Part shown: positions 1 to 35,008 of the stretch, piece by piece
Layout of the letters: every line of letters starts with the position of its first letter
Numbering within the stretch: position 1 is the first letter of the stretch
Virus record (IMG/VR): IMGVR_UViG_3300010331_000008
Reading direction: 5' to 3' (one strand)
Source of the DNA: a virus
DNA: 35,008 nucleotides
Notes under the pieces: model-generated
Database searches by the model: none
What the model saw: the letters and a program-made list of their open reading frames with translations, nothing else
What the model was told of the DNA's origin: nothing
Made by a program: the position numbers and the translations under genes

Positions 1-1419
1 CAAGTAGGCGACAGAATAGAAGCCGTCGGAAGTAAAATGCGAGACATCGGCAAAAGTATGACCGCAATGGTAACTTTACCGATAGTCGCAGGCTTCGGTT
101 TAGCTATAAAAGCCGCCTCTGACTTGAATGAAACCCTAAACAAGGTAGATGTTGCCTTTGGCGATCAAGCGAAAAATGTAAAAGACTGGTCTAAAACCTC
201 AATTAAATCAATGGGATTAGCTCAACAGTCAGCCTTAGACGCTGCTTCGCTATTCGGTGATATGAGTACATCAATGGGGTTAAACACTGACGAAGCCGCT
301 AAGATGTCTAAAGGCCTTACACAATTAGGTGGCGACTTAGCATCATTCAAGAACATACAATTTTCAGAAGCTCAGACAGCCTTAGCTGGTGTATTTACTG
401 GCGAAACCGAATCGCTTAAACGCCTGGGTATCGTGATGACAGAAGTAAACCTATTGGAGTTCGCTAAAAGACAGGGTATAACTAAAACAATTCAAGAAAT
501 GACACAGGCTGAAAAGGTACAACTTAGGTATAATTATATATTGAGTGTAACTAAGAACGCACAAGGTGATTTTATTAGGACATCAGACGGTGCAGCTAAC
601 CAAACAAGAATGACTGGCGAACGAGTTAAGCAACTAGCGGCCGACATTGGAGAAAAGTTGTTACCTATATATATCAAGTTACTAGAAGTCGGCAATAAGG
701 TCATAACATGGTTTCAGTCGCTCTCAACAGAACAACAGAACGCTATGTTGATTATCGCAGGAGTAGTCGCTGCTATTGGCCCATTGTTGATAGCCTTTGG
801 GTCTATCGTTACTGCGCTTGGTGGGGTAGGAACGGCTGTCGGAACTGTCAGCACTGCGTACGTTGGTCTAAGTACACTTATCGGAACTCCGTTGATCGTA
901 CCGGCTATCGTAATAACTGCTGCACTAATCGCTATAAAAGAATTACTAGGCTGGTGGAACAAACTACAAAATGACGCACAAACTGGCAAAGATGCAGTAA
1001 TAACAGCTGCTCAGCAAGCCGATAATGCCACTAGACAAAGCTTCAGTAATATAACTAGCAATGCGAATAAAGCAGCAGCAGCCGTTAAAAAAGCTGGCGG
1101 TTCTGGCGGCGCACAGATCAACGCCTATACAGCTACGTTCACTCAAGGCCCAGGAATAAACAAATCAAAGTTCGCCACTGGTGGATTTACTGGTAGAGGT
1201 TCAACCAACGAAGTGGCCGGTATTGTTCACAAAGGCGAGTACGTCATACCGCAAAGTGGGGTTAATCAATCAACTGGACTTCCTAATATAAAAAGTGGTG
1301 GAGATTCAATCTTTAATATGTATGGCACGATAAGTCTTAATGACGCTAGTGCAGTTGACCGTTACTTTGACAGAATAAATGCCCAGAAAGAACTAGGCGG
1401 TTTGGGAGTTGGGGTCTAG
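1..1419 (+). CDS. tape measure protein, C-terminal part; the ORF is open from base 1 and continues in frame from ATG 34823 across the circular junction (about 493 aa in total)
   Basis: Sits after the G/GT chaperone pair and before the distal tail gene. Long helical N-terminal half. Central Gly/Ala/Val/Ile-rich membrane-like segment (LIIAGVVAAIGPLLIAFGSIV...). Bases 1-36 are in frame with 34823-34885. Confidence 0.8.
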   Translation, partial: QVGDRIEAVGSKMRDIGKSMTAMVTLPIVAGFGLAIKAASDLNETLNKVDVAFGDQAKNVKDWSKTSIKSMGLAQQSALDAASLFGDMSTSMGLNTDEAAKMSKGLTQLGGDLASFKNIQFSEAQTALAGVFTGETESLKRLGIVMTEVNLLEFAKRQGITKTIQEMTQAEKVQLRYNYILSVTKNAQGDFIRTSDGAANQTRMTGERVKQLAADIGEKLLPIYIKLLEVGNKVITWFQSLSTEQQNAMLIIAGVVAAIGPLLIAFGSIVTALGGVGTAVGTVSTAYVGLSTLIGTPLIVPAIVITAALIAIKELLGWWNKLQNDAQTGKDAVITAAQQADNATRQSFSNITSNANKAAAAVKKAGGSGGAQINAYTATFTQGPGINKSKFATGGFTGRGSTNEVAGIVHKGEYVIPQSGVNQSTGLPNIKSGGDSIFNMYGTISLNDASAVDRYFDRINAQKELGGLGVGV

Positions 1420-1420
1420 T

Positions 1421-2194
1421 ATGGCTGGTATAACAAGTATCACATTTGATAGTTTTGACTTTGTAGCTCATGGGCTAGTGATTACTAATTTTGACCATTT
1501 AACTTTGCCATCTCGCAATAACCAATTAGAGACTTTAGCCAATGAAGATGGAGCTTTACTGGTTCAATCACAGCTAGGTACTAAACCTATTATCATTGAG
1601 GGTTATTACACAGGCTCTAGCGTGGCTGACGCTCAAAATATGTATGATACGTTAGCTCAAGCCCTAAACCGTCAACAGCGCCCTCTAATCGTGCCACACG
1701 CAGGTGCTAAACGAACTTATATCGCTACGCCACAGAACGTAATCCTTAAACAGCCTGATGGTCTTAATCGTTTAACATTTAGCTTTGAGTTCGTCGTACC
1801 AAAAGGAAGTTCGATTGAATCAGACCGTACTACGATAATCAACACGACTAATACTTTACCAGTAGCAACTATTCCGTTTACAATTCTAGGTTCAGTTACA
1901 GCTCGACCACTAATCACGATGACGTTTAACATTATAGTCGGTGGTACAAGTAAAACAGTTACCATCCGCAATGCTAAAGACTTTATCGGTCTAACCTTAC
2001 AACGGACTTGGTTAACAGGTGATACACTTTCAATCGACTCGGCTAACTTTCAGATATATATTAACGGAGTTCTGACAGTCCCGAGTGGTCGTATGCCTAC
2101 TTGGTCTCCAGGAACAGGCTCGTTATATTATGGCGATACGTTTACCAGTCGATCAGTTTCAATTAGTGCATCATATCAACAAAGTAATCTATAA
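1421..2194 (+). CDS. distal tail protein (Dit)-like
   Basis: ATG at 1421 lies 1 nt after the TMP stop (1417-1419). About 257 aa. This is the canonical siphovirus position directly downstream of the TMP. The track start at 1409 is less likely. Confidence 0.55.
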   Translation: MAGITSITFDSFDFVAHGLVITNFDHLTLPSRNNQLETLANEDGALLVQSQLGTKPIIIEGYYTGSSVADAQNMYDTLAQALNRQQRPLIVPHAGAKRTYIATPQNVILKQPDGLNRLTFSFEFVVPKGSSIESDRTTIINTTNTLPVATIPFTILGSVTARPLITMTFNIIVGGTSKTVTIRNAKDFIGLTLQRTWLTGDTLSIDSANFQIYINGVLTVPSGRMPTWSPGTGSLYYGDTFTSRSVSISASYQQSNL

Positions 2195-2203
2195 AGGAAT
2201 AAT

Positions 2204-2560
2204 ATGTCAGCAACAACACCATTCATCAACTCATTACTAGAAGCAGGATTCAAAGGTACTACCTATACAGGTGGAGTTATTAAACTTAAACTATTTACTG
2301 GCAACTTGCCAAGTTCAGCAGGTGTTGAAGTAACTGGTGGTGGATACGTCGCTCAGACTTTGACATTTGCTAGTGCCAGTGTCAAAAAGATAACCTCGGC
2401 TCAAGTAACTTTCACTAATCTACCAACTACTACAATCGTAGCTTATGGTGTTTACTCAGGGGCTACTTTAATAACCGAGAAACTTATAACCCCATCATTT
2501 ACAGCCGACCTCTCAACCAATGAATTAAAGGTAACCTTTGACTTTAGTCTGAATGCGTAG
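2204..2560 (+). CDS. small tail-associated protein, function unknown
   Basis: AAGGA Shine-Dalgarno (SD) sequence 6 nt upstream of the ATG. Tightly packed between the Dit-like and Tal-like genes. Confidence 0.5.
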   Translation: MSATTPFINSLLEAGFKGTTYTGGVIKLKLFTGNLPSSAGVEVTGGGYVAQTLTFASASVKKITSAQVTFTNLPTTTIVAYGVYSGATLITEKLITPSFTADLSTNELKVTFDFSLNA

Positions 2561-2563
2561 ACT

Positions 2564-4876
2564 ATGGTTCAACTAATAACTAAAACTGGCGCTGGAGCTA
2601 ACTTTCCTGTAGATGGGGAAGTATATGGAAGCTCCTATCCAGATGGGTTGCCTGCTAATGCCCTTGCTGTTGGTGCTGGTTCAGGAGCTATAGTATCCGA
2701 TAATATCATGCGAGTTGAATTACTGGCATCTAGTGTACCTAGCCAATTTAACGAGTTACATCATATTATAATGTGCTTCGATACTACATCTATACCTATC
2801 GGTTCGACTATTACGAACGCCGCTGTAAGTCTTTACTGTGAGTCAAAAGTTAATGGTATGAGTGATATAGCTGCATATTTGGTTAGTGTCACACCATCAT
2901 CTTTTGATAATCTTATCAGCTCCGACTATCCTAAAGTGAATAGTCTTAATGGATCAGTTTATTTCGCATCATATAATTATATCAATGTGGGTACTTATCA
3001 TACATCAAATCTACCGAGTAAAGACTTTTATAGGATAAATACCGGCGGAACTACATCATTTGGCTTAAAAGTGGCGTTCCCTCAATGGGTATCTGGAGCT
3101 AGATCAGGTTTTAGTTTTTATACAGCCGATCAAGGCGCATCTTACGCCCCAACCCTCACAGTCAACTATACGCCACCAGCTACAGTCGCGAGTTTCACTT
3201 CTACGCCAAACTCGCTAAACGCTGGCCAATCGGTTACTTTTGCTGACACTTCAACTAATGTTCCAACATCATGGCTATGGGATTTTGGCGATGGCACGAC
3301 CTCAACGCTTAAAAATCCGACACACGCTTACGCAACTGTTGGCCAATTTACTGTATCTCTAACCGCTACTAATGAGGGTGGTAACAACACAGTTACAAAA
3401 ACAAATCTCATTACAACAACGCTCGAGTCGCATACACTCATATTTTCAGACCTGTCCAGCGGAGCTGACACCCTAATATTAGACTTCCAATCGCAAACAG
3501 GTATATTCTCTGACGAAGCAAACGGTGGTTCTCCGACAGGCGGTGGCGACACACTATACATTTCAACGACCTTCCAATCACTACCTCAAAAAGAATATGA
3601 GTATCGAGTCTTTGATGAAGCTGGTAATTACATAAGTACGTGGCAAGATGTCAAATCAGACTTTAGTTACTCACAACGAGTCAATGAGAATGCCACTGAG
3701 TTAAATGTAATGATTGGCCGTGCGCCAGATAACCGTATTGCTAAACTTGAAGCCTTAAAAGATAAGAACGGTAATGATATTCTTGATAGTAGTTCAACTA
3801 TTATTTATGTATCAACTGAAACAGAAAACTCTGTCGGTGAGGGTACTGATATTAGAGAAAATCTAAACGTCGAAGTCTATTGTTTTTATGGCGGATACGA
3901 AGCCTTAAAAGATAAAAACGGTAACGATATTTTAGACAATCTATCAAATGTCATCTTAACTGGATACGGTAATCCAAACGGTAAACGAGTTTACACAGGT
4001 TATATTGCTGATTATGATTTGACTTATGGTGATGTTACTGGTGTAGATGTAGTTATTGCTCCGTTTGCAACTGAAATGAGCCATTACATTTTCAAGTCCG
4101 GTACGGCTACGACTGTAAATTATGGGTTAACCGACCCTATTGTGATGGCACGTAATGCAATGGATAACTATATCGCTCAAGGTGGTGTAATAACCTACAC
4201 AGCCGAGTCAATGCCGTTATCTGGTGAACAAGCCCCTTACGAGTTCAACCTGCAAACAACTAGAGCCTCAATTGATAAGACAGTTGACCTGTTACCTAGT
4301 GGTTATTATCACTATGTTCACCCTGGCGAAAATGTTCAATACGAACTACAAAAAGCTGTTACGGCTCATCATACATTCTATTATGAGAAACATATCACTC
4401 AATTAAAGCTTAAGAAGTCAATCACACAACTAATTAACAAGGTCTATTTTGTTGGTGGCGAAACTACCCCAGGCGTAAGTTTGTTTAAGTATTACGAAGA
4501 TACTGCGAGTGTAAGTTCACTAAGACCTGGCTTAGAAATACTATCAGATAGTCGTGTCATTGTAGATACATCAGCTTCCATTCTTAGTAATAGAAAAATA
4601 GCCGAGTTCAAAACGGCTCGCTGGCGAACATCTGTCGTTATTACTGATGCCGTTTATGATATTGAAACCATAAAACTAGGGCAGATGGTGGACTTTAAGA
4701 ACTTCGGCACGTTCGCAGATACGTTAGTTTTACAGATTGTTGGGATTGATCGTAAAAAACATAGCGTCAATCTTGACCTCGATATGGTAATCCCAGGTGA
4801 AGCTAAACGGCTAGAGGACTTGAAACGAGCTATATTGTCAGAGCAAATTGCTAACGTCGGTACAACCCCAACTTAA
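2564..4876 (+). CDS. tail tip / Tal-like structural protein with an internal PKD domain
   Basis: Text-book PKD signature (FTSTPNSLNAGQSVTFADTSTNVPTSWLWDFGDGTTSTLKNPTHAYATVGQFTVSLTATNEGG). 770 aa. Positioned after the Dit-like gene. The motif EALKDKNGNDILD occurs twice. Confidence 0.6.
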   Translation: MVQLITKTGAGANFPVDGEVYGSSYPDGLPANALAVGAGSGAIVSDNIMRVELLASSVPSQFNELHHIIMCFDTTSIPIGSTITNAAVSLYCESKVNGMSDIAAYLVSVTPSSFDNLISSDYPKVNSLNGSVYFASYNYINVGTYHTSNLPSKDFYRINTGGTTSFGLKVAFPQWVSGARSGFSFYTADQGASYAPTLTVNYTPPATVASFTSTPNSLNAGQSVTFADTSTNVPTSWLWDFGDGTTSTLKNPTHAYATVGQFTVSLTATNEGGNNTVTKTNLITTTLESHTLIFSDLSSGADTLILDFQSQTGIFSDEANGGSPTGGGDTLYISTTFQSLPQKEYEYRVFDEAGNYISTWQDVKSDFSYSQRVNENATELNVMIGRAPDNRIAKLEALKDKNGNDILDSSSTIIYVSTETENSVGEGTDIRENLNVEVYCFYGGYEALKDKNGNDILDNLSNVILTGYGNPNGKRVYTGYIADYDLTYGDVTGVDVVIAPFATEMSHYIFKSGTATTVNYGLTDPIVMARNAMDNYIAQGGVITYTAESMPLSGEQAPYEFNLQTTRASIDKTVDLLPSGYYHYVHPGENVQYELQKAVTAHHTFYYEKHITQLKLKKSITQLINKVYFVGGETTPGVSLFKYYEDTASVSSLRPGLEILSDSRVIVDTSASILSNRKIAEFKTARWRTSVVITDAVYDIETIKLGQMVDFKNFGTFADTLVLQIVGIDRKKHSVNLDLDMVIPGEAKRLEDLKRAILSEQIANVGTTPT
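3749..3787 (+). repeat. copy 1 of an imperfect 39-bp direct repeat inside the Tal-like gene
   Basis: gaagccttaaaagataagaacggtaatgatattcttgat; the second copy lies 150 bp downstream at 3899-3937. Confidence 0.8.
3899..3937 (+). repeat. copy 2 of the 39-bp direct repeat
   Basis: gaagccttaaaagataaaaacggtaacgatattttagac; both copies encode EALKDKNGNDILD in frame. Confidence 0.8.
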
Positions 4877-4883
4877 TAATTTT

Positions 4884-4895
4884 GTGATACCCTAA
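4884..4895 (+). promoter_or_regulatory. late promoter-like motif L1 (GTGATACCCTAA)
   Basis: One of six near-identical intergenic copies, T-rich upstream, located before the tail-fibre gene. Confidence 0.55.
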
Positions 4896-4954
4896 GCGCA
4901 TAATGACAATAAGCTAAGAAACCCAGATTATTTAATAAGAAAGAGGATAACGTC

Positions 4955-5488
4955 ATAGCAGTAATTAACACATATCCAGATGACACAGTAACAATCGGAA
5001 CCGACAAGCTTTTAACTGTTAATACAGATGGTGCTACGGTTATTACCCCTGTTGATACCTTGAAAGCTTATTTACTTTCTGCTGGTGGAGTAACTAATAC
5101 AGCCCTAGCAGGTGGGATAACTGGCGATAAACTCACTAGTTATAAAGTTCAAAGGCAAAACGACACGACTAATACCACACTTACTGGAGCTAGGATAGAG
5201 ACTGGCTGGGGATGGATACTAGGCACTGGCGGGGTATCTTATGCCGGAGAGAATATCTCATTCTCTACACCTTTTACTGTTGCGCCAATAGTTATCTGTA
5301 GCAATGTTGGCTCTCGTCTTACTACTAACCCGACTCTTATAAGTGACCTTACTAGTCCAGCCGATATGATAATTGAAACGAGTGCTGTCGCCACTGGCGG
5401 ATTCCGCTTAGATATGGAAACTCGTGCAGCTAATAACACTGATGTAAATAAACGATATGGCTACTCATGGATAGCAATTGGTGCTTAA
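4955..5488 (+). CDS. tail fibre / receptor-binding protein with an H-type-lectin-like C-terminal domain; probable non-AUG (ATA) start
   Basis: The frame is open from 4913. A strong AAGAGGA SD sits at 4941-4947, 7 nt before ATA 4955. The upstream extension translates to IAVINTYPDDTVTIGTDKLLTVNTDGATVITPVDTLKAYL, typical of fibre N-termini. The C-terminus (FSTPFTVAPIVICS...ATGGFRLDM...YSWIAIG) resembles H-type lectin. The track start (TTG 5060) has no SD. Confidence 0.5.
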   Translation: MAVINTYPDDTVTIGTDKLLTVNTDGATVITPVDTLKAYLLSAGGVTNTALAGGITGDKLTSYKVQRQNDTTNTTLTGARIETGWGWILGTGGVSYAGENISFSTPFTVAPIVICSNVGSRLTTNPTLISDLTSPADMIIETSAVATGGFRLDMETRAANNTDVNKRYGYSWIAIGA

Positions 5489-5520
5489 TGACACCATATA
5501 AAACAAAAGGAAACAACTAG

Positions 5521-5856
5521 ATGGTATCATCTAAAAGTCAAAAAGAGCTAGAAGAGCCTGTCAAAGGTTACGAACTACAAGCTGTCGCAGATAAGATTGA
5601 TGCTTTTAGAGAATTATACGTAACTAATACAAATACTTTTACTCAGGCTTATATTACTAGGGCTGACCATCATGCTGAATTACAAGATGCCGTCACTGCC
5701 TCGGAAAAAGCTATGGCAATCATTTGTACAGATGTTACCAATCTTAAAACTACGATTGGTAACTTAAAAAAGTTTGGTTATTCTATGGCTCTGCTAGTTG
5801 GTGGGTTGTTAATTAATCTAGTCTGGCAATACATAACGAACTCAGGTAAATTATGA
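5521..5856 (+). CDS. membrane protein with a coiled-coil N-terminus and one C-terminal TM helix (holin-like or fibre-associated)
   Basis: AAAGGAAA SD. C-terminal hydrophobic helix FGYSMALLVGGLLINLVWQYI. Confidence 0.45.
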   Translation: MVSSKSQKELEEPVKGYELQAVADKIDAFRELYVTNTNTFTQAYITRADHHAELQDAVTASEKAMAIICTDVTNLKTTIGNLKKFGYSMALLVGGLLINLVWQYITNSGKL

Positions 5857-6467
5857 AAAAGTTTAGAAAAATAATCATACCAATACTAGTAATTTTATTC
5901 TTCCTGTTTTTAGGTTGGGTTATTTACATAAATAACATTACGATTGATAAACTTCGCTCTGAGGGTAAGCCGTACGTTACTGGTGTTACTACTGTCCCTG
6001 CCGTAGACGGTGATAAGGGTGCAACTGGTGATACTGGTGCAACTGGTCGCAGTCCAACCCCTGCTGAGATAGCTCAATCTGTGGCAGATTACTGTGCTAC
6101 GACTGGCACTTGTGTCGGGCAGATACCAACTCAAGCTGTTGTATTTGCGGCTGTCTCGCAATTCTGTGGTAATAATGCCTGTCAAGGAGTCGCTGGCTTA
6201 AATGCCACACCTGCCGACGTTCAACTAGCTGTTACTGGTTACTGCGATAAAGGGGCGTGTATTGGCCCACAAGGGCTGACTGGCCTAAAGGGTGCTAACG
6301 GTGAAACTCCACAACTACAATGCGTTACACGGCTCGTTACAACGGTTAAAACTAACTTTATAGCGTGGAAACTACCTAGTCAACCAAATACAGCCTATAT
6401 AGATTTATATAAACTTCCAAAATGGGCTGAATGTTTGAACCCTGTTGATTTAACTATAACAATATAA
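5853..6467 (+). CDS. N-terminally membrane-anchored protein with collagen-like Gly-X-Y tracts and three Cys-x4-C-x-G motifs
   Basis: ATGA overlap with the upstream gene. TM helix IIIPILVILFFLFLGWVIYI. Collagen-like tracts GDKGATGDTGATG and GPQGLTGLKGANG. Cys motifs YCATTGTCVG, FCGNNACQG and YCDKGACIG. Confidence 0.45.
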   Translation: MKKFRKIIIPILVILFFLFLGWVIYINNITIDKLRSEGKPYVTGVTTVPAVDGDKGATGDTGATGRSPTPAEIAQSVADYCATTGTCVGQIPTQAVVFAAVSQFCGNNACQGVAGLNATPADVQLAVTGYCDKGACIGPQGLTGLKGANGETPQLQCVTRLVTTVKTNFIAWKLPSQPNTAYIDLYKLPKWAECLNPVDLTITI

Positions 6468-6478
6468 AGGAGTAAACG

Positions 6479-7339
6479 ATGGCTTGGAAACAATTGAGAG
6501 ATGCAAACTGGCGAGTACCTTATGTCGGTGGCTGGTGTCTTAAATACGTGCAAGACGCTTTCGGAACAGACCACCCAGACCCAGATGCTACTAATGCCTG
6601 GAATGATAATTACGGAAATGGCAATCACTACGACCTGCCACCAGTCGGTAAGACTGTACCAGTTTACTTCTCGCTTGGTAACGTACCACAAGGTCACGTG
6701 GCTATCTCATTAGATGATGGTATGGTAGCATCTTCAACTCAAGGTGGCTCTCACCCACAAGGTTATCTACACCCTAACCTTAATGACTTAATCGCTATTT
6801 ATGGAAGATATAACGGTGGTTGTCATTACTTAGGCTGGAGTGAGTTTGTTGGAACAGTCCGAGTAGTAGAGAACGCTACGCCAATGGTTACCACAGCCCA
6901 AGTAAATGAACTTTATCAGACAATCTTAGAGAGGTCACCTGATGTTGCTGGTCTAACTCACTTCGTCGGTCATTATACGTATGACTTTGTTAAAGCTGAC
7001 CTACTAGCCTCTGGCGAACGCAAAACACTACTTTCCAATAAAGCTGCTGCAATCTTAGCCAAACTAACCGCTGATAAAGAGGCTGCTAGACTAGCCGAAG
7101 TCACAAGATTAGCTGAGATAACACGCCTCCAAGAGATTGCCAGACTTGCTGAAGTAGCTAGATTAAAAGCTATAGCTGATGCCAAAGCCATTCAAGACGC
7201 TAAAGACGCTGAGACGGCTCGTATTGCAGCCGAGAAGGCTAAAGCCGATGCTATCGTAGAAGATAACACTCAATTCACTTCGTGGTTGAAAAACCTATTT
7301 ATTATAATCGGTAAGTTTCTTACCAGTTGGAGAAAATAG
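6479..7339 (+). CDS. endolysin: CHAP / NlpC-P60-like cysteine peptidase, a DUF4214-like segment, a coiled-coil repeat and a hydrophobic C-terminus
   Basis: Candidate catalytic Cys (GGWCLKYVQDAFG) and His (QGHVAISLDDG). VNELYQTILERSPDVAGLTHFV resembles DUF4214. Five RLAE(V/I)(T/A) hexads. C-terminal LKNLFIIIGKFLTSW. Lies in the lysis cassette next to the holins. Confidence 0.65.
   Translation: MAWKQLRDANWRVPYVGGWCLKYVQDAFGTDHPDPDATNAWNDNYGNGNHYDLPPVGKTVPVYFSLGNVPQGHVAISLDDGMVASSTQGGSHPQGYLHPNLNDLIAIYGRYNGGCHYLGWSEFVGTVRVVENATPMVTTAQVNELYQTILERSPDVAGLTHFVGHYTYDFVKADLLASGERKTLLSNKAAAILAKLTADKEAARLAEVTRLAEITRLQEIARLAEVARLKAIADAKAIQDAKDAETARIAAEKAKADAIVEDNTQFTSWLKNLFIIIGKFLTSWRK
7088..7177 (+). 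repeat. five tandem 18-bp units, coding, inside the endolysin gene
   Basis: The units encode RLAEVT RLAEIT RLQEIA RLAEVA RLKAIA, in frame. Confidence 0.75.
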
Positions 7340-7340
7340 A

Positions 7341-7475
7341 ATGGTCTATAAGATTTCAATGGTCATTTTTCTAATATCAATCGGTGCAAGTCTAGTCTTT
7401 TCACTACCTTACACAGCATTAATCGCTGGTATCTCGGCTTTTGTCGCTGGTATCGCATTAGTAGTAGGAGCATAA
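7341..7475 (+). CDS. 44-aa double-TM membrane protein (holin/antiholin-like); not in the supplied ORF track
   Basis: GGAG SD 8 nt upstream of ATG 7341. Translation: MVYKISMVIFLISIGASLVFSLPYTALIAGISAFVAGIALVVGA. Fills the gap between the endolysin and the holin. Confidence 0.5.
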   Translation: MVYKISMVIFLISIGASLVFSLPYTALIAGISAFVAGIALVVGA

Positions 7476-7476
7476 T

Positions 7477-7707
7477 ATGTTCACAAAAACATTTTTAATC
7501 GATGCTTTGGAACGTGCAATCAAGACCTTTGCACAGACAATAGTAGCTTTAGTATTAGTCGTAGCCCCAACTATGGGTGAAGAGTTACTAGAGGTTAATT
7601 GGATACCTGTATTAGGAGTAGCTTTTATAGCTGCTGTTATATCAATTTTGACAAGTATTGCTTCATCACTTACTGGAAATAAAAACTCAGCATCGTTGAT
7701 TAAGTAA
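7477..7707 (+). CDS. putative holin
   Basis: AGGAG SD. 76 aa with two TM segments. The N-terminal motif ALERAIKTFAQTIVALV is common in Gram-positive phage holins. Adjacent to the endolysin. Confidence 0.55.
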   Translation: MFTKTFLIDALERAIKTFAQTIVALVLVVAPTMGEELLEVNWIPVLGVAFIAAVISILTSIASSLTGNKNSASLIK

Positions 7708-7910
7708 TGGAACGTATCGGTCAAACCCTCCTAGAGGAAATCGCCTTACTGCCAGAAAAAGACCACCAATACGTTAATATGACTGGGGTATTAGGTATGA
7801 TTGCTACCGAGATGGTCGCTAGAGATGCCCACAATGACTGTTATATTTGTAAGAAAAAAGCTGACGAATATCAGGCTTATTTAGACGGTGGTGAAGACCC
7901 CAGAGACTAA
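7707..7910 (+). CDS. hypothetical protein
   Basis: Start overlaps the holin stop (TAATG). 67 aa. Confidence 0.5.
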   Translation: MERIGQTLLEEIALLPEKDHQYVNMTGVLGMIATEMVARDAHNDCYICKKKADEYQAYLDGGEDPRD

Positions 7911-7911
7911 T

Positions 7912-8160
7912 ATGGAACGAGAACTTCAAAGTCTACCCTTTACCGAACTTGTCGCTTTGAAACTTACCGGCACTCCTGAACAAGCCCATCACGTTGAAAT
8001 GGAAACACGTAGTCGCTATGCAGATTTTAGAGACTACCTAGACCGTTACGACAATCTAACCCCAGACCAAAAATGTGTCGCAGGGAGTTGTCTAAGCTAT
8101 CGCATGGCACTTGGGGCTGTTAATCACGTAGTAACTAACCCATCGGATATTAGGTTCTGA
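7912..8160 (+). CDS. hypothetical protein
   Basis: ATG at 7912 lies directly after the previous stop; preferred over the overlapping track start at 7888. Confidence 0.5.
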   Translation: MERELQSLPFTELVALKLTGTPEQAHHVEMETRSRYADFRDYLDRYDNLTPDQKCVAGSCLSYRMALGAVNHVVTNPSDIRF

Positions 8161-8163
8161 CTT

Positions 8164-8613
8164 ATGTCGGATATGAGTTACCCCGTCAATGAGTACGGAG
8201 TAGCTCTGTCCAGTTACGAATTGGGCTATAGTGAACCAACTGACCCAGAACGTCAAACAAACATAAATCATCTACAATGGATTGAGAGAATATACAGAGT
8301 CGTCGGCAAGGGCGCTCTTTTTATATGTTTTAGAGACCTCAAATGCTTACAAGAACCAATGTACATGGATGAACACCAAAGCCTACACGATACATTCTCC
8401 CAACCTAAAATGCCAACCCCAGCCCAAGCCTATGAAGAAATTGAGCGAGCGCAACTAAATGGCGAGTGTTTCTCTAGGCGTATGTCAAGAAAAAAACGTG
8501 AACAGATGGGATACGTTGCTATCGGTGGTTATGCCCAGATACCTATAACAGATGAAAGGCTGTTGGCCTGTAAAAAAGACTGTGATTTTATAATAAATAG
8601 TAGATGGAATTAG
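8164..8613 (+). CDS. hypothetical protein
   Basis: 149-aa ORF, tightly packed with its neighbours. Confidence 0.5.
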   Translation: MSDMSYPVNEYGVALSSYELGYSEPTDPERQTNINHLQWIERIYRVVGKGALFICFRDLKCLQEPMYMDEHQSLHDTFSQPKMPTPAQAYEEIERAQLNGECFSRRMSRKKREQMGYVAIGGYAQIPITDERLLACKKDCDFIINSRWN

Positions 8614-8621
8614 GAGTTGAA

Positions 8622-8825
8622 ATGACACGATCAAACATGGAAATAAGTTATACTGAGATAAGCCCAGAAGTTTTAGTTAATCGGAATAACGAACTAATCA
8701 CTTTACTTGAAATACCTTGCCATAAAGAACGAGCCGATAGACTTAAACGTGAACTAGCCGAAGTCTCATTTGAAATTATGCAGAGAGTGCGTGCAGGTGA
8801 GCTTGATATTGAGATGACAGACTAG
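8622..8825 (+). CDS. hypothetical protein
   Basis: TAGGAG SD 5 nt before ATG 8622; preferred over the track start at 8604. Confidence 0.5.
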   Translation: MTRSNMEISYTEISPEVLVNRNNELITLLEIPCHKERADRLKRELAEVSFEIMQRVRAGELDIEMTD

Positions 8826-8952
8826 TATAATAGATGTACGCCCTGAAGCTGTAATGCTCTAGGTAATCGGTATCTGACCTGCAGAGATGGTATCGGCAAG
8901 ACTGAGGACAAAGAGGAGTAATTACCTTACAAAAACTCAGGTATAACAATAC

Positions 8953-8987
8953 AAATAAATAAGCCCCATTACGAGGCTTATTTATTT
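8953..8987. terminator. bidirectional intrinsic terminator
   Basis: Perfect 13-bp stem aaataaataagcc / ggcttatttattt with a 9-nt loop. A/T tracts on both sides. Lies between the convergent genes ending at 8825 (+) and 9007 (-). Confidence 0.7.
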
Positions 8988-9006
8988 ACTTGGTATAACT
9001 AGTCTA

Positions 9007-9273
9007 CTATTTGATTATCACGCCACCTGTGAGCTTGTGTGAGGTCGTGGGTGCTATAAACGGTACTAGGTGCAACGCTCCGTCAATCACAAAGACCTGT
9101 TTATGAATATTAGGTTTGCTATATCTAGCTTGGATTCGTTTTAATGAATCGGCTGATAATCTATCAAGTTCTATTTTACGGTTACGTTTCGCTATTACGC
9201 CTAGGTTTAATATCGGACTGAGTGAACGCCCAACATTGTTTATGCGTCGGTCTATATCTGATAGTTGTGTCAT
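9007..9273 (-). CDS. hypothetical 88-aa protein; the only minus-strand gene in the genome
   Basis: AAGAGG SD just upstream of the ATG on the minus strand. Has its own promoter-like sequence and a downstream terminator. I recognised no family. Confidence 0.55.
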   Translation of the reverse strand: MTQLSDIDRRINNVGRSLSPILNLGVIAKRNRKIELDRLSADSLKRIQARYSKPNIHKQVFVIDGALHLVPFIAPTTSHKLTGGVIIK

Positions 9274-9310
9274 ATAACCTCTTTTCTTATTTCTTTTGTT
9301 ATTTTTAGGT

Positions 9311-9340
9311 ACTATAAGCGACCCCTCTTTTTTTGTGTAA
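9311..9340 (-). promoter_or_regulatory. candidate promoter of the minus-strand gene (TTACAC-N18-TATAGT)
   Basis: Reverse complement reads TTACACaaaaaaagaggggtcgctTATAGT, about 40 nt upstream of the start at 9273. Confidence 0.35.
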
Positions 9341-9550
9341 CCGGCTAGTAGAGGAGTAGATAATAAAGCAATACCTGATATTAGGATTACTAGGTAGTCA
9401 GTTTTAATCTTGATCGTCAGTTCGCTGTGCTTTAAGCCTTAAAAGGATATTAAAAAATAGTTTACTAATTAAATTGATTAAATCAGATGTTAAAGTACGT
9501 GATTGTTTACATTCATCAGTTCAATGCAAGCTTTACGATAGCCTAAAACG

Positions 9551-9580
9551 TTGAGCCATTTTAGTAAGTTATTTTATAGT
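9551..9580 (+). promoter_or_regulatory. candidate sigma70-like promoter (TTGAGC-N18-TATAGT)
   Basis: Lies in ORF-free DNA, about 100 nt upstream of the + strand terminator at 9678-9700. Confidence 0.4.
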
Positions 9581-9587
9581 ATCACTT

Positions 9588-9700
9588 ACAGGCAATGGTC
9601 AGCGACTCCTCAATACTATTGCGAATATTGTTCATATGAGTTACTATAGATAGTAATTCGATAAAACTACATTGATTGAGGCCCGAAAGGGTCTTTTTCT
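9588..9700 (+). ncRNA. candidate small RNA of about 113 nt
   Basis: Bounded by the promoter-like element at 9551-9580 and the GAAA-tetraloop terminator. Contains only 5- and 14-codon ORFs with no SD. Confidence 0.35.
9678..9700 (+). terminator. intrinsic terminator (GAGGCCC-GAAA-GGGTCTT followed by a T run)
   Basis: 7-bp stem including G-U pairs, GNRA tetraloop, T5 tract. Same architecture as the post-capsid terminator at 30696. Confidence 0.6.
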
Positions 9701-9831
9701 CTGCTTGTTTATATTCCCAACCTGTTTGTTAATTTCTTTCGATAAAACTAACATTCAGTTACTGACAACTATATACCTATATTGATACGCACGTAAAGTA
9801 CAAAGCATAATTACGTTGTGTATAACTTGCG

Positions 9832-9875
9832 AACAAATAAAAGTAGCCCCTAAACAGTAATGTAATTGGGGCTAC
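9832..9875 (-). terminator. minus-strand intrinsic terminator
   Basis: Perfect 8-bp GC-rich stem GTAGCCCC / GGGGCTAC with a 17-nt loop. On the minus strand it is followed by TTTTATTTGTT. Confidence 0.6.
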
Positions 9876-9991
9876 ACACACTAAGGTGGTTATGTAAGGT
9901 GCTTACAGGCGTGTCCTAAATATCTCTACATCGGGTGTTTCTGTACTAATATTATGGTAATACTTATGGTTGGGTTTTACAAGACAATAAA

Positions 9992-10059
9992 ATAGAACTT
10001 AGCAGACAGTAGATTGGATTAACGATCGCCCTGGGGCAAGAGTTACTGCTAAGTTCTAT
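9992..10059. repeat. perfect 14-bp inverted repeat with a 40-nt spacer
   Basis: atagaacttagcag (9992-10005) pairs with ctgctaagttctat (10046-10059). Followed by (tctatata)x2 on the + strand and by TTTTATTG on the minus strand. Confidence 0.85.
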
Positions 10060-10067
10060 ATATCTAT

Positions 10068-10096
10068 ATATTACCATTTTGAGCCTATAAAATCAA
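10068..10096 (-). promoter_or_regulatory. minus-strand sigma70-type promoter with an extended -10 (TTGATT-N17-TGgTAATAT)
   Basis: Reverse complement of 10061-10100 reads gtgaTTGATTttataggctcaaaaTGgTAATATatagata. Back-to-back with early promoter A. Confidence 0.5.
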
Positions 10097-10109
10097 TCAC
10101 ATAAAAGGC

Positions 10110-10138
10110 TTGCAATATATCAACCATTAGCGTACAAT
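10110..10138 (+). promoter_or_regulatory. early promoter A (TTGCAA-N17-TACAAT with a CATTAGCG spacer block)
   Basis: Exact 17-nt spacing. Shares ccattagcgTACAAT with copies B, C and D. 35 nt upstream of the Rad52-like gene. Confidence 0.65.
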
Positions 10139-10173
10139 TATACCCAGTAGAACAGTAATGAAAGGATTAACAA

Positions 10174-10908
10174 ATGGCACAAGTAAAAGAAATAGCAGAA
10201 CAGTTATCAGAACCGTTTGATCCACAGGATATTGAATGGCGAGTTCAACAGGCTGGTGAAGCCAATGGTAAAAAATGGGCTATGGTTTTAGCCTATATAG
10301 ATAATCGAGCAATCATGGGTAGACTAGATAAAGTATTTGGTATTGCCGGTTGGCAGAACGAATATCAACCGTTACCTGATGGCGGAATAATTTGTGGCAT
10401 TAAAGCTAAAATAGGTGATGAATGGATTGTTAAATATGATGGCGCTGATAAGACTAATATTGAGGCTACTAAAGGTGGGCTTAGCAACGCTATGAAACGT
10501 GCTGGAGCGCAATGGGGTATTGGCCGTTATCTATACGGACTTGAGGCAACATTCGTTAAGCCACAAGACGGCAAAGCACCAGACCACGATAATTACATAT
10601 CTGGCTATAGTAAAGACTTTGGCAAATATTATTTTGAACGCCCACAACTACCTAGCTGGGCATTGCCAAAAGGCGCTAAGGTAGAAGTTACTAAGACCGA
10701 GACTAACCCTGAATGGTCTTATGACGAACGAGACAAGCAATTAAAAGAAATAACAGCCGTCGGTATCCAACTAGGTTACGACATAGCAACACTTGATAAA
10801 AGAATAGCTAAACTAAATAATAGCAATGATGCTAAATCACTATTAACTAACTTTCGTGAGATGATGAAAGCTGAAAAATCTAAAAAAGAGGAAGTACCAT
10901 TCAAATGA
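10174..10908 (+). CDS. Rad52/Rad22-family single-strand annealing protein
   Basis: DIEWRVQQAG...WAMVLAYIDNRAIMGRLDKVFGIAGWQNEY...KGGLSNAMKRAGAQWGIGRYLY matches the conserved core of phage Rad52-like recombinases. Confidence 0.7.
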   Translation: MAQVKEIAEQLSEPFDPQDIEWRVQQAGEANGKKWAMVLAYIDNRAIMGRLDKVFGIAGWQNEYQPLPDGGIICGIKAKIGDEWIVKYDGADKTNIEATKGGLSNAMKRAGAQWGIGRYLYGLEATFVKPQDGKAPDHDNYISGYSKDFGKYYFERPQLPSWALPKGAKVEVTKTETNPEWSYDERDKQLKEITAVGIQLGYDIATLDKRIAKLNNSNDAKSLLTNFREMMKAEKSKKEEVPFK

Positions 10909-11120
10909 ACGACCATCACGACCAAGATTACAACCCAGAGTTAGCACGAGACCTAGCCGAGATGACGCAACCCGACTACCCAGAGCTAAAGATATATAAA
11001 GGTGGCGATATACCACCAGAACTTATCTACATAAATAGTAAGGCTTATTATATTGCTCACGTTACAGACGATGTAGACGGCCAAAGAACTGCTATTTTAG
11101 TAGTATGGTCGCCTTTCTAA
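10905..11120 (+). CDS. hypothetical protein
   Basis: ATGA overlap with the upstream gene. 71 aa. Confidence 0.5.
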   Translation: MNDHHDQDYNPELARDLAEMTQPDYPELKIYKGGDIPPELIYINSKAYYIAHVTDDVDGQRTAILVVWSPF

Positions 11121-11510
11121 ATGGACTTAAAGCAGACCCCAATCGAAGTGCCGGCAACGCTTGAGGGTATTACTCGCAAAAAGGATCGTTCGGTTTCGTT
11201 CCGGTTTAACTCATTACTTGAAGTATCTAACGCCGACTTTGGCGAAATGGATAAACTATTCCAATCAGTCGGCTACCTATTATTTGCCGAACGAAGTTTA
11301 ACTAACGAAGATATACCTGATGAGGAAATAGAGACCGATATATCTAAATCGCAATCAGTCCAATTAAGAGATGCTCTATGGGTACTTTATAAGGCTCGTG
11401 GCAATCGCACCGAGGATAAAGAACTATGGAACATCTTTTATAGAAAGCAAATGCAAGTGTTCAAAGCTAGAGTGCTAGATGAAGTCCACAAACTAGACGA
11501 TACTAACTAA
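11121..11510 (+). CDS. hypothetical protein
   Basis: Starts 1 nt after the previous stop. 129 aa. Confidence 0.5.
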   Translation: MDLKQTPIEVPATLEGITRKKDRSVSFRFNSLLEVSNADFGEMDKLFQSVGYLLFAERSLTNEDIPDEEIETDISKSQSVQLRDALWVLYKARGNRTEDKELWNIFYRKQMQVFKARVLDEVHKLDDTN

Positions 11511-11530
11511 TAGGAGATAAAATAAACAAG

Positions 11531-12715
11531 ATGAATGTATTAAGTTTGTTCGATGGGATGAGTTGTGGTCAAATTGCACTCAGGCAATTAAATATACCGA
11601 TTGAAAAATACTATGCTAGTGAGATAGACAAATATTCTATTCAAATCACACAGAAAAACCACCCTAGCACTATTCAATTAGGTGATATTACAAAGTGGCG
11701 TGAATGGGATATTGACTGGTTAAGTATAGATTTAGTTTTTGGTGGTAGTCCTTGTCAGGGCTTTAGTTTTGCCGGTAAACAGTTAGCCTTTGATGACCCA
11801 CGATCTAAATTATTCTTTGATTTCATTGATATAGTAAATCATGTTAAGCAGCACAACCATAAAGCAAAGTTTCTATTAGAAAATGTAAGAATGAAAAAAG
11901 AATACCTTGATGTTATATCTGAGTACATCGGAGTTCAACCAGTTAAGATTAACTCAGCTCTTGTGTCAGCTCAGAATAGGGTTAGGTATTACTGGACAAA
12001 CATAGCCGAATTGCAACAGCCTGATGACTTAGGTATTTTACTAAAAGACATTATTGAAAGTGGGGATATAACCGAAACAAAGGCTAGAACTATTGACGCT
12101 AACTATTTTAAGGGTGGCAAGATTGGCGGCACTCATCAAAGTTCAAAACGCAACTATCTTGTAACTGGTGGTGCTATTCGTGGACGATATAATCAAGACG
12201 GCAAGACAGAACAGCAACTTGAGGTACAGGGGACGCAACGAGCCAACTCAATTACTACAGTTCAAAAAGATAGCCTATGTATTAAAGTAGGCGAAGCCGA
12301 TATTAAGGGACATGATAGTATTAAGCGAGTTTATAGCCCAGAGGGTAAATCCCCAACATTAACAACAATGGGCGGTGGACACAGAGAACCAAAAATAGCA
12401 GTCTATGAGGCTACTAAAAAAGGGTATGCCGAGGCTGGAGTTGGCGAGGGGTTAGACCTGACATTCCCTAACAGTAAGACTAGGCGTGGTCGTCTAATGC
12501 AATACAAATCAAATTGCTTAACATCTGCTAATTATGAATATGGGATAGTGCAACCAGATATTACTTGGCGTAAATTAACACCACTAGAGTGCGAAAGACT
12601 ACAGACAGTACCCGATGGATATACAGAGGGGGTATCAAATACCCAACGCTATCGTATGCTAGGTAATGGTTGGACAGTTGAAGTAATCAAACATATATTC
12701 AGGAATCTATTATGA
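11531..12715 (+). CDS. DNA (cytosine-5) methyltransferase
   Basis: Motif I LSLFDGMSCG, motif IV GGSPCQGFSFAG, motif VI LLENV, and C-terminal RKLTPLECERLQTVPDGYT and GNGWTV. Confidence 0.9.
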   Translation: MNVLSLFDGMSCGQIALRQLNIPIEKYYASEIDKYSIQITQKNHPSTIQLGDITKWREWDIDWLSIDLVFGGSPCQGFSFAGKQLAFDDPRSKLFFDFIDIVNHVKQHNHKAKFLLENVRMKKEYLDVISEYIGVQPVKINSALVSAQNRVRYYWTNIAELQQPDDLGILLKDIIESGDITETKARTIDANYFKGGKIGGTHQSSKRNYLVTGGAIRGRYNQDGKTEQQLEVQGTQRANSITTVQKDSLCIKVGEADIKGHDSIKRVYSPEGKSPTLTTMGGGHREPKIAVYEATKKGYAEAGVGEGLDLTFPNSKTRRGRLMQYKSNCLTSANYEYGIVQPDITWRKLTPLECERLQTVPDGYTEGVSNTQRYRMLGNGWTVEVIKHIFRNLL

Positions 12716-13212
12716 AAGAGCCTAAATGCAAAATATGTGGCGGCAAACACTACAAAACATTTTGTTCACAAGCCCCTAAAACTCCCATCAAACGTACACC
12801 AATAAAACTAAAGCCTAGTAAGCCTAGACGTAAAAAATCAGACCGAGATAAACTAAAAAAGAAGCTAGAACTGGCCGTTAAAACCTATATCAAACAGCGA
12901 GACAACTACACCTGCCAGCATTGCCATAAAAAAGTTGAAGGCTCTAACTGCCACGCCTCACATATTCTATCAGTGGGCGCACACTCTAATATGCAATTTG
13001 AACCACGTAATATGAAAGTTCTTTGTTTCCATTGTCATCGTCAATTTTGGCATGGCGATCCTGCATTATCTAGCCACTGGTACATACAGACGTTCCCAGA
13101 GAATTGGGCATATTTAATAGAGCAATCCAACACAGCATTAAAGATACCAACCTGCGAACTACAAGATAGAATTGACTATTATACCGAGCTTGTGGATAAC
13201 TCTACTATCTAA
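12712..13212 (+). CDS. NinG/Rap-like recombination endonuclease (zinc-binding, HNH-like)
   Basis: N-terminal CKICGGKH...FCS. The block YIKQRDNYTCQHCHKKVEGSNCHASHILSVGAHSNMQFEPRNMKVLCFHCH follows the lambda NinG pattern. ATGA overlap with the methyltransferase gene. Confidence 0.55.
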   Translation: MKEPKCKICGGKHYKTFCSQAPKTPIKRTPIKLKPSKPRRKKSDRDKLKKKLELAVKTYIKQRDNYTCQHCHKKVEGSNCHASHILSVGAHSNMQFEPRNMKVLCFHCHRQFWHGDPALSSHWYIQTFPENWAYLIEQSNTALKIPTCELQDRIDYYTELVDNSTI

Positions 13213-13217
13213 TGTTA

Positions 13218-13246
13218 TTGACGAAAGCATTAGCGTATGCTAAGAT
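13218..13246 (+). promoter_or_regulatory. early promoter D (TTGACG-N17-TAAGAT, containing the GCATTAGCGTA block)
   Basis: Same conserved block as promoters A-C. The alternative -10 aligned with the family would be TATGCT at 13236-13241. Confidence 0.5.
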
Positions 13247-13471
13247 GTTCACATAACCACAGTAGAACTGGGTTACCGAACCAAAAGCGATGAGATGATT
13301 AGAGCCTCACACCGTACGCTACAAGGTAAATCGCACCACATTAACAATTAAGCGTAGCTGACTGGCGAGATGGTAATAACGGCTCGAGCAGTTATAAGCT
13401 ATTACGAAGGGTGCAAGTGCCTTCCTCGTCAGCCACATACGCTTAATACAAAACAAAAAGGAGAAACAAAC

Positions 13472-13537
13472 ATGAGTATTCTAGCAATCAAACGCTACGA
13501 TCAACCAAATAAAATCAAGTTCATAACTATCAAATAG
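13472..13537 (+). CDS. 21-codon ORF with a strong SD (possible leader peptide)
   Basis: AAAGGAG 8 nt upstream of the ATG. Translation: MSILAIKRYDQPNKIKFITIK. Confidence 0.3.
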   Translation: MSILAIKRYDQPNKIKFITIK

Positions 13538-13546
13538 GAGAACTGA

Positions 13547-13678
13547 ATGTACCGATACAACAAACTATTAAAAGACAACTGGCTGCTAATATCACTAACG
13601 ATTATCGGAATAATCACATTAGTAATATGGTTTGACAATTTCATCTGGATATTAAATCAAACAAAAGGAATAAACTAA
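13547..13678 (+). CDS. 43-aa single-TM membrane protein
   Basis: TAGGAG SD 6 nt upstream of the ATG. TM segment WLLISLTIIGIITLVIW. Confidence 0.4.
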   Translation: MYRYNKLLKDNWLLISLTIIGIITLVIWFDNFIWILNQTKGIN

Positions 13679-13679
13679 A

Positions 13680-13916
13680 ATGAAAAACAACATCGTAAAA
13701 GACGCAAAAGCTCAAGTAAAAGCCAACAAGCAACCACGAACGATCAAAGTCAAAAGCTTAATCAAAGCTTTAGTTATTAGCGCAATCATACTATTAACTG
13801 CCGGTGTATTTTATAACCTCGGACAATACAATCAACGCCAAAGTACAGCCGACATTGACCAAAAGGCGATCATCCGAGTACAAGACATCAAAGCCTTAAT
13901 GACAGTAGTAAAATAA
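13680..13916 (+). CDS. 78-aa membrane-anchor protein; possibly the N-terminal part of the downstream transglycosylase
   Basis: Basic N-terminus followed by a TM helix (LIKALVISAIILLTAGVFY). Ends in GTA AAA TAA. The -1 frame is open from 13859 into the next ORF. Confidence 0.5.
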   Translation: MKNNIVKDAKAQVKANKQPRTIKVKSLIKALVISAIILLTAGVFYNLGQYNQRQSTADIDQKAIIRVQDIKALMTVVK

Positions 13917-13972
13917 CACAGATTGACTTAGCCGAGCCAATCGTAACGCCACAGGCTAACCCAAAAGACGAA

Positions 13973-14323
13973 GTGGCAGAACAAACCGTCTTTGTACCTA
14001 TCACGCCACAGAACGCAACTACGCAAGCCACAGGCGGTATAGAGGGCATAGTACGTGCAGCAGCTAACAAGTATGGTATCAGCGAGGACTATTTTGTCAG
14101 CGTAGCACGTTGCGAAAGCACCCTAAACCCTAATAGTGTGAATTATGACTATTACGAGAACGGAAACCCTAGCGGACTATTCCAACACATTAGTGGTTAC
14201 TGGTCAGCAAGAGCCGAGAAATACGGATATGCCGGTGCAAGCGTTCTTGATCCTGTGGCTAACGCAAACGTAACAGCAGCAATGTTCGCAGACGGACTAA
14301 CTAATTTATGGGAGTGCAAGTAA
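13973..14323 (+). CDS. lytic-transglycosylase-like (lysozyme-like) protein
   Basis: ARCESTLNPNSVNY...GLFQHISGYW resembles the catalytic Glu-Ser and GLxQ motifs of SLT/Rpf-type enzymes. The GTG start has no SD and the product has no signal peptide. Confidence 0.5.
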   Translation: MAEQTVFVPITPQNATTQATGGIEGIVRAAANKYGISEDYFVSVARCESTLNPNSVNYDYYENGNPSGLFQHISGYWSARAEKYGYAGASVLDPVANANVTAAMFADGLTNLWECK

Positions 14324-14577
14324 TGAAACTAGGTGTACAAATAATCAAAGAAAACTGGATGGAATCAATGGTCAGACGAGCCGAGGAAAGTCTAAGCACC
14401 CTTACTATCCGTAAACCAGTGGTAAAGCATATACCGATTGAAGTATGGACTGATATTGGCGGTCAAGGACTTATAAGTTTATCTAAATGGTTCCCCTGTG
14501 AAGTAAGAAACTCAGGTGGCAAAACATACTTAGTAACAACAATAAGTCATATAAGTATAGGATTGGAGAATAAGTAA
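14323..14577 (+). CDS. hypothetical protein
   Basis: TAATG overlap with the upstream stop; preferred over the track start at 14308. Confidence 0.45.
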   Translation: MKLGVQIIKENWMESMVRRAEESLSTLTIRKPVVKHIPIEVWTDIGGQGLISLSKWFPCEVRNSGGKTYLVTTISHISIGLENK

Positions 14578-15191
14578 TGACTATTAACGAACAAACAAAG
14601 GAGAGCAAGATGGGCAAAACTTATGAAGTCTTAAAGCCTCTAGTCAATGCCGAAGTTGGTACTAAACTAAAACATTTATCTAGCACTCCATATCAGACAG
14701 CTGGTTTATACACCGAAGACCATAAGATTATTGTATTGTGGTGTCATATTGATACGGCTATTGAGCAAGGTTTTATTATAGGAGCAGTTATGACAGAAGA
14801 TAGTAATGAGCTATCCAAAGCAATCAAAAAAGCATTTACAGATAACGATATGACCGAAGATGGTTGTAGTGATTATGAGGATATTGAGTTATTTGATACA
14901 AAGCAAGTAGTCGATGACATTATTGCCTACGTTCAATCTAACTATATTCTAAAATCAGAATCAGACAATTCCGTTGATGAAGCAGAAAAGTTTAATTACG
15001 ATTTTGGATATAAATGTGGCGTAAATGAGATAACCATGAGTGGCGATTATATTCTAAAATCAGATGTAGAGTGGATAATAATCGGTGAAGATGAACCACA
15101 GACAGAAAATGGGTTATTACCTGATCGAGTTGATAGACGTAATCAACTCCGAGCAGAACAACGTAACCGTCTAAAAGAAAGTAGTAAATAA
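14577..15191 (+). CDS. hypothetical acidic protein; an alternative start is ATG 14610, preceded by AAAGGAGAG
   Basis: 204-aa ORF, Asp/Glu-rich in its C-terminal half. Confidence 0.5.
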   Translation: MTINEQTKESKMGKTYEVLKPLVNAEVGTKLKHLSSTPYQTAGLYTEDHKIIVLWCHIDTAIEQGFIIGAVMTEDSNELSKAIKKAFTDNDMTEDGCSDYEDIELFDTKQVVDDIIAYVQSNYILKSESDNSVDEAEKFNYDFGYKCGVNEITMSGDYILKSDVEWIIIGEDEPQTENGLLPDRVDRRNQLRAEQRNRLKESSK

Positions 15192-15192
15192 T

Positions 15193-15588
15193 ATGACCAA
15201 ACCTAAGACTGTAGTAGATATACCAGAAATTAAGCGTAATCCAAAACACTACTATGCTATAAGTTGTGAGCATATATGTACTGTACTATTGGATGAATAC
15301 ATAATGAAGAAAGCAAATAAACTCCTCTTGAAATATAGAAATGAAATGAATGGGTTACTTTCTAATAATACAGAACATTTAATAGAGCAAAATTGGGCGT
15401 TAGCATATCCGAATAAAGAACAAACATCTTTTTATAGTTCTAATCCAATAAAAGAATATCAAGTCTATACACAGCCATTTACTACTAGAAAAGTTGATAA
15501 TATCTTTGAAGGAATTGGCGAATATAAAATACACGATAGAGATGTTATAGATGTGGTTAAAAAGATTATGGAAAGTGAGCAATTATGA
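15193..15588 (+). CDS. hypothetical protein
   Basis: 131-aa ORF that starts 1 nt after the previous stop. Confidence 0.5.
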   Translation: MTKPKTVVDIPEIKRNPKHYYAISCEHICTVLLDEYIMKKANKLLLKYRNEMNGLLSNNTEHLIEQNWALAYPNKEQTSFYSSNPIKEYQVYTQPFTTRKVDNIFEGIGEYKIHDRDVIDVVKKIMESEQL

Positions 15589-15620
15589 CCTTAGTTAATA
15601 CAGACGATAAGAAAGTAAGG
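15583..15620 (+). repeat. copy 1 of a 38-bp direct repeat; encodes a 15-codon upstream ORF (uORF) at 15585-15632
   Basis: ttatgaccttagttaatacagacgataagaaagtaagg. 36 of 38 positions are identical to 16323-16360. Confidence 0.85.
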
Positions 15621-15628
15621 GGTATAAA

Positions 15629-16321
15629 ATGAGTAAAGAATATATTAAGTTCAAACTAACAGACGAGTTCATAACATTTTGGGGCGGTAAGTTATTCCGC
15701 ATTGAGGCAACCGCATCATTTGGTGATGTAGAAAAAGGCGACAAGGGCGGTTATGTAGAAAAAGCAGAAAACCTATCTAATGAGGGCGATGCTTGGGTCT
15801 CTGGCAATGCTCAGGTCTATGGCAATGCTCGGGTCTCTGGCGATGCTCAGGTCTCTGGAGATGCTCAGGTCTCTGGAGATGCTCGGGTCTCTGGCAATGC
15901 TTGGGTCTATGGCAATGCTCAGGTCTATGGCAATGCTCGGGTCTCTGGCGATGCTCAGGTCTCTGGAGATGCTCAGGTCTCTGGAGATGCTCGGGTCTCT
16001 GGAGATGCTCAGGTCTCTGGAGATGCTCGGGTCTCTGGCAATGCTTGGGTCTATGGCAATGCTCAGGTCTATGGCAATGCTTGGGTCTATGGCGATGCTC
16101 GGGTCTCTGCAAAGAAAGCATTTAATAAAGGTTGGTTCATCGGCGGTGATGATACAGAAAAGATTACCAGAATTGAAGACCAAATGGGTAATGATTACTG
16201 GAAAACACAATATGTATTGGGTGACTACGAGATTAACGATATTGAACCAGCAGAAGAAAAAGCTACCCACCCTAAAGAAATTGTGATTGACGGTGCAACT
16301 TATATTCTGAAGGATAAATAA
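15629..16321 (+). CDS. hexapeptide-repeat (left-handed beta-helix-like) protein
   Basis: Eighteen consecutive G-[DN]-A-x-V-[SY] hexads flanked by non-repetitive N- and C-terminal regions. AAGGGG SD. Confidence 0.6.
   Translation: MSKEYIKFKLTDEFITFWGGKLFRIEATASFGDVEKGDKGGYVEKAENLSNEGDAWVSGNAQVYGNARVSGDAQVSGDAQVSGDARVSGNAWVYGNAQVYGNARVSGDAQVSGDAQVSGDARVSGDAQVSGDARVSGNAWVYGNAQVYGNAWVYGDARVSAKKAFNKGWFIGGDDTEKITRIEDQMGNDYWKTQYVLGDYEINDIEPAEEKATHPKEIVIDGATYILKDK
15785..16108 (+). repeat. 18 x 18-bp tandem coding repeat
   Basis: Units such as ggcaatgctcaggtctat and ggcgatgctcaggtctct. Units 2-6 recur as units 8-12, a 108-bp higher-order repeat. Confidence 0.9.
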
Positions 16322-16322
16322 G

Positions 16323-16360
16323 TTATGACCTTAGTCAATACAGACGATAAGAAAGAAAGG
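16323..16360 (+). repeat. copy 2 of the 38-bp direct repeat; encodes a 15-codon uORF at 16325-16372
   Basis: ttatgaccttagtcaatacagacgataagaaagaaagg. Confidence 0.85.
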
Positions 16361-16371
16361 AATATGAAGTA

Positions 16372-16668
16372 ATGAGCAAATCAACAGTTATATATGAACG
16401 AGTATGGTATTTGCCGACATCACTTGTCGCAAAAGATGGAAGCGTTACGTTGATAGGGCATATATTCAAGATAAAAAGAACCGACACAGGCAACATCCTT
16501 TTAGATAACAAAACCAATGCGTGGGATTTTCCTAACGATGGTGAGATGGTAAGTTTCATCAGAAAGAATAAGGCGTGTGCGTTGCCCTACGAAGCTGAGG
16601 GAAACCCAAGGTTCATTCCCACCAGAATACGAAACATGGTTAAAAAGTTTAAGGTAGAGGATAAGTGA
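16372..16668 (+). CDS. hypothetical protein
   Basis: 98-aa ORF whose ATG overlaps the uORF stop (TAATG). Confidence 0.5.
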   Translation: MSKSTVIYERVWYLPTSLVAKDGSVTLIGHIFKIKRTDTGNILLDNKTNAWDFPNDGEMVSFIRKNKACALPYEAEGNPRFIPTRIRNMVKKFKVEDK

Positions 16669-16678
16669 GGTAGTGATA

Positions 16679-17056
16679 ATGAGTGATGACGATATTCTAA
16701 ATAAAGGTGGGACACAAGACGATGTTGATGAATATGCACGACAAAATGGTGCAGAACTAACTAAAGAAGATTTTATCACCCCTGTTATGACAGACGATAT
16801 AGATAAACGTTTAGATAAGATACTAAAAACATTTGCTATCACTATAAATGGCGACAGTAAGACAGGTTTCACATTAGACACATCAGACGCCAAGCAAGCT
16901 ATTTTACTAGCTCATCAAAAAGAAGTAGAGCGGATAATCGGGGAAAATGTAGAATTATCTGGCAAAAACGATATAGCAATCAACTTGCAGATTACTATAG
17001 AAAACAGTTTACGAACCGAACAACTTCTACGAGCTAATATAAAAGAAGATCGATAG
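16679..17056 (+). CDS. hypothetical protein
   Basis: ATG at 16679 lies 6 nt into the track ORF, which uses GTG 16673. GAGG upstream. Confidence 0.5.
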   Translation: MSDDDILNKGGTQDDVDEYARQNGAELTKEDFITPVMTDDIDKRLDKILKTFAITINGDSKTGFTLDTSDAKQAILLAHQKEVERIIGENVELSGKNDIAINLQITIENSLRTEQLLRANIKEDR

Positions 17057-17058
17057 GC

Positions 17059-17087
17059 TTGCATATACTCAAGCATTAGCGTACAAT
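17059..17087 (+). promoter_or_regulatory. early promoter B (TTGCAT-N17-TACAAT)
   Basis: ggcTTGCATatactcaagcattagcgTACAAT. The downstream leader (agaaaggattacaaaaATG) resembles that of promoter A. Confidence 0.65.
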
Positions 17088-17120
17088 CTTACTTAGTAAT
17101 AAGTAGAAAGGATTACAAAA

Positions 17121-17360
17121 ATGAGTAGCACAATACAGGTTTATACAAACGACGTAGTTATAGAGGAAGTAACAGGTCAACGCTTATTCGGAACAGTTGA
17201 CGATGTACAAGTAACTATTAAAGACGTAGACGCTTCCGACATCGTACCTGAGTTTATAGTTAGTGAACTATTAGACGCAATCGACTTTGCCGACATCGAG
17301 AAGTATTACCTTGCTCGCAAAGGTGATAGTGATGACGAAGATTTCAGTGGGGCTGAGTAA
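17121..17360 (+). CDS. small, highly acidic protein
   Basis: 79 aa and Asp/Glu-rich (ends GDSDDEDFSGAE). First gene after promoter B. Confidence 0.5.
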   Translation: MSSTIQVYTNDVVIEEVTGQRLFGTVDDVQVTIKDVDASDIVPEFIVSELLDAIDFADIEKYYLARKGDSDDEDFSGAE

Positions 17361-17620
17361 TGAGCCAGGCAACGGAACTACTAAAAGAGTTCAAAAGGCG
17401 TGGCCAGATATTCAACTACGAACTTGCAACCGATTATCATTTGCTACAGTACGTTGGTAGAATCTACGAATTACGCCACACATACGGTGAAACGATTGAG
17501 TGTCTACCAGACCCCGATGGCCGCAAAGGTGTGAACTTATACGTTTATCACCCTAAACAGCCTACACAGGCCACCCTAATAGCCGTAGAGCCACTAAAAC
17601 AAGAAAGGCGATATGAATAA
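17360..17620 (+). CDS. hypothetical protein, possibly winged-helix DNA-binding
   Basis: YELATDYHLLQYVGRIYELRHTYGETIE resembles the RI-x-ELR-x-x-G-x-x-I recognition region seen in small phage wHTH proteins. The assignment is weak. Confidence 0.3.
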   Translation: MSQATELLKEFKRRGQIFNYELATDYHLLQYVGRIYELRHTYGETIECLPDPDGRKGVNLYVYHPKQPTQATLIAVEPLKQERRYE

Positions 17621-17811
17621 TGCCCGACACAGCCGAAACAGAAACCATAAGAAAAAATATGAAACTAATTGACAACAGGATAAAAAGCCTTAGCGATGAA
17701 CTTCTATGTTACAGCATAGACGCAATCAGCCTTGAACTAGACCGACGTTCCGACAAGCACATAAAATATCACGTAGAAAGATTACAGAGGATAAATCAAT
17801 GCAGATACTAA
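17620..17811 (+). CDS. hypothetical protein
   Basis: ATGA/TAATG-type coupling with the upstream gene. 63 aa. Confidence 0.45.
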   Translation: MPDTAETETIRKNMKLIDNRIKSLSDELLCYSIDAISLELDRRSDKHIKYHVERLQRINQCRY

Positions 17812-17942
17812 CAAAATTAAAAATAAGAGTGGCTATTAAGAAATACAACAAGCGTATAGCCCTGCAAATCTCTGACTATATGGGCTGGCCGGAAGAAGAA
17901 GTGATGAACGTGATCAATTTAATGGAAGATAATAAGAGGTAA
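17799..17942 (+). CDS. 47-aa hypothetical protein; not in the supplied ORF track
   Basis: AGAGGA SD 7 nt upstream of ATG 17799. Fills the apparent gap before 17945. Confidence 0.45.
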   Translation: MQILTKLKIRVAIKKYNKRIALQISDYMGWPEEEVMNVINLMEDNKR

Positions 17943-17944
17943 GT

Positions 17945-18172
17945 ATGAGCTACAAAGAAACAATGATTGCCAAGTACGGCAGTGAAGAATTATGGAAAGC
18001 CCACCTACGAGAAATCGCAGCTAAGGGCGGCGCTAAATCATCTGGATACAAGTTTGGGCATGGCAAAGTAGACCCTAGCGTTGCCGGTGCTGCTGGTGGT
18101 AAAGTCAGCCGTAGGGAATACCCAAGTATCGCTGGTTATAAAGGCGGCAGGGTTAAACGCCCAAAAGCTTAG
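17945..18172 (+). CDS. KGG-repeat (general-stress-protein-like) small basic protein
   Basis: Repeated AAKGGAKS, AGAAGGKVS and AGYKGGRV motifs resemble the stress-induced KGG repeat (as in YciG/GsiB-type proteins). Confidence 0.45.
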   Translation: MSYKETMIAKYGSEELWKAHLREIAAKGGAKSSGYKFGHGKVDPSVAGAAGGKVSRREYPSIAGYKGGRVKRPKA

Positions 18173-18333
18173 TGATATAATTATAAACAGACACCAACAC
18201 AACAAATACATTCAACTAAAGAGGAGTATTACATTAGTACACTTGAAAAGTTTAACCTGACATTTGAATATGATCTAAATCTAAGAGACGTAAAGAGTCG
18301 AATAAAGAAGCGCACAATCAAGTAACTTAACAT

Positions 18334-18460
18334 CATAAATGGTATCAATAAGGGATAAGGTCAGAGGATGGCGACGACTAATAAGTTGCGGCATGACCCT
18401 TACTCCACATAGGGAATGTACTTATAACTCCAGCTGACCCCCTTACTAATACCATTTATG
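18334..18460 (+). repeat. long imperfect inverted repeat forming a hairpin of about 127 nt
   Basis: Three paired blocks total 24 bp: cataaatggtat / ataccatttatg, taaggg / ccctta, and ggtcag / ctgacc. They enclose a 69-nt apical region. The element ends 1 nt before the -35 of promoter C. Confidence 0.8.
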
Positions 18461-18461
18461 C

Positions 18462-18490
18462 TTGCATATTCCTAAGCATTAGCGTACAAT
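18462..18490 (+). promoter_or_regulatory. early promoter C (TTGCAT-N17-TACAAT)
   Basis: tgcTTGCATattcctaagcattagcgTACAAT. Confidence 0.65.
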
Positions 18491-18547
18491 GTGACTTAGA
18501 TATGAAACGAATATAAAATAATAATCATATCGAAAGCGAGTTATAAA

Positions 18548-18715
18548 ATGAAAAAAACCTATATCGTATTACTAACAGCTCTAGTTGTGATGTTATCTTA
18601 CTTTGCTATAGCTAGTCACTATCAGTATTTAGAGACTCCAAAAGGTTGTCATCTGGTAAGTGGTTACGAAGTCCCCAAAGGGCAAACCCCGCCAGAAGTA
18701 TGGTCTTGTTATTAG
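18548..18715 (+). CDS. 55-aa secreted or membrane protein; not in the supplied ORF track
   Basis: N-terminus MKKTYIVLLTALVVMLSYFAIA looks like a signal peptide. Two Cys residues. Confidence 0.4.
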   Translation: MKKTYIVLLTALVVMLSYFAIASHYQYLETPKGCHLVSGYEVPKGQTPPEVWSCY

Positions 18716-18718
18716 GGT

Positions 18719-19225
18719 ATGAAACAAATCACTCACAAAATTATAACCATCACATTAGTAATTATCATTGCTATATTAGTTGGTTATATTTTAACTCCGA
18801 CTAAAACGATAGCCCCAGCACAGCGTATAGACAGCATTAGTATAAATGCCGATGAACAAACCGTCTTAGAACTTGGAAACGATTACAGGGCTTCTAAACA
18901 GCTTACAAAGCTATCTATCAACAGTCAACTAATGAAATCAGCCCAAGCAAAAGCCGATGACCTATGTAAATCCGGCAACTGGTCGCACACAGACAGCCAA
19001 GGCCGAGAGTTCTATAGTTTTATACAGGCAACTGGTTATAAATATGAACACGCTGGCGAAAATCTAGCCAAAGGTTACGCTACCCAAGAACTAGCTTTTA
19101 AGGCTCTAATAAATAGCCCAACTCACCTGGAGAATATCGTCGGTGATTATAAAGAAATCGGTATCGGTATTAGCGATTGTAACGGCCAAAACTACTTAGT
19201 AGCGCATTACGGCATTCAAAAATAG
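18719..19225 (+). CDS. CAP/SCP (PR-1, YkwD-like) domain protein with an N-terminal TM or signal anchor
   Basis: CAP-family motifs LMKSAQAKADD, GNWSHTD, HAGENLAKGY, NSPTHLENIV and YKEIGIGI. N-terminal helix IITITLVIIIAILVGYIL. Confidence 0.65.
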   Translation: MKQITHKIITITLVIIIAILVGYILTPTKTIAPAQRIDSISINADEQTVLELGNDYRASKQLTKLSINSQLMKSAQAKADDLCKSGNWSHTDSQGREFYSFIQATGYKYEHAGENLAKGYATQELAFKALINSPTHLENIVGDYKEIGIGISDCNGQNYLVAHYGIQK

Positions 19226-19365
19226 TGATAACCTAATAGCAAATGACCAAGCAAAAAGACCTCAAAGACATATCTGAGATACTGTTCAACGCTAAATTAG
19301 AACGCCTAAACTTTATTCAGAAGTGGCTACTTAGACGACTTATCCACAACAAGTAGATATTACTA

Positions 19366-19394
19366 TTGCATAATCGTTAGCATAAGCCTATTCT
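19366..19394 (+). promoter_or_regulatory. weaker early-type promoter E (TTGCAT-N17-TATTCT)
   Basis: attTTGCATaatcgttagcataagccTATTCT. The spacer block is degenerate. Confidence 0.35.
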
Positions 19395-19473
19395 ATGGGC
19401 AGAACAGGTACGAAAAAACAAATCACAACGATCATTTAACTTGATAATCAAATTAAAAATGGGGTGAGCCAAT

Positions 19474-19896
19474 GTGCTAAACAAAAAAACAGAAGACTGT
19501 AGAAAAGAAAAAGCCGAAATTATTAAAGCCTACAATTTATTCAAGCCCCACGTACCCCCAGGCGCAACCTTAACAATCGAAGAAACCGACTCTAAACTAT
19601 GCTCAAGATATTACATTAGAATGGAATACACCAGCAAGAAGTCCGGTCGTAAAATATCAATCCTTGCCAAAGGAGACCACCTACCACCAACAACTAACTC
19701 ATTAAGATTCTACCTAGCCCAGATACAGCTAACACCAACCGAGGTAGCAAAAGAGTTCAGCAGTATTTATTATCGAGAGCGAGTGGCCAGACAAAACGCC
19801 TTTTTATTTAGCGGAGGAAAATCAAGAGGTAACAGCGTACAAGTCGCAAGCGCAGTTCAACAAATCGACAAGCTAGTATTTGAAGAATATAATTAA
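19474..19896 (+). CDS. hypothetical protein (GTG start)
   Basis: 140-aa ORF with GGGGTGAG upstream. Confidence 0.5.
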   Translation: MLNKKTEDCRKEKAEIIKAYNLFKPHVPPGATLTIEETDSKLCSRYYIRMEYTSKKSGRKISILAKGDHLPPTTNSLRFYLAQIQLTPTEVAKEFSSIYYRERVARQNAFLFSGGKSRGNSVQVASAVQQIDKLVFEEYN

Positions 19897-19904
19897 GGAG
19901 CATT

Positions 19905-20186
19905 ATGAAACTTAAAGCGGATGAATCATTTGAGAGACCTACAACTGAACCAAGTTATTATACAATTGGAAAGTATTGGGATGATAACACCGCAACTACT
20001 ATGTATGAGTTAAAGATACATTCCCAGATAGTAGGCAGTAGCTCATACCTTAAAGGTGGTATATTAACAAAACCAGTGAAAGTGTATAGTAGTGGCGAAC
20101 CAAGATGGTTTACGACTATAAAGGCTCAGGGCGATAAAAAATGGGCTACGGCAATAGCTGAACACTACGGTCTAAAAATAGAATAA
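19905..20186 (+). CDS. hypothetical protein
   Basis: AAGGAG SD. 93 aa. Confidence 0.5.
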   Translation: MKLKADESFERPTTEPSYYTIGKYWDDNTATTMYELKIHSQIVGSSSYLKGGILTKPVKVYSSGEPRWFTTIKAQGDKKWATAIAEHYGLKIE

Positions 20187-20198
20187 TACTGTTTAAAA

Positions 20199-20209
20199 TG
20201 ATACCCTAA
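20199..20209 (+). promoter_or_regulatory. late promoter-like motif L2 (aTGATACCCTAA)
   Basis: Lacks only the leading G. Lies upstream of the small ORF and terS. Confidence 0.5.
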
Positions 20210-20234
20210 AGACAACATAACTAGGAGCTACGAC

Positions 20235-20411
20235 ATGAAAATTATGAAAGACAACAAAGAAATTAAAGACGCAAAGATTTACTATAATATGGGTGGCCAA
20301 CCTGAGTTAGTCCAAATCGAAGGCGTAAACTACGACATCAAAGCTTTTGAACTTATCGAGACGAAAGACCAAGTCAAAACCAAAGACGTTAAAGAGACAA
20401 AGAAGAAATAA
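20235..20411 (+). CDS. 58-aa Lys-rich hypothetical protein; not in the supplied ORF track
   Basis: TAGGAG SD 7 nt upstream of the ATG. Ends 3 nt before terS. Confidence 0.45.
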   Translation: MKIMKDNKEIKDAKIYYNMGGQPELVQIEGVNYDIKAFELIETKDQVKTKDVKETKKK

Positions 20412-20414
20412 AAG

Positions 20415-20933
20415 ATGGCTGGCGGTAGACCATTGAAGTTTGAATCAGTCAAAGAGTTACAACTCAAGATTGACGCTTACTTTGATGAGTGCGACCCACA
20501 CCCAGAGTTAAAGGTTAGTTACGAATACAGCCAGATAACCGTCACAAAGAAACGCAAAGATGGAACTGAGTACGAATCATTAGAAGATGATAGGTCAGTT
20601 AAGCCCACATCGAAAGAAGAATGGGTAGTATCGTATCAGAAACATTACACTATTACTGGCCTAGCTAACTTCTTAAATACGAGCCGAGAGACACTTATAA
20701 ACTATGAGAAACGTGACGAGTTTTTTGACACTATAAAAGCGGCCAAGGATAGAGTTGAAGAACAGTGGGAAAACTTGTTGATAGGATCTAATGCCACTGG
20801 CCCTATATTTAACCTCAAGAATAACTACGGTTGGCGAGATAAGACAGAGCAAGAGATAAGCAACCCTGATGGTTCACTCAACCCATACAATGCTTTGACG
20901 GCTGAAGAACTACGCAAATTAGCTGACAGATAA
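20415..20933 (+). CDS. terS: terminase small subunit
   Basis: N-terminus MAGGRPLKFESVKELQLKIDAYFDEC is characteristic of a widespread TerS family. Lies directly upstream of terL. Confidence 0.7.
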   Translation: MAGGRPLKFESVKELQLKIDAYFDECDPHPELKVSYEYSQITVTKKRKDGTEYESLEDDRSVKPTSKEEWVVSYQKHYTITGLANFLNTSRETLINYEKRDEFFDTIKAAKDRVEEQWENLLIGSNATGPIFNLKNNYGWRDKTEQEISNPDGSLNPYNALTAEELRKLADR

Positions 20934-21023
20934 CTCATGTATGATATATTCTTGATGACTTGGTGCGAGAATATACGGCTCAGTATAATCCAACATACAA
21001 ATCTAACGTCAAGGCTGATATAA

Positions 21024-22418
21024 ATGACTGAAATACCAGAATATGTACAACGTGAAGCTAAAAAAGAACTCGCTAGACGTTTCTTCTACGACTATTGCCA
21101 ATATCGTTATCCAAAGCTATATAAAGACGAACGAACTTATCTAAAAGAAGTCTGTGATAAAATCCAAGCCTTTGTTGAACAGAACGACAAACGCTTCCTT
21201 GTCATCAATCTGCCACCACGCTTTCTAAAGTCGCTCACTGGCACTTGTCTGGTCGAGTGGCTATTTGGTTTAGACCCATTATTAAAAGTTATGACTGGCT
21301 CTTATAATGAGAAGCTATCATCAACCTTTGCTGGTAAAGTTCGAGACACGATTGATGAGCAACCCTCAAAAGGTGTTGAAGTTTATAATAACTTATTCGC
21401 TAAGACTAAAGTAAAGTACGGCCAAGCTAGTAAATCACTCTGGGCATTAGAGGGCAGTGGTCAAGACAACTATCTAGCCACCTCACCCACTGGAACGGCT
21501 ACAGGTTTCGGTGCTAACTATATAATCCTAGATGATATTATTAAAAACGATACCGAGGCTTACAATCAATCAGTTCTAGACGGTCACTTCGATTGGCTGG
21601 CTAATACTATGTTGTCTCGTACTGAGGGCGATAACTGGAAAGTGATTGCGATCATGACACGCTGGGCTAAAGATGACCTTGCTGGTCGTATTATTCAACA
21701 CTATGGCGATTTAGTCGAAGTCATTACTTTTAAGGCTGTCCAAGATGACGGCTCAATGCTTTGTGACGGTATACTGACCAGAAAAGACTACGACATTAAG
21801 ACTAAAGAGATGAACCCCGATATTGTCGAGGCTAACTACAATCAAAAGCCGATAGATGTTAAAGGCCGTCTATATCATACCTTTAAGACCTACAGCGAAG
21901 CCCCTGCTGGCCAAGTAGTTAAGAAGAATTACACCGATACTGCCGATAAAGGTACTGACTTCTTATGTAGCGTGAACTGGGAAGAACACGATGGTAATGT
22001 TTACCTAACTGATATTTATCATAGCGACAAGGCGATGGAAGATACTGAACCGGAAACTGCCCGAATGATTTATAAAGGTGGTATCAACGAGGCTACTATC
22101 GAAAGCAATAACGGTGGTCGTGGCTTTGGTAGAAATGTTAAACGTATTATCAGTGATACCTACGACAGTAATAAGACCGTCTTTATCGAGAAAAACCAAA
22201 CATCTAATAAAGAAGCACGTATCTTGTCATCGAGTGCATGGGTTCAAGAACACGTCTTTATGCCCGATGATTGGGAGACCAAATACCCAGAGTTCTATGC
22301 ACAGGTAATGGCTTATCAACGTAAAGGAAAGAACGCTCACGATGACGCTTGTGATGTATTGGCTGGTATTTACGAGTTAGTTACTAGTGGCAATGTTACA
22401 GAGTTTAGCTTTGAATAA
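21024..22418 (+). CDS. terL: terminase large subunit
   Basis: Walker-A-like LPPRFLKS, Walker B YIILDDIIK, and MTRWAKDDLAGR coupling motif. C-terminal nuclease-like acidic residues (HDDACD). Confidence 0.85.
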   Translation: MTEIPEYVQREAKKELARRFFYDYCQYRYPKLYKDERTYLKEVCDKIQAFVEQNDKRFLVINLPPRFLKSLTGTCLVEWLFGLDPLLKVMTGSYNEKLSSTFAGKVRDTIDEQPSKGVEVYNNLFAKTKVKYGQASKSLWALEGSGQDNYLATSPTGTATGFGANYIILDDIIKNDTEAYNQSVLDGHFDWLANTMLSRTEGDNWKVIAIMTRWAKDDLAGRIIQHYGDLVEVITFKAVQDDGSMLCDGILTRKDYDIKTKEMNPDIVEANYNQKPIDVKGRLYHTFKTYSEAPAGQVVKKNYTDTADKGTDFLCSVNWEEHDGNVYLTDIYHSDKAMEDTEPETARMIYKGGINEATIESNNGGRGFGRNVKRIISDTYDSNKTVFIEKNQTSNKEARILSSSAWVQEHVFMPDDWETKYPEFYAQVMAYQRKGKNAHDDACDVLAGIYELVTSGNVTEFSFE

Positions 22419-22432
22419 ATTGACAACCTTTT

Positions 22433-22444
22433 GTGATACCCTAA
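22433..22444 (+). promoter_or_regulatory. late promoter-like motif L3 (GTGATACCCTAA)
   Basis: Ends 6 nt before the portal ATG, with no SD in between. Confidence 0.55.
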
Positions 22445-22450
22445 AGACAT

Positions 22451-24478
22451 ATGAAAAATAAGAGTCTGATAAATAGATTTATAGCCCAAGTTGGCCGCAC
22501 AATCAACAAATACGAAGCCAATGGCAACAATCTTGGTCATAGTTTAAGTGCAACCGCTGTCAGTGGTCTTTTAGGCACTGGTGGAGCGCATATCAACGTC
22601 TTAGAAGAGTATCAAGGCTTTGCTTGGAAAGCTATCAACATACGAGCCGAGGTGCTGTCATCACAGGACTTATTCATTGAACGATTAGTTAATAAGAAAT
22701 GGCAAAAAGATGAGATGCACGAGTTTAACGCTGTACTTGAGGGTGCAGTTGGACAACCTGACTTGTCAGATTTAATGTATGCTTATGAAGTTAATCAATG
22801 TCTATATGGTGAGTCATTCTGGTACTTTTCTAAAGGTGATAAATCTAGTAAGCCAATGGGTATCTATACACTAGACCCATCTTGCGTAACAGTTATGATT
22901 GATAGTAACAAACGAGTGGCTGGTTACGTCTATCAAAAAGACGGTGATCGTATAGCCCTAGATATTGACGAAGTATTACATGACTTTATTTATGACCCTC
23001 GACATCCGTATCGTGGTACTGGCCCAATGCAGTCAGCTGGGTGGTTCGTCCGTTCAGCTCGCTATGTGAATACTTACGTTAATAACTTCCTAGAGAATAA
23101 CGCTATTCCTGCCGGTGTAGTTGTGGCTAAAGGTACAGTCAATGATGATGACTGGAAACTATTTAAGACACAATGGACTTCACAGCATGGTGGGATTGAT
23201 AATGCTGGTAAAACTGGATTCGTTCGTGGCTCAGACCTCGACTTTGTAAAGACTGGACTATCACTTGGCGAAGTTGACTTTGAGAAGATGAAAAACACCT
23301 CACGTGATGATGTAATGGTAATGTTTGGTGTAAGCAAGCCAATGATGGCAATCTTTACTGATATTAACCGAGCCTCGGCTGTTACAGCAAGGCAGTTGTT
23401 TACTATTACTTTGACTCAACCTGCTCTTATGAAACTAAGCCGTAAACTATCTAAGCGTGTTGCCCGTTGGTATGGTCTTAGCTTCCGTATCGGTTCCAGC
23501 AATCCAGTGCCAGAAGATGAAGATGCAAAACTAGCTACTTATGATAAAGGTATTGGCCGTTGGTTCACAGTCAACGAAGCACGTGCAGCTTATGGAATGG
23601 GAGCAATCGCTAATGGTGATGTAATTGACAGCGCATTAAAGACAGTTGCTCCTGTTAAATCTATCGGCAAAGTTACAATCCGAACCAAAAGCAACAAGCA
23701 TGAACTCAACTATGAAATGAAAGAATCATTCAGAAGCAAGACCGAGGACATTCAAACCAAACACGAGCAAGCCTTTATCCAGAAGTCCAATCAAGTCTTA
23801 AAAGACCAAAAGGCTATGGTATTAGCCCAATTAGAACCCAGAAAGCTATTAGATGCCCATTTTGACGCTGCTGTAGAGGCTAAGAACCTTTCAGATGAAG
23901 TCTTACCTATCTTAATCGAATTAGCGGCCGTACAAGGGCAGTTAGCGGCTGAACTCGTGGGAAGTGCTGAATCAAGCTTTGTAATGACTGATGTGATGAA
24001 AAAATACGTGGCTGACTCCATCGCTAAAGCTTCATTAGCTTTTACAGAAGAAACTCAAGCCAAGATTGCTCAAGCGATTACCGAGGGCTTAACCGAGGGC
24101 GAGTCTGTCGCTAAAATAGGCAAACGAATCAACAGCATTTATGATGACGTACTTAACACTAAGACCCCAGGCTATCGTATTGAACGCTTAGCTCGAACTG
24201 AAGTTATTAAAACCAGTAATGAAATCACCGAAGCAAGCTATAAACAGTCCGGTGTGGTTAGTAAGAAGGAACTTTTTAACAATCCTGGCGCATGTGAGTT
24301 TTGTGTAGCGTTAAGTGGTTCAATCGCACAACTTGGTGGAACGTTTGTATCAAAGGGTAGTACTATAACAGGGTCTAACGGTGGTACACGAGTAAATGAT
24401 TACGAAGATATACAACACCCTCCGATACATTGTAATTGCAAATGTGCGCTCCTTCCGATTATAGATGGGGCTGACTAA
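22451..24478 (+). CDS. portal protein fused to a MuF / SPP1 gp7-like minor head protein domain
   Basis: Portal-sized N-terminal region directly after terL. The C-terminal 250 aa or so carry RLARTEVIKTSNE and HPPIHCNCKCALLPI, typical of MuF-like head morphogenesis proteins. Confidence 0.7.
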   Translation: MKNKSLINRFIAQVGRTINKYEANGNNLGHSLSATAVSGLLGTGGAHINVLEEYQGFAWKAINIRAEVLSSQDLFIERLVNKKWQKDEMHEFNAVLEGAVGQPDLSDLMYAYEVNQCLYGESFWYFSKGDKSSKPMGIYTLDPSCVTVMIDSNKRVAGYVYQKDGDRIALDIDEVLHDFIYDPRHPYRGTGPMQSAGWFVRSARYVNTYVNNFLENNAIPAGVVVAKGTVNDDDWKLFKTQWTSQHGGIDNAGKTGFVRGSDLDFVKTGLSLGEVDFEKMKNTSRDDVMVMFGVSKPMMAIFTDINRASAVTARQLFTITLTQPALMKLSRKLSKRVARWYGLSFRIGSSNPVPEDEDAKLATYDKGIGRWFTVNEARAAYGMGAIANGDVIDSALKTVAPVKSIGKVTIRTKSNKHELNYEMKESFRSKTEDIQTKHEQAFIQKSNQVLKDQKAMVLAQLEPRKLLDAHFDAAVEAKNLSDEVLPILIELAAVQGQLAAELVGSAESSFVMTDVMKKYVADSIAKASLAFTEETQAKIAQAITEGLTEGESVAKIGKRINSIYDDVLNTKTPGYRIERLARTEVIKTSNEITEASYKQSGVVSKKELFNNPGACEFCVALSGSIAQLGGTFVSKGSTITGSNGGTRVNDYEDIQHPPIHCNCKCALLPIIDGAD

Positions 24479-25152
24479 TGCCTAATTGCCAAACTTCTAA
24501 GTCTACATGTAAACACTGTGGAGTAGAGTTTATGTATTCTAAGTGGGATAGTGGCGGTTTGTTTTGTACCCATAAACACTTCATAGAGTATCGAGCTATC
24601 CCAGAGCATAGCGCACGTTGGTTCACTTGCATAGAGTGTGGTGTATCTAAGAAAGGCACTAGAAAAGACCAAAAATATTGTGGCTCTAAATGCCAAATGA
24701 ATTACGAATACAAGACCGGTACTCGTGTCGGGAGTGATATAACTAAGAACGCTCACCAAAGAATCAGTGAAGTTGGGTTTCCAGATAAAATAGGTAAGAA
24801 GATACCCCAGCTACATAACTTGGAAGTCTATAAGAAAGTGTCTATAGCCAAGACTGGCGTGCCAGTGCTTAAACTACGCAAGCTAATAACTAAAGATAAA
24901 TCATATTGGAAATCAGCCGACTATCAGGCTTGGCGTAAACTGGTTATGCGACGAGACAATTTCACATGTACTAAATGTGGCGATAATACCGGTGGTAATT
25001 TAGAGGTTCACCACGTATTACCAGTATCTCTATTTCGAGAAAAGATGCTAGACCCTATTAACGGTATTACTATGTGTAAAGACTGTCATAAGCAGACAAG
25101 CACATGGGGTGCTAAAGCTAAACTACTAACAAGATTGGACTTTGGTTACTAA
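24478..25152 (+). CDS. HNH endonuclease with N-terminal Cys-rich zinc-ribbon-like repeats
   Basis: CTKCG...LEVHHVLPVS...NGITMCKDCH forms an HNH core. TAATG overlap with the portal stop. Confidence 0.75.
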   Translation: MPNCQTSKSTCKHCGVEFMYSKWDSGGLFCTHKHFIEYRAIPEHSARWFTCIECGVSKKGTRKDQKYCGSKCQMNYEYKTGTRVGSDITKNAHQRISEVGFPDKIGKKIPQLHNLEVYKKVSIAKTGVPVLKLRKLITKDKSYWKSADYQAWRKLVMRRDNFTCTKCGDNTGGNLEVHHVLPVSLFREKMLDPINGITMCKDCHKQTSTWGAKAKLLTRLDFGY

Positions 25153-25153
25153 T

Positions 25154-25879
25154 ATGCCTGACGAGGATATACAATTCCTATCACTAGAACAACTACACGA
25201 TGACCTAGTGCAGTTGAAATCTAGCTTTGACTCCAAATTAGAAACTCTTGGGGCTGATATTGCCTATAACTTACCTGAACAGAAAGAAATCGGGCAGTTA
25301 GATGTTGTAGTTAAAAACCCCACACTGTTTGACGGCAAGGTTGAAGTCCAAAACGAACTAACAGCTAAGATTACTAACCTCGACCAAGTAATTATCAAGC
25401 TAAATGAAGTAATCCAATCTAACAAAGACAATAAGACCGATGAAGTAAGCGTTAAGAACCAAATAAACCTCGATGAAGTATCAGGCTTACTCAAGAAGTT
25501 ACTATTAAAAGACACTGCGATCAACGTCAAAGCCCCAATAGTCAAAGTAAACAACCCAGACAAGATAAACATCGCTAACTTCCCAACTAACCCTAAAGAT
25601 GCTATAGCTGTTAGATTAAGTGATGGCGATAAGTTCATAAACGAACTAACCAAGATTGTATCAAGTGGTGGTGTTAATATCTCAACCTTATCTAAAGAGG
25701 ATACCGTTAAAAAACTACTCGGCTTCGGAGTTGGGGAGTATGATACCGTAGACCTCGGCTTTACCGATGCAACCAAATTAACCTTATCAACAATTATCTA
25801 TAAAAAGAGTGGTGCAACCCTGGCGACAATCACCGTAACTTCGCCAGATGGAACAACTACTCGGTTTGCGAAGTCTTAA
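25154..25879 (+). CDS. hypothetical head-module protein
   Basis: ATG 25154 lies directly after the HNH stop; the track start TTG 25142 is less likely. 241 aa. Confidence 0.45.
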   Translation: MPDEDIQFLSLEQLHDDLVQLKSSFDSKLETLGADIAYNLPEQKEIGQLDVVVKNPTLFDGKVEVQNELTAKITNLDQVIIKLNEVIQSNKDNKTDEVSVKNQINLDEVSGLLKKLLLKDTAINVKAPIVKVNNPDKINIANFPTNPKDAIAVRLSDGDKFINELTKIVSSGGVNISTLSKEDTVKKLLGFGVGEYDTVDLGFTDATKLTLSTIIYKKSGATLATITVTSPDGTTTRFAKS

Positions 25880-28320
25880 TGGCTAATCAGATTGACCTAT
25901 ACCGACTACCGCAACCAGTGGTAACCCTCACGCCTACTACTGGGGGGACTTTGTCTATTGGAGTGCCTGTCTATTACAAGGTAGTCCCTTGGGGTGGTAA
26001 TGGTAATCCATCGGCTGCCTCTGTTTATGAGCACTTCAATGGCCCTGCCTCACTAGAAGTGTCATTTACTCCAGACGCTACAAACAGGTCTTGCTCACTA
26101 GCAATAACTAATCCTGACGGTATGGCTTCGGGTTGGCATATTTTCAGAAGCACCGTCTCTGGCTCATATTTACCAGCTACTCATTTAGCCTTTGCCTTAA
26201 AAGCAACGCCCACATACATTGATACAGGAATTGCCACTATTGCTCTTGTATCTTCTTATTGTGATGAAATAACAGTCGATATGCCACTAATAAATGTTCG
26301 TGGTCACTATAAGGACTTCGTATCTGTGGCTGGAACTCATACGCTTAGTGGTAACACCCTAACCTTTGCTTCTGGCACATTCATAGTCAATGAGTTCAAA
26401 GACCGAGTAATTTACTTCTTTACTGACAGGGTTCGATTTGTTGAGTCAGACGGAATATCACAACTCCGCTATGCTAAAGTCAGAACTAACACTGCTTCAT
26501 CTATAACCTTTGAAACCCCTATTATTGTAGCCCCTCTCGCTGGAGATGTCTTTTATGTAAGTTGGTTAATTGATGATGTCTATGACGCTTCTGTCGCTGG
26601 GGCTTGGGGTAATATAGCTTCTCCAAGTTACTTCTCACAAGGCGGAAAAGCAGTTATTATCAAAAACAGTTACAAGAGTTATCAAATAAATGCGACGCTT
26701 TATATCAACTGGAGAGACGCAGCAGCTGACCACGCTATGTTTGGCTGGTCCAGGGAAACTGTAGAGTTTGGTCAGGCTTGTCGCTTCTTTTCTCTTTATA
26801 ATGCCGTAGTTTATTGTGGTAATTGTAACAGTGACATCGGCTCGGGTTTCGGAGTGACCATTATCCATAATATGAGTAACTTCATAGCAGCAGTAGATAC
26901 CCTACAATCTGGTCATCTAATCAGTGGAGAGCACGACATTACTGGCATGAGACTTACTTGTAGGTCTAACTATCCTACTTCGTTCGGTAACGATGCTATT
27001 CAACCTACCTGGGGTGGTATCAATCCTCCAGTTTATGGGAAAAATAGAGTATCTGGCTGTGCTTTTGAGGGGTTAAGGGCTTCTACCCCTGCGATGTCTG
27101 TAATCTTCAAAAACAACAGCTTCAACGAGTGCGGACAGGCAATAGAGGCAACTAACAATGAAGCTGATGGGCTGACCATTTTGGATTCAAGGTCTGACGC
27201 TATAAGGTGTTCTTCAGTAGTAGAGAGCCGTTTTTATAACCTACACGCTGCTGGACCTACTAACTTACTGGATATGTATGCCTCAGATACAGACGCTACC
27301 CATCTAATCAATCCCTCTATTGAAACAGTTAATAAGATATTGGGTAGTGGAGTTGCCGACTCGATTCACTGGGAGGTTTCTCCCTCTGGTGGCGCTGTCT
27401 GGCTACAATACCAAATGGGGGCATTGATTAAAAACGCTGTTACAGGACTACCAGAAGCAGATGTTATTATGGAGGTCTTCGATAAGACTACAGGGCTTCC
27501 AATCTATGCTGAAATCACAGACCGCAAAAAGACTGGTAAACTTCACTACGCTAAAGGCGTTTACTCTGTATCTAATAGTGTTAGAAACTTGCGTGGTGCT
27601 TGGTATCCTAAGGTAAAGACCACAGAGATACTTCCTGCTGTATATATTTATGGTAGGTATTATGGATATTCAAATGCAGCTATGACACTAACTATCGGTA
27701 ACAAAGACCCTGCTGTCGCTGGTAAATATGGTGACTGGAACTCTGGTATTCAAGTCCTACCAGCCAAGAACTTCACAGGATGGAACGCTATCGCAAACGA
27801 GATTGTCTATACGTTCGACCCTACTAAGACCTATCTAGCCCATCAATATGGTGACTTCAAATATGTAGGCTATATCACACAAGTAATACCAACAGCCCCA
27901 GTAACCTATGATGGACTCGGCTTTAAGACAATTACAGCCGAAGAAGGACTCATTACGCTACCAACTGGCTATGCTGGTCAAAGTTTTATGCCTTATATGA
28001 AAGTAGACGCTCGAAGATTCTACTCAGACGCACTTGGGGTTATCCCACTACTGGACTTTAATGCGATGAAGATTATGAAAGGCACTCATACCTATAATGA
28101 TAATGTCCGAACCTATCTCAATAACTGGGAAATTAGATTTTCAAAGGTAGGTTTTAAGACAGTAAAAATCCCGTATAACGCTTTAAACAATGAAGCTAAC
28201 TCTCGCAAGGGAGTCGTGCTACCAATCTTAATAGAACCAGGCACAGGCTTCGCACCAGTAATTACTTGTGACTTCGCCCCTGCAATCAATATTGGCGGTG
28301 CTAACTATATGAAGCTATGA
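25879..28320 (+). CDS. 813-aa protein of unknown function, possibly a beta-helix / fibre-like structural protein
   Basis: Translationally coupled on both sides (TAATG at the start, ATGA at the end). Central segments such as FKNNSFNECGQAIEATNNEADGLTILDSRSDAIRCSS resemble parallel beta-helix rungs. The assignment is tentative. Confidence 0.35.
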   Translation: MANQIDLYRLPQPVVTLTPTTGGTLSIGVPVYYKVVPWGGNGNPSAASVYEHFNGPASLEVSFTPDATNRSCSLAITNPDGMASGWHIFRSTVSGSYLPATHLAFALKATPTYIDTGIATIALVSSYCDEITVDMPLINVRGHYKDFVSVAGTHTLSGNTLTFASGTFIVNEFKDRVIYFFTDRVRFVESDGISQLRYAKVRTNTASSITFETPIIVAPLAGDVFYVSWLIDDVYDASVAGAWGNIASPSYFSQGGKAVIIKNSYKSYQINATLYINWRDAAADHAMFGWSRETVEFGQACRFFSLYNAVVYCGNCNSDIGSGFGVTIIHNMSNFIAAVDTLQSGHLISGEHDITGMRLTCRSNYPTSFGNDAIQPTWGGINPPVYGKNRVSGCAFEGLRASTPAMSVIFKNNSFNECGQAIEATNNEADGLTILDSRSDAIRCSSVVESRFYNLHAAGPTNLLDMYASDTDATHLINPSIETVNKILGSGVADSIHWEVSPSGGAVWLQYQMGALIKNAVTGLPEADVIMEVFDKTTGLPIYAEITDRKKTGKLHYAKGVYSVSNSVRNLRGAWYPKVKTTEILPAVYIYGRYYGYSNAAMTLTIGNKDPAVAGKYGDWNSGIQVLPAKNFTGWNAIANEIVYTFDPTKTYLAHQYGDFKYVGYITQVIPTAPVTYDGLGFKTITAEEGLITLPTGYAGQSFMPYMKVDARRFYSDALGVIPLLDFNAMKIMKGTHTYNDNVRTYLNNWEIRFSKVGFKTVKIPYNALNNEANSRKGVVLPILIEPGTGFAPVITCDFAPAINIGGANYMKL

Positions 28321-28511
28321 ACAGATTTAATAAGCCAGAGGGTGCGGTCGAGATACGTTGCTCGACCCCGATTGATGCTATACGGACTTGTAATAAGTTT
28401 CTAGGCTACACTCATCTATGTTTTGATTATAAATACTGTAAGAGTTGTGGCAAGATGAACTACTACGAGGTCGTCACGGCTAAAGGCTTAGAGATTATTA
28501 AGCACTTGTAA
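28317..28511 (+). CDS. 64-aa Cys-rich small protein
   Basis: Six Cys residues, including CKSCG. ATGA overlap with the upstream gene. Confidence 0.45.
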   Translation: MNRFNKPEGAVEIRCSTPIDAIRTCNKFLGYTHLCFDYKYCKSCGKMNYYEVVTAKGLEIIKHL

Positions 28512-28522
28512 TTTGCTGTTTT

Positions 28523-28534
28523 GTGATACCCTAA
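28523..28534 (+). promoter_or_regulatory. late promoter-like motif L4 (GTGATACCCTAA)
   Basis: Intergenic, upstream of the prohead protease gene. Confidence 0.55.
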
Positions 28535-28612
28535 CTTTAGAAACGACCAAGATGTCTACCGATTACAGCCCATTAGGGTTAAATTGTAGATATTATCTTA
28601 AACGAGGAAATT

Positions 28613-29446
28613 ATGAAACTTAAAGCCAACACATTAACGCAAGTATTCAGCACACTTACAATCAACAAAGCCGCTAAATTACCTGAGGGTCAATTTGAGG
28701 CTGTCCTATCAACCGAGGATTTAGATCGTCATGGTGAGATAGTTTCAGTTAAAGGTCTTATCATCCCTAAAGGACAAGTCATCAAGATGTATTACAACCA
28801 TCAGACTTATGGCGAGTCAATGCCTATTGGTAAATGGCTAAAGGTTTATAAGCAAGCTGGTAAGTTAATGGGGCTTGGTGAAATAGATATGGAAGATGAG
28901 TTTGCTGTCAAGGTCTATAAAAAGATTAAAGGCGGTTACATCGACTCTATCTCAATCGGTTTTTACCCTCAAGAATATGACGGTGAAGCATCTGTTTGGA
29001 CTAAATCAACACTTGTTGAAGCCTCTGTTGTGGCTGAACCGGCTAACGTGAACGCTAAGATTACATCTAAGGCGCTAGGCTATACCGAAGAAGAGTTCGA
29101 GACCTCACTAAAGGTTAAATTAAAAGCCGTTGAAGAAGTAAAAGAACCTATCGTTCCACCTGTTGAAGTTGAGCCTACTATTGTAGAAGTACCCGAAGTC
29201 GTAGAGCCTACACCCGAAGAAGTCATCACTGCCGAGATTGAAAAGATGACAAATAAAGACGAGCTACAAGCCGTCTATGAAGTTTTGAAAGCACAGACAG
29301 TGGCCGTTGGCATAACCTTGAATGAGTTAGCCCAGAATCCCACAGAAAGTACTCAGAGCCGTATCAAACTACACATCCGGTCGGTCAAGGGAAGTGCAGA
29401 TACGCTGTCACATATATTAAAAGTTAAACTTAAGGAGTCTAACTAA
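28613..29446 (+). CDS. prohead serine protease (HK97 / S78-like) with a C-terminal Glu/Val/Pro-rich extension
   Basis: The N-terminal pattern FEAVLSTEDLDRHGEIVSVKG...YYNHQ is typical of HK97-family prohead proteases. Immediately upstream of the capsid gene. Confidence 0.65.
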   Translation: MKLKANTLTQVFSTLTINKAAKLPEGQFEAVLSTEDLDRHGEIVSVKGLIIPKGQVIKMYYNHQTYGESMPIGKWLKVYKQAGKLMGLGEIDMEDEFAVKVYKKIKGGYIDSISIGFYPQEYDGEASVWTKSTLVEASVVAEPANVNAKITSKALGYTEEEFETSLKVKLKAVEEVKEPIVPPVEVEPTIVEVPEVVEPTPEEVITAEIEKMTNKDELQAVYEVLKAQTVAVGITLNELAQNPTESTQSRIKLHIRSVKGSADTLSHILKVKLKESN

Positions 29447-30673
29447 ATGGACGAAAAAGAAATCATAATCGACGAAGCTGTCACAAAAGCTATTGCCGAA
29501 CAAGTAACAAAGGCTATCCAGCCACAAATCGACGCTCTTAAGGTCGAAAAAGAATTAAAAGAAAAAGAAGTTGTTAAAATTGCTGGTGAAGCTGAAGTTG
29601 TTGAAGGCGAAATTGTTGACCCACTAGACACGATGACAAAAGAAGCATTTGCTGTCGCTCAAGTTACAGCTGCCCTAACAGGCAACACTGCTGAACTTAG
29701 CAAATTAAATGCACACGCTATGAAAAGTCTTAAAGCTGCCGGTCTTGTCGAAAAGGCTACTTACTTAAATGCTGGTACAACTGCTGACGGTGGAACATTC
29801 GTTCCTAACGCTGCTTTGCTTGCCGACATTTTCACAGTATTGCCTAGCTTCTCACCACTATCAAGCATGCTACGTGAAATTACGTTGCTTGAAGGTGATA
29901 GCCTAGATATTTCAACTCTTACTGCTGATGTCATCATGACTGAAGTCGGTGTTGAAGGTGGAACTAAAACCGTTACTAAACCAACTACTGGTGAAGTTAA
30001 TCTTGCTGTTCGTGAGTTCGCAGGTATTGCACTTCTTACAAAGAAACTACTACGTCAGGCTTCTGTAGACATCTACGCCATCCTACGTGATAGCTTTGCT
30101 CGTGCAATTGCTAAGAACCGTGAAAAGTTGATTTTAACTGACGCTTCAAGTGGTATTACACTTAAAGCTGGTATAGTTACTAAGACTGCTGCTGCAACAA
30201 TGACAACTGTCGCTAAATTGACTGTTAAAGATGTTAAGGCTATGCCTTACTTAGTACCTTCTGCTTCTGCTGCTGGTGGAAACTACGTGTTCTCACGTGC
30301 TCTACTTGGTGAGCTTGATGCTAAAGAAGATACGACAGGTCAACCAGTTGTAACTATCAACGCTGGAAACAGTGCTGGTGCTTTGAGTGGTACATTCAAC
30401 GGCTACCCATTTGTAGTTGCTGAAACACTTGGAACAGTTGACGCTATTAGTACAGTTCACGCTGTATTCGGTAACTTCAAACAGTTCGGTGTTGTCTTGA
30501 AGCAAGGTGCTATCGAATCACAAGTCTTTGACAGTGGTACTGTTACTGACGGTGGTGCTGTTATACACAATTTAATTCAGGAAAATAAATTAGCTCTTAG
30601 GGTCGCCAACTACGAAAATGTTGGATTTCCTCTACCGGGCGCCTTTGTTATCTTGAAAACAGCTGCTGCCTAG
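29447..30673 (+). CDS. major capsid protein (HK97 fold) with an N-terminal delta-like coiled-coil region
   Basis: 408 aa. Follows the protease by 1 nt and is followed by a strong terminator. Ala/Thr/Gly-rich composition typical of HK97-like capsid proteins. Confidence 0.75.
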   Translation: MDEKEIIIDEAVTKAIAEQVTKAIQPQIDALKVEKELKEKEVVKIAGEAEVVEGEIVDPLDTMTKEAFAVAQVTAALTGNTAELSKLNAHAMKSLKAAGLVEKATYLNAGTTADGGTFVPNAALLADIFTVLPSFSPLSSMLREITLLEGDSLDISTLTADVIMTEVGVEGGTKTVTKPTTGEVNLAVREFAGIALLTKKLLRQASVDIYAILRDSFARAIAKNREKLILTDASSGITLKAGIVTKTAAATMTTVAKLTVKDVKAMPYLVPSASAAGGNYVFSRALLGELDAKEDTTGQPVVTINAGNSAGALSGTFNGYPFVVAETLGTVDAISTVHAVFGNFKQFGVVLKQGAIESQVFDSGTVTDGGAVIHNLIQENKLALRVANYENVGFPLPGAFVILKTAAA

Positions 30674-30695
30674 TACTAACCATACTAATAAGAGA

Positions 30696-30719
30696 GAGCC
30701 TCGAAAGGGGTTCTTTTTT
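30696..30719 (+). terminator. intrinsic terminator after the capsid gene
   Basis: GAGCCTC-GAAA-GGGGTTC stem-loop followed by T6. Confidence 0.7.
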
Positions 30720-30720
30720 A

Positions 30721-30729
30721 TGCTATAAT
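30721..30729 (+). promoter_or_regulatory. consensus extended -10 element (TGcTATAAT)
   Basis: Immediately downstream of the terminator T tract. Confidence 0.45.
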
Positions 30730-30770
30730 AGAGACACAGGTTAGAGACTGTACAATCAATTGATTATTGA

Positions 30771-30804
30771 AACAGCCCCGTAGCTCTAACTGCTGGGCTG
30801 TTTT
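30771..30804 (+). terminator. second hairpin plus T4 (terminator or attenuator) upstream of the HNH-AP2 gene
   Basis: 8-bp stem aacagccc / gggctgtt with a 16-nt loop, followed by tttt. Confidence 0.4.
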
Positions 30805-30817
30805 AGTTAGAGGCAAT

Positions 30818-31357
30818 ATGAAACAATGCAGCATAGACGGTTGTATGACAACTCAAAAGTATCTTAGGTTAGGTCTCTGCCGTAGACATTATTTAGATGA
30901 TAGGCTTACTGCCCATAGTATTAGCTACTCATATAATTATGGCCCGCTCTACCAAACATGGACTGATATGAGGTCAAGATGCCATGATATTAATAATAAA
31001 GCCTATCACAATTACGGTGGTCGAGGCATAAAGGTTTGTAAACGCTGGGATAGCTTTGGCAACTTTCTAGCCGATATGGGGGATAAACCTACCACTGGGC
31101 ACAGTATCGATCGTGTTAATAACAATAAAGGCTATAGTCCATCAAATTGCCGTTGGGCTACAAGGACAGAGCAGAATAGGAATAGAAGAGCCCCTAAGGA
31201 TAATACATCTGGTGTAATGGGCGTTTCATTCGACAAGCGTAGTGGTAAATGGGTAGCTTATATTAGGGCAGGTGGTGTTTTGCACGGTCTAGGATACTAT
31301 AATACAATTCCATTGGCCGCAACTGCTCGCAAAGAGGGTGAACTCAGATACTGGTAA
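30818..31357 (+). CDS. free-standing HNH_3 endonuclease with a C-terminal AP2 DNA-binding domain
   Basis: GHSIDRVNNNKGYSPSNCRWATRTEQNRN (HNH_3-like) and SGVMGVSFDKRSGKWVAYIRAGGVLHGLGYY (AP2-like). TAGAGG SD before ATG 30818; the track start TTG 30767 lies inside the hairpin. Confidence 0.7.
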   Translation: MKQCSIDGCMTTQKYLRLGLCRRHYLDDRLTAHSISYSYNYGPLYQTWTDMRSRCHDINNKAYHNYGGRGIKVCKRWDSFGNFLADMGDKPTTGHSIDRVNNNKGYSPSNCRWATRTEQNRNRRAPKDNTSGVMGVSFDKRSGKWVAYIRAGGVLHGLGYYNTIPLAATARKEGELRYW

Positions 31358-31366
31358 GTTGATAAA

Positions 31367-31948
31367 ATGGTTCATATAACATACCCTTATAACTATATGA
31401 CATACATTACTCAACCCAACCTTGAAGCAAAGCTCGGTAGAACATTAACGGCCAACGAATCAAGCTATTTTACTAGCGTATTAGCCCCATCAATTGACGC
31501 TTATATTGATAAACAAACCGGCACAACCTTTGGCGGTTCAACTCCATCAACCATCTACGTTGATGGTAATGATGAAGAACTTGTCGTAATCCCAACAATG
31601 CACACTATTACTGAGGTCAAACAAGACGAAGTTATTATGGCCGTCAATACTTATTCGCTATATCCTAGAGGTGCTGTTGATAGCCTAGCTATTAGAAACA
31701 CTGCCGACTGGAATAAAGGCGATGAGAATATATCAGTTACAGGCGTACTAGGTTACACAGTAATCCCTGCCGACATCAAACTTGCGGCCTTAGAACTTGC
31801 TACTAATTCGATGACCGAAATAGTCAACGGTTATAAGAGTGAATCTGTCGGTGATTGGTCTGTTAGTTATGACAATTCAATTAAAGGTATAACCCCACAA
31901 TCTCTCGGCATACTTGAGGGATACGCACGACTTAGCAGGAGAATGTAA
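31367..31948 (+). CDS. head-tail connector protein (gp6-like)
   Basis: The N-terminal pattern YITQPNLEAKLGRTLTANESSYFTSVLAPSIDAYIDKQTGTTFG is typical of gp6-like connectors. Position is consistent. Confidence 0.6.
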   Translation: MVHITYPYNYMTYITQPNLEAKLGRTLTANESSYFTSVLAPSIDAYIDKQTGTTFGGSTPSTIYVDGNDEELVVIPTMHTITEVKQDEVIMAVNTYSLYPRGAVDSLAIRNTADWNKGDENISVTGVLGYTVIPADIKLAALELATNSMTEIVNGYKSESVGDWSVSYDNSIKGITPQSLGILEGYARLSRRM

Positions 31949-32238
31949 TGAACTACCCACATAGCGCCTCAATCGAACGAAGTGCTTTAGTCGGTACTAA
32001 GTACGTCTTTTCAGTTGTCGGTTCGAGTGTTTGTTTTATACAGCCTATAAATGCCGAGGAAGTCCAACTGTTTGGGATTGCCTTTTCTAAAGGGTTCAAA
32101 TGCTATATGCCAATGACTGCTGATATAACGGCTGGCGATCGTGTCATCTTCAATGCTGAAACTTATGGGGTTAAAGGTGTTAGCACGTATAACTTTGGTA
32201 AATTACAACATAAAAAGATTGCTCTAGAAAAGTTATGA
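31948..32238 (+). CDS. head-tail adaptor / head closure protein
   Basis: 96 aa. ATGA-type overlap. The GDRVIFNAETYGVKGV motif resembles head-tail joining proteins. Confidence 0.5.
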   Translation: MNYPHSASIERSALVGTKYVFSVVGSSVCFIQPINAEEVQLFGIAFSKGFKCYMPMTADITAGDRVIFNAETYGVKGVSTYNFGKLQHKKIALEKL

Positions 32239-32621
32239 ACATATCTTTCACATCTAATGCTGACCAACTAAGAGCTGCTTTTAACAAAGCCCCTGCTCTA
32301 GTTACTCGTCATTTACAGAACTGGATTGAGACCTCATCGGCTCTAGTCGAGCGACAAGCTAAACAAGAAGTACCGGTCTTAGTCGGTCGCCTACAAAATA
32401 GTATCTTTCAAACGATTAGACCACTTTATGCTGCCGTTCAGCCTAACGCTGTTTATATGGGGTGGGTACATGACGGTGCTAAGTCACCATTTGCCCCACT
32501 TAAACTTCGAGGCAGTTCATACGGTGGCAATCCATTTATGACCAGAACCTACGTCAGTCTTAAACCACAGATTGAACGTAACGCTGAAAAAGCTGTAGAT
32601 AAAATATTGAGGAGTATCTAA
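32235..32621 (+). CDS. HK97 gp10-like neck / tail-completion protein
   Basis: VGRLQNSIFQ motif, size and position. Confidence 0.5.
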   Translation: MNISFTSNADQLRAAFNKAPALVTRHLQNWIETSSALVERQAKQEVPVLVGRLQNSIFQTIRPLYAAVQPNAVYMGWVHDGAKSPFAPLKLRGSSYGGNPFMTRTYVSLKPQIERNAEKAVDKILRSI

Positions 32622-33077
32622 ATGTCCATAACAAAAATCAAAGACAACGTACAAGCCTTACTAACGGCAACAGACTATTTTGTAACCGTTCTACCAGCAG
32701 CCCCATCACAACAGGCCGACTTTGCTGGTTATCCATCGGCTTGTCATTACTACATTGATACAGCCAGTGATTATGCGACAGTTAGCCAGAATCGACGAGT
32801 GATTGAGTATATTGTTGAGATGTATCTAGTCACGCCTACAACAGTTACCCTATCTGACCAGTTCGCTCAAGCCTATAAGCTACTTGATGACGTTATTGAT
32901 ATGTTCGACCATACTATAGACCTGTCAGAGGGTTTAGGCACTACACTGGGGCTTACACGAGCTTGTGAAGTAATGCGACCTGCGCCAGGAACGATGACAA
33001 GAGTAACTATTAACGACGGCCCGGGCTTAATGCTTGAAATAAGATTATTCTGTGAGATAGATAAGTCGTTCAGATAA
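32622..33077 (+). CDS. putative tail terminator / tail-component protein
   Basis: 151 aa. Assigned from its position between the gp10-like gene and the major tail protein. Confidence 0.4.
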   Translation: MSITKIKDNVQALLTATDYFVTVLPAAPSQQADFAGYPSACHYYIDTASDYATVSQNRRVIEYIVEMYLVTPTTVTLSDQFAQAYKLLDDVIDMFDHTIDLSEGLGTTLGLTRACEVMRPAPGTMTRVTINDGPGLMLEIRLFCEIDKSFR

Positions 33078-33081
33078 ATCT

Positions 33082-33093
33082 GTGATACCCTAA
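33082..33093 (+). promoter_or_regulatory. late promoter-like motif L5 (GTGATACCCTAA)
   Basis: Ends 6 nt before ATG 33100, with no SD. Confidence 0.55.
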
Positions 33094-33099
33094 ACTCAT

Positions 33100-33231
33100 A
33101 TGAAAGCGATTAACCCAACAGTTAAAGAAGTCAAAGAATTACAAACCTATACATTCCCTGAACTTGGCGTTGCTATCAAGGCTGAGAGTATGGAAGACGC
33201 AATAATTAAAGTTAAAAAGGAGATAAAGTAA
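33100..33231 (+). CDS. 43-aa hypothetical protein; not in the supplied ORF track
   Basis: Its stop overlaps the major-tail ATG (TAATG). Same motif-to-ATG spacing as the portal gene. Confidence 0.4.
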   Translation: MKAINPTVKEVKELQTYTFPELGVAIKAESMEDAIIKVKKEIK

Positions 33232-34214
33232 TGGCCGAACTTGGGAGACAAATTAAATATGGAATCGGTATTGAAACCGTTGCCGGTACTGCTGTACCAG
33301 CTACTAAGTGGATTAACCAGTTAAGTTTTGAGCTTAATCCTATATCAACTTACGCAACTAACAACGCTGCATGGGGTAACATCGTAAAAACTAACGGTGC
33401 TGATGTTCTTAGAACTCATACCGAGGGTAAATTAGAAGCTAAATTAACTGATATAACATCTGGGTACTTCTTACTAGGTGCTTTCGGTAGCGTCTCAAGT
33501 GCCTCAAATGCTGATGCTTCTGGCTTAGTCTTTGACCACACCTTTTCTATTAACGAAAACATCAACGGTAAAAGTTTTACATTAGTCCGTAAAGACGGTA
33601 TTGCAACTGAAGCCTTTGCGCTTGCTCGTATGGGTAAATGGGAATTGAGCATGAAGCTTGATGACTATATTACTTATTCGGCTGACATCATTGCTAAAAA
33701 AGGTGCATCAACGACTGCTACTGTTGCTTACGTTGAAGAGGCTGAGTTCGTACCAAAGCACATAACCGTTAAAACGGCTGCTGACCTTGCTGGTCTTACT
33801 GGTGCAACTGCTCAGACGACTGTTGAATCATTCACACTAACTGTTGACCCTAGCATTGAAATTGATTGGGAATCTGGAAGTGCTGACCCTGCTGGCATTA
33901 CTAGCCGGGGCTACGAAGCTTCATTTGAAATGACTTGCCGATACAACGATACAATATTCCAAGACGCTTACAAGAACGGCACAGCCCTTGCTCTACAAAT
34001 CACAGCCTTAAACTCTGATGTTACTATCGGAACTACTGCAAAGCCTAAACTTGTTATCACATCACCTAAGATGAATATCACAGACTGGACACGTAAAGAG
34101 GACTTAGACAGCCCACTTACACAGACAATGACTGGTACAATCCACTACAGCCCAGCCGATGCTAAAGCCATCACAGCTGTACTCACCAACAAAAAAGCCA
34201 CTTATATAGCTTAA
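33231..34214 (+). CDS. major tail protein
   Basis: 327 aa. Located upstream of the G/GT chaperone pair and the TMP. Confidence 0.65.
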   Translation: MAELGRQIKYGIGIETVAGTAVPATKWINQLSFELNPISTYATNNAAWGNIVKTNGADVLRTHTEGKLEAKLTDITSGYFLLGAFGSVSSASNADASGLVFDHTFSINENINGKSFTLVRKDGIATEAFALARMGKWELSMKLDDYITYSADIIAKKGASTTATVAYVEEAEFVPKHITVKTAADLAGLTGATAQTTVESFTLTVDPSIEIDWESGSADPAGITSRGYEASFEMTCRYNDTIFQDAYKNGTALALQITALNSDVTIGTTAKPKLVITSPKMNITDWTRKEDLDSPLTQTMTGTIHYSPADAKAITAVLTNKKATYIA

Positions 34215-34233
34215 TAAATTAAAAGGAGTTCCC

Positions 34234-34590
34234 ATGCAGGACACAATAGAAATTAAACTACCAGTAAGCGGTAAGACCGTTGTAATCCGAAACTACACCA
34301 CTCGTAACGATGATGAAAAGTCCGAGGATATACTTTACCTTGGTGTTAATGCTGACCAAAAATCAGGCGTTGCAGGTAGTGAGCAATCAGTTAAGTTCCC
34401 ACTAGCTAATGTTATGGCAAGTACCGAGGTTTATGTTAAACGACTTACTATCTCAATAGATGGCGAGACTAATAATATCGCTACACAACTAGGCGAGTTA
34501 CGATCAGCCGACTATGCCGCTATCCAAAAAGCCGTTGAGGAAGTAGTCGAAACAAACAGCCCAAAAGCGAGTACGGTCAAGAAAGCCTAG
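34234..34590 (+). CDS. tail assembly chaperone (G-like)
   Basis: 118 aa, between the major tail gene and the TMP. AAGGAG SD. Contains the slippery heptamer C CCA AAA at 34560-34566. Confidence 0.7.
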   Translation: MQDTIEIKLPVSGKTVVIRNYTTRNDDEKSEDILYLGVNADQKSGVAGSEQSVKFPLANVMASTEVYVKRLTISIDGETNNIATQLGELRSADYAAIQKAVEEVVETNSPKASTVKKA

Positions 34591-34790
34591 CTAAACGCTA
34601 CAATCGAGAGATTGACGACTATTCCAAAACCTTACGCTTCCCTAAATCTAACCAACAAATAAGCTCACGAATGGATGTAGTGCGTATTTGCGATGCCTTT
34701 GGGTGGACTTACCAACAGTATATTGAGCAACCTAGCTGGTTCATCACTTTGTTAATCGGTAAACGCTCGATTGATAGCCAGAAGAAATAA
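34566..34790 (+). CDS. -1 frameshift extension of the tail assembly chaperone (GT-like product: 34234..34566 joined to 34566..34790)
   Basis: The -1 frame is open from 34539 to the TAA at 34788-34790 and has no upstream start of its own. The heptamer is in the correct X XXY YYZ phase. Confidence 0.6.
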   Translation, partial: SEYGQESLAKRYNREIDDYSKTLRFPKSNQQISSRMDVVRICDAFGWTYQQYIEQPSWFITLLIGKRSIDSQKK

Positions 34791-34798
34791 CTAATTTC

Positions 34799-34810
34799 GT
34801 GATACCCTAA
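34799..34810 (+). promoter_or_regulatory. late promoter-like motif L6 (GTGATACCCTAA)
   Basis: 12 nt upstream of the TMP ATG, with no SD. Confidence 0.55.
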
Positions 34811-34822
34811 ACTTATAAAACT

Positions 34823-35008
34823 ATGAATGATAAAACCCTACAGATTGTAATCAAGGCACAAGACCAAGCCAGTAAAGTTATGTCGCAAGTAGGCGACAGA
34901 ATAGAAGCCGTCGGAAGTAAAATGCGAGACATCGGCAAAAGTATGACCGCAATGGTAACTTTACCGATAGTCGCAGGCTTCGGTTTAGCTATAAAAGCCG
35001 CCTCTGAC
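34823..35008 (+). CDS. tape measure protein, N-terminal part; continues at base 1 of the circular genome
   Basis: ATG 34823 is in frame with the ORF at 1-1419. Bases 34886-35008 duplicate 1-123. Confidence 0.8.
   Translation, partial: MNDKTLQIVIKAQDQASKVMSQVGDRIEAVGSKMRDIGKSMTAMVTLPIVAGFGLAIKAASD
34886..35008 (+). repeat. 123-bp terminal overlap, identical to bases 1-123 (circular closure of the assembly)
   Basis: Direct comparison of both ends: caagtaggcgacagaatagaagcc...aaaagccgcctctgac. Confidence 0.95.

Follow-up and report, generated by a model that had tools for sequence, protein, structure and literature searches.

What is the short sequence TGATACCCTAA, which recurs unchanged in the gaps between genes of a phage genome, and what reads it? 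The window, i.e. the whole stretch of 35,008 nucleotides analysed here, is a closed circular contig in which positions 34886-35008 duplicate positions 1-123. Without this duplicate it measures 34,885 bp, and the circular junction falls within the tape-measure gene (34823 -> 1419).

Distribution of the repeat in the window

Six exact copies are present (Table 1), all on the + strand and all in intergenic position between + strand ORFs, in a genome of which only 9.8% is intergenic. No exact copy appeared in 100 dinucleotide-preserving shuffles, about 0 being expected by chance, which confirms the six intergenic + strand copies reported by an earlier, sequence-only reading. Five of the six copies carry an extra G on their 5' side, and for this reason the coordinates given by that reading (4884, 22433, 28523, 33082 and 34799) are correct as well. 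The hexamer TACCCT alone occurs 11 times on the + strand of the window, six of them intergenic, and nine times on the - strand, none of them intergenic.

A seventh intergenic copy, with one mismatch (TGATAACCTAA at 19226), lies at the border between early and late genes; the ATG found 8 nt past its hexamer starts a 37-codon ORF (19243-19356). The early region itself (10174-19225) was said to be devoid of the motif, and this holds for exact copies. The copy at 4885 had been placed upstream of the fibre gene. It is actually 3' of a 770-aa fibre-like gene (2564-4876), and 5' of a lectin-like gene and the lysis cassette; the true start of this smaller lectin-like gene is near 4955, and its extent is ~4955-5488.

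Table 1. Positions of the predicted promoters and associated features in the window, and sites at the same junctions in related phages (L numbers).
Feature	Position	Strand	Remarks	Related phages
Late promoter copy 1 (predicted)	4885..4895	+	ttTG TGA TACCCT AA; leader ~60 nt, SD AAGAGGA	L067 (20738), L070 (20810), L072 (21020)
Degenerate copy TGATAACCTAA	19226..19236	+	Directly after the stop of a CAP-domain gene
Late promoter copy 2 (predicted), first late promoter	20199..20209	+	Leader with SD AGGAG; followed by a 58-aa ORF (20235-20411), then terS (20415-20933; GP3_package)	L068:1031, L069:776, L070:4777, L072:3185
Late promoter copy 3 (predicted)	22434..22444	+	Between terL and portal gene	L042, L067-L072
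Late promoter copy 4 (predicted)	28524..28534	+	Leader ~75 nt, SD GAGGA; followed by prohead protease gene (28613-29446) and major capsid gene (29447-30673)	L070:9184
Late promoter copy 5 (predicted)	33083..33093	+	Before a 43-aa ORF, then tail-tube gene (33231-34214)
Late promoter copy 6 (predicted)	34800..34810	+	5' of tape-measure gene	L042, L066, L067, L068, L070, L072
Intrinsic terminator after capsid gene, then TGCTATAAT	30688..30729	+	Hairpin -18.9 kcal/mol and U-run
140-aa orphan ORF, candidate late regulator	19474..19896	+	Candidate by position and co-occurrence only
Early promoter copy 1 (family of five)	10110..10138	+	TTGCAa-N17-TACAAT, conserved spacer CATTAGCG
Early promoter copy 2	13218..13246
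Early promoter copy 3	17059..17087
Early promoter copy 4	18462..18490
Early promoter copy 5	19366..19394

Conservation and base preferences among related phages

The sequence-only reading had proposed to look for the motif in related phages, and it was indeed found at homologous junctions in eight relatives. In these eight uncultured siphophages, whose capsids are 56-66% identical and in which the sequence flanking the motif has diverged, the TACCCT core stands at matching gene junctions, mostly as T-R-T-G-n-TACCCT. The junctions concerned are those between terL and the portal gene, past the capsid terminator, 5' of the tail-tube and tape-measure genes, and past the fibre gene. At copy 5, the order motif, small ORF and tube gene is kept in 8/8 relatives. 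Over the nine genomes of the clade, TGnTACCCT was counted 37 times on the + strand versus ~1.9 expected, and 6 times on the - strand versus ~3.1 expected. An unbiased search for hexamers enriched in the 40 nt 5' of called starts, performed on five genomes, ranked TACCCT directly among the Shine-Dalgarno (SD) variants, with 17 of its 50 occurrences in these intervals (7.2-fold enrichment, p = 7e-10). The invariance of the hexamer is partly due to construction, because the set of sites was gathered by pattern; the independent evidence comes from positional homology and flank conservation. A TAACCT variant is found at 19226 and in L043/L044.

Thirty-five sites from seven phages were then aligned. 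T is found at -17 in 25 sites, a purine at -16 in all 35, T at -15 in 31 and G at -14 in 30, and position -13 is free (A, G or T). The "T-rich stretch" noted earlier before the motif resolves to this defined T(-17) R(-16) T(-15) G(-14) element. The sites therefore have the layout of extended -10 promoters, with TG at -15/-14, one free base, and then a -10 hexamer in which T-12, A-11 and T-7 are present. The -35 hexamer is missing, in agreement with the initial reading: no position from -57 to -28 exceeds 0.37 bit, and the sole upstream peak of information (0.71 bit) comes from a preference for T at -27, which is not part of the -35 hexamer. Positions 8-9 past the hexamer are A in 26-28 of the 35 sites, as expected around a transcription start point. 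In one relative, L067, the TG is shifted or missing at 5/6 sites. Altogether, the comparative evidence strongly supports the proposal of -35-independent late promoters, and the six repeats are probably "extended -10" promoters of this type (TRTGnTACCCT).

Terminators gave a further view of the element. Past the capsid gene, a hairpin followed by a U-run, predicted to be an intrinsic terminator, is found in 8/8 phages examined at this junction (z = -2.6 to -6.3). The element right after it is TACCCT in seven of the eight, and in the window it is the canonical extended -10 TGCTATAAT (30721-30729), which is the positional equivalent of TACCCT in the seven relatives. Another canonical extended -10, TGATATATT, is found at 20942, before terL in the window. 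L045, which is related by its terL and has another capsid type, exhibits the canonical TGATATAAT both between terL and the portal gene and at the pre-capsid junction. As judged from these junctions, the TACCCT element is swappable with a canonical TGnTATAAT at the same junction. The claim that the motif marks every late transcription unit was thus overstated, since some late genes are served by canonical extended -10 sites.

The position of start codons relative to the element had escaped the first reading. At 32 of 44 sites, an ATG without SD, the start of an ORF of 35 codons or more, is found 5-15 nt past the hexamer (mode 8-10). In the window, this is the case of the portal ATG (22451, 8 nt past the hexamer of copy 3), of the ATG at 33100 that starts the 43-aa ORF (33100-33231, 8 nt past copy 5) and of the tape-measure ATG (34823, 14 nt past copy 6). 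Such a spacing without SD is the geometry of leaderless mRNAs, which these genes may therefore produce. Tape-measure proteins can be aligned at their N-termini (M-N/D-x-K-T-L-x-I) starting with the Met that follows the motif. Past the capsid terminator and 5' of the tube gene, too, the ATGs begin ORFs whose positions correspond from one relative to the next. Twelve sites are 20-90 nt away from the start codon, and a normal SD follows. In Deinococcus, leaderless mRNAs arise where the -10 element is 6-7 bp away from the ORF (PMC12340547). The sites described here resemble the leaderless genes of Deinococcus-Thermus and Actinobacteria by having a TANNNT a few nt 5' of an SD-less start (PMC12340547, PMC3898074, PMC4007540), but they are viral, use one fixed hexamer, and are spaced by 8-10 nt from T-7 to ATG. 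As this is 1-3 nt more than the 6-7 nt of Deinococcus leaderless genes, strictly leaderless starts would need a long discriminator, or else leaders of 1-3 nt.

Recognition of the element

If the repeats are promoters, TGATACCCTAA would be the core of an extended -10 promoter of clade consensus T-R-T-G-n-T-A-C-C-C-T, read by a holoenzyme of the sigma-70 family. By analogy with known extended -10 promoters, sigma region 3.0 would contact TRTG, sigma region 2 would contact T-12, A-11 and T-7, and transcription would start at a purine ~7-9 nt past the hexamer. The copies would restart transcription at intervals along the single-strand late array, for the blocks encoding packaging, portal, protease and capsid, tail tube, tape measure, and distal tail and lysis functions. 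Messengers would be leaderless or near-leaderless where a start codon without SD lies 8-10 nt downstream, and would have an ordinary leader with SD elsewhere. The early genes use a different class, TTGCAT-N17-TACAAT, with five sites of this type within 10110-19394 and the TACCCT sites in the late block. From this early -35/-10 class it is clear that canonical promoters are read by the host's holoenzyme, and since it differs from the late class, the two could be separated in time.

The best functional analogue is found in Thermus phages. In P23-45, middle and late genes are placed on extended -10 promoters spared by gp39 (PMC3950348), and the middle and late mRNAs of phiYS40 are mostly leaderless (PMC3594737). 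As in such a Thermus phage (PMC3950348), the window, read here from sequence alone, has canonical -35/-10 promoters for early genes and extended -10 promoters devoid of a -35 for later ones. However, gp39 and gp76 displace sigma region 4 in these phages and no gp39/gp76-like protein was detected here, the hexamer is TACCCT rather than TATAAT-like, and the phage probably infects a Gram-positive or actinobacterial host instead of Thermus.

Do such promoters need a dedicated late system? They could simply be ordinary extended -10 promoters of the host sigma-A, the CCC tuning strength or open-complex kinetics, or resulting from copy-and-paste of a cassette, with timing coming from elsewhere or little temporal control. 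This view leaves the promoter reading intact and competes only with the part that invokes a factor. TACCCT fits TANNNT, so that host sigma-A may suffice: in M. tuberculosis, the promoter rule is TANNNT without -35, the inner NNN shows no base preference and TGN raises activity (PMC3898074). Moreover, T-17 G-16 T-15 G-14 stabilises open complexes, and with TGTG the activator RbpA is no longer needed and promoters can open even when conditions are poor (PMC6212719). The grammar seen here is identical to that of TGNTANNNT (M. tuberculosis, PMC3898074) and of the TGTG motif used with Mtb RNAP (PMC6212719). The substitution of the motif by canonical TGnTATAAT at homologous junctions also speaks for sigma-A, as does the finding of no sigma or known appropriator among the ORFs compared with Pfam or PHROGs. 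On the other hand, inner bases that were free should drift to other TAnnnT hexamers, whereas CCC is kept at ~44 sites in nine phages with capsids 56-66% identical and diverged flanks. The actinobacterial TANNNT class has no reported inner-base preference, unlike the clade motif, and the TACCCT element, unlike host extended -10 promoters, is limited to one temporal or functional block of phage genes, cleanly split from the early -35/-10 class of the same genome. Primary sigma factors are not known to require particular bases at -10 to -8, and a simple model of this kind hence does not account for the conserved CCC. We therefore consider sufficiency of ordinary sigma-A as possible, though rather unlikely.

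The invariant CCC core may make the element a poor substrate for unaided host sigma-A, in which case an early phage function would be needed, or would favour its use. The dedicated, possibly novel recognition system suggested by the sequence-only reading is no more than possible, given that TACCCT fits TANNNT; dependence on a phage-encoded factor is a serious prospect that we nevertheless hold for somewhat doubtful. The same reading had found no recognisable sigma-like gene, and neither did Pfam or PHROGs among 40 ORFs from the early region, the lysis region and the late boundary; a gp39/gp76/AsiA-like appropriator gave no Pfam or PHROGs match among these 40 ORFs either. Small orphan proteins could still act as appropriators.

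Just upstream of the first TACCCT promoter, the final early-type gene is a 140-aa orphan ORF, predicted to be transcribed from the early-type promoter at 19366. Three relatives, L068, L070 and L072, have a homologue at this place, and L045, L061 and L064, which are of the TATAAT type, have none; the gene and TACCCT co-occur in 4/5 phages with this region visible. The family is rare; scans of IMG/VR yielded nothing, and tblastn gave no match. The protein has no significant match in Pfam, PHROGs, a PDB sequence profile, or Foldseek against PDB and BFVD. Its predicted fold, alpha-beta3-alpha2, is confident, unmatched, and not sigma-like. We infer, from position and co-occurrence only, that it is the best candidate regulator. 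A more detailed scheme, in which TRTGnTACCCT is a private late code, the 140-aa protein, as a new kind of non-sigma factor, re-tunes sigma-A at -10 to -8, late proteins come mostly from leaderless mRNAs and the clade is probably actinobacterial-hosted, is unlikely as a whole. In Gram-positive temperate phages with Alt/RinA/ArpU-type activators, whose gene lies just 5' of terS, there is usually a single late promoter, unlike the six to seven copies found here, and the gene at the expected place (19474-19896) matches no Pfam/PHROG family.

Another variant of the promoter reading calls on an alternative sigma of the host, or on an unrecognised sigma-like protein of the phage, with a -10 specificity that includes CCC. 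An invariant 6-bp core without -35 would suit such a factor, and many early ORFs have no detectable family, but none of the tested ORFs matched sigma region 2 or 4, gp55, or ArpU/RinA/Alt-type proteins. The TRTG-n spacing is moreover exactly that of primary-sigma extended -10 promoters, and we know of no alternative sigma consensus that matches TACCCT, which makes this variant quite improbable. T4 late promoters, in which gp55, together with gp33 and the gp45 clamp, reads TATAAATA, are similar in being -10-only and in repeating many times before late genes. Their sequence is different, however, gp55, gp33 and clamp genes were not found here, and the TRTG extension is typical of a primary sigma. 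As for a T7-like single-subunit enzyme, the 34.9-kb genome has no phage RNAP gene and no ~20-bp promoter running through +1, and conservation extends over only ~11 bp in the phage itself and over 6-10 bp when the clade is compared.

The fixed distance to SD-less start codons could also betray a signal at the RNA level, either an endonuclease processing site giving SD-less 5' ends or an SD-independent translation signal 8-10 nt before AUG, all the more as genes on one strand make read-through possible. This is very unlikely. In seven relatives the element comes right after strong intrinsic terminators, where downstream genes need a new promoter; the conserved TRTG and the free "n" are features of DNA promoters; 12 sites are separated from the start by 20-90 nt with a normal SD in between; and an RNA signal would not be expected to be swappable with TGnTATAAT. 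No Rfam family matched, and UACCCU has no complementarity to the anti-SD.

Mycobacteriophages harbour two kinds of repeats of comparable aspect, the start-associated sequences (SAS, cluster K), which contain an SD-like GGAG, and the stoperators (cluster A), which are repressor sites in temperate phages. As here, these asymmetric repeats are short, keep a single orientation and occupy narrow gaps between genes or the bases right before a start codon; the present motif differs from them by its promoter grammar and its lack of SD complementarity. A stoperator-type operator, at which a phage repressor or regulator would block or modulate elongation, or a packaging or recombination site, would fit such repeats and an actinophage-like gene pool, but is highly improbable, as no immunity repressor, integrase or HTH regulator was recognised except for one weak wHTH match, and the extended -10 grammar, fixed start-codon spacing and post-terminator position would be unexpected.

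If the promoter reading is true, the element would provide a sequence rule for annotating the clade, pointing to its late transcription units and to genuine start codons, often of the leaderless kind. Gene callers miss or misplace some such starts, e.g. those of the 37- and 43-codon ORFs and of the gene starting near 4955. It would also raise the question of why CCC is fixed at -10 to -8 across diverged phages. Kinetic tuning and a new RNAP-modifying protein are both conceivable answers, and either would bear on how a phage that has no polymerase or sigma of its own separates early from late transcription. A concrete protein for testing is at hand in the conserved 140-aa orphan.

Searches for relatives and discarded resemblances

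The clade is uncultured. A megablast of 14 kb from the late region against cultured phages returned nothing, the portal protein is only 21-26% identical to those of cultured phages, and tblastn with the capsid gave no match (E-value limit 1e-10). Pattern scans of IMG/VR with TTTGTGATACCCTAA and TGATACCCTGACCG found only single, chance-level matches; one odd locus, L155, came from these scans. Scanning metagenomes with the capsid alignment recovered only two loci, with no host given, and scanning genomes with terL recovered only relatives at 46-49% in unrelated MAGs, again with no host given. Rfam and tRNA scans found no RNA gene in the window.

Four resemblances were discarded. Read on the - strand, the reverse complement GGGTAT recalls a sigma-B/SigF promoter, but a GTTTAA partner at a suitable distance is lacking, as are - strand genes. 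In a sigma-I-like ACCCC/CGAA reading, the spacing is wrong. The likeness to T7/T3 promoters (AACCCTCACTAA) was set aside because the phage has no RNAP of its own. Finally, the motif shares GATACCCT with the 790 loop of 16S rRNA; this was taken for a coincidence rather than mimicry, since position -13 varies among relatives.

A repeated intergenic element in the window and its relatives

The exact string TGATACCCTAA is found six times in the window (4885, 20199, 22434, 28524, 33083 and 34800), always on the + strand and between + strand ORFs, and never in 100 dinucleotide-preserving shuffles of it. The repeat described in the sequence-only reading is thus real and far from random, and the offset of its start coordinates is explained by an extra 5' G on five of the six copies. 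The + strand has 11 bare TACCCT, six of them intergenic, and the - strand nine, none intergenic; only 9.8% of the genome is intergenic. An intergenic copy with one mismatch, TGATAACCTAA, lies at 19226, directly 3' of the stop of the CAP-domain gene.

As the window ends in an exact 123-nt repeat (34886-35008 = 1-123), the contig is a closed circle and the genome measures 34,885 bp. The last copy is followed by the tape-measure gene (34823..1419, 493 aa), which crosses the circle junction. The copy at 4885 lies 3' of a 770-aa fibre-like gene and 5' of a lectin-like gene. The earlier list of downstream genes was essentially right. Its statement that every late transcription unit is so marked was not, since a canonical TGCTATAAT at 30721, 3' of the post-capsid terminator, and TGATATATT at 20942, upstream of terL, serve late junctions.

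Features of the window discussed in the text
Feature	Position	Strand	Basis or remark
r1t-type holin	7477-7707	+	downstream of copy 4885, with the rest of the lysis cassette
Early promoters	10110-10138, 13218-13246, 17059-17087, 18462-18490, 19366-19394	+	TTGCAT-N17-TACAAT with CATTAGCG spacer
terS	20415-20933	+	GP3_package match
terL	21024-22418	+	gene context
Portal/MuF fusion	22451-24478	+	gene context
S78 protease	28613-29446	+	gene context
HK97-type capsid	29447-30673	+	gene context
Tail-tube gene	33231-34214	+	homology to Phage_tube_2 proteins
Tape-measure gene	34823 onward	+	homology to tape-measure proteins
SD-less starts	22451 (portal), 33100 (43-codon ORF), 19243 (37-codon ORF)	+	8 nt past the hexamer, no SD

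Searches of cultured phages returned no close relative; capsid homologues 56-66% identical define an uncultured clade, of which eight contigs were examined (L042 and L066 to L072). In each of the eight, TACCCT occurs 3 to 7 times between genes on the + strand, in most cases within TGnTACCCT, a string counted over the nine genomes 37 times on the + strand (about 1.9 expected) and 6 times on the - strand (about 3.1 expected). These copies occupy the same + strand junctions as those of the window: 5' of the small ORF/terS, between terL and portal, 5' of the protease, 3' of the capsid terminator, 5' of the 43-53-codon ORF preceding the tail-tube gene, 5' of the tape-measure gene and 3' of the fibre gene. 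The search of related phages suggested earlier therefore found the motif at homologous positions in all relatives examined. The bases following the hexamer are constant inside one phage and differ among phages (AAA in the window, CCGCCG in L042, ACCnnnGAA in L070, GACCnnGAA in L067, L068, L071 and L072), so that the final AA of the original motif is phage-specific and the clade-wide core is TACCCT.

The terS-terL cassette (20415-22418) is shared with phages of the L045 type, a TATAAT-type lineage with another capsid (L045 9344-11392; terL 76% identical). Other phages of the TACCCT clade have different terminases (Terminase_3, Sf6-type); the cassette looks to have been swapped between two TACCCT promoters. 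A pac site might lie in its 90-nt spacer (20934-21023), which is also shared and has conserved ends. L155 (IMGVR_UViG_3300005617_000340), a 54-kb viral contig that is unrelated in other respects, has four TGnTACCCT on one strand within 4 kb (7037-10829); its opposite strand encodes a homologue of window ORF 30845-31357. The element may be present outside the capsid-defined clade.

Promoter-like grammar and probable leaderless starts

When 35 sites, taken from seven phages, were aligned, T-17 was present in 25/35, R-16 in 35/35, T-15 in 31/35 and G-14 in 30/35, followed by a free position -13 (A21/G9/T5) and TACCCT. Every position from -57 to -28 stays at or below 0.37 bit; upstream of the element, information peaks only at -27, where T is favoured (0.71 bit). 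Judged by sequence, the sites follow the "TRTG-n" rule for extended -10 promoters of primary sigma factors, without a conserved -35, as first proposed. The base that varies is exactly the one on which that rule sets no constraint, which is hard to explain otherwise than by a promoter. In Mycobacterium tuberculosis, T-17G-16T-15G-14 stabilises RNAP open complexes (PMC6212719), and TGNTANNNT is the strongest promoter class, with no -35 consensus and no preference in the inner NNN (PMC3898074).

Independent positional evidence points the same way. Genes 3' of a terminator require a new promoter. At the post-capsid junction, all eight phages examined have a strong hairpin with a U-run (-15 to -20 kcal/mol, z = -2.6 to -6.3), directly followed by TACCCT in seven relatives and by canonical TGCTATAAT in the window; between terminator and start codon the element is the sole conserved feature. 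L045 has canonical TGATATAAT at the terL-portal and pre-capsid junctions, with six TGnTATAAT and no TACCCT on its + strand. In an unbiased hexamer test of the 40 nt 5' of called starts of five genomes, TACCCT is enriched 7.2-fold (p = 7e-10), ranking amid Shine-Dalgarno (SD) variants as the only other strongly enriched word that is not A-rich.

A feature absent from the sequence-only reading is the position of start codons. At 32 of 44 sites, the last T of the hexamer is followed 5-15 nt later by an ATG that begins an ORF of 35 codons or more; the distances peak at 8, 9 and 10 nt, with no SD-like sequence between. Positions 8-9 past the hexamer are mostly A (26-28 of 35 sites). Tape-measure N-termini align from the Met (M-N/D-x-K-T-L-x-I), and the ATGs past the capsid terminator and upstream of the tube gene each begin an ORF at an equivalent place in every relative, so these are real starts. 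In the window, the tape-measure gap is 14 nt, and copies 4885, 20199 and 28524 have leaders with good SDs. About two thirds of the element's transcripts would be leaderless or nearly so. M. tuberculosis has many leaderless transcripts (PMC3898074), and in Deinococcus-Thermus they arise where a -10 element lies 6-7 bp from the ORF (PMC12340547); the distance found here exceeds that by 1-3 nt, implying a long discriminator or mRNA leaders of 1-3 nt.

An RNA processing or translation signal would be an alternative, disfavoured by the position directly after a terminator, by the conserved TRTG upstream and by twelve sites with long, SD-bearing leaders. An operator or "stoperator" fits neither the promoter grammar nor the fixed spacing to starts, and no repressor or integrase was recognised among the ORFs scanned with Pfam and PHROGs. 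We therefore consider it likely that the element is a promoter, a reading well supported across the whole clade, leaderless feature included: a conserved, oriented, intergenic extended -10 element at homologous late junctions, past terminators and beside SD-less starts. It would be a variant of the known type of -35-independent extended -10 late promoter.

Several minor features lie near the copies. GATACCCT (4886-4893 and other copies) is identical, in sense, with a segment of the universally conserved 790-loop region of 16S rRNA, most likely a coincidence, as -13 varies (A/T/G) among relatives. ACCCTAA (28528-28534, in the copy at 28524) has an exact inverted partner, TTAGGGT (28573-28579), 38 nt downstream in the protease leader, probably by chance because an RNA starting after the motif would hold the second arm only. 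ORFs 33100-33231 and 19243-19356 begin 8 nt past a motif copy and are unlisted because they fall below the 50-aa cut-off; the former has a 45-53-codon counterpart in all relatives examined. For the lectin-like gene (4955-5488), N-terminal homology with L067 and L070 (MAIITSYP...) places the true start at about 4955 rather than at the listed TTG 5060. The codon at 4955 is ATA, with the SD AAGAGGA in front of it, which means either that the gene starts at a codon other than ATG or that an ATG has a counterpart ATA here.

Early promoters and candidate readers of the element

Five + strand promoters with a conserved spacer each lie 5' of early genes with normal leaders and SDs (Table). Host holoenzyme therefore reads ordinary -35/-10 promoters, and the TACCCT sites are a separate class restricted to the late block. 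Early promoters of L045 (~2460-2490, ~4035-4065) have a near-identical spacer, GCCATTAGCT; the spacer may serve an early regulator common to both phages as its operator.

When 40 ORFs of the early region, the lysis region and the late boundary were scanned with Pfam and PHROGs, the matches were an Erf/Rad52-type annealing protein, a NinG/HNH-like nuclease, a beta-solenoid protein, an SLT-like (transglycosylase) protein, a CAP-domain protein and an r1t holin; a C5 methylase (11531-12715) had a precomputed Pfam match. These scans revealed neither a sigma factor nor gp55, ArpU/RinA/Alt, a gp39/AsiA-like protein or an RNAP, in agreement with the earlier remark on sigma-like genes.

The candidate late regulator is a 140-aa ORF (19474-19896) lying behind the early-type promoter at 19366 and just 5' of the first TACCCT promoter. 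Homologues occupy the same position in L068, L070 and L072; none was seen in the TATAAT-type L045, L061 and L064 (~9-10 kb visible 5' of terL in each). Members of this family are rare, with 38 representatives in a set of 1.84 billion. The protein has no Pfam, PHROG or PDB sequence match, and its predicted alpha-beta3-alpha2 fold (pLDDT 92) no significant Foldseek match in PDB and BFVD; it is therefore not sigma-like. Synteny and co-occurrence hint at a possible tie to the promoters. The 58-aa ORF at 20235, first gene 3' of the first late promoter, is conserved in the clade.

If the element is a promoter, host sigma-A aided or re-tuned by a phage early protein is a tentative first choice, host sigma-A alone an only slightly less probable one, and an unrecognised phage sigma-like protein and a host alternative sigma are, even jointly, the least probable. 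Thermus phage P23-45 offers the closest working model: its gp39 displaces sigma region 4, shutting off -35/-10 promoters and sparing extended -10 middle/late ones (PMC3950348); the mostly leaderless middle/late mRNAs of phiYS40 (PMC3594737) round out the likeness. The TRTG extension may compensate for a GC-core hexamer that resists melting (after PMC6212719). The invariant CCC is the puzzling point of the element and the 140-aa protein a testable candidate; the dedicated, perhaps novel, recognition system proposed earlier is a possibility.

A genome scan did not point to a host. The lysin N-terminal domain is ~40% identical to Arthrobacter phage endolysins (27/31 records), the nearest named terL homologues are from Pseudarthrobacter, Rhodococcus and Dietzia, the nearest named capsid homologue is from Prescottella, and the r1t-type holin is a further hint. 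With a clade G+C of 40-49%, a low-G+C actinobacterial host would be our guess.

Elsewhere in the window, a long AT-rich hairpin of 18 pairs (8951-8989) separates the + strand lysis/late block from the sole plausible - strand gene (9007-9273) and looks like a bidirectional terminator. A gene-poor stretch of 900 nt (9274-10173) follows that gene. At 15629-16321, repetitive DNA codes for a 230-aa early protein with YdcK-type beta-solenoid/bactofilin-like repeats (GDAQVSGDARVSGNAWVYGN...).

Follow-up and report, generated by a model that had tools for sequence, protein, structure and literature searches.

A candidate antisense-RNA regulator module in the lysogeny-module slot of uncultivated siphoviruses

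The DNA analysed here, called the window throughout, is a stretch of 35,008 nucleotides from an uncultivated virus of anaerobic-digester samples (IMG/VR record IMGVR_UViG_3300010331_000008), in which a nearly gene-free island at positions 8826-10173 lies between the late and the early genes. On comparison with relatives, we give a probability of about 0.55 to the reading that this island is a phage antisense-RNA regulator module of a new family, found in five sequences and occupying the slot of the lysogeny module. Its architecture is conserved, its hairpins covary, and the complementarity between a large hairpin loop and the start of the first early gene is matched lineage by lineage. From these features we infer that the RNAs are made and that they repress by pairing, as well as the part that the small protein encoded beside them may play. 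The sequence-only reading of this DNA had suggested an RNA-centred control or immunity locus, an origin or an anti-defence RNA locus; the comparative evidence bears out RNA-centred control in its general form, corrects the relations among the RNAs and adds a candidate target.

Results

Gene content and position of the island

The circular assembly is 34.9 kb long. Its widest plus-strand gap, 896 nt (9278-10173) with a runner-up of 375 nt, lies in the island, which is bounded by the stop of a 73-aa ORF (8825) and the start of a Rad52/Erf-like gene (10174). The island is the most AT-rich part of the genome, with a GC content of 34-36% versus about 41%. As had been claimed from the sequence, its sole gene-like ORF is one of 88 aa on the minus strand (9007-9273). 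The island module is read leftward, opposite to every other phage gene.

Searches of the island itself returned little. Its six-frame stop-to-stop segments had no PHROGs matches, no tRNA was found in it, and tblastn of the 97-aa ORF of the L024 group against it gave no match; traces of decay from protein-coding genes, which the sequence-only reading had allowed for, are thus absent from both comparisons. The Rfam scan that it had suggested yielded no family at the gathering or E-value threshold: there were zero matches at the gathering threshold in the whole window, and the lowest E-values in the island (2.2-3.5) all belonged to terminator-like chance matches. Integrase, repressor, Cro, antirepressor and helix-turn-helix repressor genes were absent from the island and from the ORFs scanned, a set that took in part of the small ORFs, and the earlier statement that no integrase or repressor is recognisable holds within that set.

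The phage has a small terminase of the P22 gp3 kind; its large terminase most resembles those from phages of the Lactococcus P335 group, Streptococcus thermophilus and Fusobacterium. The promoters, ribosome-binding sites, holin and terminase of these uncultivated siphoviruses point to a Firmicutes-like host. The usual P335-type layout places the lysogeny module after the lysis genes. In Lactococcus phage ul36, related through its large terminase, a leftward integrase and CI-like repressor and a rightward antirepressor lie between the record start and the Erf-like annealing-protein gene, which sustains the earlier argument that the island sits where temperate phages keep their immunity region.

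The 88-aa protein and its relatives

A word-indexed protein search with the 88-aa ORF returned only the self match. Full HMMER found remote homologues (E = 8e-7 and 3e-6), and one such match to an orphan ORF opened the comparative analysis of the noncoding region. Homologues occur in four other distinct uncultivated phage sequences; the comparison set therefore holds five distinct sequences from three lineages, three of the five being closely related. Relatives are referred to below by our labels L022, L024, L031 and L033.

By profile search the family has six members, which are basic, hydrophilic proteins of 69-88 aa with long predicted helices. The 88-aa protein had zero matches to Pfam, PHROG, PADLOC or a PDB fold, carries no helix-turn-helix, ribbon-helix-helix or other DNA-binding signature, and showed no evident toxin or replication function in these searches. 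Its predicted structures were poor from the single sequence (pLDDT 41) and mediocre from six sequences (pLDDT 65), and Foldseek of the model against the PDB gave no match.

Wherever the flanks are long enough, the homologous gene is the antisense one and separates the lysis genes from the first early gene, with 580-900 nt of noncoding DNA upstream of it or of its small operon. Plain BLAST between lineages found no significant similarity in the noncoding part. Four features are common to all lineages: a divergent promoter of the TG type, a predicted structured RNA of ~230 nt, a promoter for the small gene and a predicted short RNA on the opposite strand.

The search for further relatives covered several collections. 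Among cultured phages, DNA searches in near and distant modes found no relative, and a GTDB genome scan found no further family members. Scans of IMG/VR for conserved motifs of the RNA, and of the metagenome collection with the 88-aa protein profile, recovered only known contigs. Protein-pattern scans of IMG/VR gave no syntenic relative of the island, the Rad52 scan finding only the non-syntenic L001 and L002. The Rad52-based relatives L001, L002 and L015-L018 have other genome contexts and zero matches to the RNA model described below, and were set aside.

Promoters and terminators

All hairpins, terminators and promoter-like sites listed in the sequence-only reading (8953-8987, 9551-9580, 9678-9700, 10068-10096, 9832-9875 and the 14-bp repeat at 9992-10059) were found again where it had placed them. 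The main signals are as follows.

8803..8831, plus strand: promoter-like TTGATA-17-TATAAT, which overlaps the last late gene at its end
8951..8989, both strands: bidirectional intrinsic terminator, a 13-bp perfect inverted repeat (8953-8965/8975-8987) with A/T runs on either side
9007..9273, minus strand: gene for the basic 88-aa protein, with an AAGAGG box 6 nt before the ATG
9339-9311, minus strand: proximal promoter-like site, a possible alternative start for the 88-aa gene mRNA
9551..9580, plus strand: promoter-like TTGAGC-18-TATAGT, predicted to drive a short rightward RNA
9619-9647, plus strand: weaker alternative TTGCGA-17-TACTAT, from which the start would fall 3 nt before a direct repeat, as in relatives
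9678..9703, plus strand: terminator predicted to end the short rightward RNA, GAGGCCC-GAAA-GGGTCTT (hairpin 9678-9695) with a T-run after it
9768..9797, minus strand: promoter-like TTTACG-18-TATAGT, for the 88-aa gene mRNA
9875-9832, minus strand: terminator GTAGCCCC...GGGGCTAC + TTTTATTT, ending a structured small RNA
10068..10096, minus strand: extended -10 promoter TTGATT (10096-10091)-17-TGgTAATAT (10076-10068) for the small RNA, back-to-back with the early promoter
10110..10138, plus strand: first early promoter TTGCAA-17-TACAAT, in a 43-nt promoter cassette that occurs three times

Terminator-like sites are in excess (4 versus 1.0 +/- 1.1 in shuffles), and promoter-like hexamer matches are not (9 versus 7.9 +/- 2.7). 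The module promoters of the window are weak matches to the consensus, at 8-9 of 12 positions, and that of the small RNA (10068-10096) was read directly from the sequence because its 8/12 falls under the scanner cut-off of 9/12. Since hexamer matches are not above chance, the promoters owe their credibility only to conservation in relatives.

Run blind on L022, the promoter scanner returned the early promoter, the divergent TG-extended promoter, the post-terminator promoter, and the promoter and terminator on the opposite strand; on L024 it returned the same set minus the short-RNA promoter. Counterparts of the small-RNA promoter carry the TG motif and lie a few nt before the hairpin (TAGACT-17-TATAAT in L022, TTGAGT-17-TATAAT in L024), and those of the 88-aa gene promoter lie just past the small-RNA terminator (TTGAAT-17-TATAAT in L022, TTGATT-17-TATAAT in L024). 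The short-RNA promoter corresponds to TTTGCA-18-TGaTATAAT in L022 and to TGtTATAAT in L024. Both of these relatives have the short-RNA terminator at the same position, and its hairpin is kept in L024 and L033 despite wholly different stem sequences. The plus-strand promoter and terminator unit proposed from the window is, in its architecture, a conserved one.

The bidirectional terminator at 8951..8989 is predicted to end the late operon on the plus strand and the 88-aa gene mRNA on the minus strand, and a matching hairpin lies 3' of the homologous gene in L022 and L024. The site at 8803..8831 is the best sigma-70 match of the region (11/12) and could give a plus-strand RNA of ~150 nt ending at this terminator; relatives have TGnTATAAT boxes at the equivalent position, and whether the site belongs to the module is uncertain.

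A predicted structured minus-strand RNA with covarying hairpins

The ~230-nt region between the extended -10 promoter and the minus-strand terminator contains the following elements.

9833..10063, minus strand: candidate structured small RNA of ~230 nt, with a 5' hairpin (P1), a U-rich block CUAUUUUAUUG, GCACCU and the terminator 9875-9832
10059-9992, minus strand: P1 hairpin, a perfect 14-bp inverted repeat (9992-10005/10046-10059)
9902-9897, minus strand: conserved GCACCU motif within the structured small RNA

Folding z-scores were -4.6, -4.0 and -3.45, the first being that of the window RNA, which folds far better than shuffled sequences. MAFFT alone misaligned the lineages, and a covariance model, built only from the L024, L031 and L033 RNAs, was relied on instead. 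Its top match in the window was 10063-9833 on the minus strand, matched over the full length at 19.7 bits and, these E-values being rough, E about 0.001; it was also the best full-length match among the 70 kb searched. From L022 the model matched only the predicted terminator (E = 0.024, equally rough).

Pairs changed on both sides numbered 15 versus 4.8 +/- 1.9 in shuffles (0/500) and 1-2 in slid controls, counted on the alignment as fitted to the structure of the model. In P1, 10 of 13 pairs are changed on both sides, and the stems AACUUAGCAG, UCUAGCG, CCCCAG and CCACCGG sit over a common AUAG/CUAU base. The RNA region appears to be noncoding: the window RNA has at least 3 stops in every frame, and four of the five RNA sequences have stops in all six frames. 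L022 has one frame open across the RNA region, yet the gene caller predicts nothing there. Conservation of structure across relatives, which the sequence-only reading had named as a check, was therefore found, and the minus-strand RNA that it had delimited by its promoter, terminator and 14-bp repeat is a conserved element with covarying hairpins in three lineages.

Loop complementarity to the first early gene

The loop of P1 and its candidate target lie on opposite sides of the divergent promoters.

10006..10023, minus strand: P1 loop segment GUUAAUCC...UACUGU, with complementarity to the first early mRNA at its leader and Shine-Dalgarno box
10152..10176, plus strand: candidate target at the Rad52/Erf-like gene, from its leader through the Shine-Dalgarno box (AAAGGA, 10161-10166) to the start codon

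The ACAGUA and GGAUUAAC segments of the target are predicted to pair with the loop, and each lineage has a P1 loop complementary to the Shine-Dalgarno region of its own first early gene. When the unpaired part of the loop is searched against all translation-initiation regions of four genomes, the first early gene comes out at 1/57, 1/29, 1/25 and 1/21; this target hypothesis was framed after the complementarity had been noticed. Shuffled loops equal the real loop-target score in 0-4 of 2000 trials. Cognate loop-target pairs are better than most non-cognate pairs, the one non-cognate case that comes close being the L024-group loop on the window target (-16.1 versus -19.2 on its own target).

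The converse comparison, of the early leader with all 30-nt windows on both strands, put the P1 loop first among 23,208 in the window and first among 10,770 in L022; in L024 and L031 the loop was within the top 0.5% (ranks 40 and 33) and not the best. From its predicted pairing, the long minus-strand RNA appears to act in trans, beyond the divergent promoters, on the site where translation of the first early gene begins. A leader at 17100 resembles the early leader and pairs less well with the P1 loop. No consistent second target for GCACCU or the middle domain emerged among the phage genes.

As a general observation, anti-Shine-Dalgarno-like loops may readily match ribosome-binding sites.

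The putative leader of the 88-aa gene and a predicted short rightward RNA

The second pair of predicted RNAs is defined by the following elements.

9274..9761, minus strand: putative long 5' leader of the 88-aa gene mRNA, deduced from the 9797-9768 promoter and its L022 and L024 counterparts
9657..9669, plus strand: direct repeat copy 1 (TTCGATAAAACTA), in the single-stranded 5' part of the short rightward RNA
9722..9758, minus strand: 5' hairpin of the leader, holding direct repeat copy 2 (9738-9750)

The direct repeat of the window is exact over 13 nt. In all lineages such repeats, of 13-15 nt, are found in the 5' tail of the short RNA and in the 5' hairpin of the leader, flanking the short-RNA terminator; the arrangement is shared by the relatives and the repeat sequences differ. 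An equivalent of the leader hairpin, CUGAUUA...UAAUCAG, is present in L022, L024, L031 and L033. The short rightward RNA, ending at 9703, is predicted to be an overlapping antisense RNA to the putative leader. Two convergent RNAs had been proposed for this island: they do converge, and they do not overlap one another, the short RNA being antisense to the 88-aa leader instead. Pairing of the direct repeats with the long RNA, judged by eye, was plausible in the window and absent in L022 and L024, and was discarded. The two plus-strand RNA candidates, 8838-8995 being one of them, fold modestly better than shuffles (z = -2.4).

Discussion

A model of the module and its precedents

In the model that we favour, two leftward units occupy the place where related temperate phages keep lysogeny genes. 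The first would be the ~230-nt RNA, transcribed from the extended -10 promoter that diverges from the first early promoter. The large loop of P1 would present a sequence complementary to 10152-10171, where the first early mRNA has its short leader and Shine-Dalgarno box, and pairing there would block ribosome loading on the early operon. Either early translation would then be shut down as the small RNA builds up, or it would be blocked on an incoming genome of the same type. The second unit would be the 88-aa gene, with its own promoter just behind the terminator of the small RNA and a long leader on which the short rightward RNA may act as antisense. The 13-nt direct repeat may serve as a second complementary site for the short RNA, in the 5' hairpin of the leader, and the short-RNA terminator may also keep rightward transcription out of the first unit.

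To our knowledge, antisense control of phage development is represented by only a handful of classic Gram-negative models, namely P1/P7 c4, P22 sar, lambda OOP and P4 CI. In c4 (immI) of P1 and P7, loops are complementary to the ribosome-binding region of an early-function mRNA, and differences between the phages are matched changes of loop and target; c4 is encoded upstream of its target, the antirepressor operon (icd-ant), and is released by processing of the transcript that both share. The island RNA shares with c4 a loop predicted to be complementary to the ribosome-binding region of the mRNA it would control. Unlike c4, it would start from a divergent promoter of its own, end at an intrinsic terminator, reach about three times the length and act on a recombinase-led early operon; no antirepressor homologue was found, and neither sequence nor Rfam links the two RNAs. 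P22 sar and lambda OOP, small antisense RNAs of phages, adjust the expression of genes in the lysis-lysogeny decision region (PMC5415839). They overlap their targets on the opposite strand, whereas the long island RNA (10063-9833) and the early mRNA (starting near 10145) are about 90 nt apart with two divergent promoters between them; only the short rightward RNA shows such overlap, with the putative leader of the 88-aa gene.

Convergent promoters, a short terminated RNA opposed to a longer mRNA leader, and direct repeats as dispersed pairing sites are the features of par on pAD1 (RNA I/RNA II), and the island has convergent RNAs with direct repeats in both in all lineages, their pairing being predicted. 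It differs in that its two RNAs have no shared terminator. Antisense control of a plasmid leader is also exerted by RNAIII of pIP501 (PMC5415839). The island protein is hydrophilic and basic, whereas those systems encode a hydrophobic toxin peptide or a replication initiator. With the P335-like CI/Cro module of ul36 the island shares its genome position, divergent promoters and location upstream of an annealing-protein gene, and differs in that its leftward products would be an RNA and an orphan small protein.

If correct, the model would add a new antisense-RNA family, sequence-unrelated to known ones, in uncultivated siphoviruses, and an unusual pairing in the lysogeny slot of a trans-acting anti-ribosome-binding-site RNA with an antisense-controlled orphan protein. 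It would offer a candidate answer to how small phages without recognisable regulators time or silence their early genes. At its core the prediction sets 8 nt of loop against 8 nt of leader, and natural covarying variants of this pair are at hand. A stronger form, in which the RNAs replace CI and Cro, is in our view unlikely. The small RNA would be the immunity factor, silencing own and incoming genomes with a specificity set by the loop-leader pair. The short RNA would form the counter-arm together with the 88-aa protein, which may help by binding RNA or regulate itself at the direct repeats. Such a switch would allow a phage that lacks integrase and protein repressor a bistable or carrier-state lifestyle, and would create heteroimmunity groups among its relatives.

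Alternative explanations

It is most improbable that the island lacks a regulatory role and is either a decaying lysogeny remnant or else a terminal repeat or packaging end that has collapsed. It does fill the lysogeny-module slot, but pseudogene traces are absent, and the architecture and hairpins are kept with compensatory changes in three lineages. For a terminal repeat, several short metagenome contigs start at 8761 and stop at 10051-10098, which could hint at a coverage step; the gp3-type and P335-like terminases suggest headful packaging, which leaves no fixed genome ends, and the idea was lowered to a minor rival. These contig ends may come from the same few low-coverage samples under several assembly pipelines. 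In this connection, an exact-pattern scan of the metagenome collection gave zero matches and missed the known contigs too. We also think it very unlikely that the RNA serves anti-defence, as a decoy for an RNA-guided or RNA-sensing system, or manipulates host mRNA, with the match to the early leader being incidental. The family is absent from Rfam and from cultured phages, which leaves its role unconstrained, and the middle domain and invariant GCACCU have no predicted phage target; CRISPR-repeat-like and tRNA-like features were not found, however, and the loop-target match is top-ranked in two lineages.

Two further readings place the function in the DNA, and both seem unlikely to us. Were the repeats and palindromes operators of a protein switch, the 88-aa or another early protein would bind the direct repeats at the two convergent promoters and the repeated sequence on either side of the divergent ones, and the RNAs would be by-products. 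The direct repeats vary between lineages yet match within each, as in co-evolving operator-repressor pairs; each copy lies just downstream of one of the convergent start sites; the match of P1 loop and leader is, on DNA, a direct repeat flanking divergent promoters; and a small basic protein always accompanies the element. That protein has no DNA-binding signature, however, the spacing of the repeats (81, 75 and 69 bp) loses helical phase, and between L024 and L031 the P1 stems differ by compensatory substitutions while the loop is identical. One repeat copy in the loop of a conserved hairpin and the other on a Shine-Dalgarno box or the 5' tail of the terminated short RNA follow a logic of RNA-RNA recognition, which argues against operators.

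Alternatively, the island would be a replication origin at which a structured transcript primes or activates replication. As the largest noncoding and most AT-rich stretch, at the late/early junction, with no replication-initiation gene recognised among the early ORFs scanned, it resembles in position and composition the ORF-free junction of lactococcal c2-type phages, where a structured noncoding RNA, PE1-T, is made from an early-region promoter and is thought to start replication (PMC7150918). PE1-T runs in the early direction, whereas the island RNA runs away from the early genes, carries an anti-ribosome-binding-site loop and stops at an intrinsic terminator like a discrete small RNA. An iteron array is absent, the repeats being only two-copy, and an origin would leave the lineage-matched complementarity of loop and early ribosome-binding site unexplained. 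The roles of origin and antisense regulator can coexist.

The island and its phage

On its sequence, the gene-poor island at 8826-10173 is best read as a regulatory module directed leftward and comprising two RNA regulators, a reading whose support is computational throughout and comes from five sequences. Bases 1-123 of the window recur exactly as 34886-35008, and this 123-nt terminal overlap marks it as a circularised assembly, the genome being about 34,885 bp. The phage, which is siphovirus-like, carries recognisable genes for tape-measure, Dit tail, portal and capsid proteins and for both terminase subunits: the small one is of the P22-gp3 type, and the large one shares about 50% identity with its counterparts in Lactococcus P335-group, Streptococcus thermophilus and Fusobacterium phages. 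A comparison with 50,697 records of cultured phages gave no DNA match. Every sizeable gene lies on the + strand. Small late genes, together with that for an r1t-type holin, run up to 8825; the first gene of the early block, at 10174, encodes a Rad52/Erf-like annealing protein, and behind it come those for a C5 methylase and a NinG/HNH protein.

Each island feature listed in the sequence-only reading was found in its place, including the dearth of ORFs: no + strand gap in the genome exceeds the one here, at 896 nt, and the runner-up measures 375 nt. Terminator-like hairpins are enriched (4 observed versus 1.0 +/- 1.1) and promoter-like hexamers are not (9 versus 7.9 +/- 2.7). The Rfam scan of the island which that reading had proposed yielded no family, and a tRNA search found none. 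The last late gene overlaps at its end with the region's best sigma-70 match (11/12):

Within 8803-8995, + strand: promoter-like TTGATA-17-TATAAT

It could yield an RNA of about 150 nt ending at the bidirectional terminator, and TGnTATAAT boxes directly follow the last late gene in relatives too.

A conserved small protein gene and its surroundings

The island's one gene appeared to be an orphan in a word-indexed search:

9007-9273, - strand: 88-aa ORF

It occurs in seventeen metagenome contigs, and all those retrieved are 100% identical to the window across the island. When 1.84 billion representatives were searched with full HMMER, two remote homologues (69 and 75 aa) emerged, and a profile search enlarged the family to six members, on contigs of other uncultivated phages. 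Wherever the flanking context suffices, the homologue is antisense and has the last lysis-side genes on one side and the first early gene on the other; 580-780 nt without called genes precede it or, where there is one, the 97-aa partner ORF ahead of it. The comparison set comprised three lineages with five distinct sequences among them: the window, the phage locus L022 (identical to L028 and L029, and counted with them as one sequence) and the trio of loci L024, L031 and L033. The partner ORF, conserved and without a family match, belongs to the L024 group:

L024 7711-8004: 97-aa ORF
L031 4738-5031: 97-aa ORF
L033 751-1044: 97-aa ORF

It sits before the small protein gene in one operon and occupies part of the stretch corresponding to the window's leader; neither the window nor L022 retains a remnant of it.

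A promoter/terminator scanner gave the relatives a layout matching that of the window, with these elements in common:

Early promoter
TG-extended promoter in divergent orientation, with a long hairpin starting a few nt beyond it
Terminator, about 220-280 nt farther on
Promoter directed at the small protein gene, directly after the long-RNA terminator
Opposite-strand promoter, then a short intrinsic terminator, within the small protein gene's leader

In all lineages a 13-15-nt direct repeat lies on both sides of the short-RNA terminator, one copy forming the short RNA's 5' tail and the other lying within a conserved 5' hairpin of the leader. Its sequence varies by lineage, with spacings of 81, 75 and 69 bp.

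The predicted long minus-strand RNA

The candidate minus-strand RNA of the window folds far more stably than shuffles (z = -4.6), the scores for the three lineages being -4.6, -4.0 and -3.45. Plain BLAST between lineages did not detect similarity in the long RNA. A covariance model built from the trio only, run unfiltered over the whole window, had as its top match 10063-9833(-) at full length (19.7 bits, E about 0.001-0.002), which coincides with the interval predicted from promoter and terminator; in L022 the best match was the predicted terminator (E = 0.024). In an alignment of four sequences fitted to the model, and hence leaning toward it, 95.5% of cells pair, and both sides changed in 15 pairs versus 4.8 +/- 1.9 in shuffles (0/500) and 1-2 in slid controls; these include 10 of the 13 pairs of the 5' hairpin, P1. 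The alignment to relatives suggested by the sequence-only reading showed hairpins that keep their structure with compensatory changes across three lineages. By direct reading, the P1 stems are AACUUAGCAG, UCUAGCG, CCCCAG and CCACCGG above a common AUAG/CUAU base. After each stem comes a U-rich block, which reads CUAUUUUAUUG or differs little from it (for example CUAUUUCUUAUUG); farther along is an invariant GCACCU motif. Stops occur in all frames in four of the five long-RNA sequences.

Match to the first early gene

In its large loop, P1 has a sequence that complements the first early gene of the same phage at the leader and Shine-Dalgarno box.

Complementary segments of P1 loop and early leader
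Window: loop GUUAAUCC...UACUGU; target ACAGUA...GGAUUAAC
L022: loop UCAAUCUCC; target GGAGAUUGA
L024/L031/L033: loop ACAAUCCUUUCA; target UGAAAGGAUU

The target hypothesis arose after this complementarity was seen, so the rankings serve as a test and not as a discovery: when the unpaired loop nucleotides were the query, the first early gene ranked 1 of 57, 29, 25 and 21 genes, and among all 30-nt windows on both strands the loop was the early leader's best complement in the window (1 of 23,208) and L022 (1 of 10,770) and in the top 0.5% in L024 and L031. Shuffled loops equalled the real match in 0-4 of 2000 trials, and cognate pairs were stabler than most non-cognate ones. The early promoter is part of a 43-nt cassette (GCTTGCA...AGCGTACAAT) present in three copies:

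10105-10147, + strand: first copy
17054-17096, + strand: second copy
18457-18499, + strand: third copy

The leaders behind the first two are similar (GAAAGGATTA[A]CAAA), and each pairs with the P1 loop of the small RNA, the second at -14.1 kcal/mol. The terminator-hairpin loop (9853-9865; RNA CAUUACUGUU) is also complementary to the early leader at 10151-10163 (AACAGUAAUG), adjoining the site paired by P1; its counterpart in L022 and L024 is weak or absent.

Interpretation and alternatives

Under the module reading, the trans-acting small RNA would occlude the ribosome-binding site of the first early gene, and the short overlapping antisense RNA would act on the leader of the conserved small protein gene. 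The mechanism class is known from c4 of P1/P7 and par of pAD1. To this class also belong sar of P22 and OOP of lambda, two phage antisense RNAs (PMC5415839). What is new is the RNA family, along with its divergent placement beside the early promoter, its coupling to an orphan protein predicted to be under antisense control, and the fact that it occurs in these uncultivated phages.

The sequence-only reading had placed the island where temperate phages keep their immunity region, and gene order in Lactococcus phage ul36, a relative by terminase, agrees. Upstream of its annealing-protein gene, ul36 carries an integrase and CI-like repressor leftward and an antirepressor rightward; this stretch corresponds to the island's position, and therefore the island fills the slot of a lysogeny module. 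The position is shared, but an integrase, CI-like repressor and antirepressor are absent from the island. Of the RNA-centred control or immunity locus proposed earlier, the control part is best supported, by the conserved structured RNA and the loop-target match; in the phage's life the module might serve temporal shut-off, superinfection immunity or a carrier state.

An origin like that of c2, with a priming transcript (PMC7150918), could suit the island's position, its AT-richness and the absence of recognisable replication genes from the early ORFs scanned, and may coexist with a regulatory role; however, the RNA's direction, its terminator and the loop-target match do not fit it. Protein operators could likewise account for repeats that co-vary, but the small protein lacks a DNA-binding signature and the repeats are located in hairpin loops, RNA tails and a Shine-Dalgarno box. 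Two observations contradict the idea that the island is a remnant of decayed protein-coding genes: it is conserved with compensatory changes, and it shows no pseudogene traces. Among short metagenome contigs, several cover just the island, with their starts exactly at 8761 and their ends at 10051-10098. These ends are the only hint of a terminal repeat, which is disfavoured as the terminase types speak against it; a coverage step, strain junctions or the same low-coverage samples passed through different pipelines could explain them.

Other features of the window and relatives

A 13-mer, TGTGATACCCTAA, inside a longer TTTTGTGATACCCTAA motif, has five copies versus 0.06 expected by chance:

4883-4895, + strand
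22432-22444, + strand
28522-28534, + strand
33081-33093, + strand
34798-34810, + strand

All lie in short gaps directly upstream of late genes, which makes the 13-mer a candidate for a late promoter or activator site specific to the phage. The second-largest gene-free gap, 18173-18547, holds a TGATATAAT box at 18173-18181 and, downstream of it, an inverted repeat:

18334-18354/18440-18460, + strand: 21-nt arms

Its 85-nt interior is structured (z = -4.1), and the inverted repeat adjoins the third early promoter copy; the hairpin may be a second structured RNA. In L022, Cpn10- and Cpn60-like (GroES/GroEL-type) genes at 11050-12838 adjoin lysis and tail genes. Within the ORF at 15629-16321 lies a repeat array:

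15731-16162: at least 16 tandem 18-bp repeats

The array encodes a hexapeptide-repeat beta-solenoid (YdcK/bactofilin-like Pfam matches), and the contig behind L011 aligns to it in several shifted registers, which may reflect a different repeat number.
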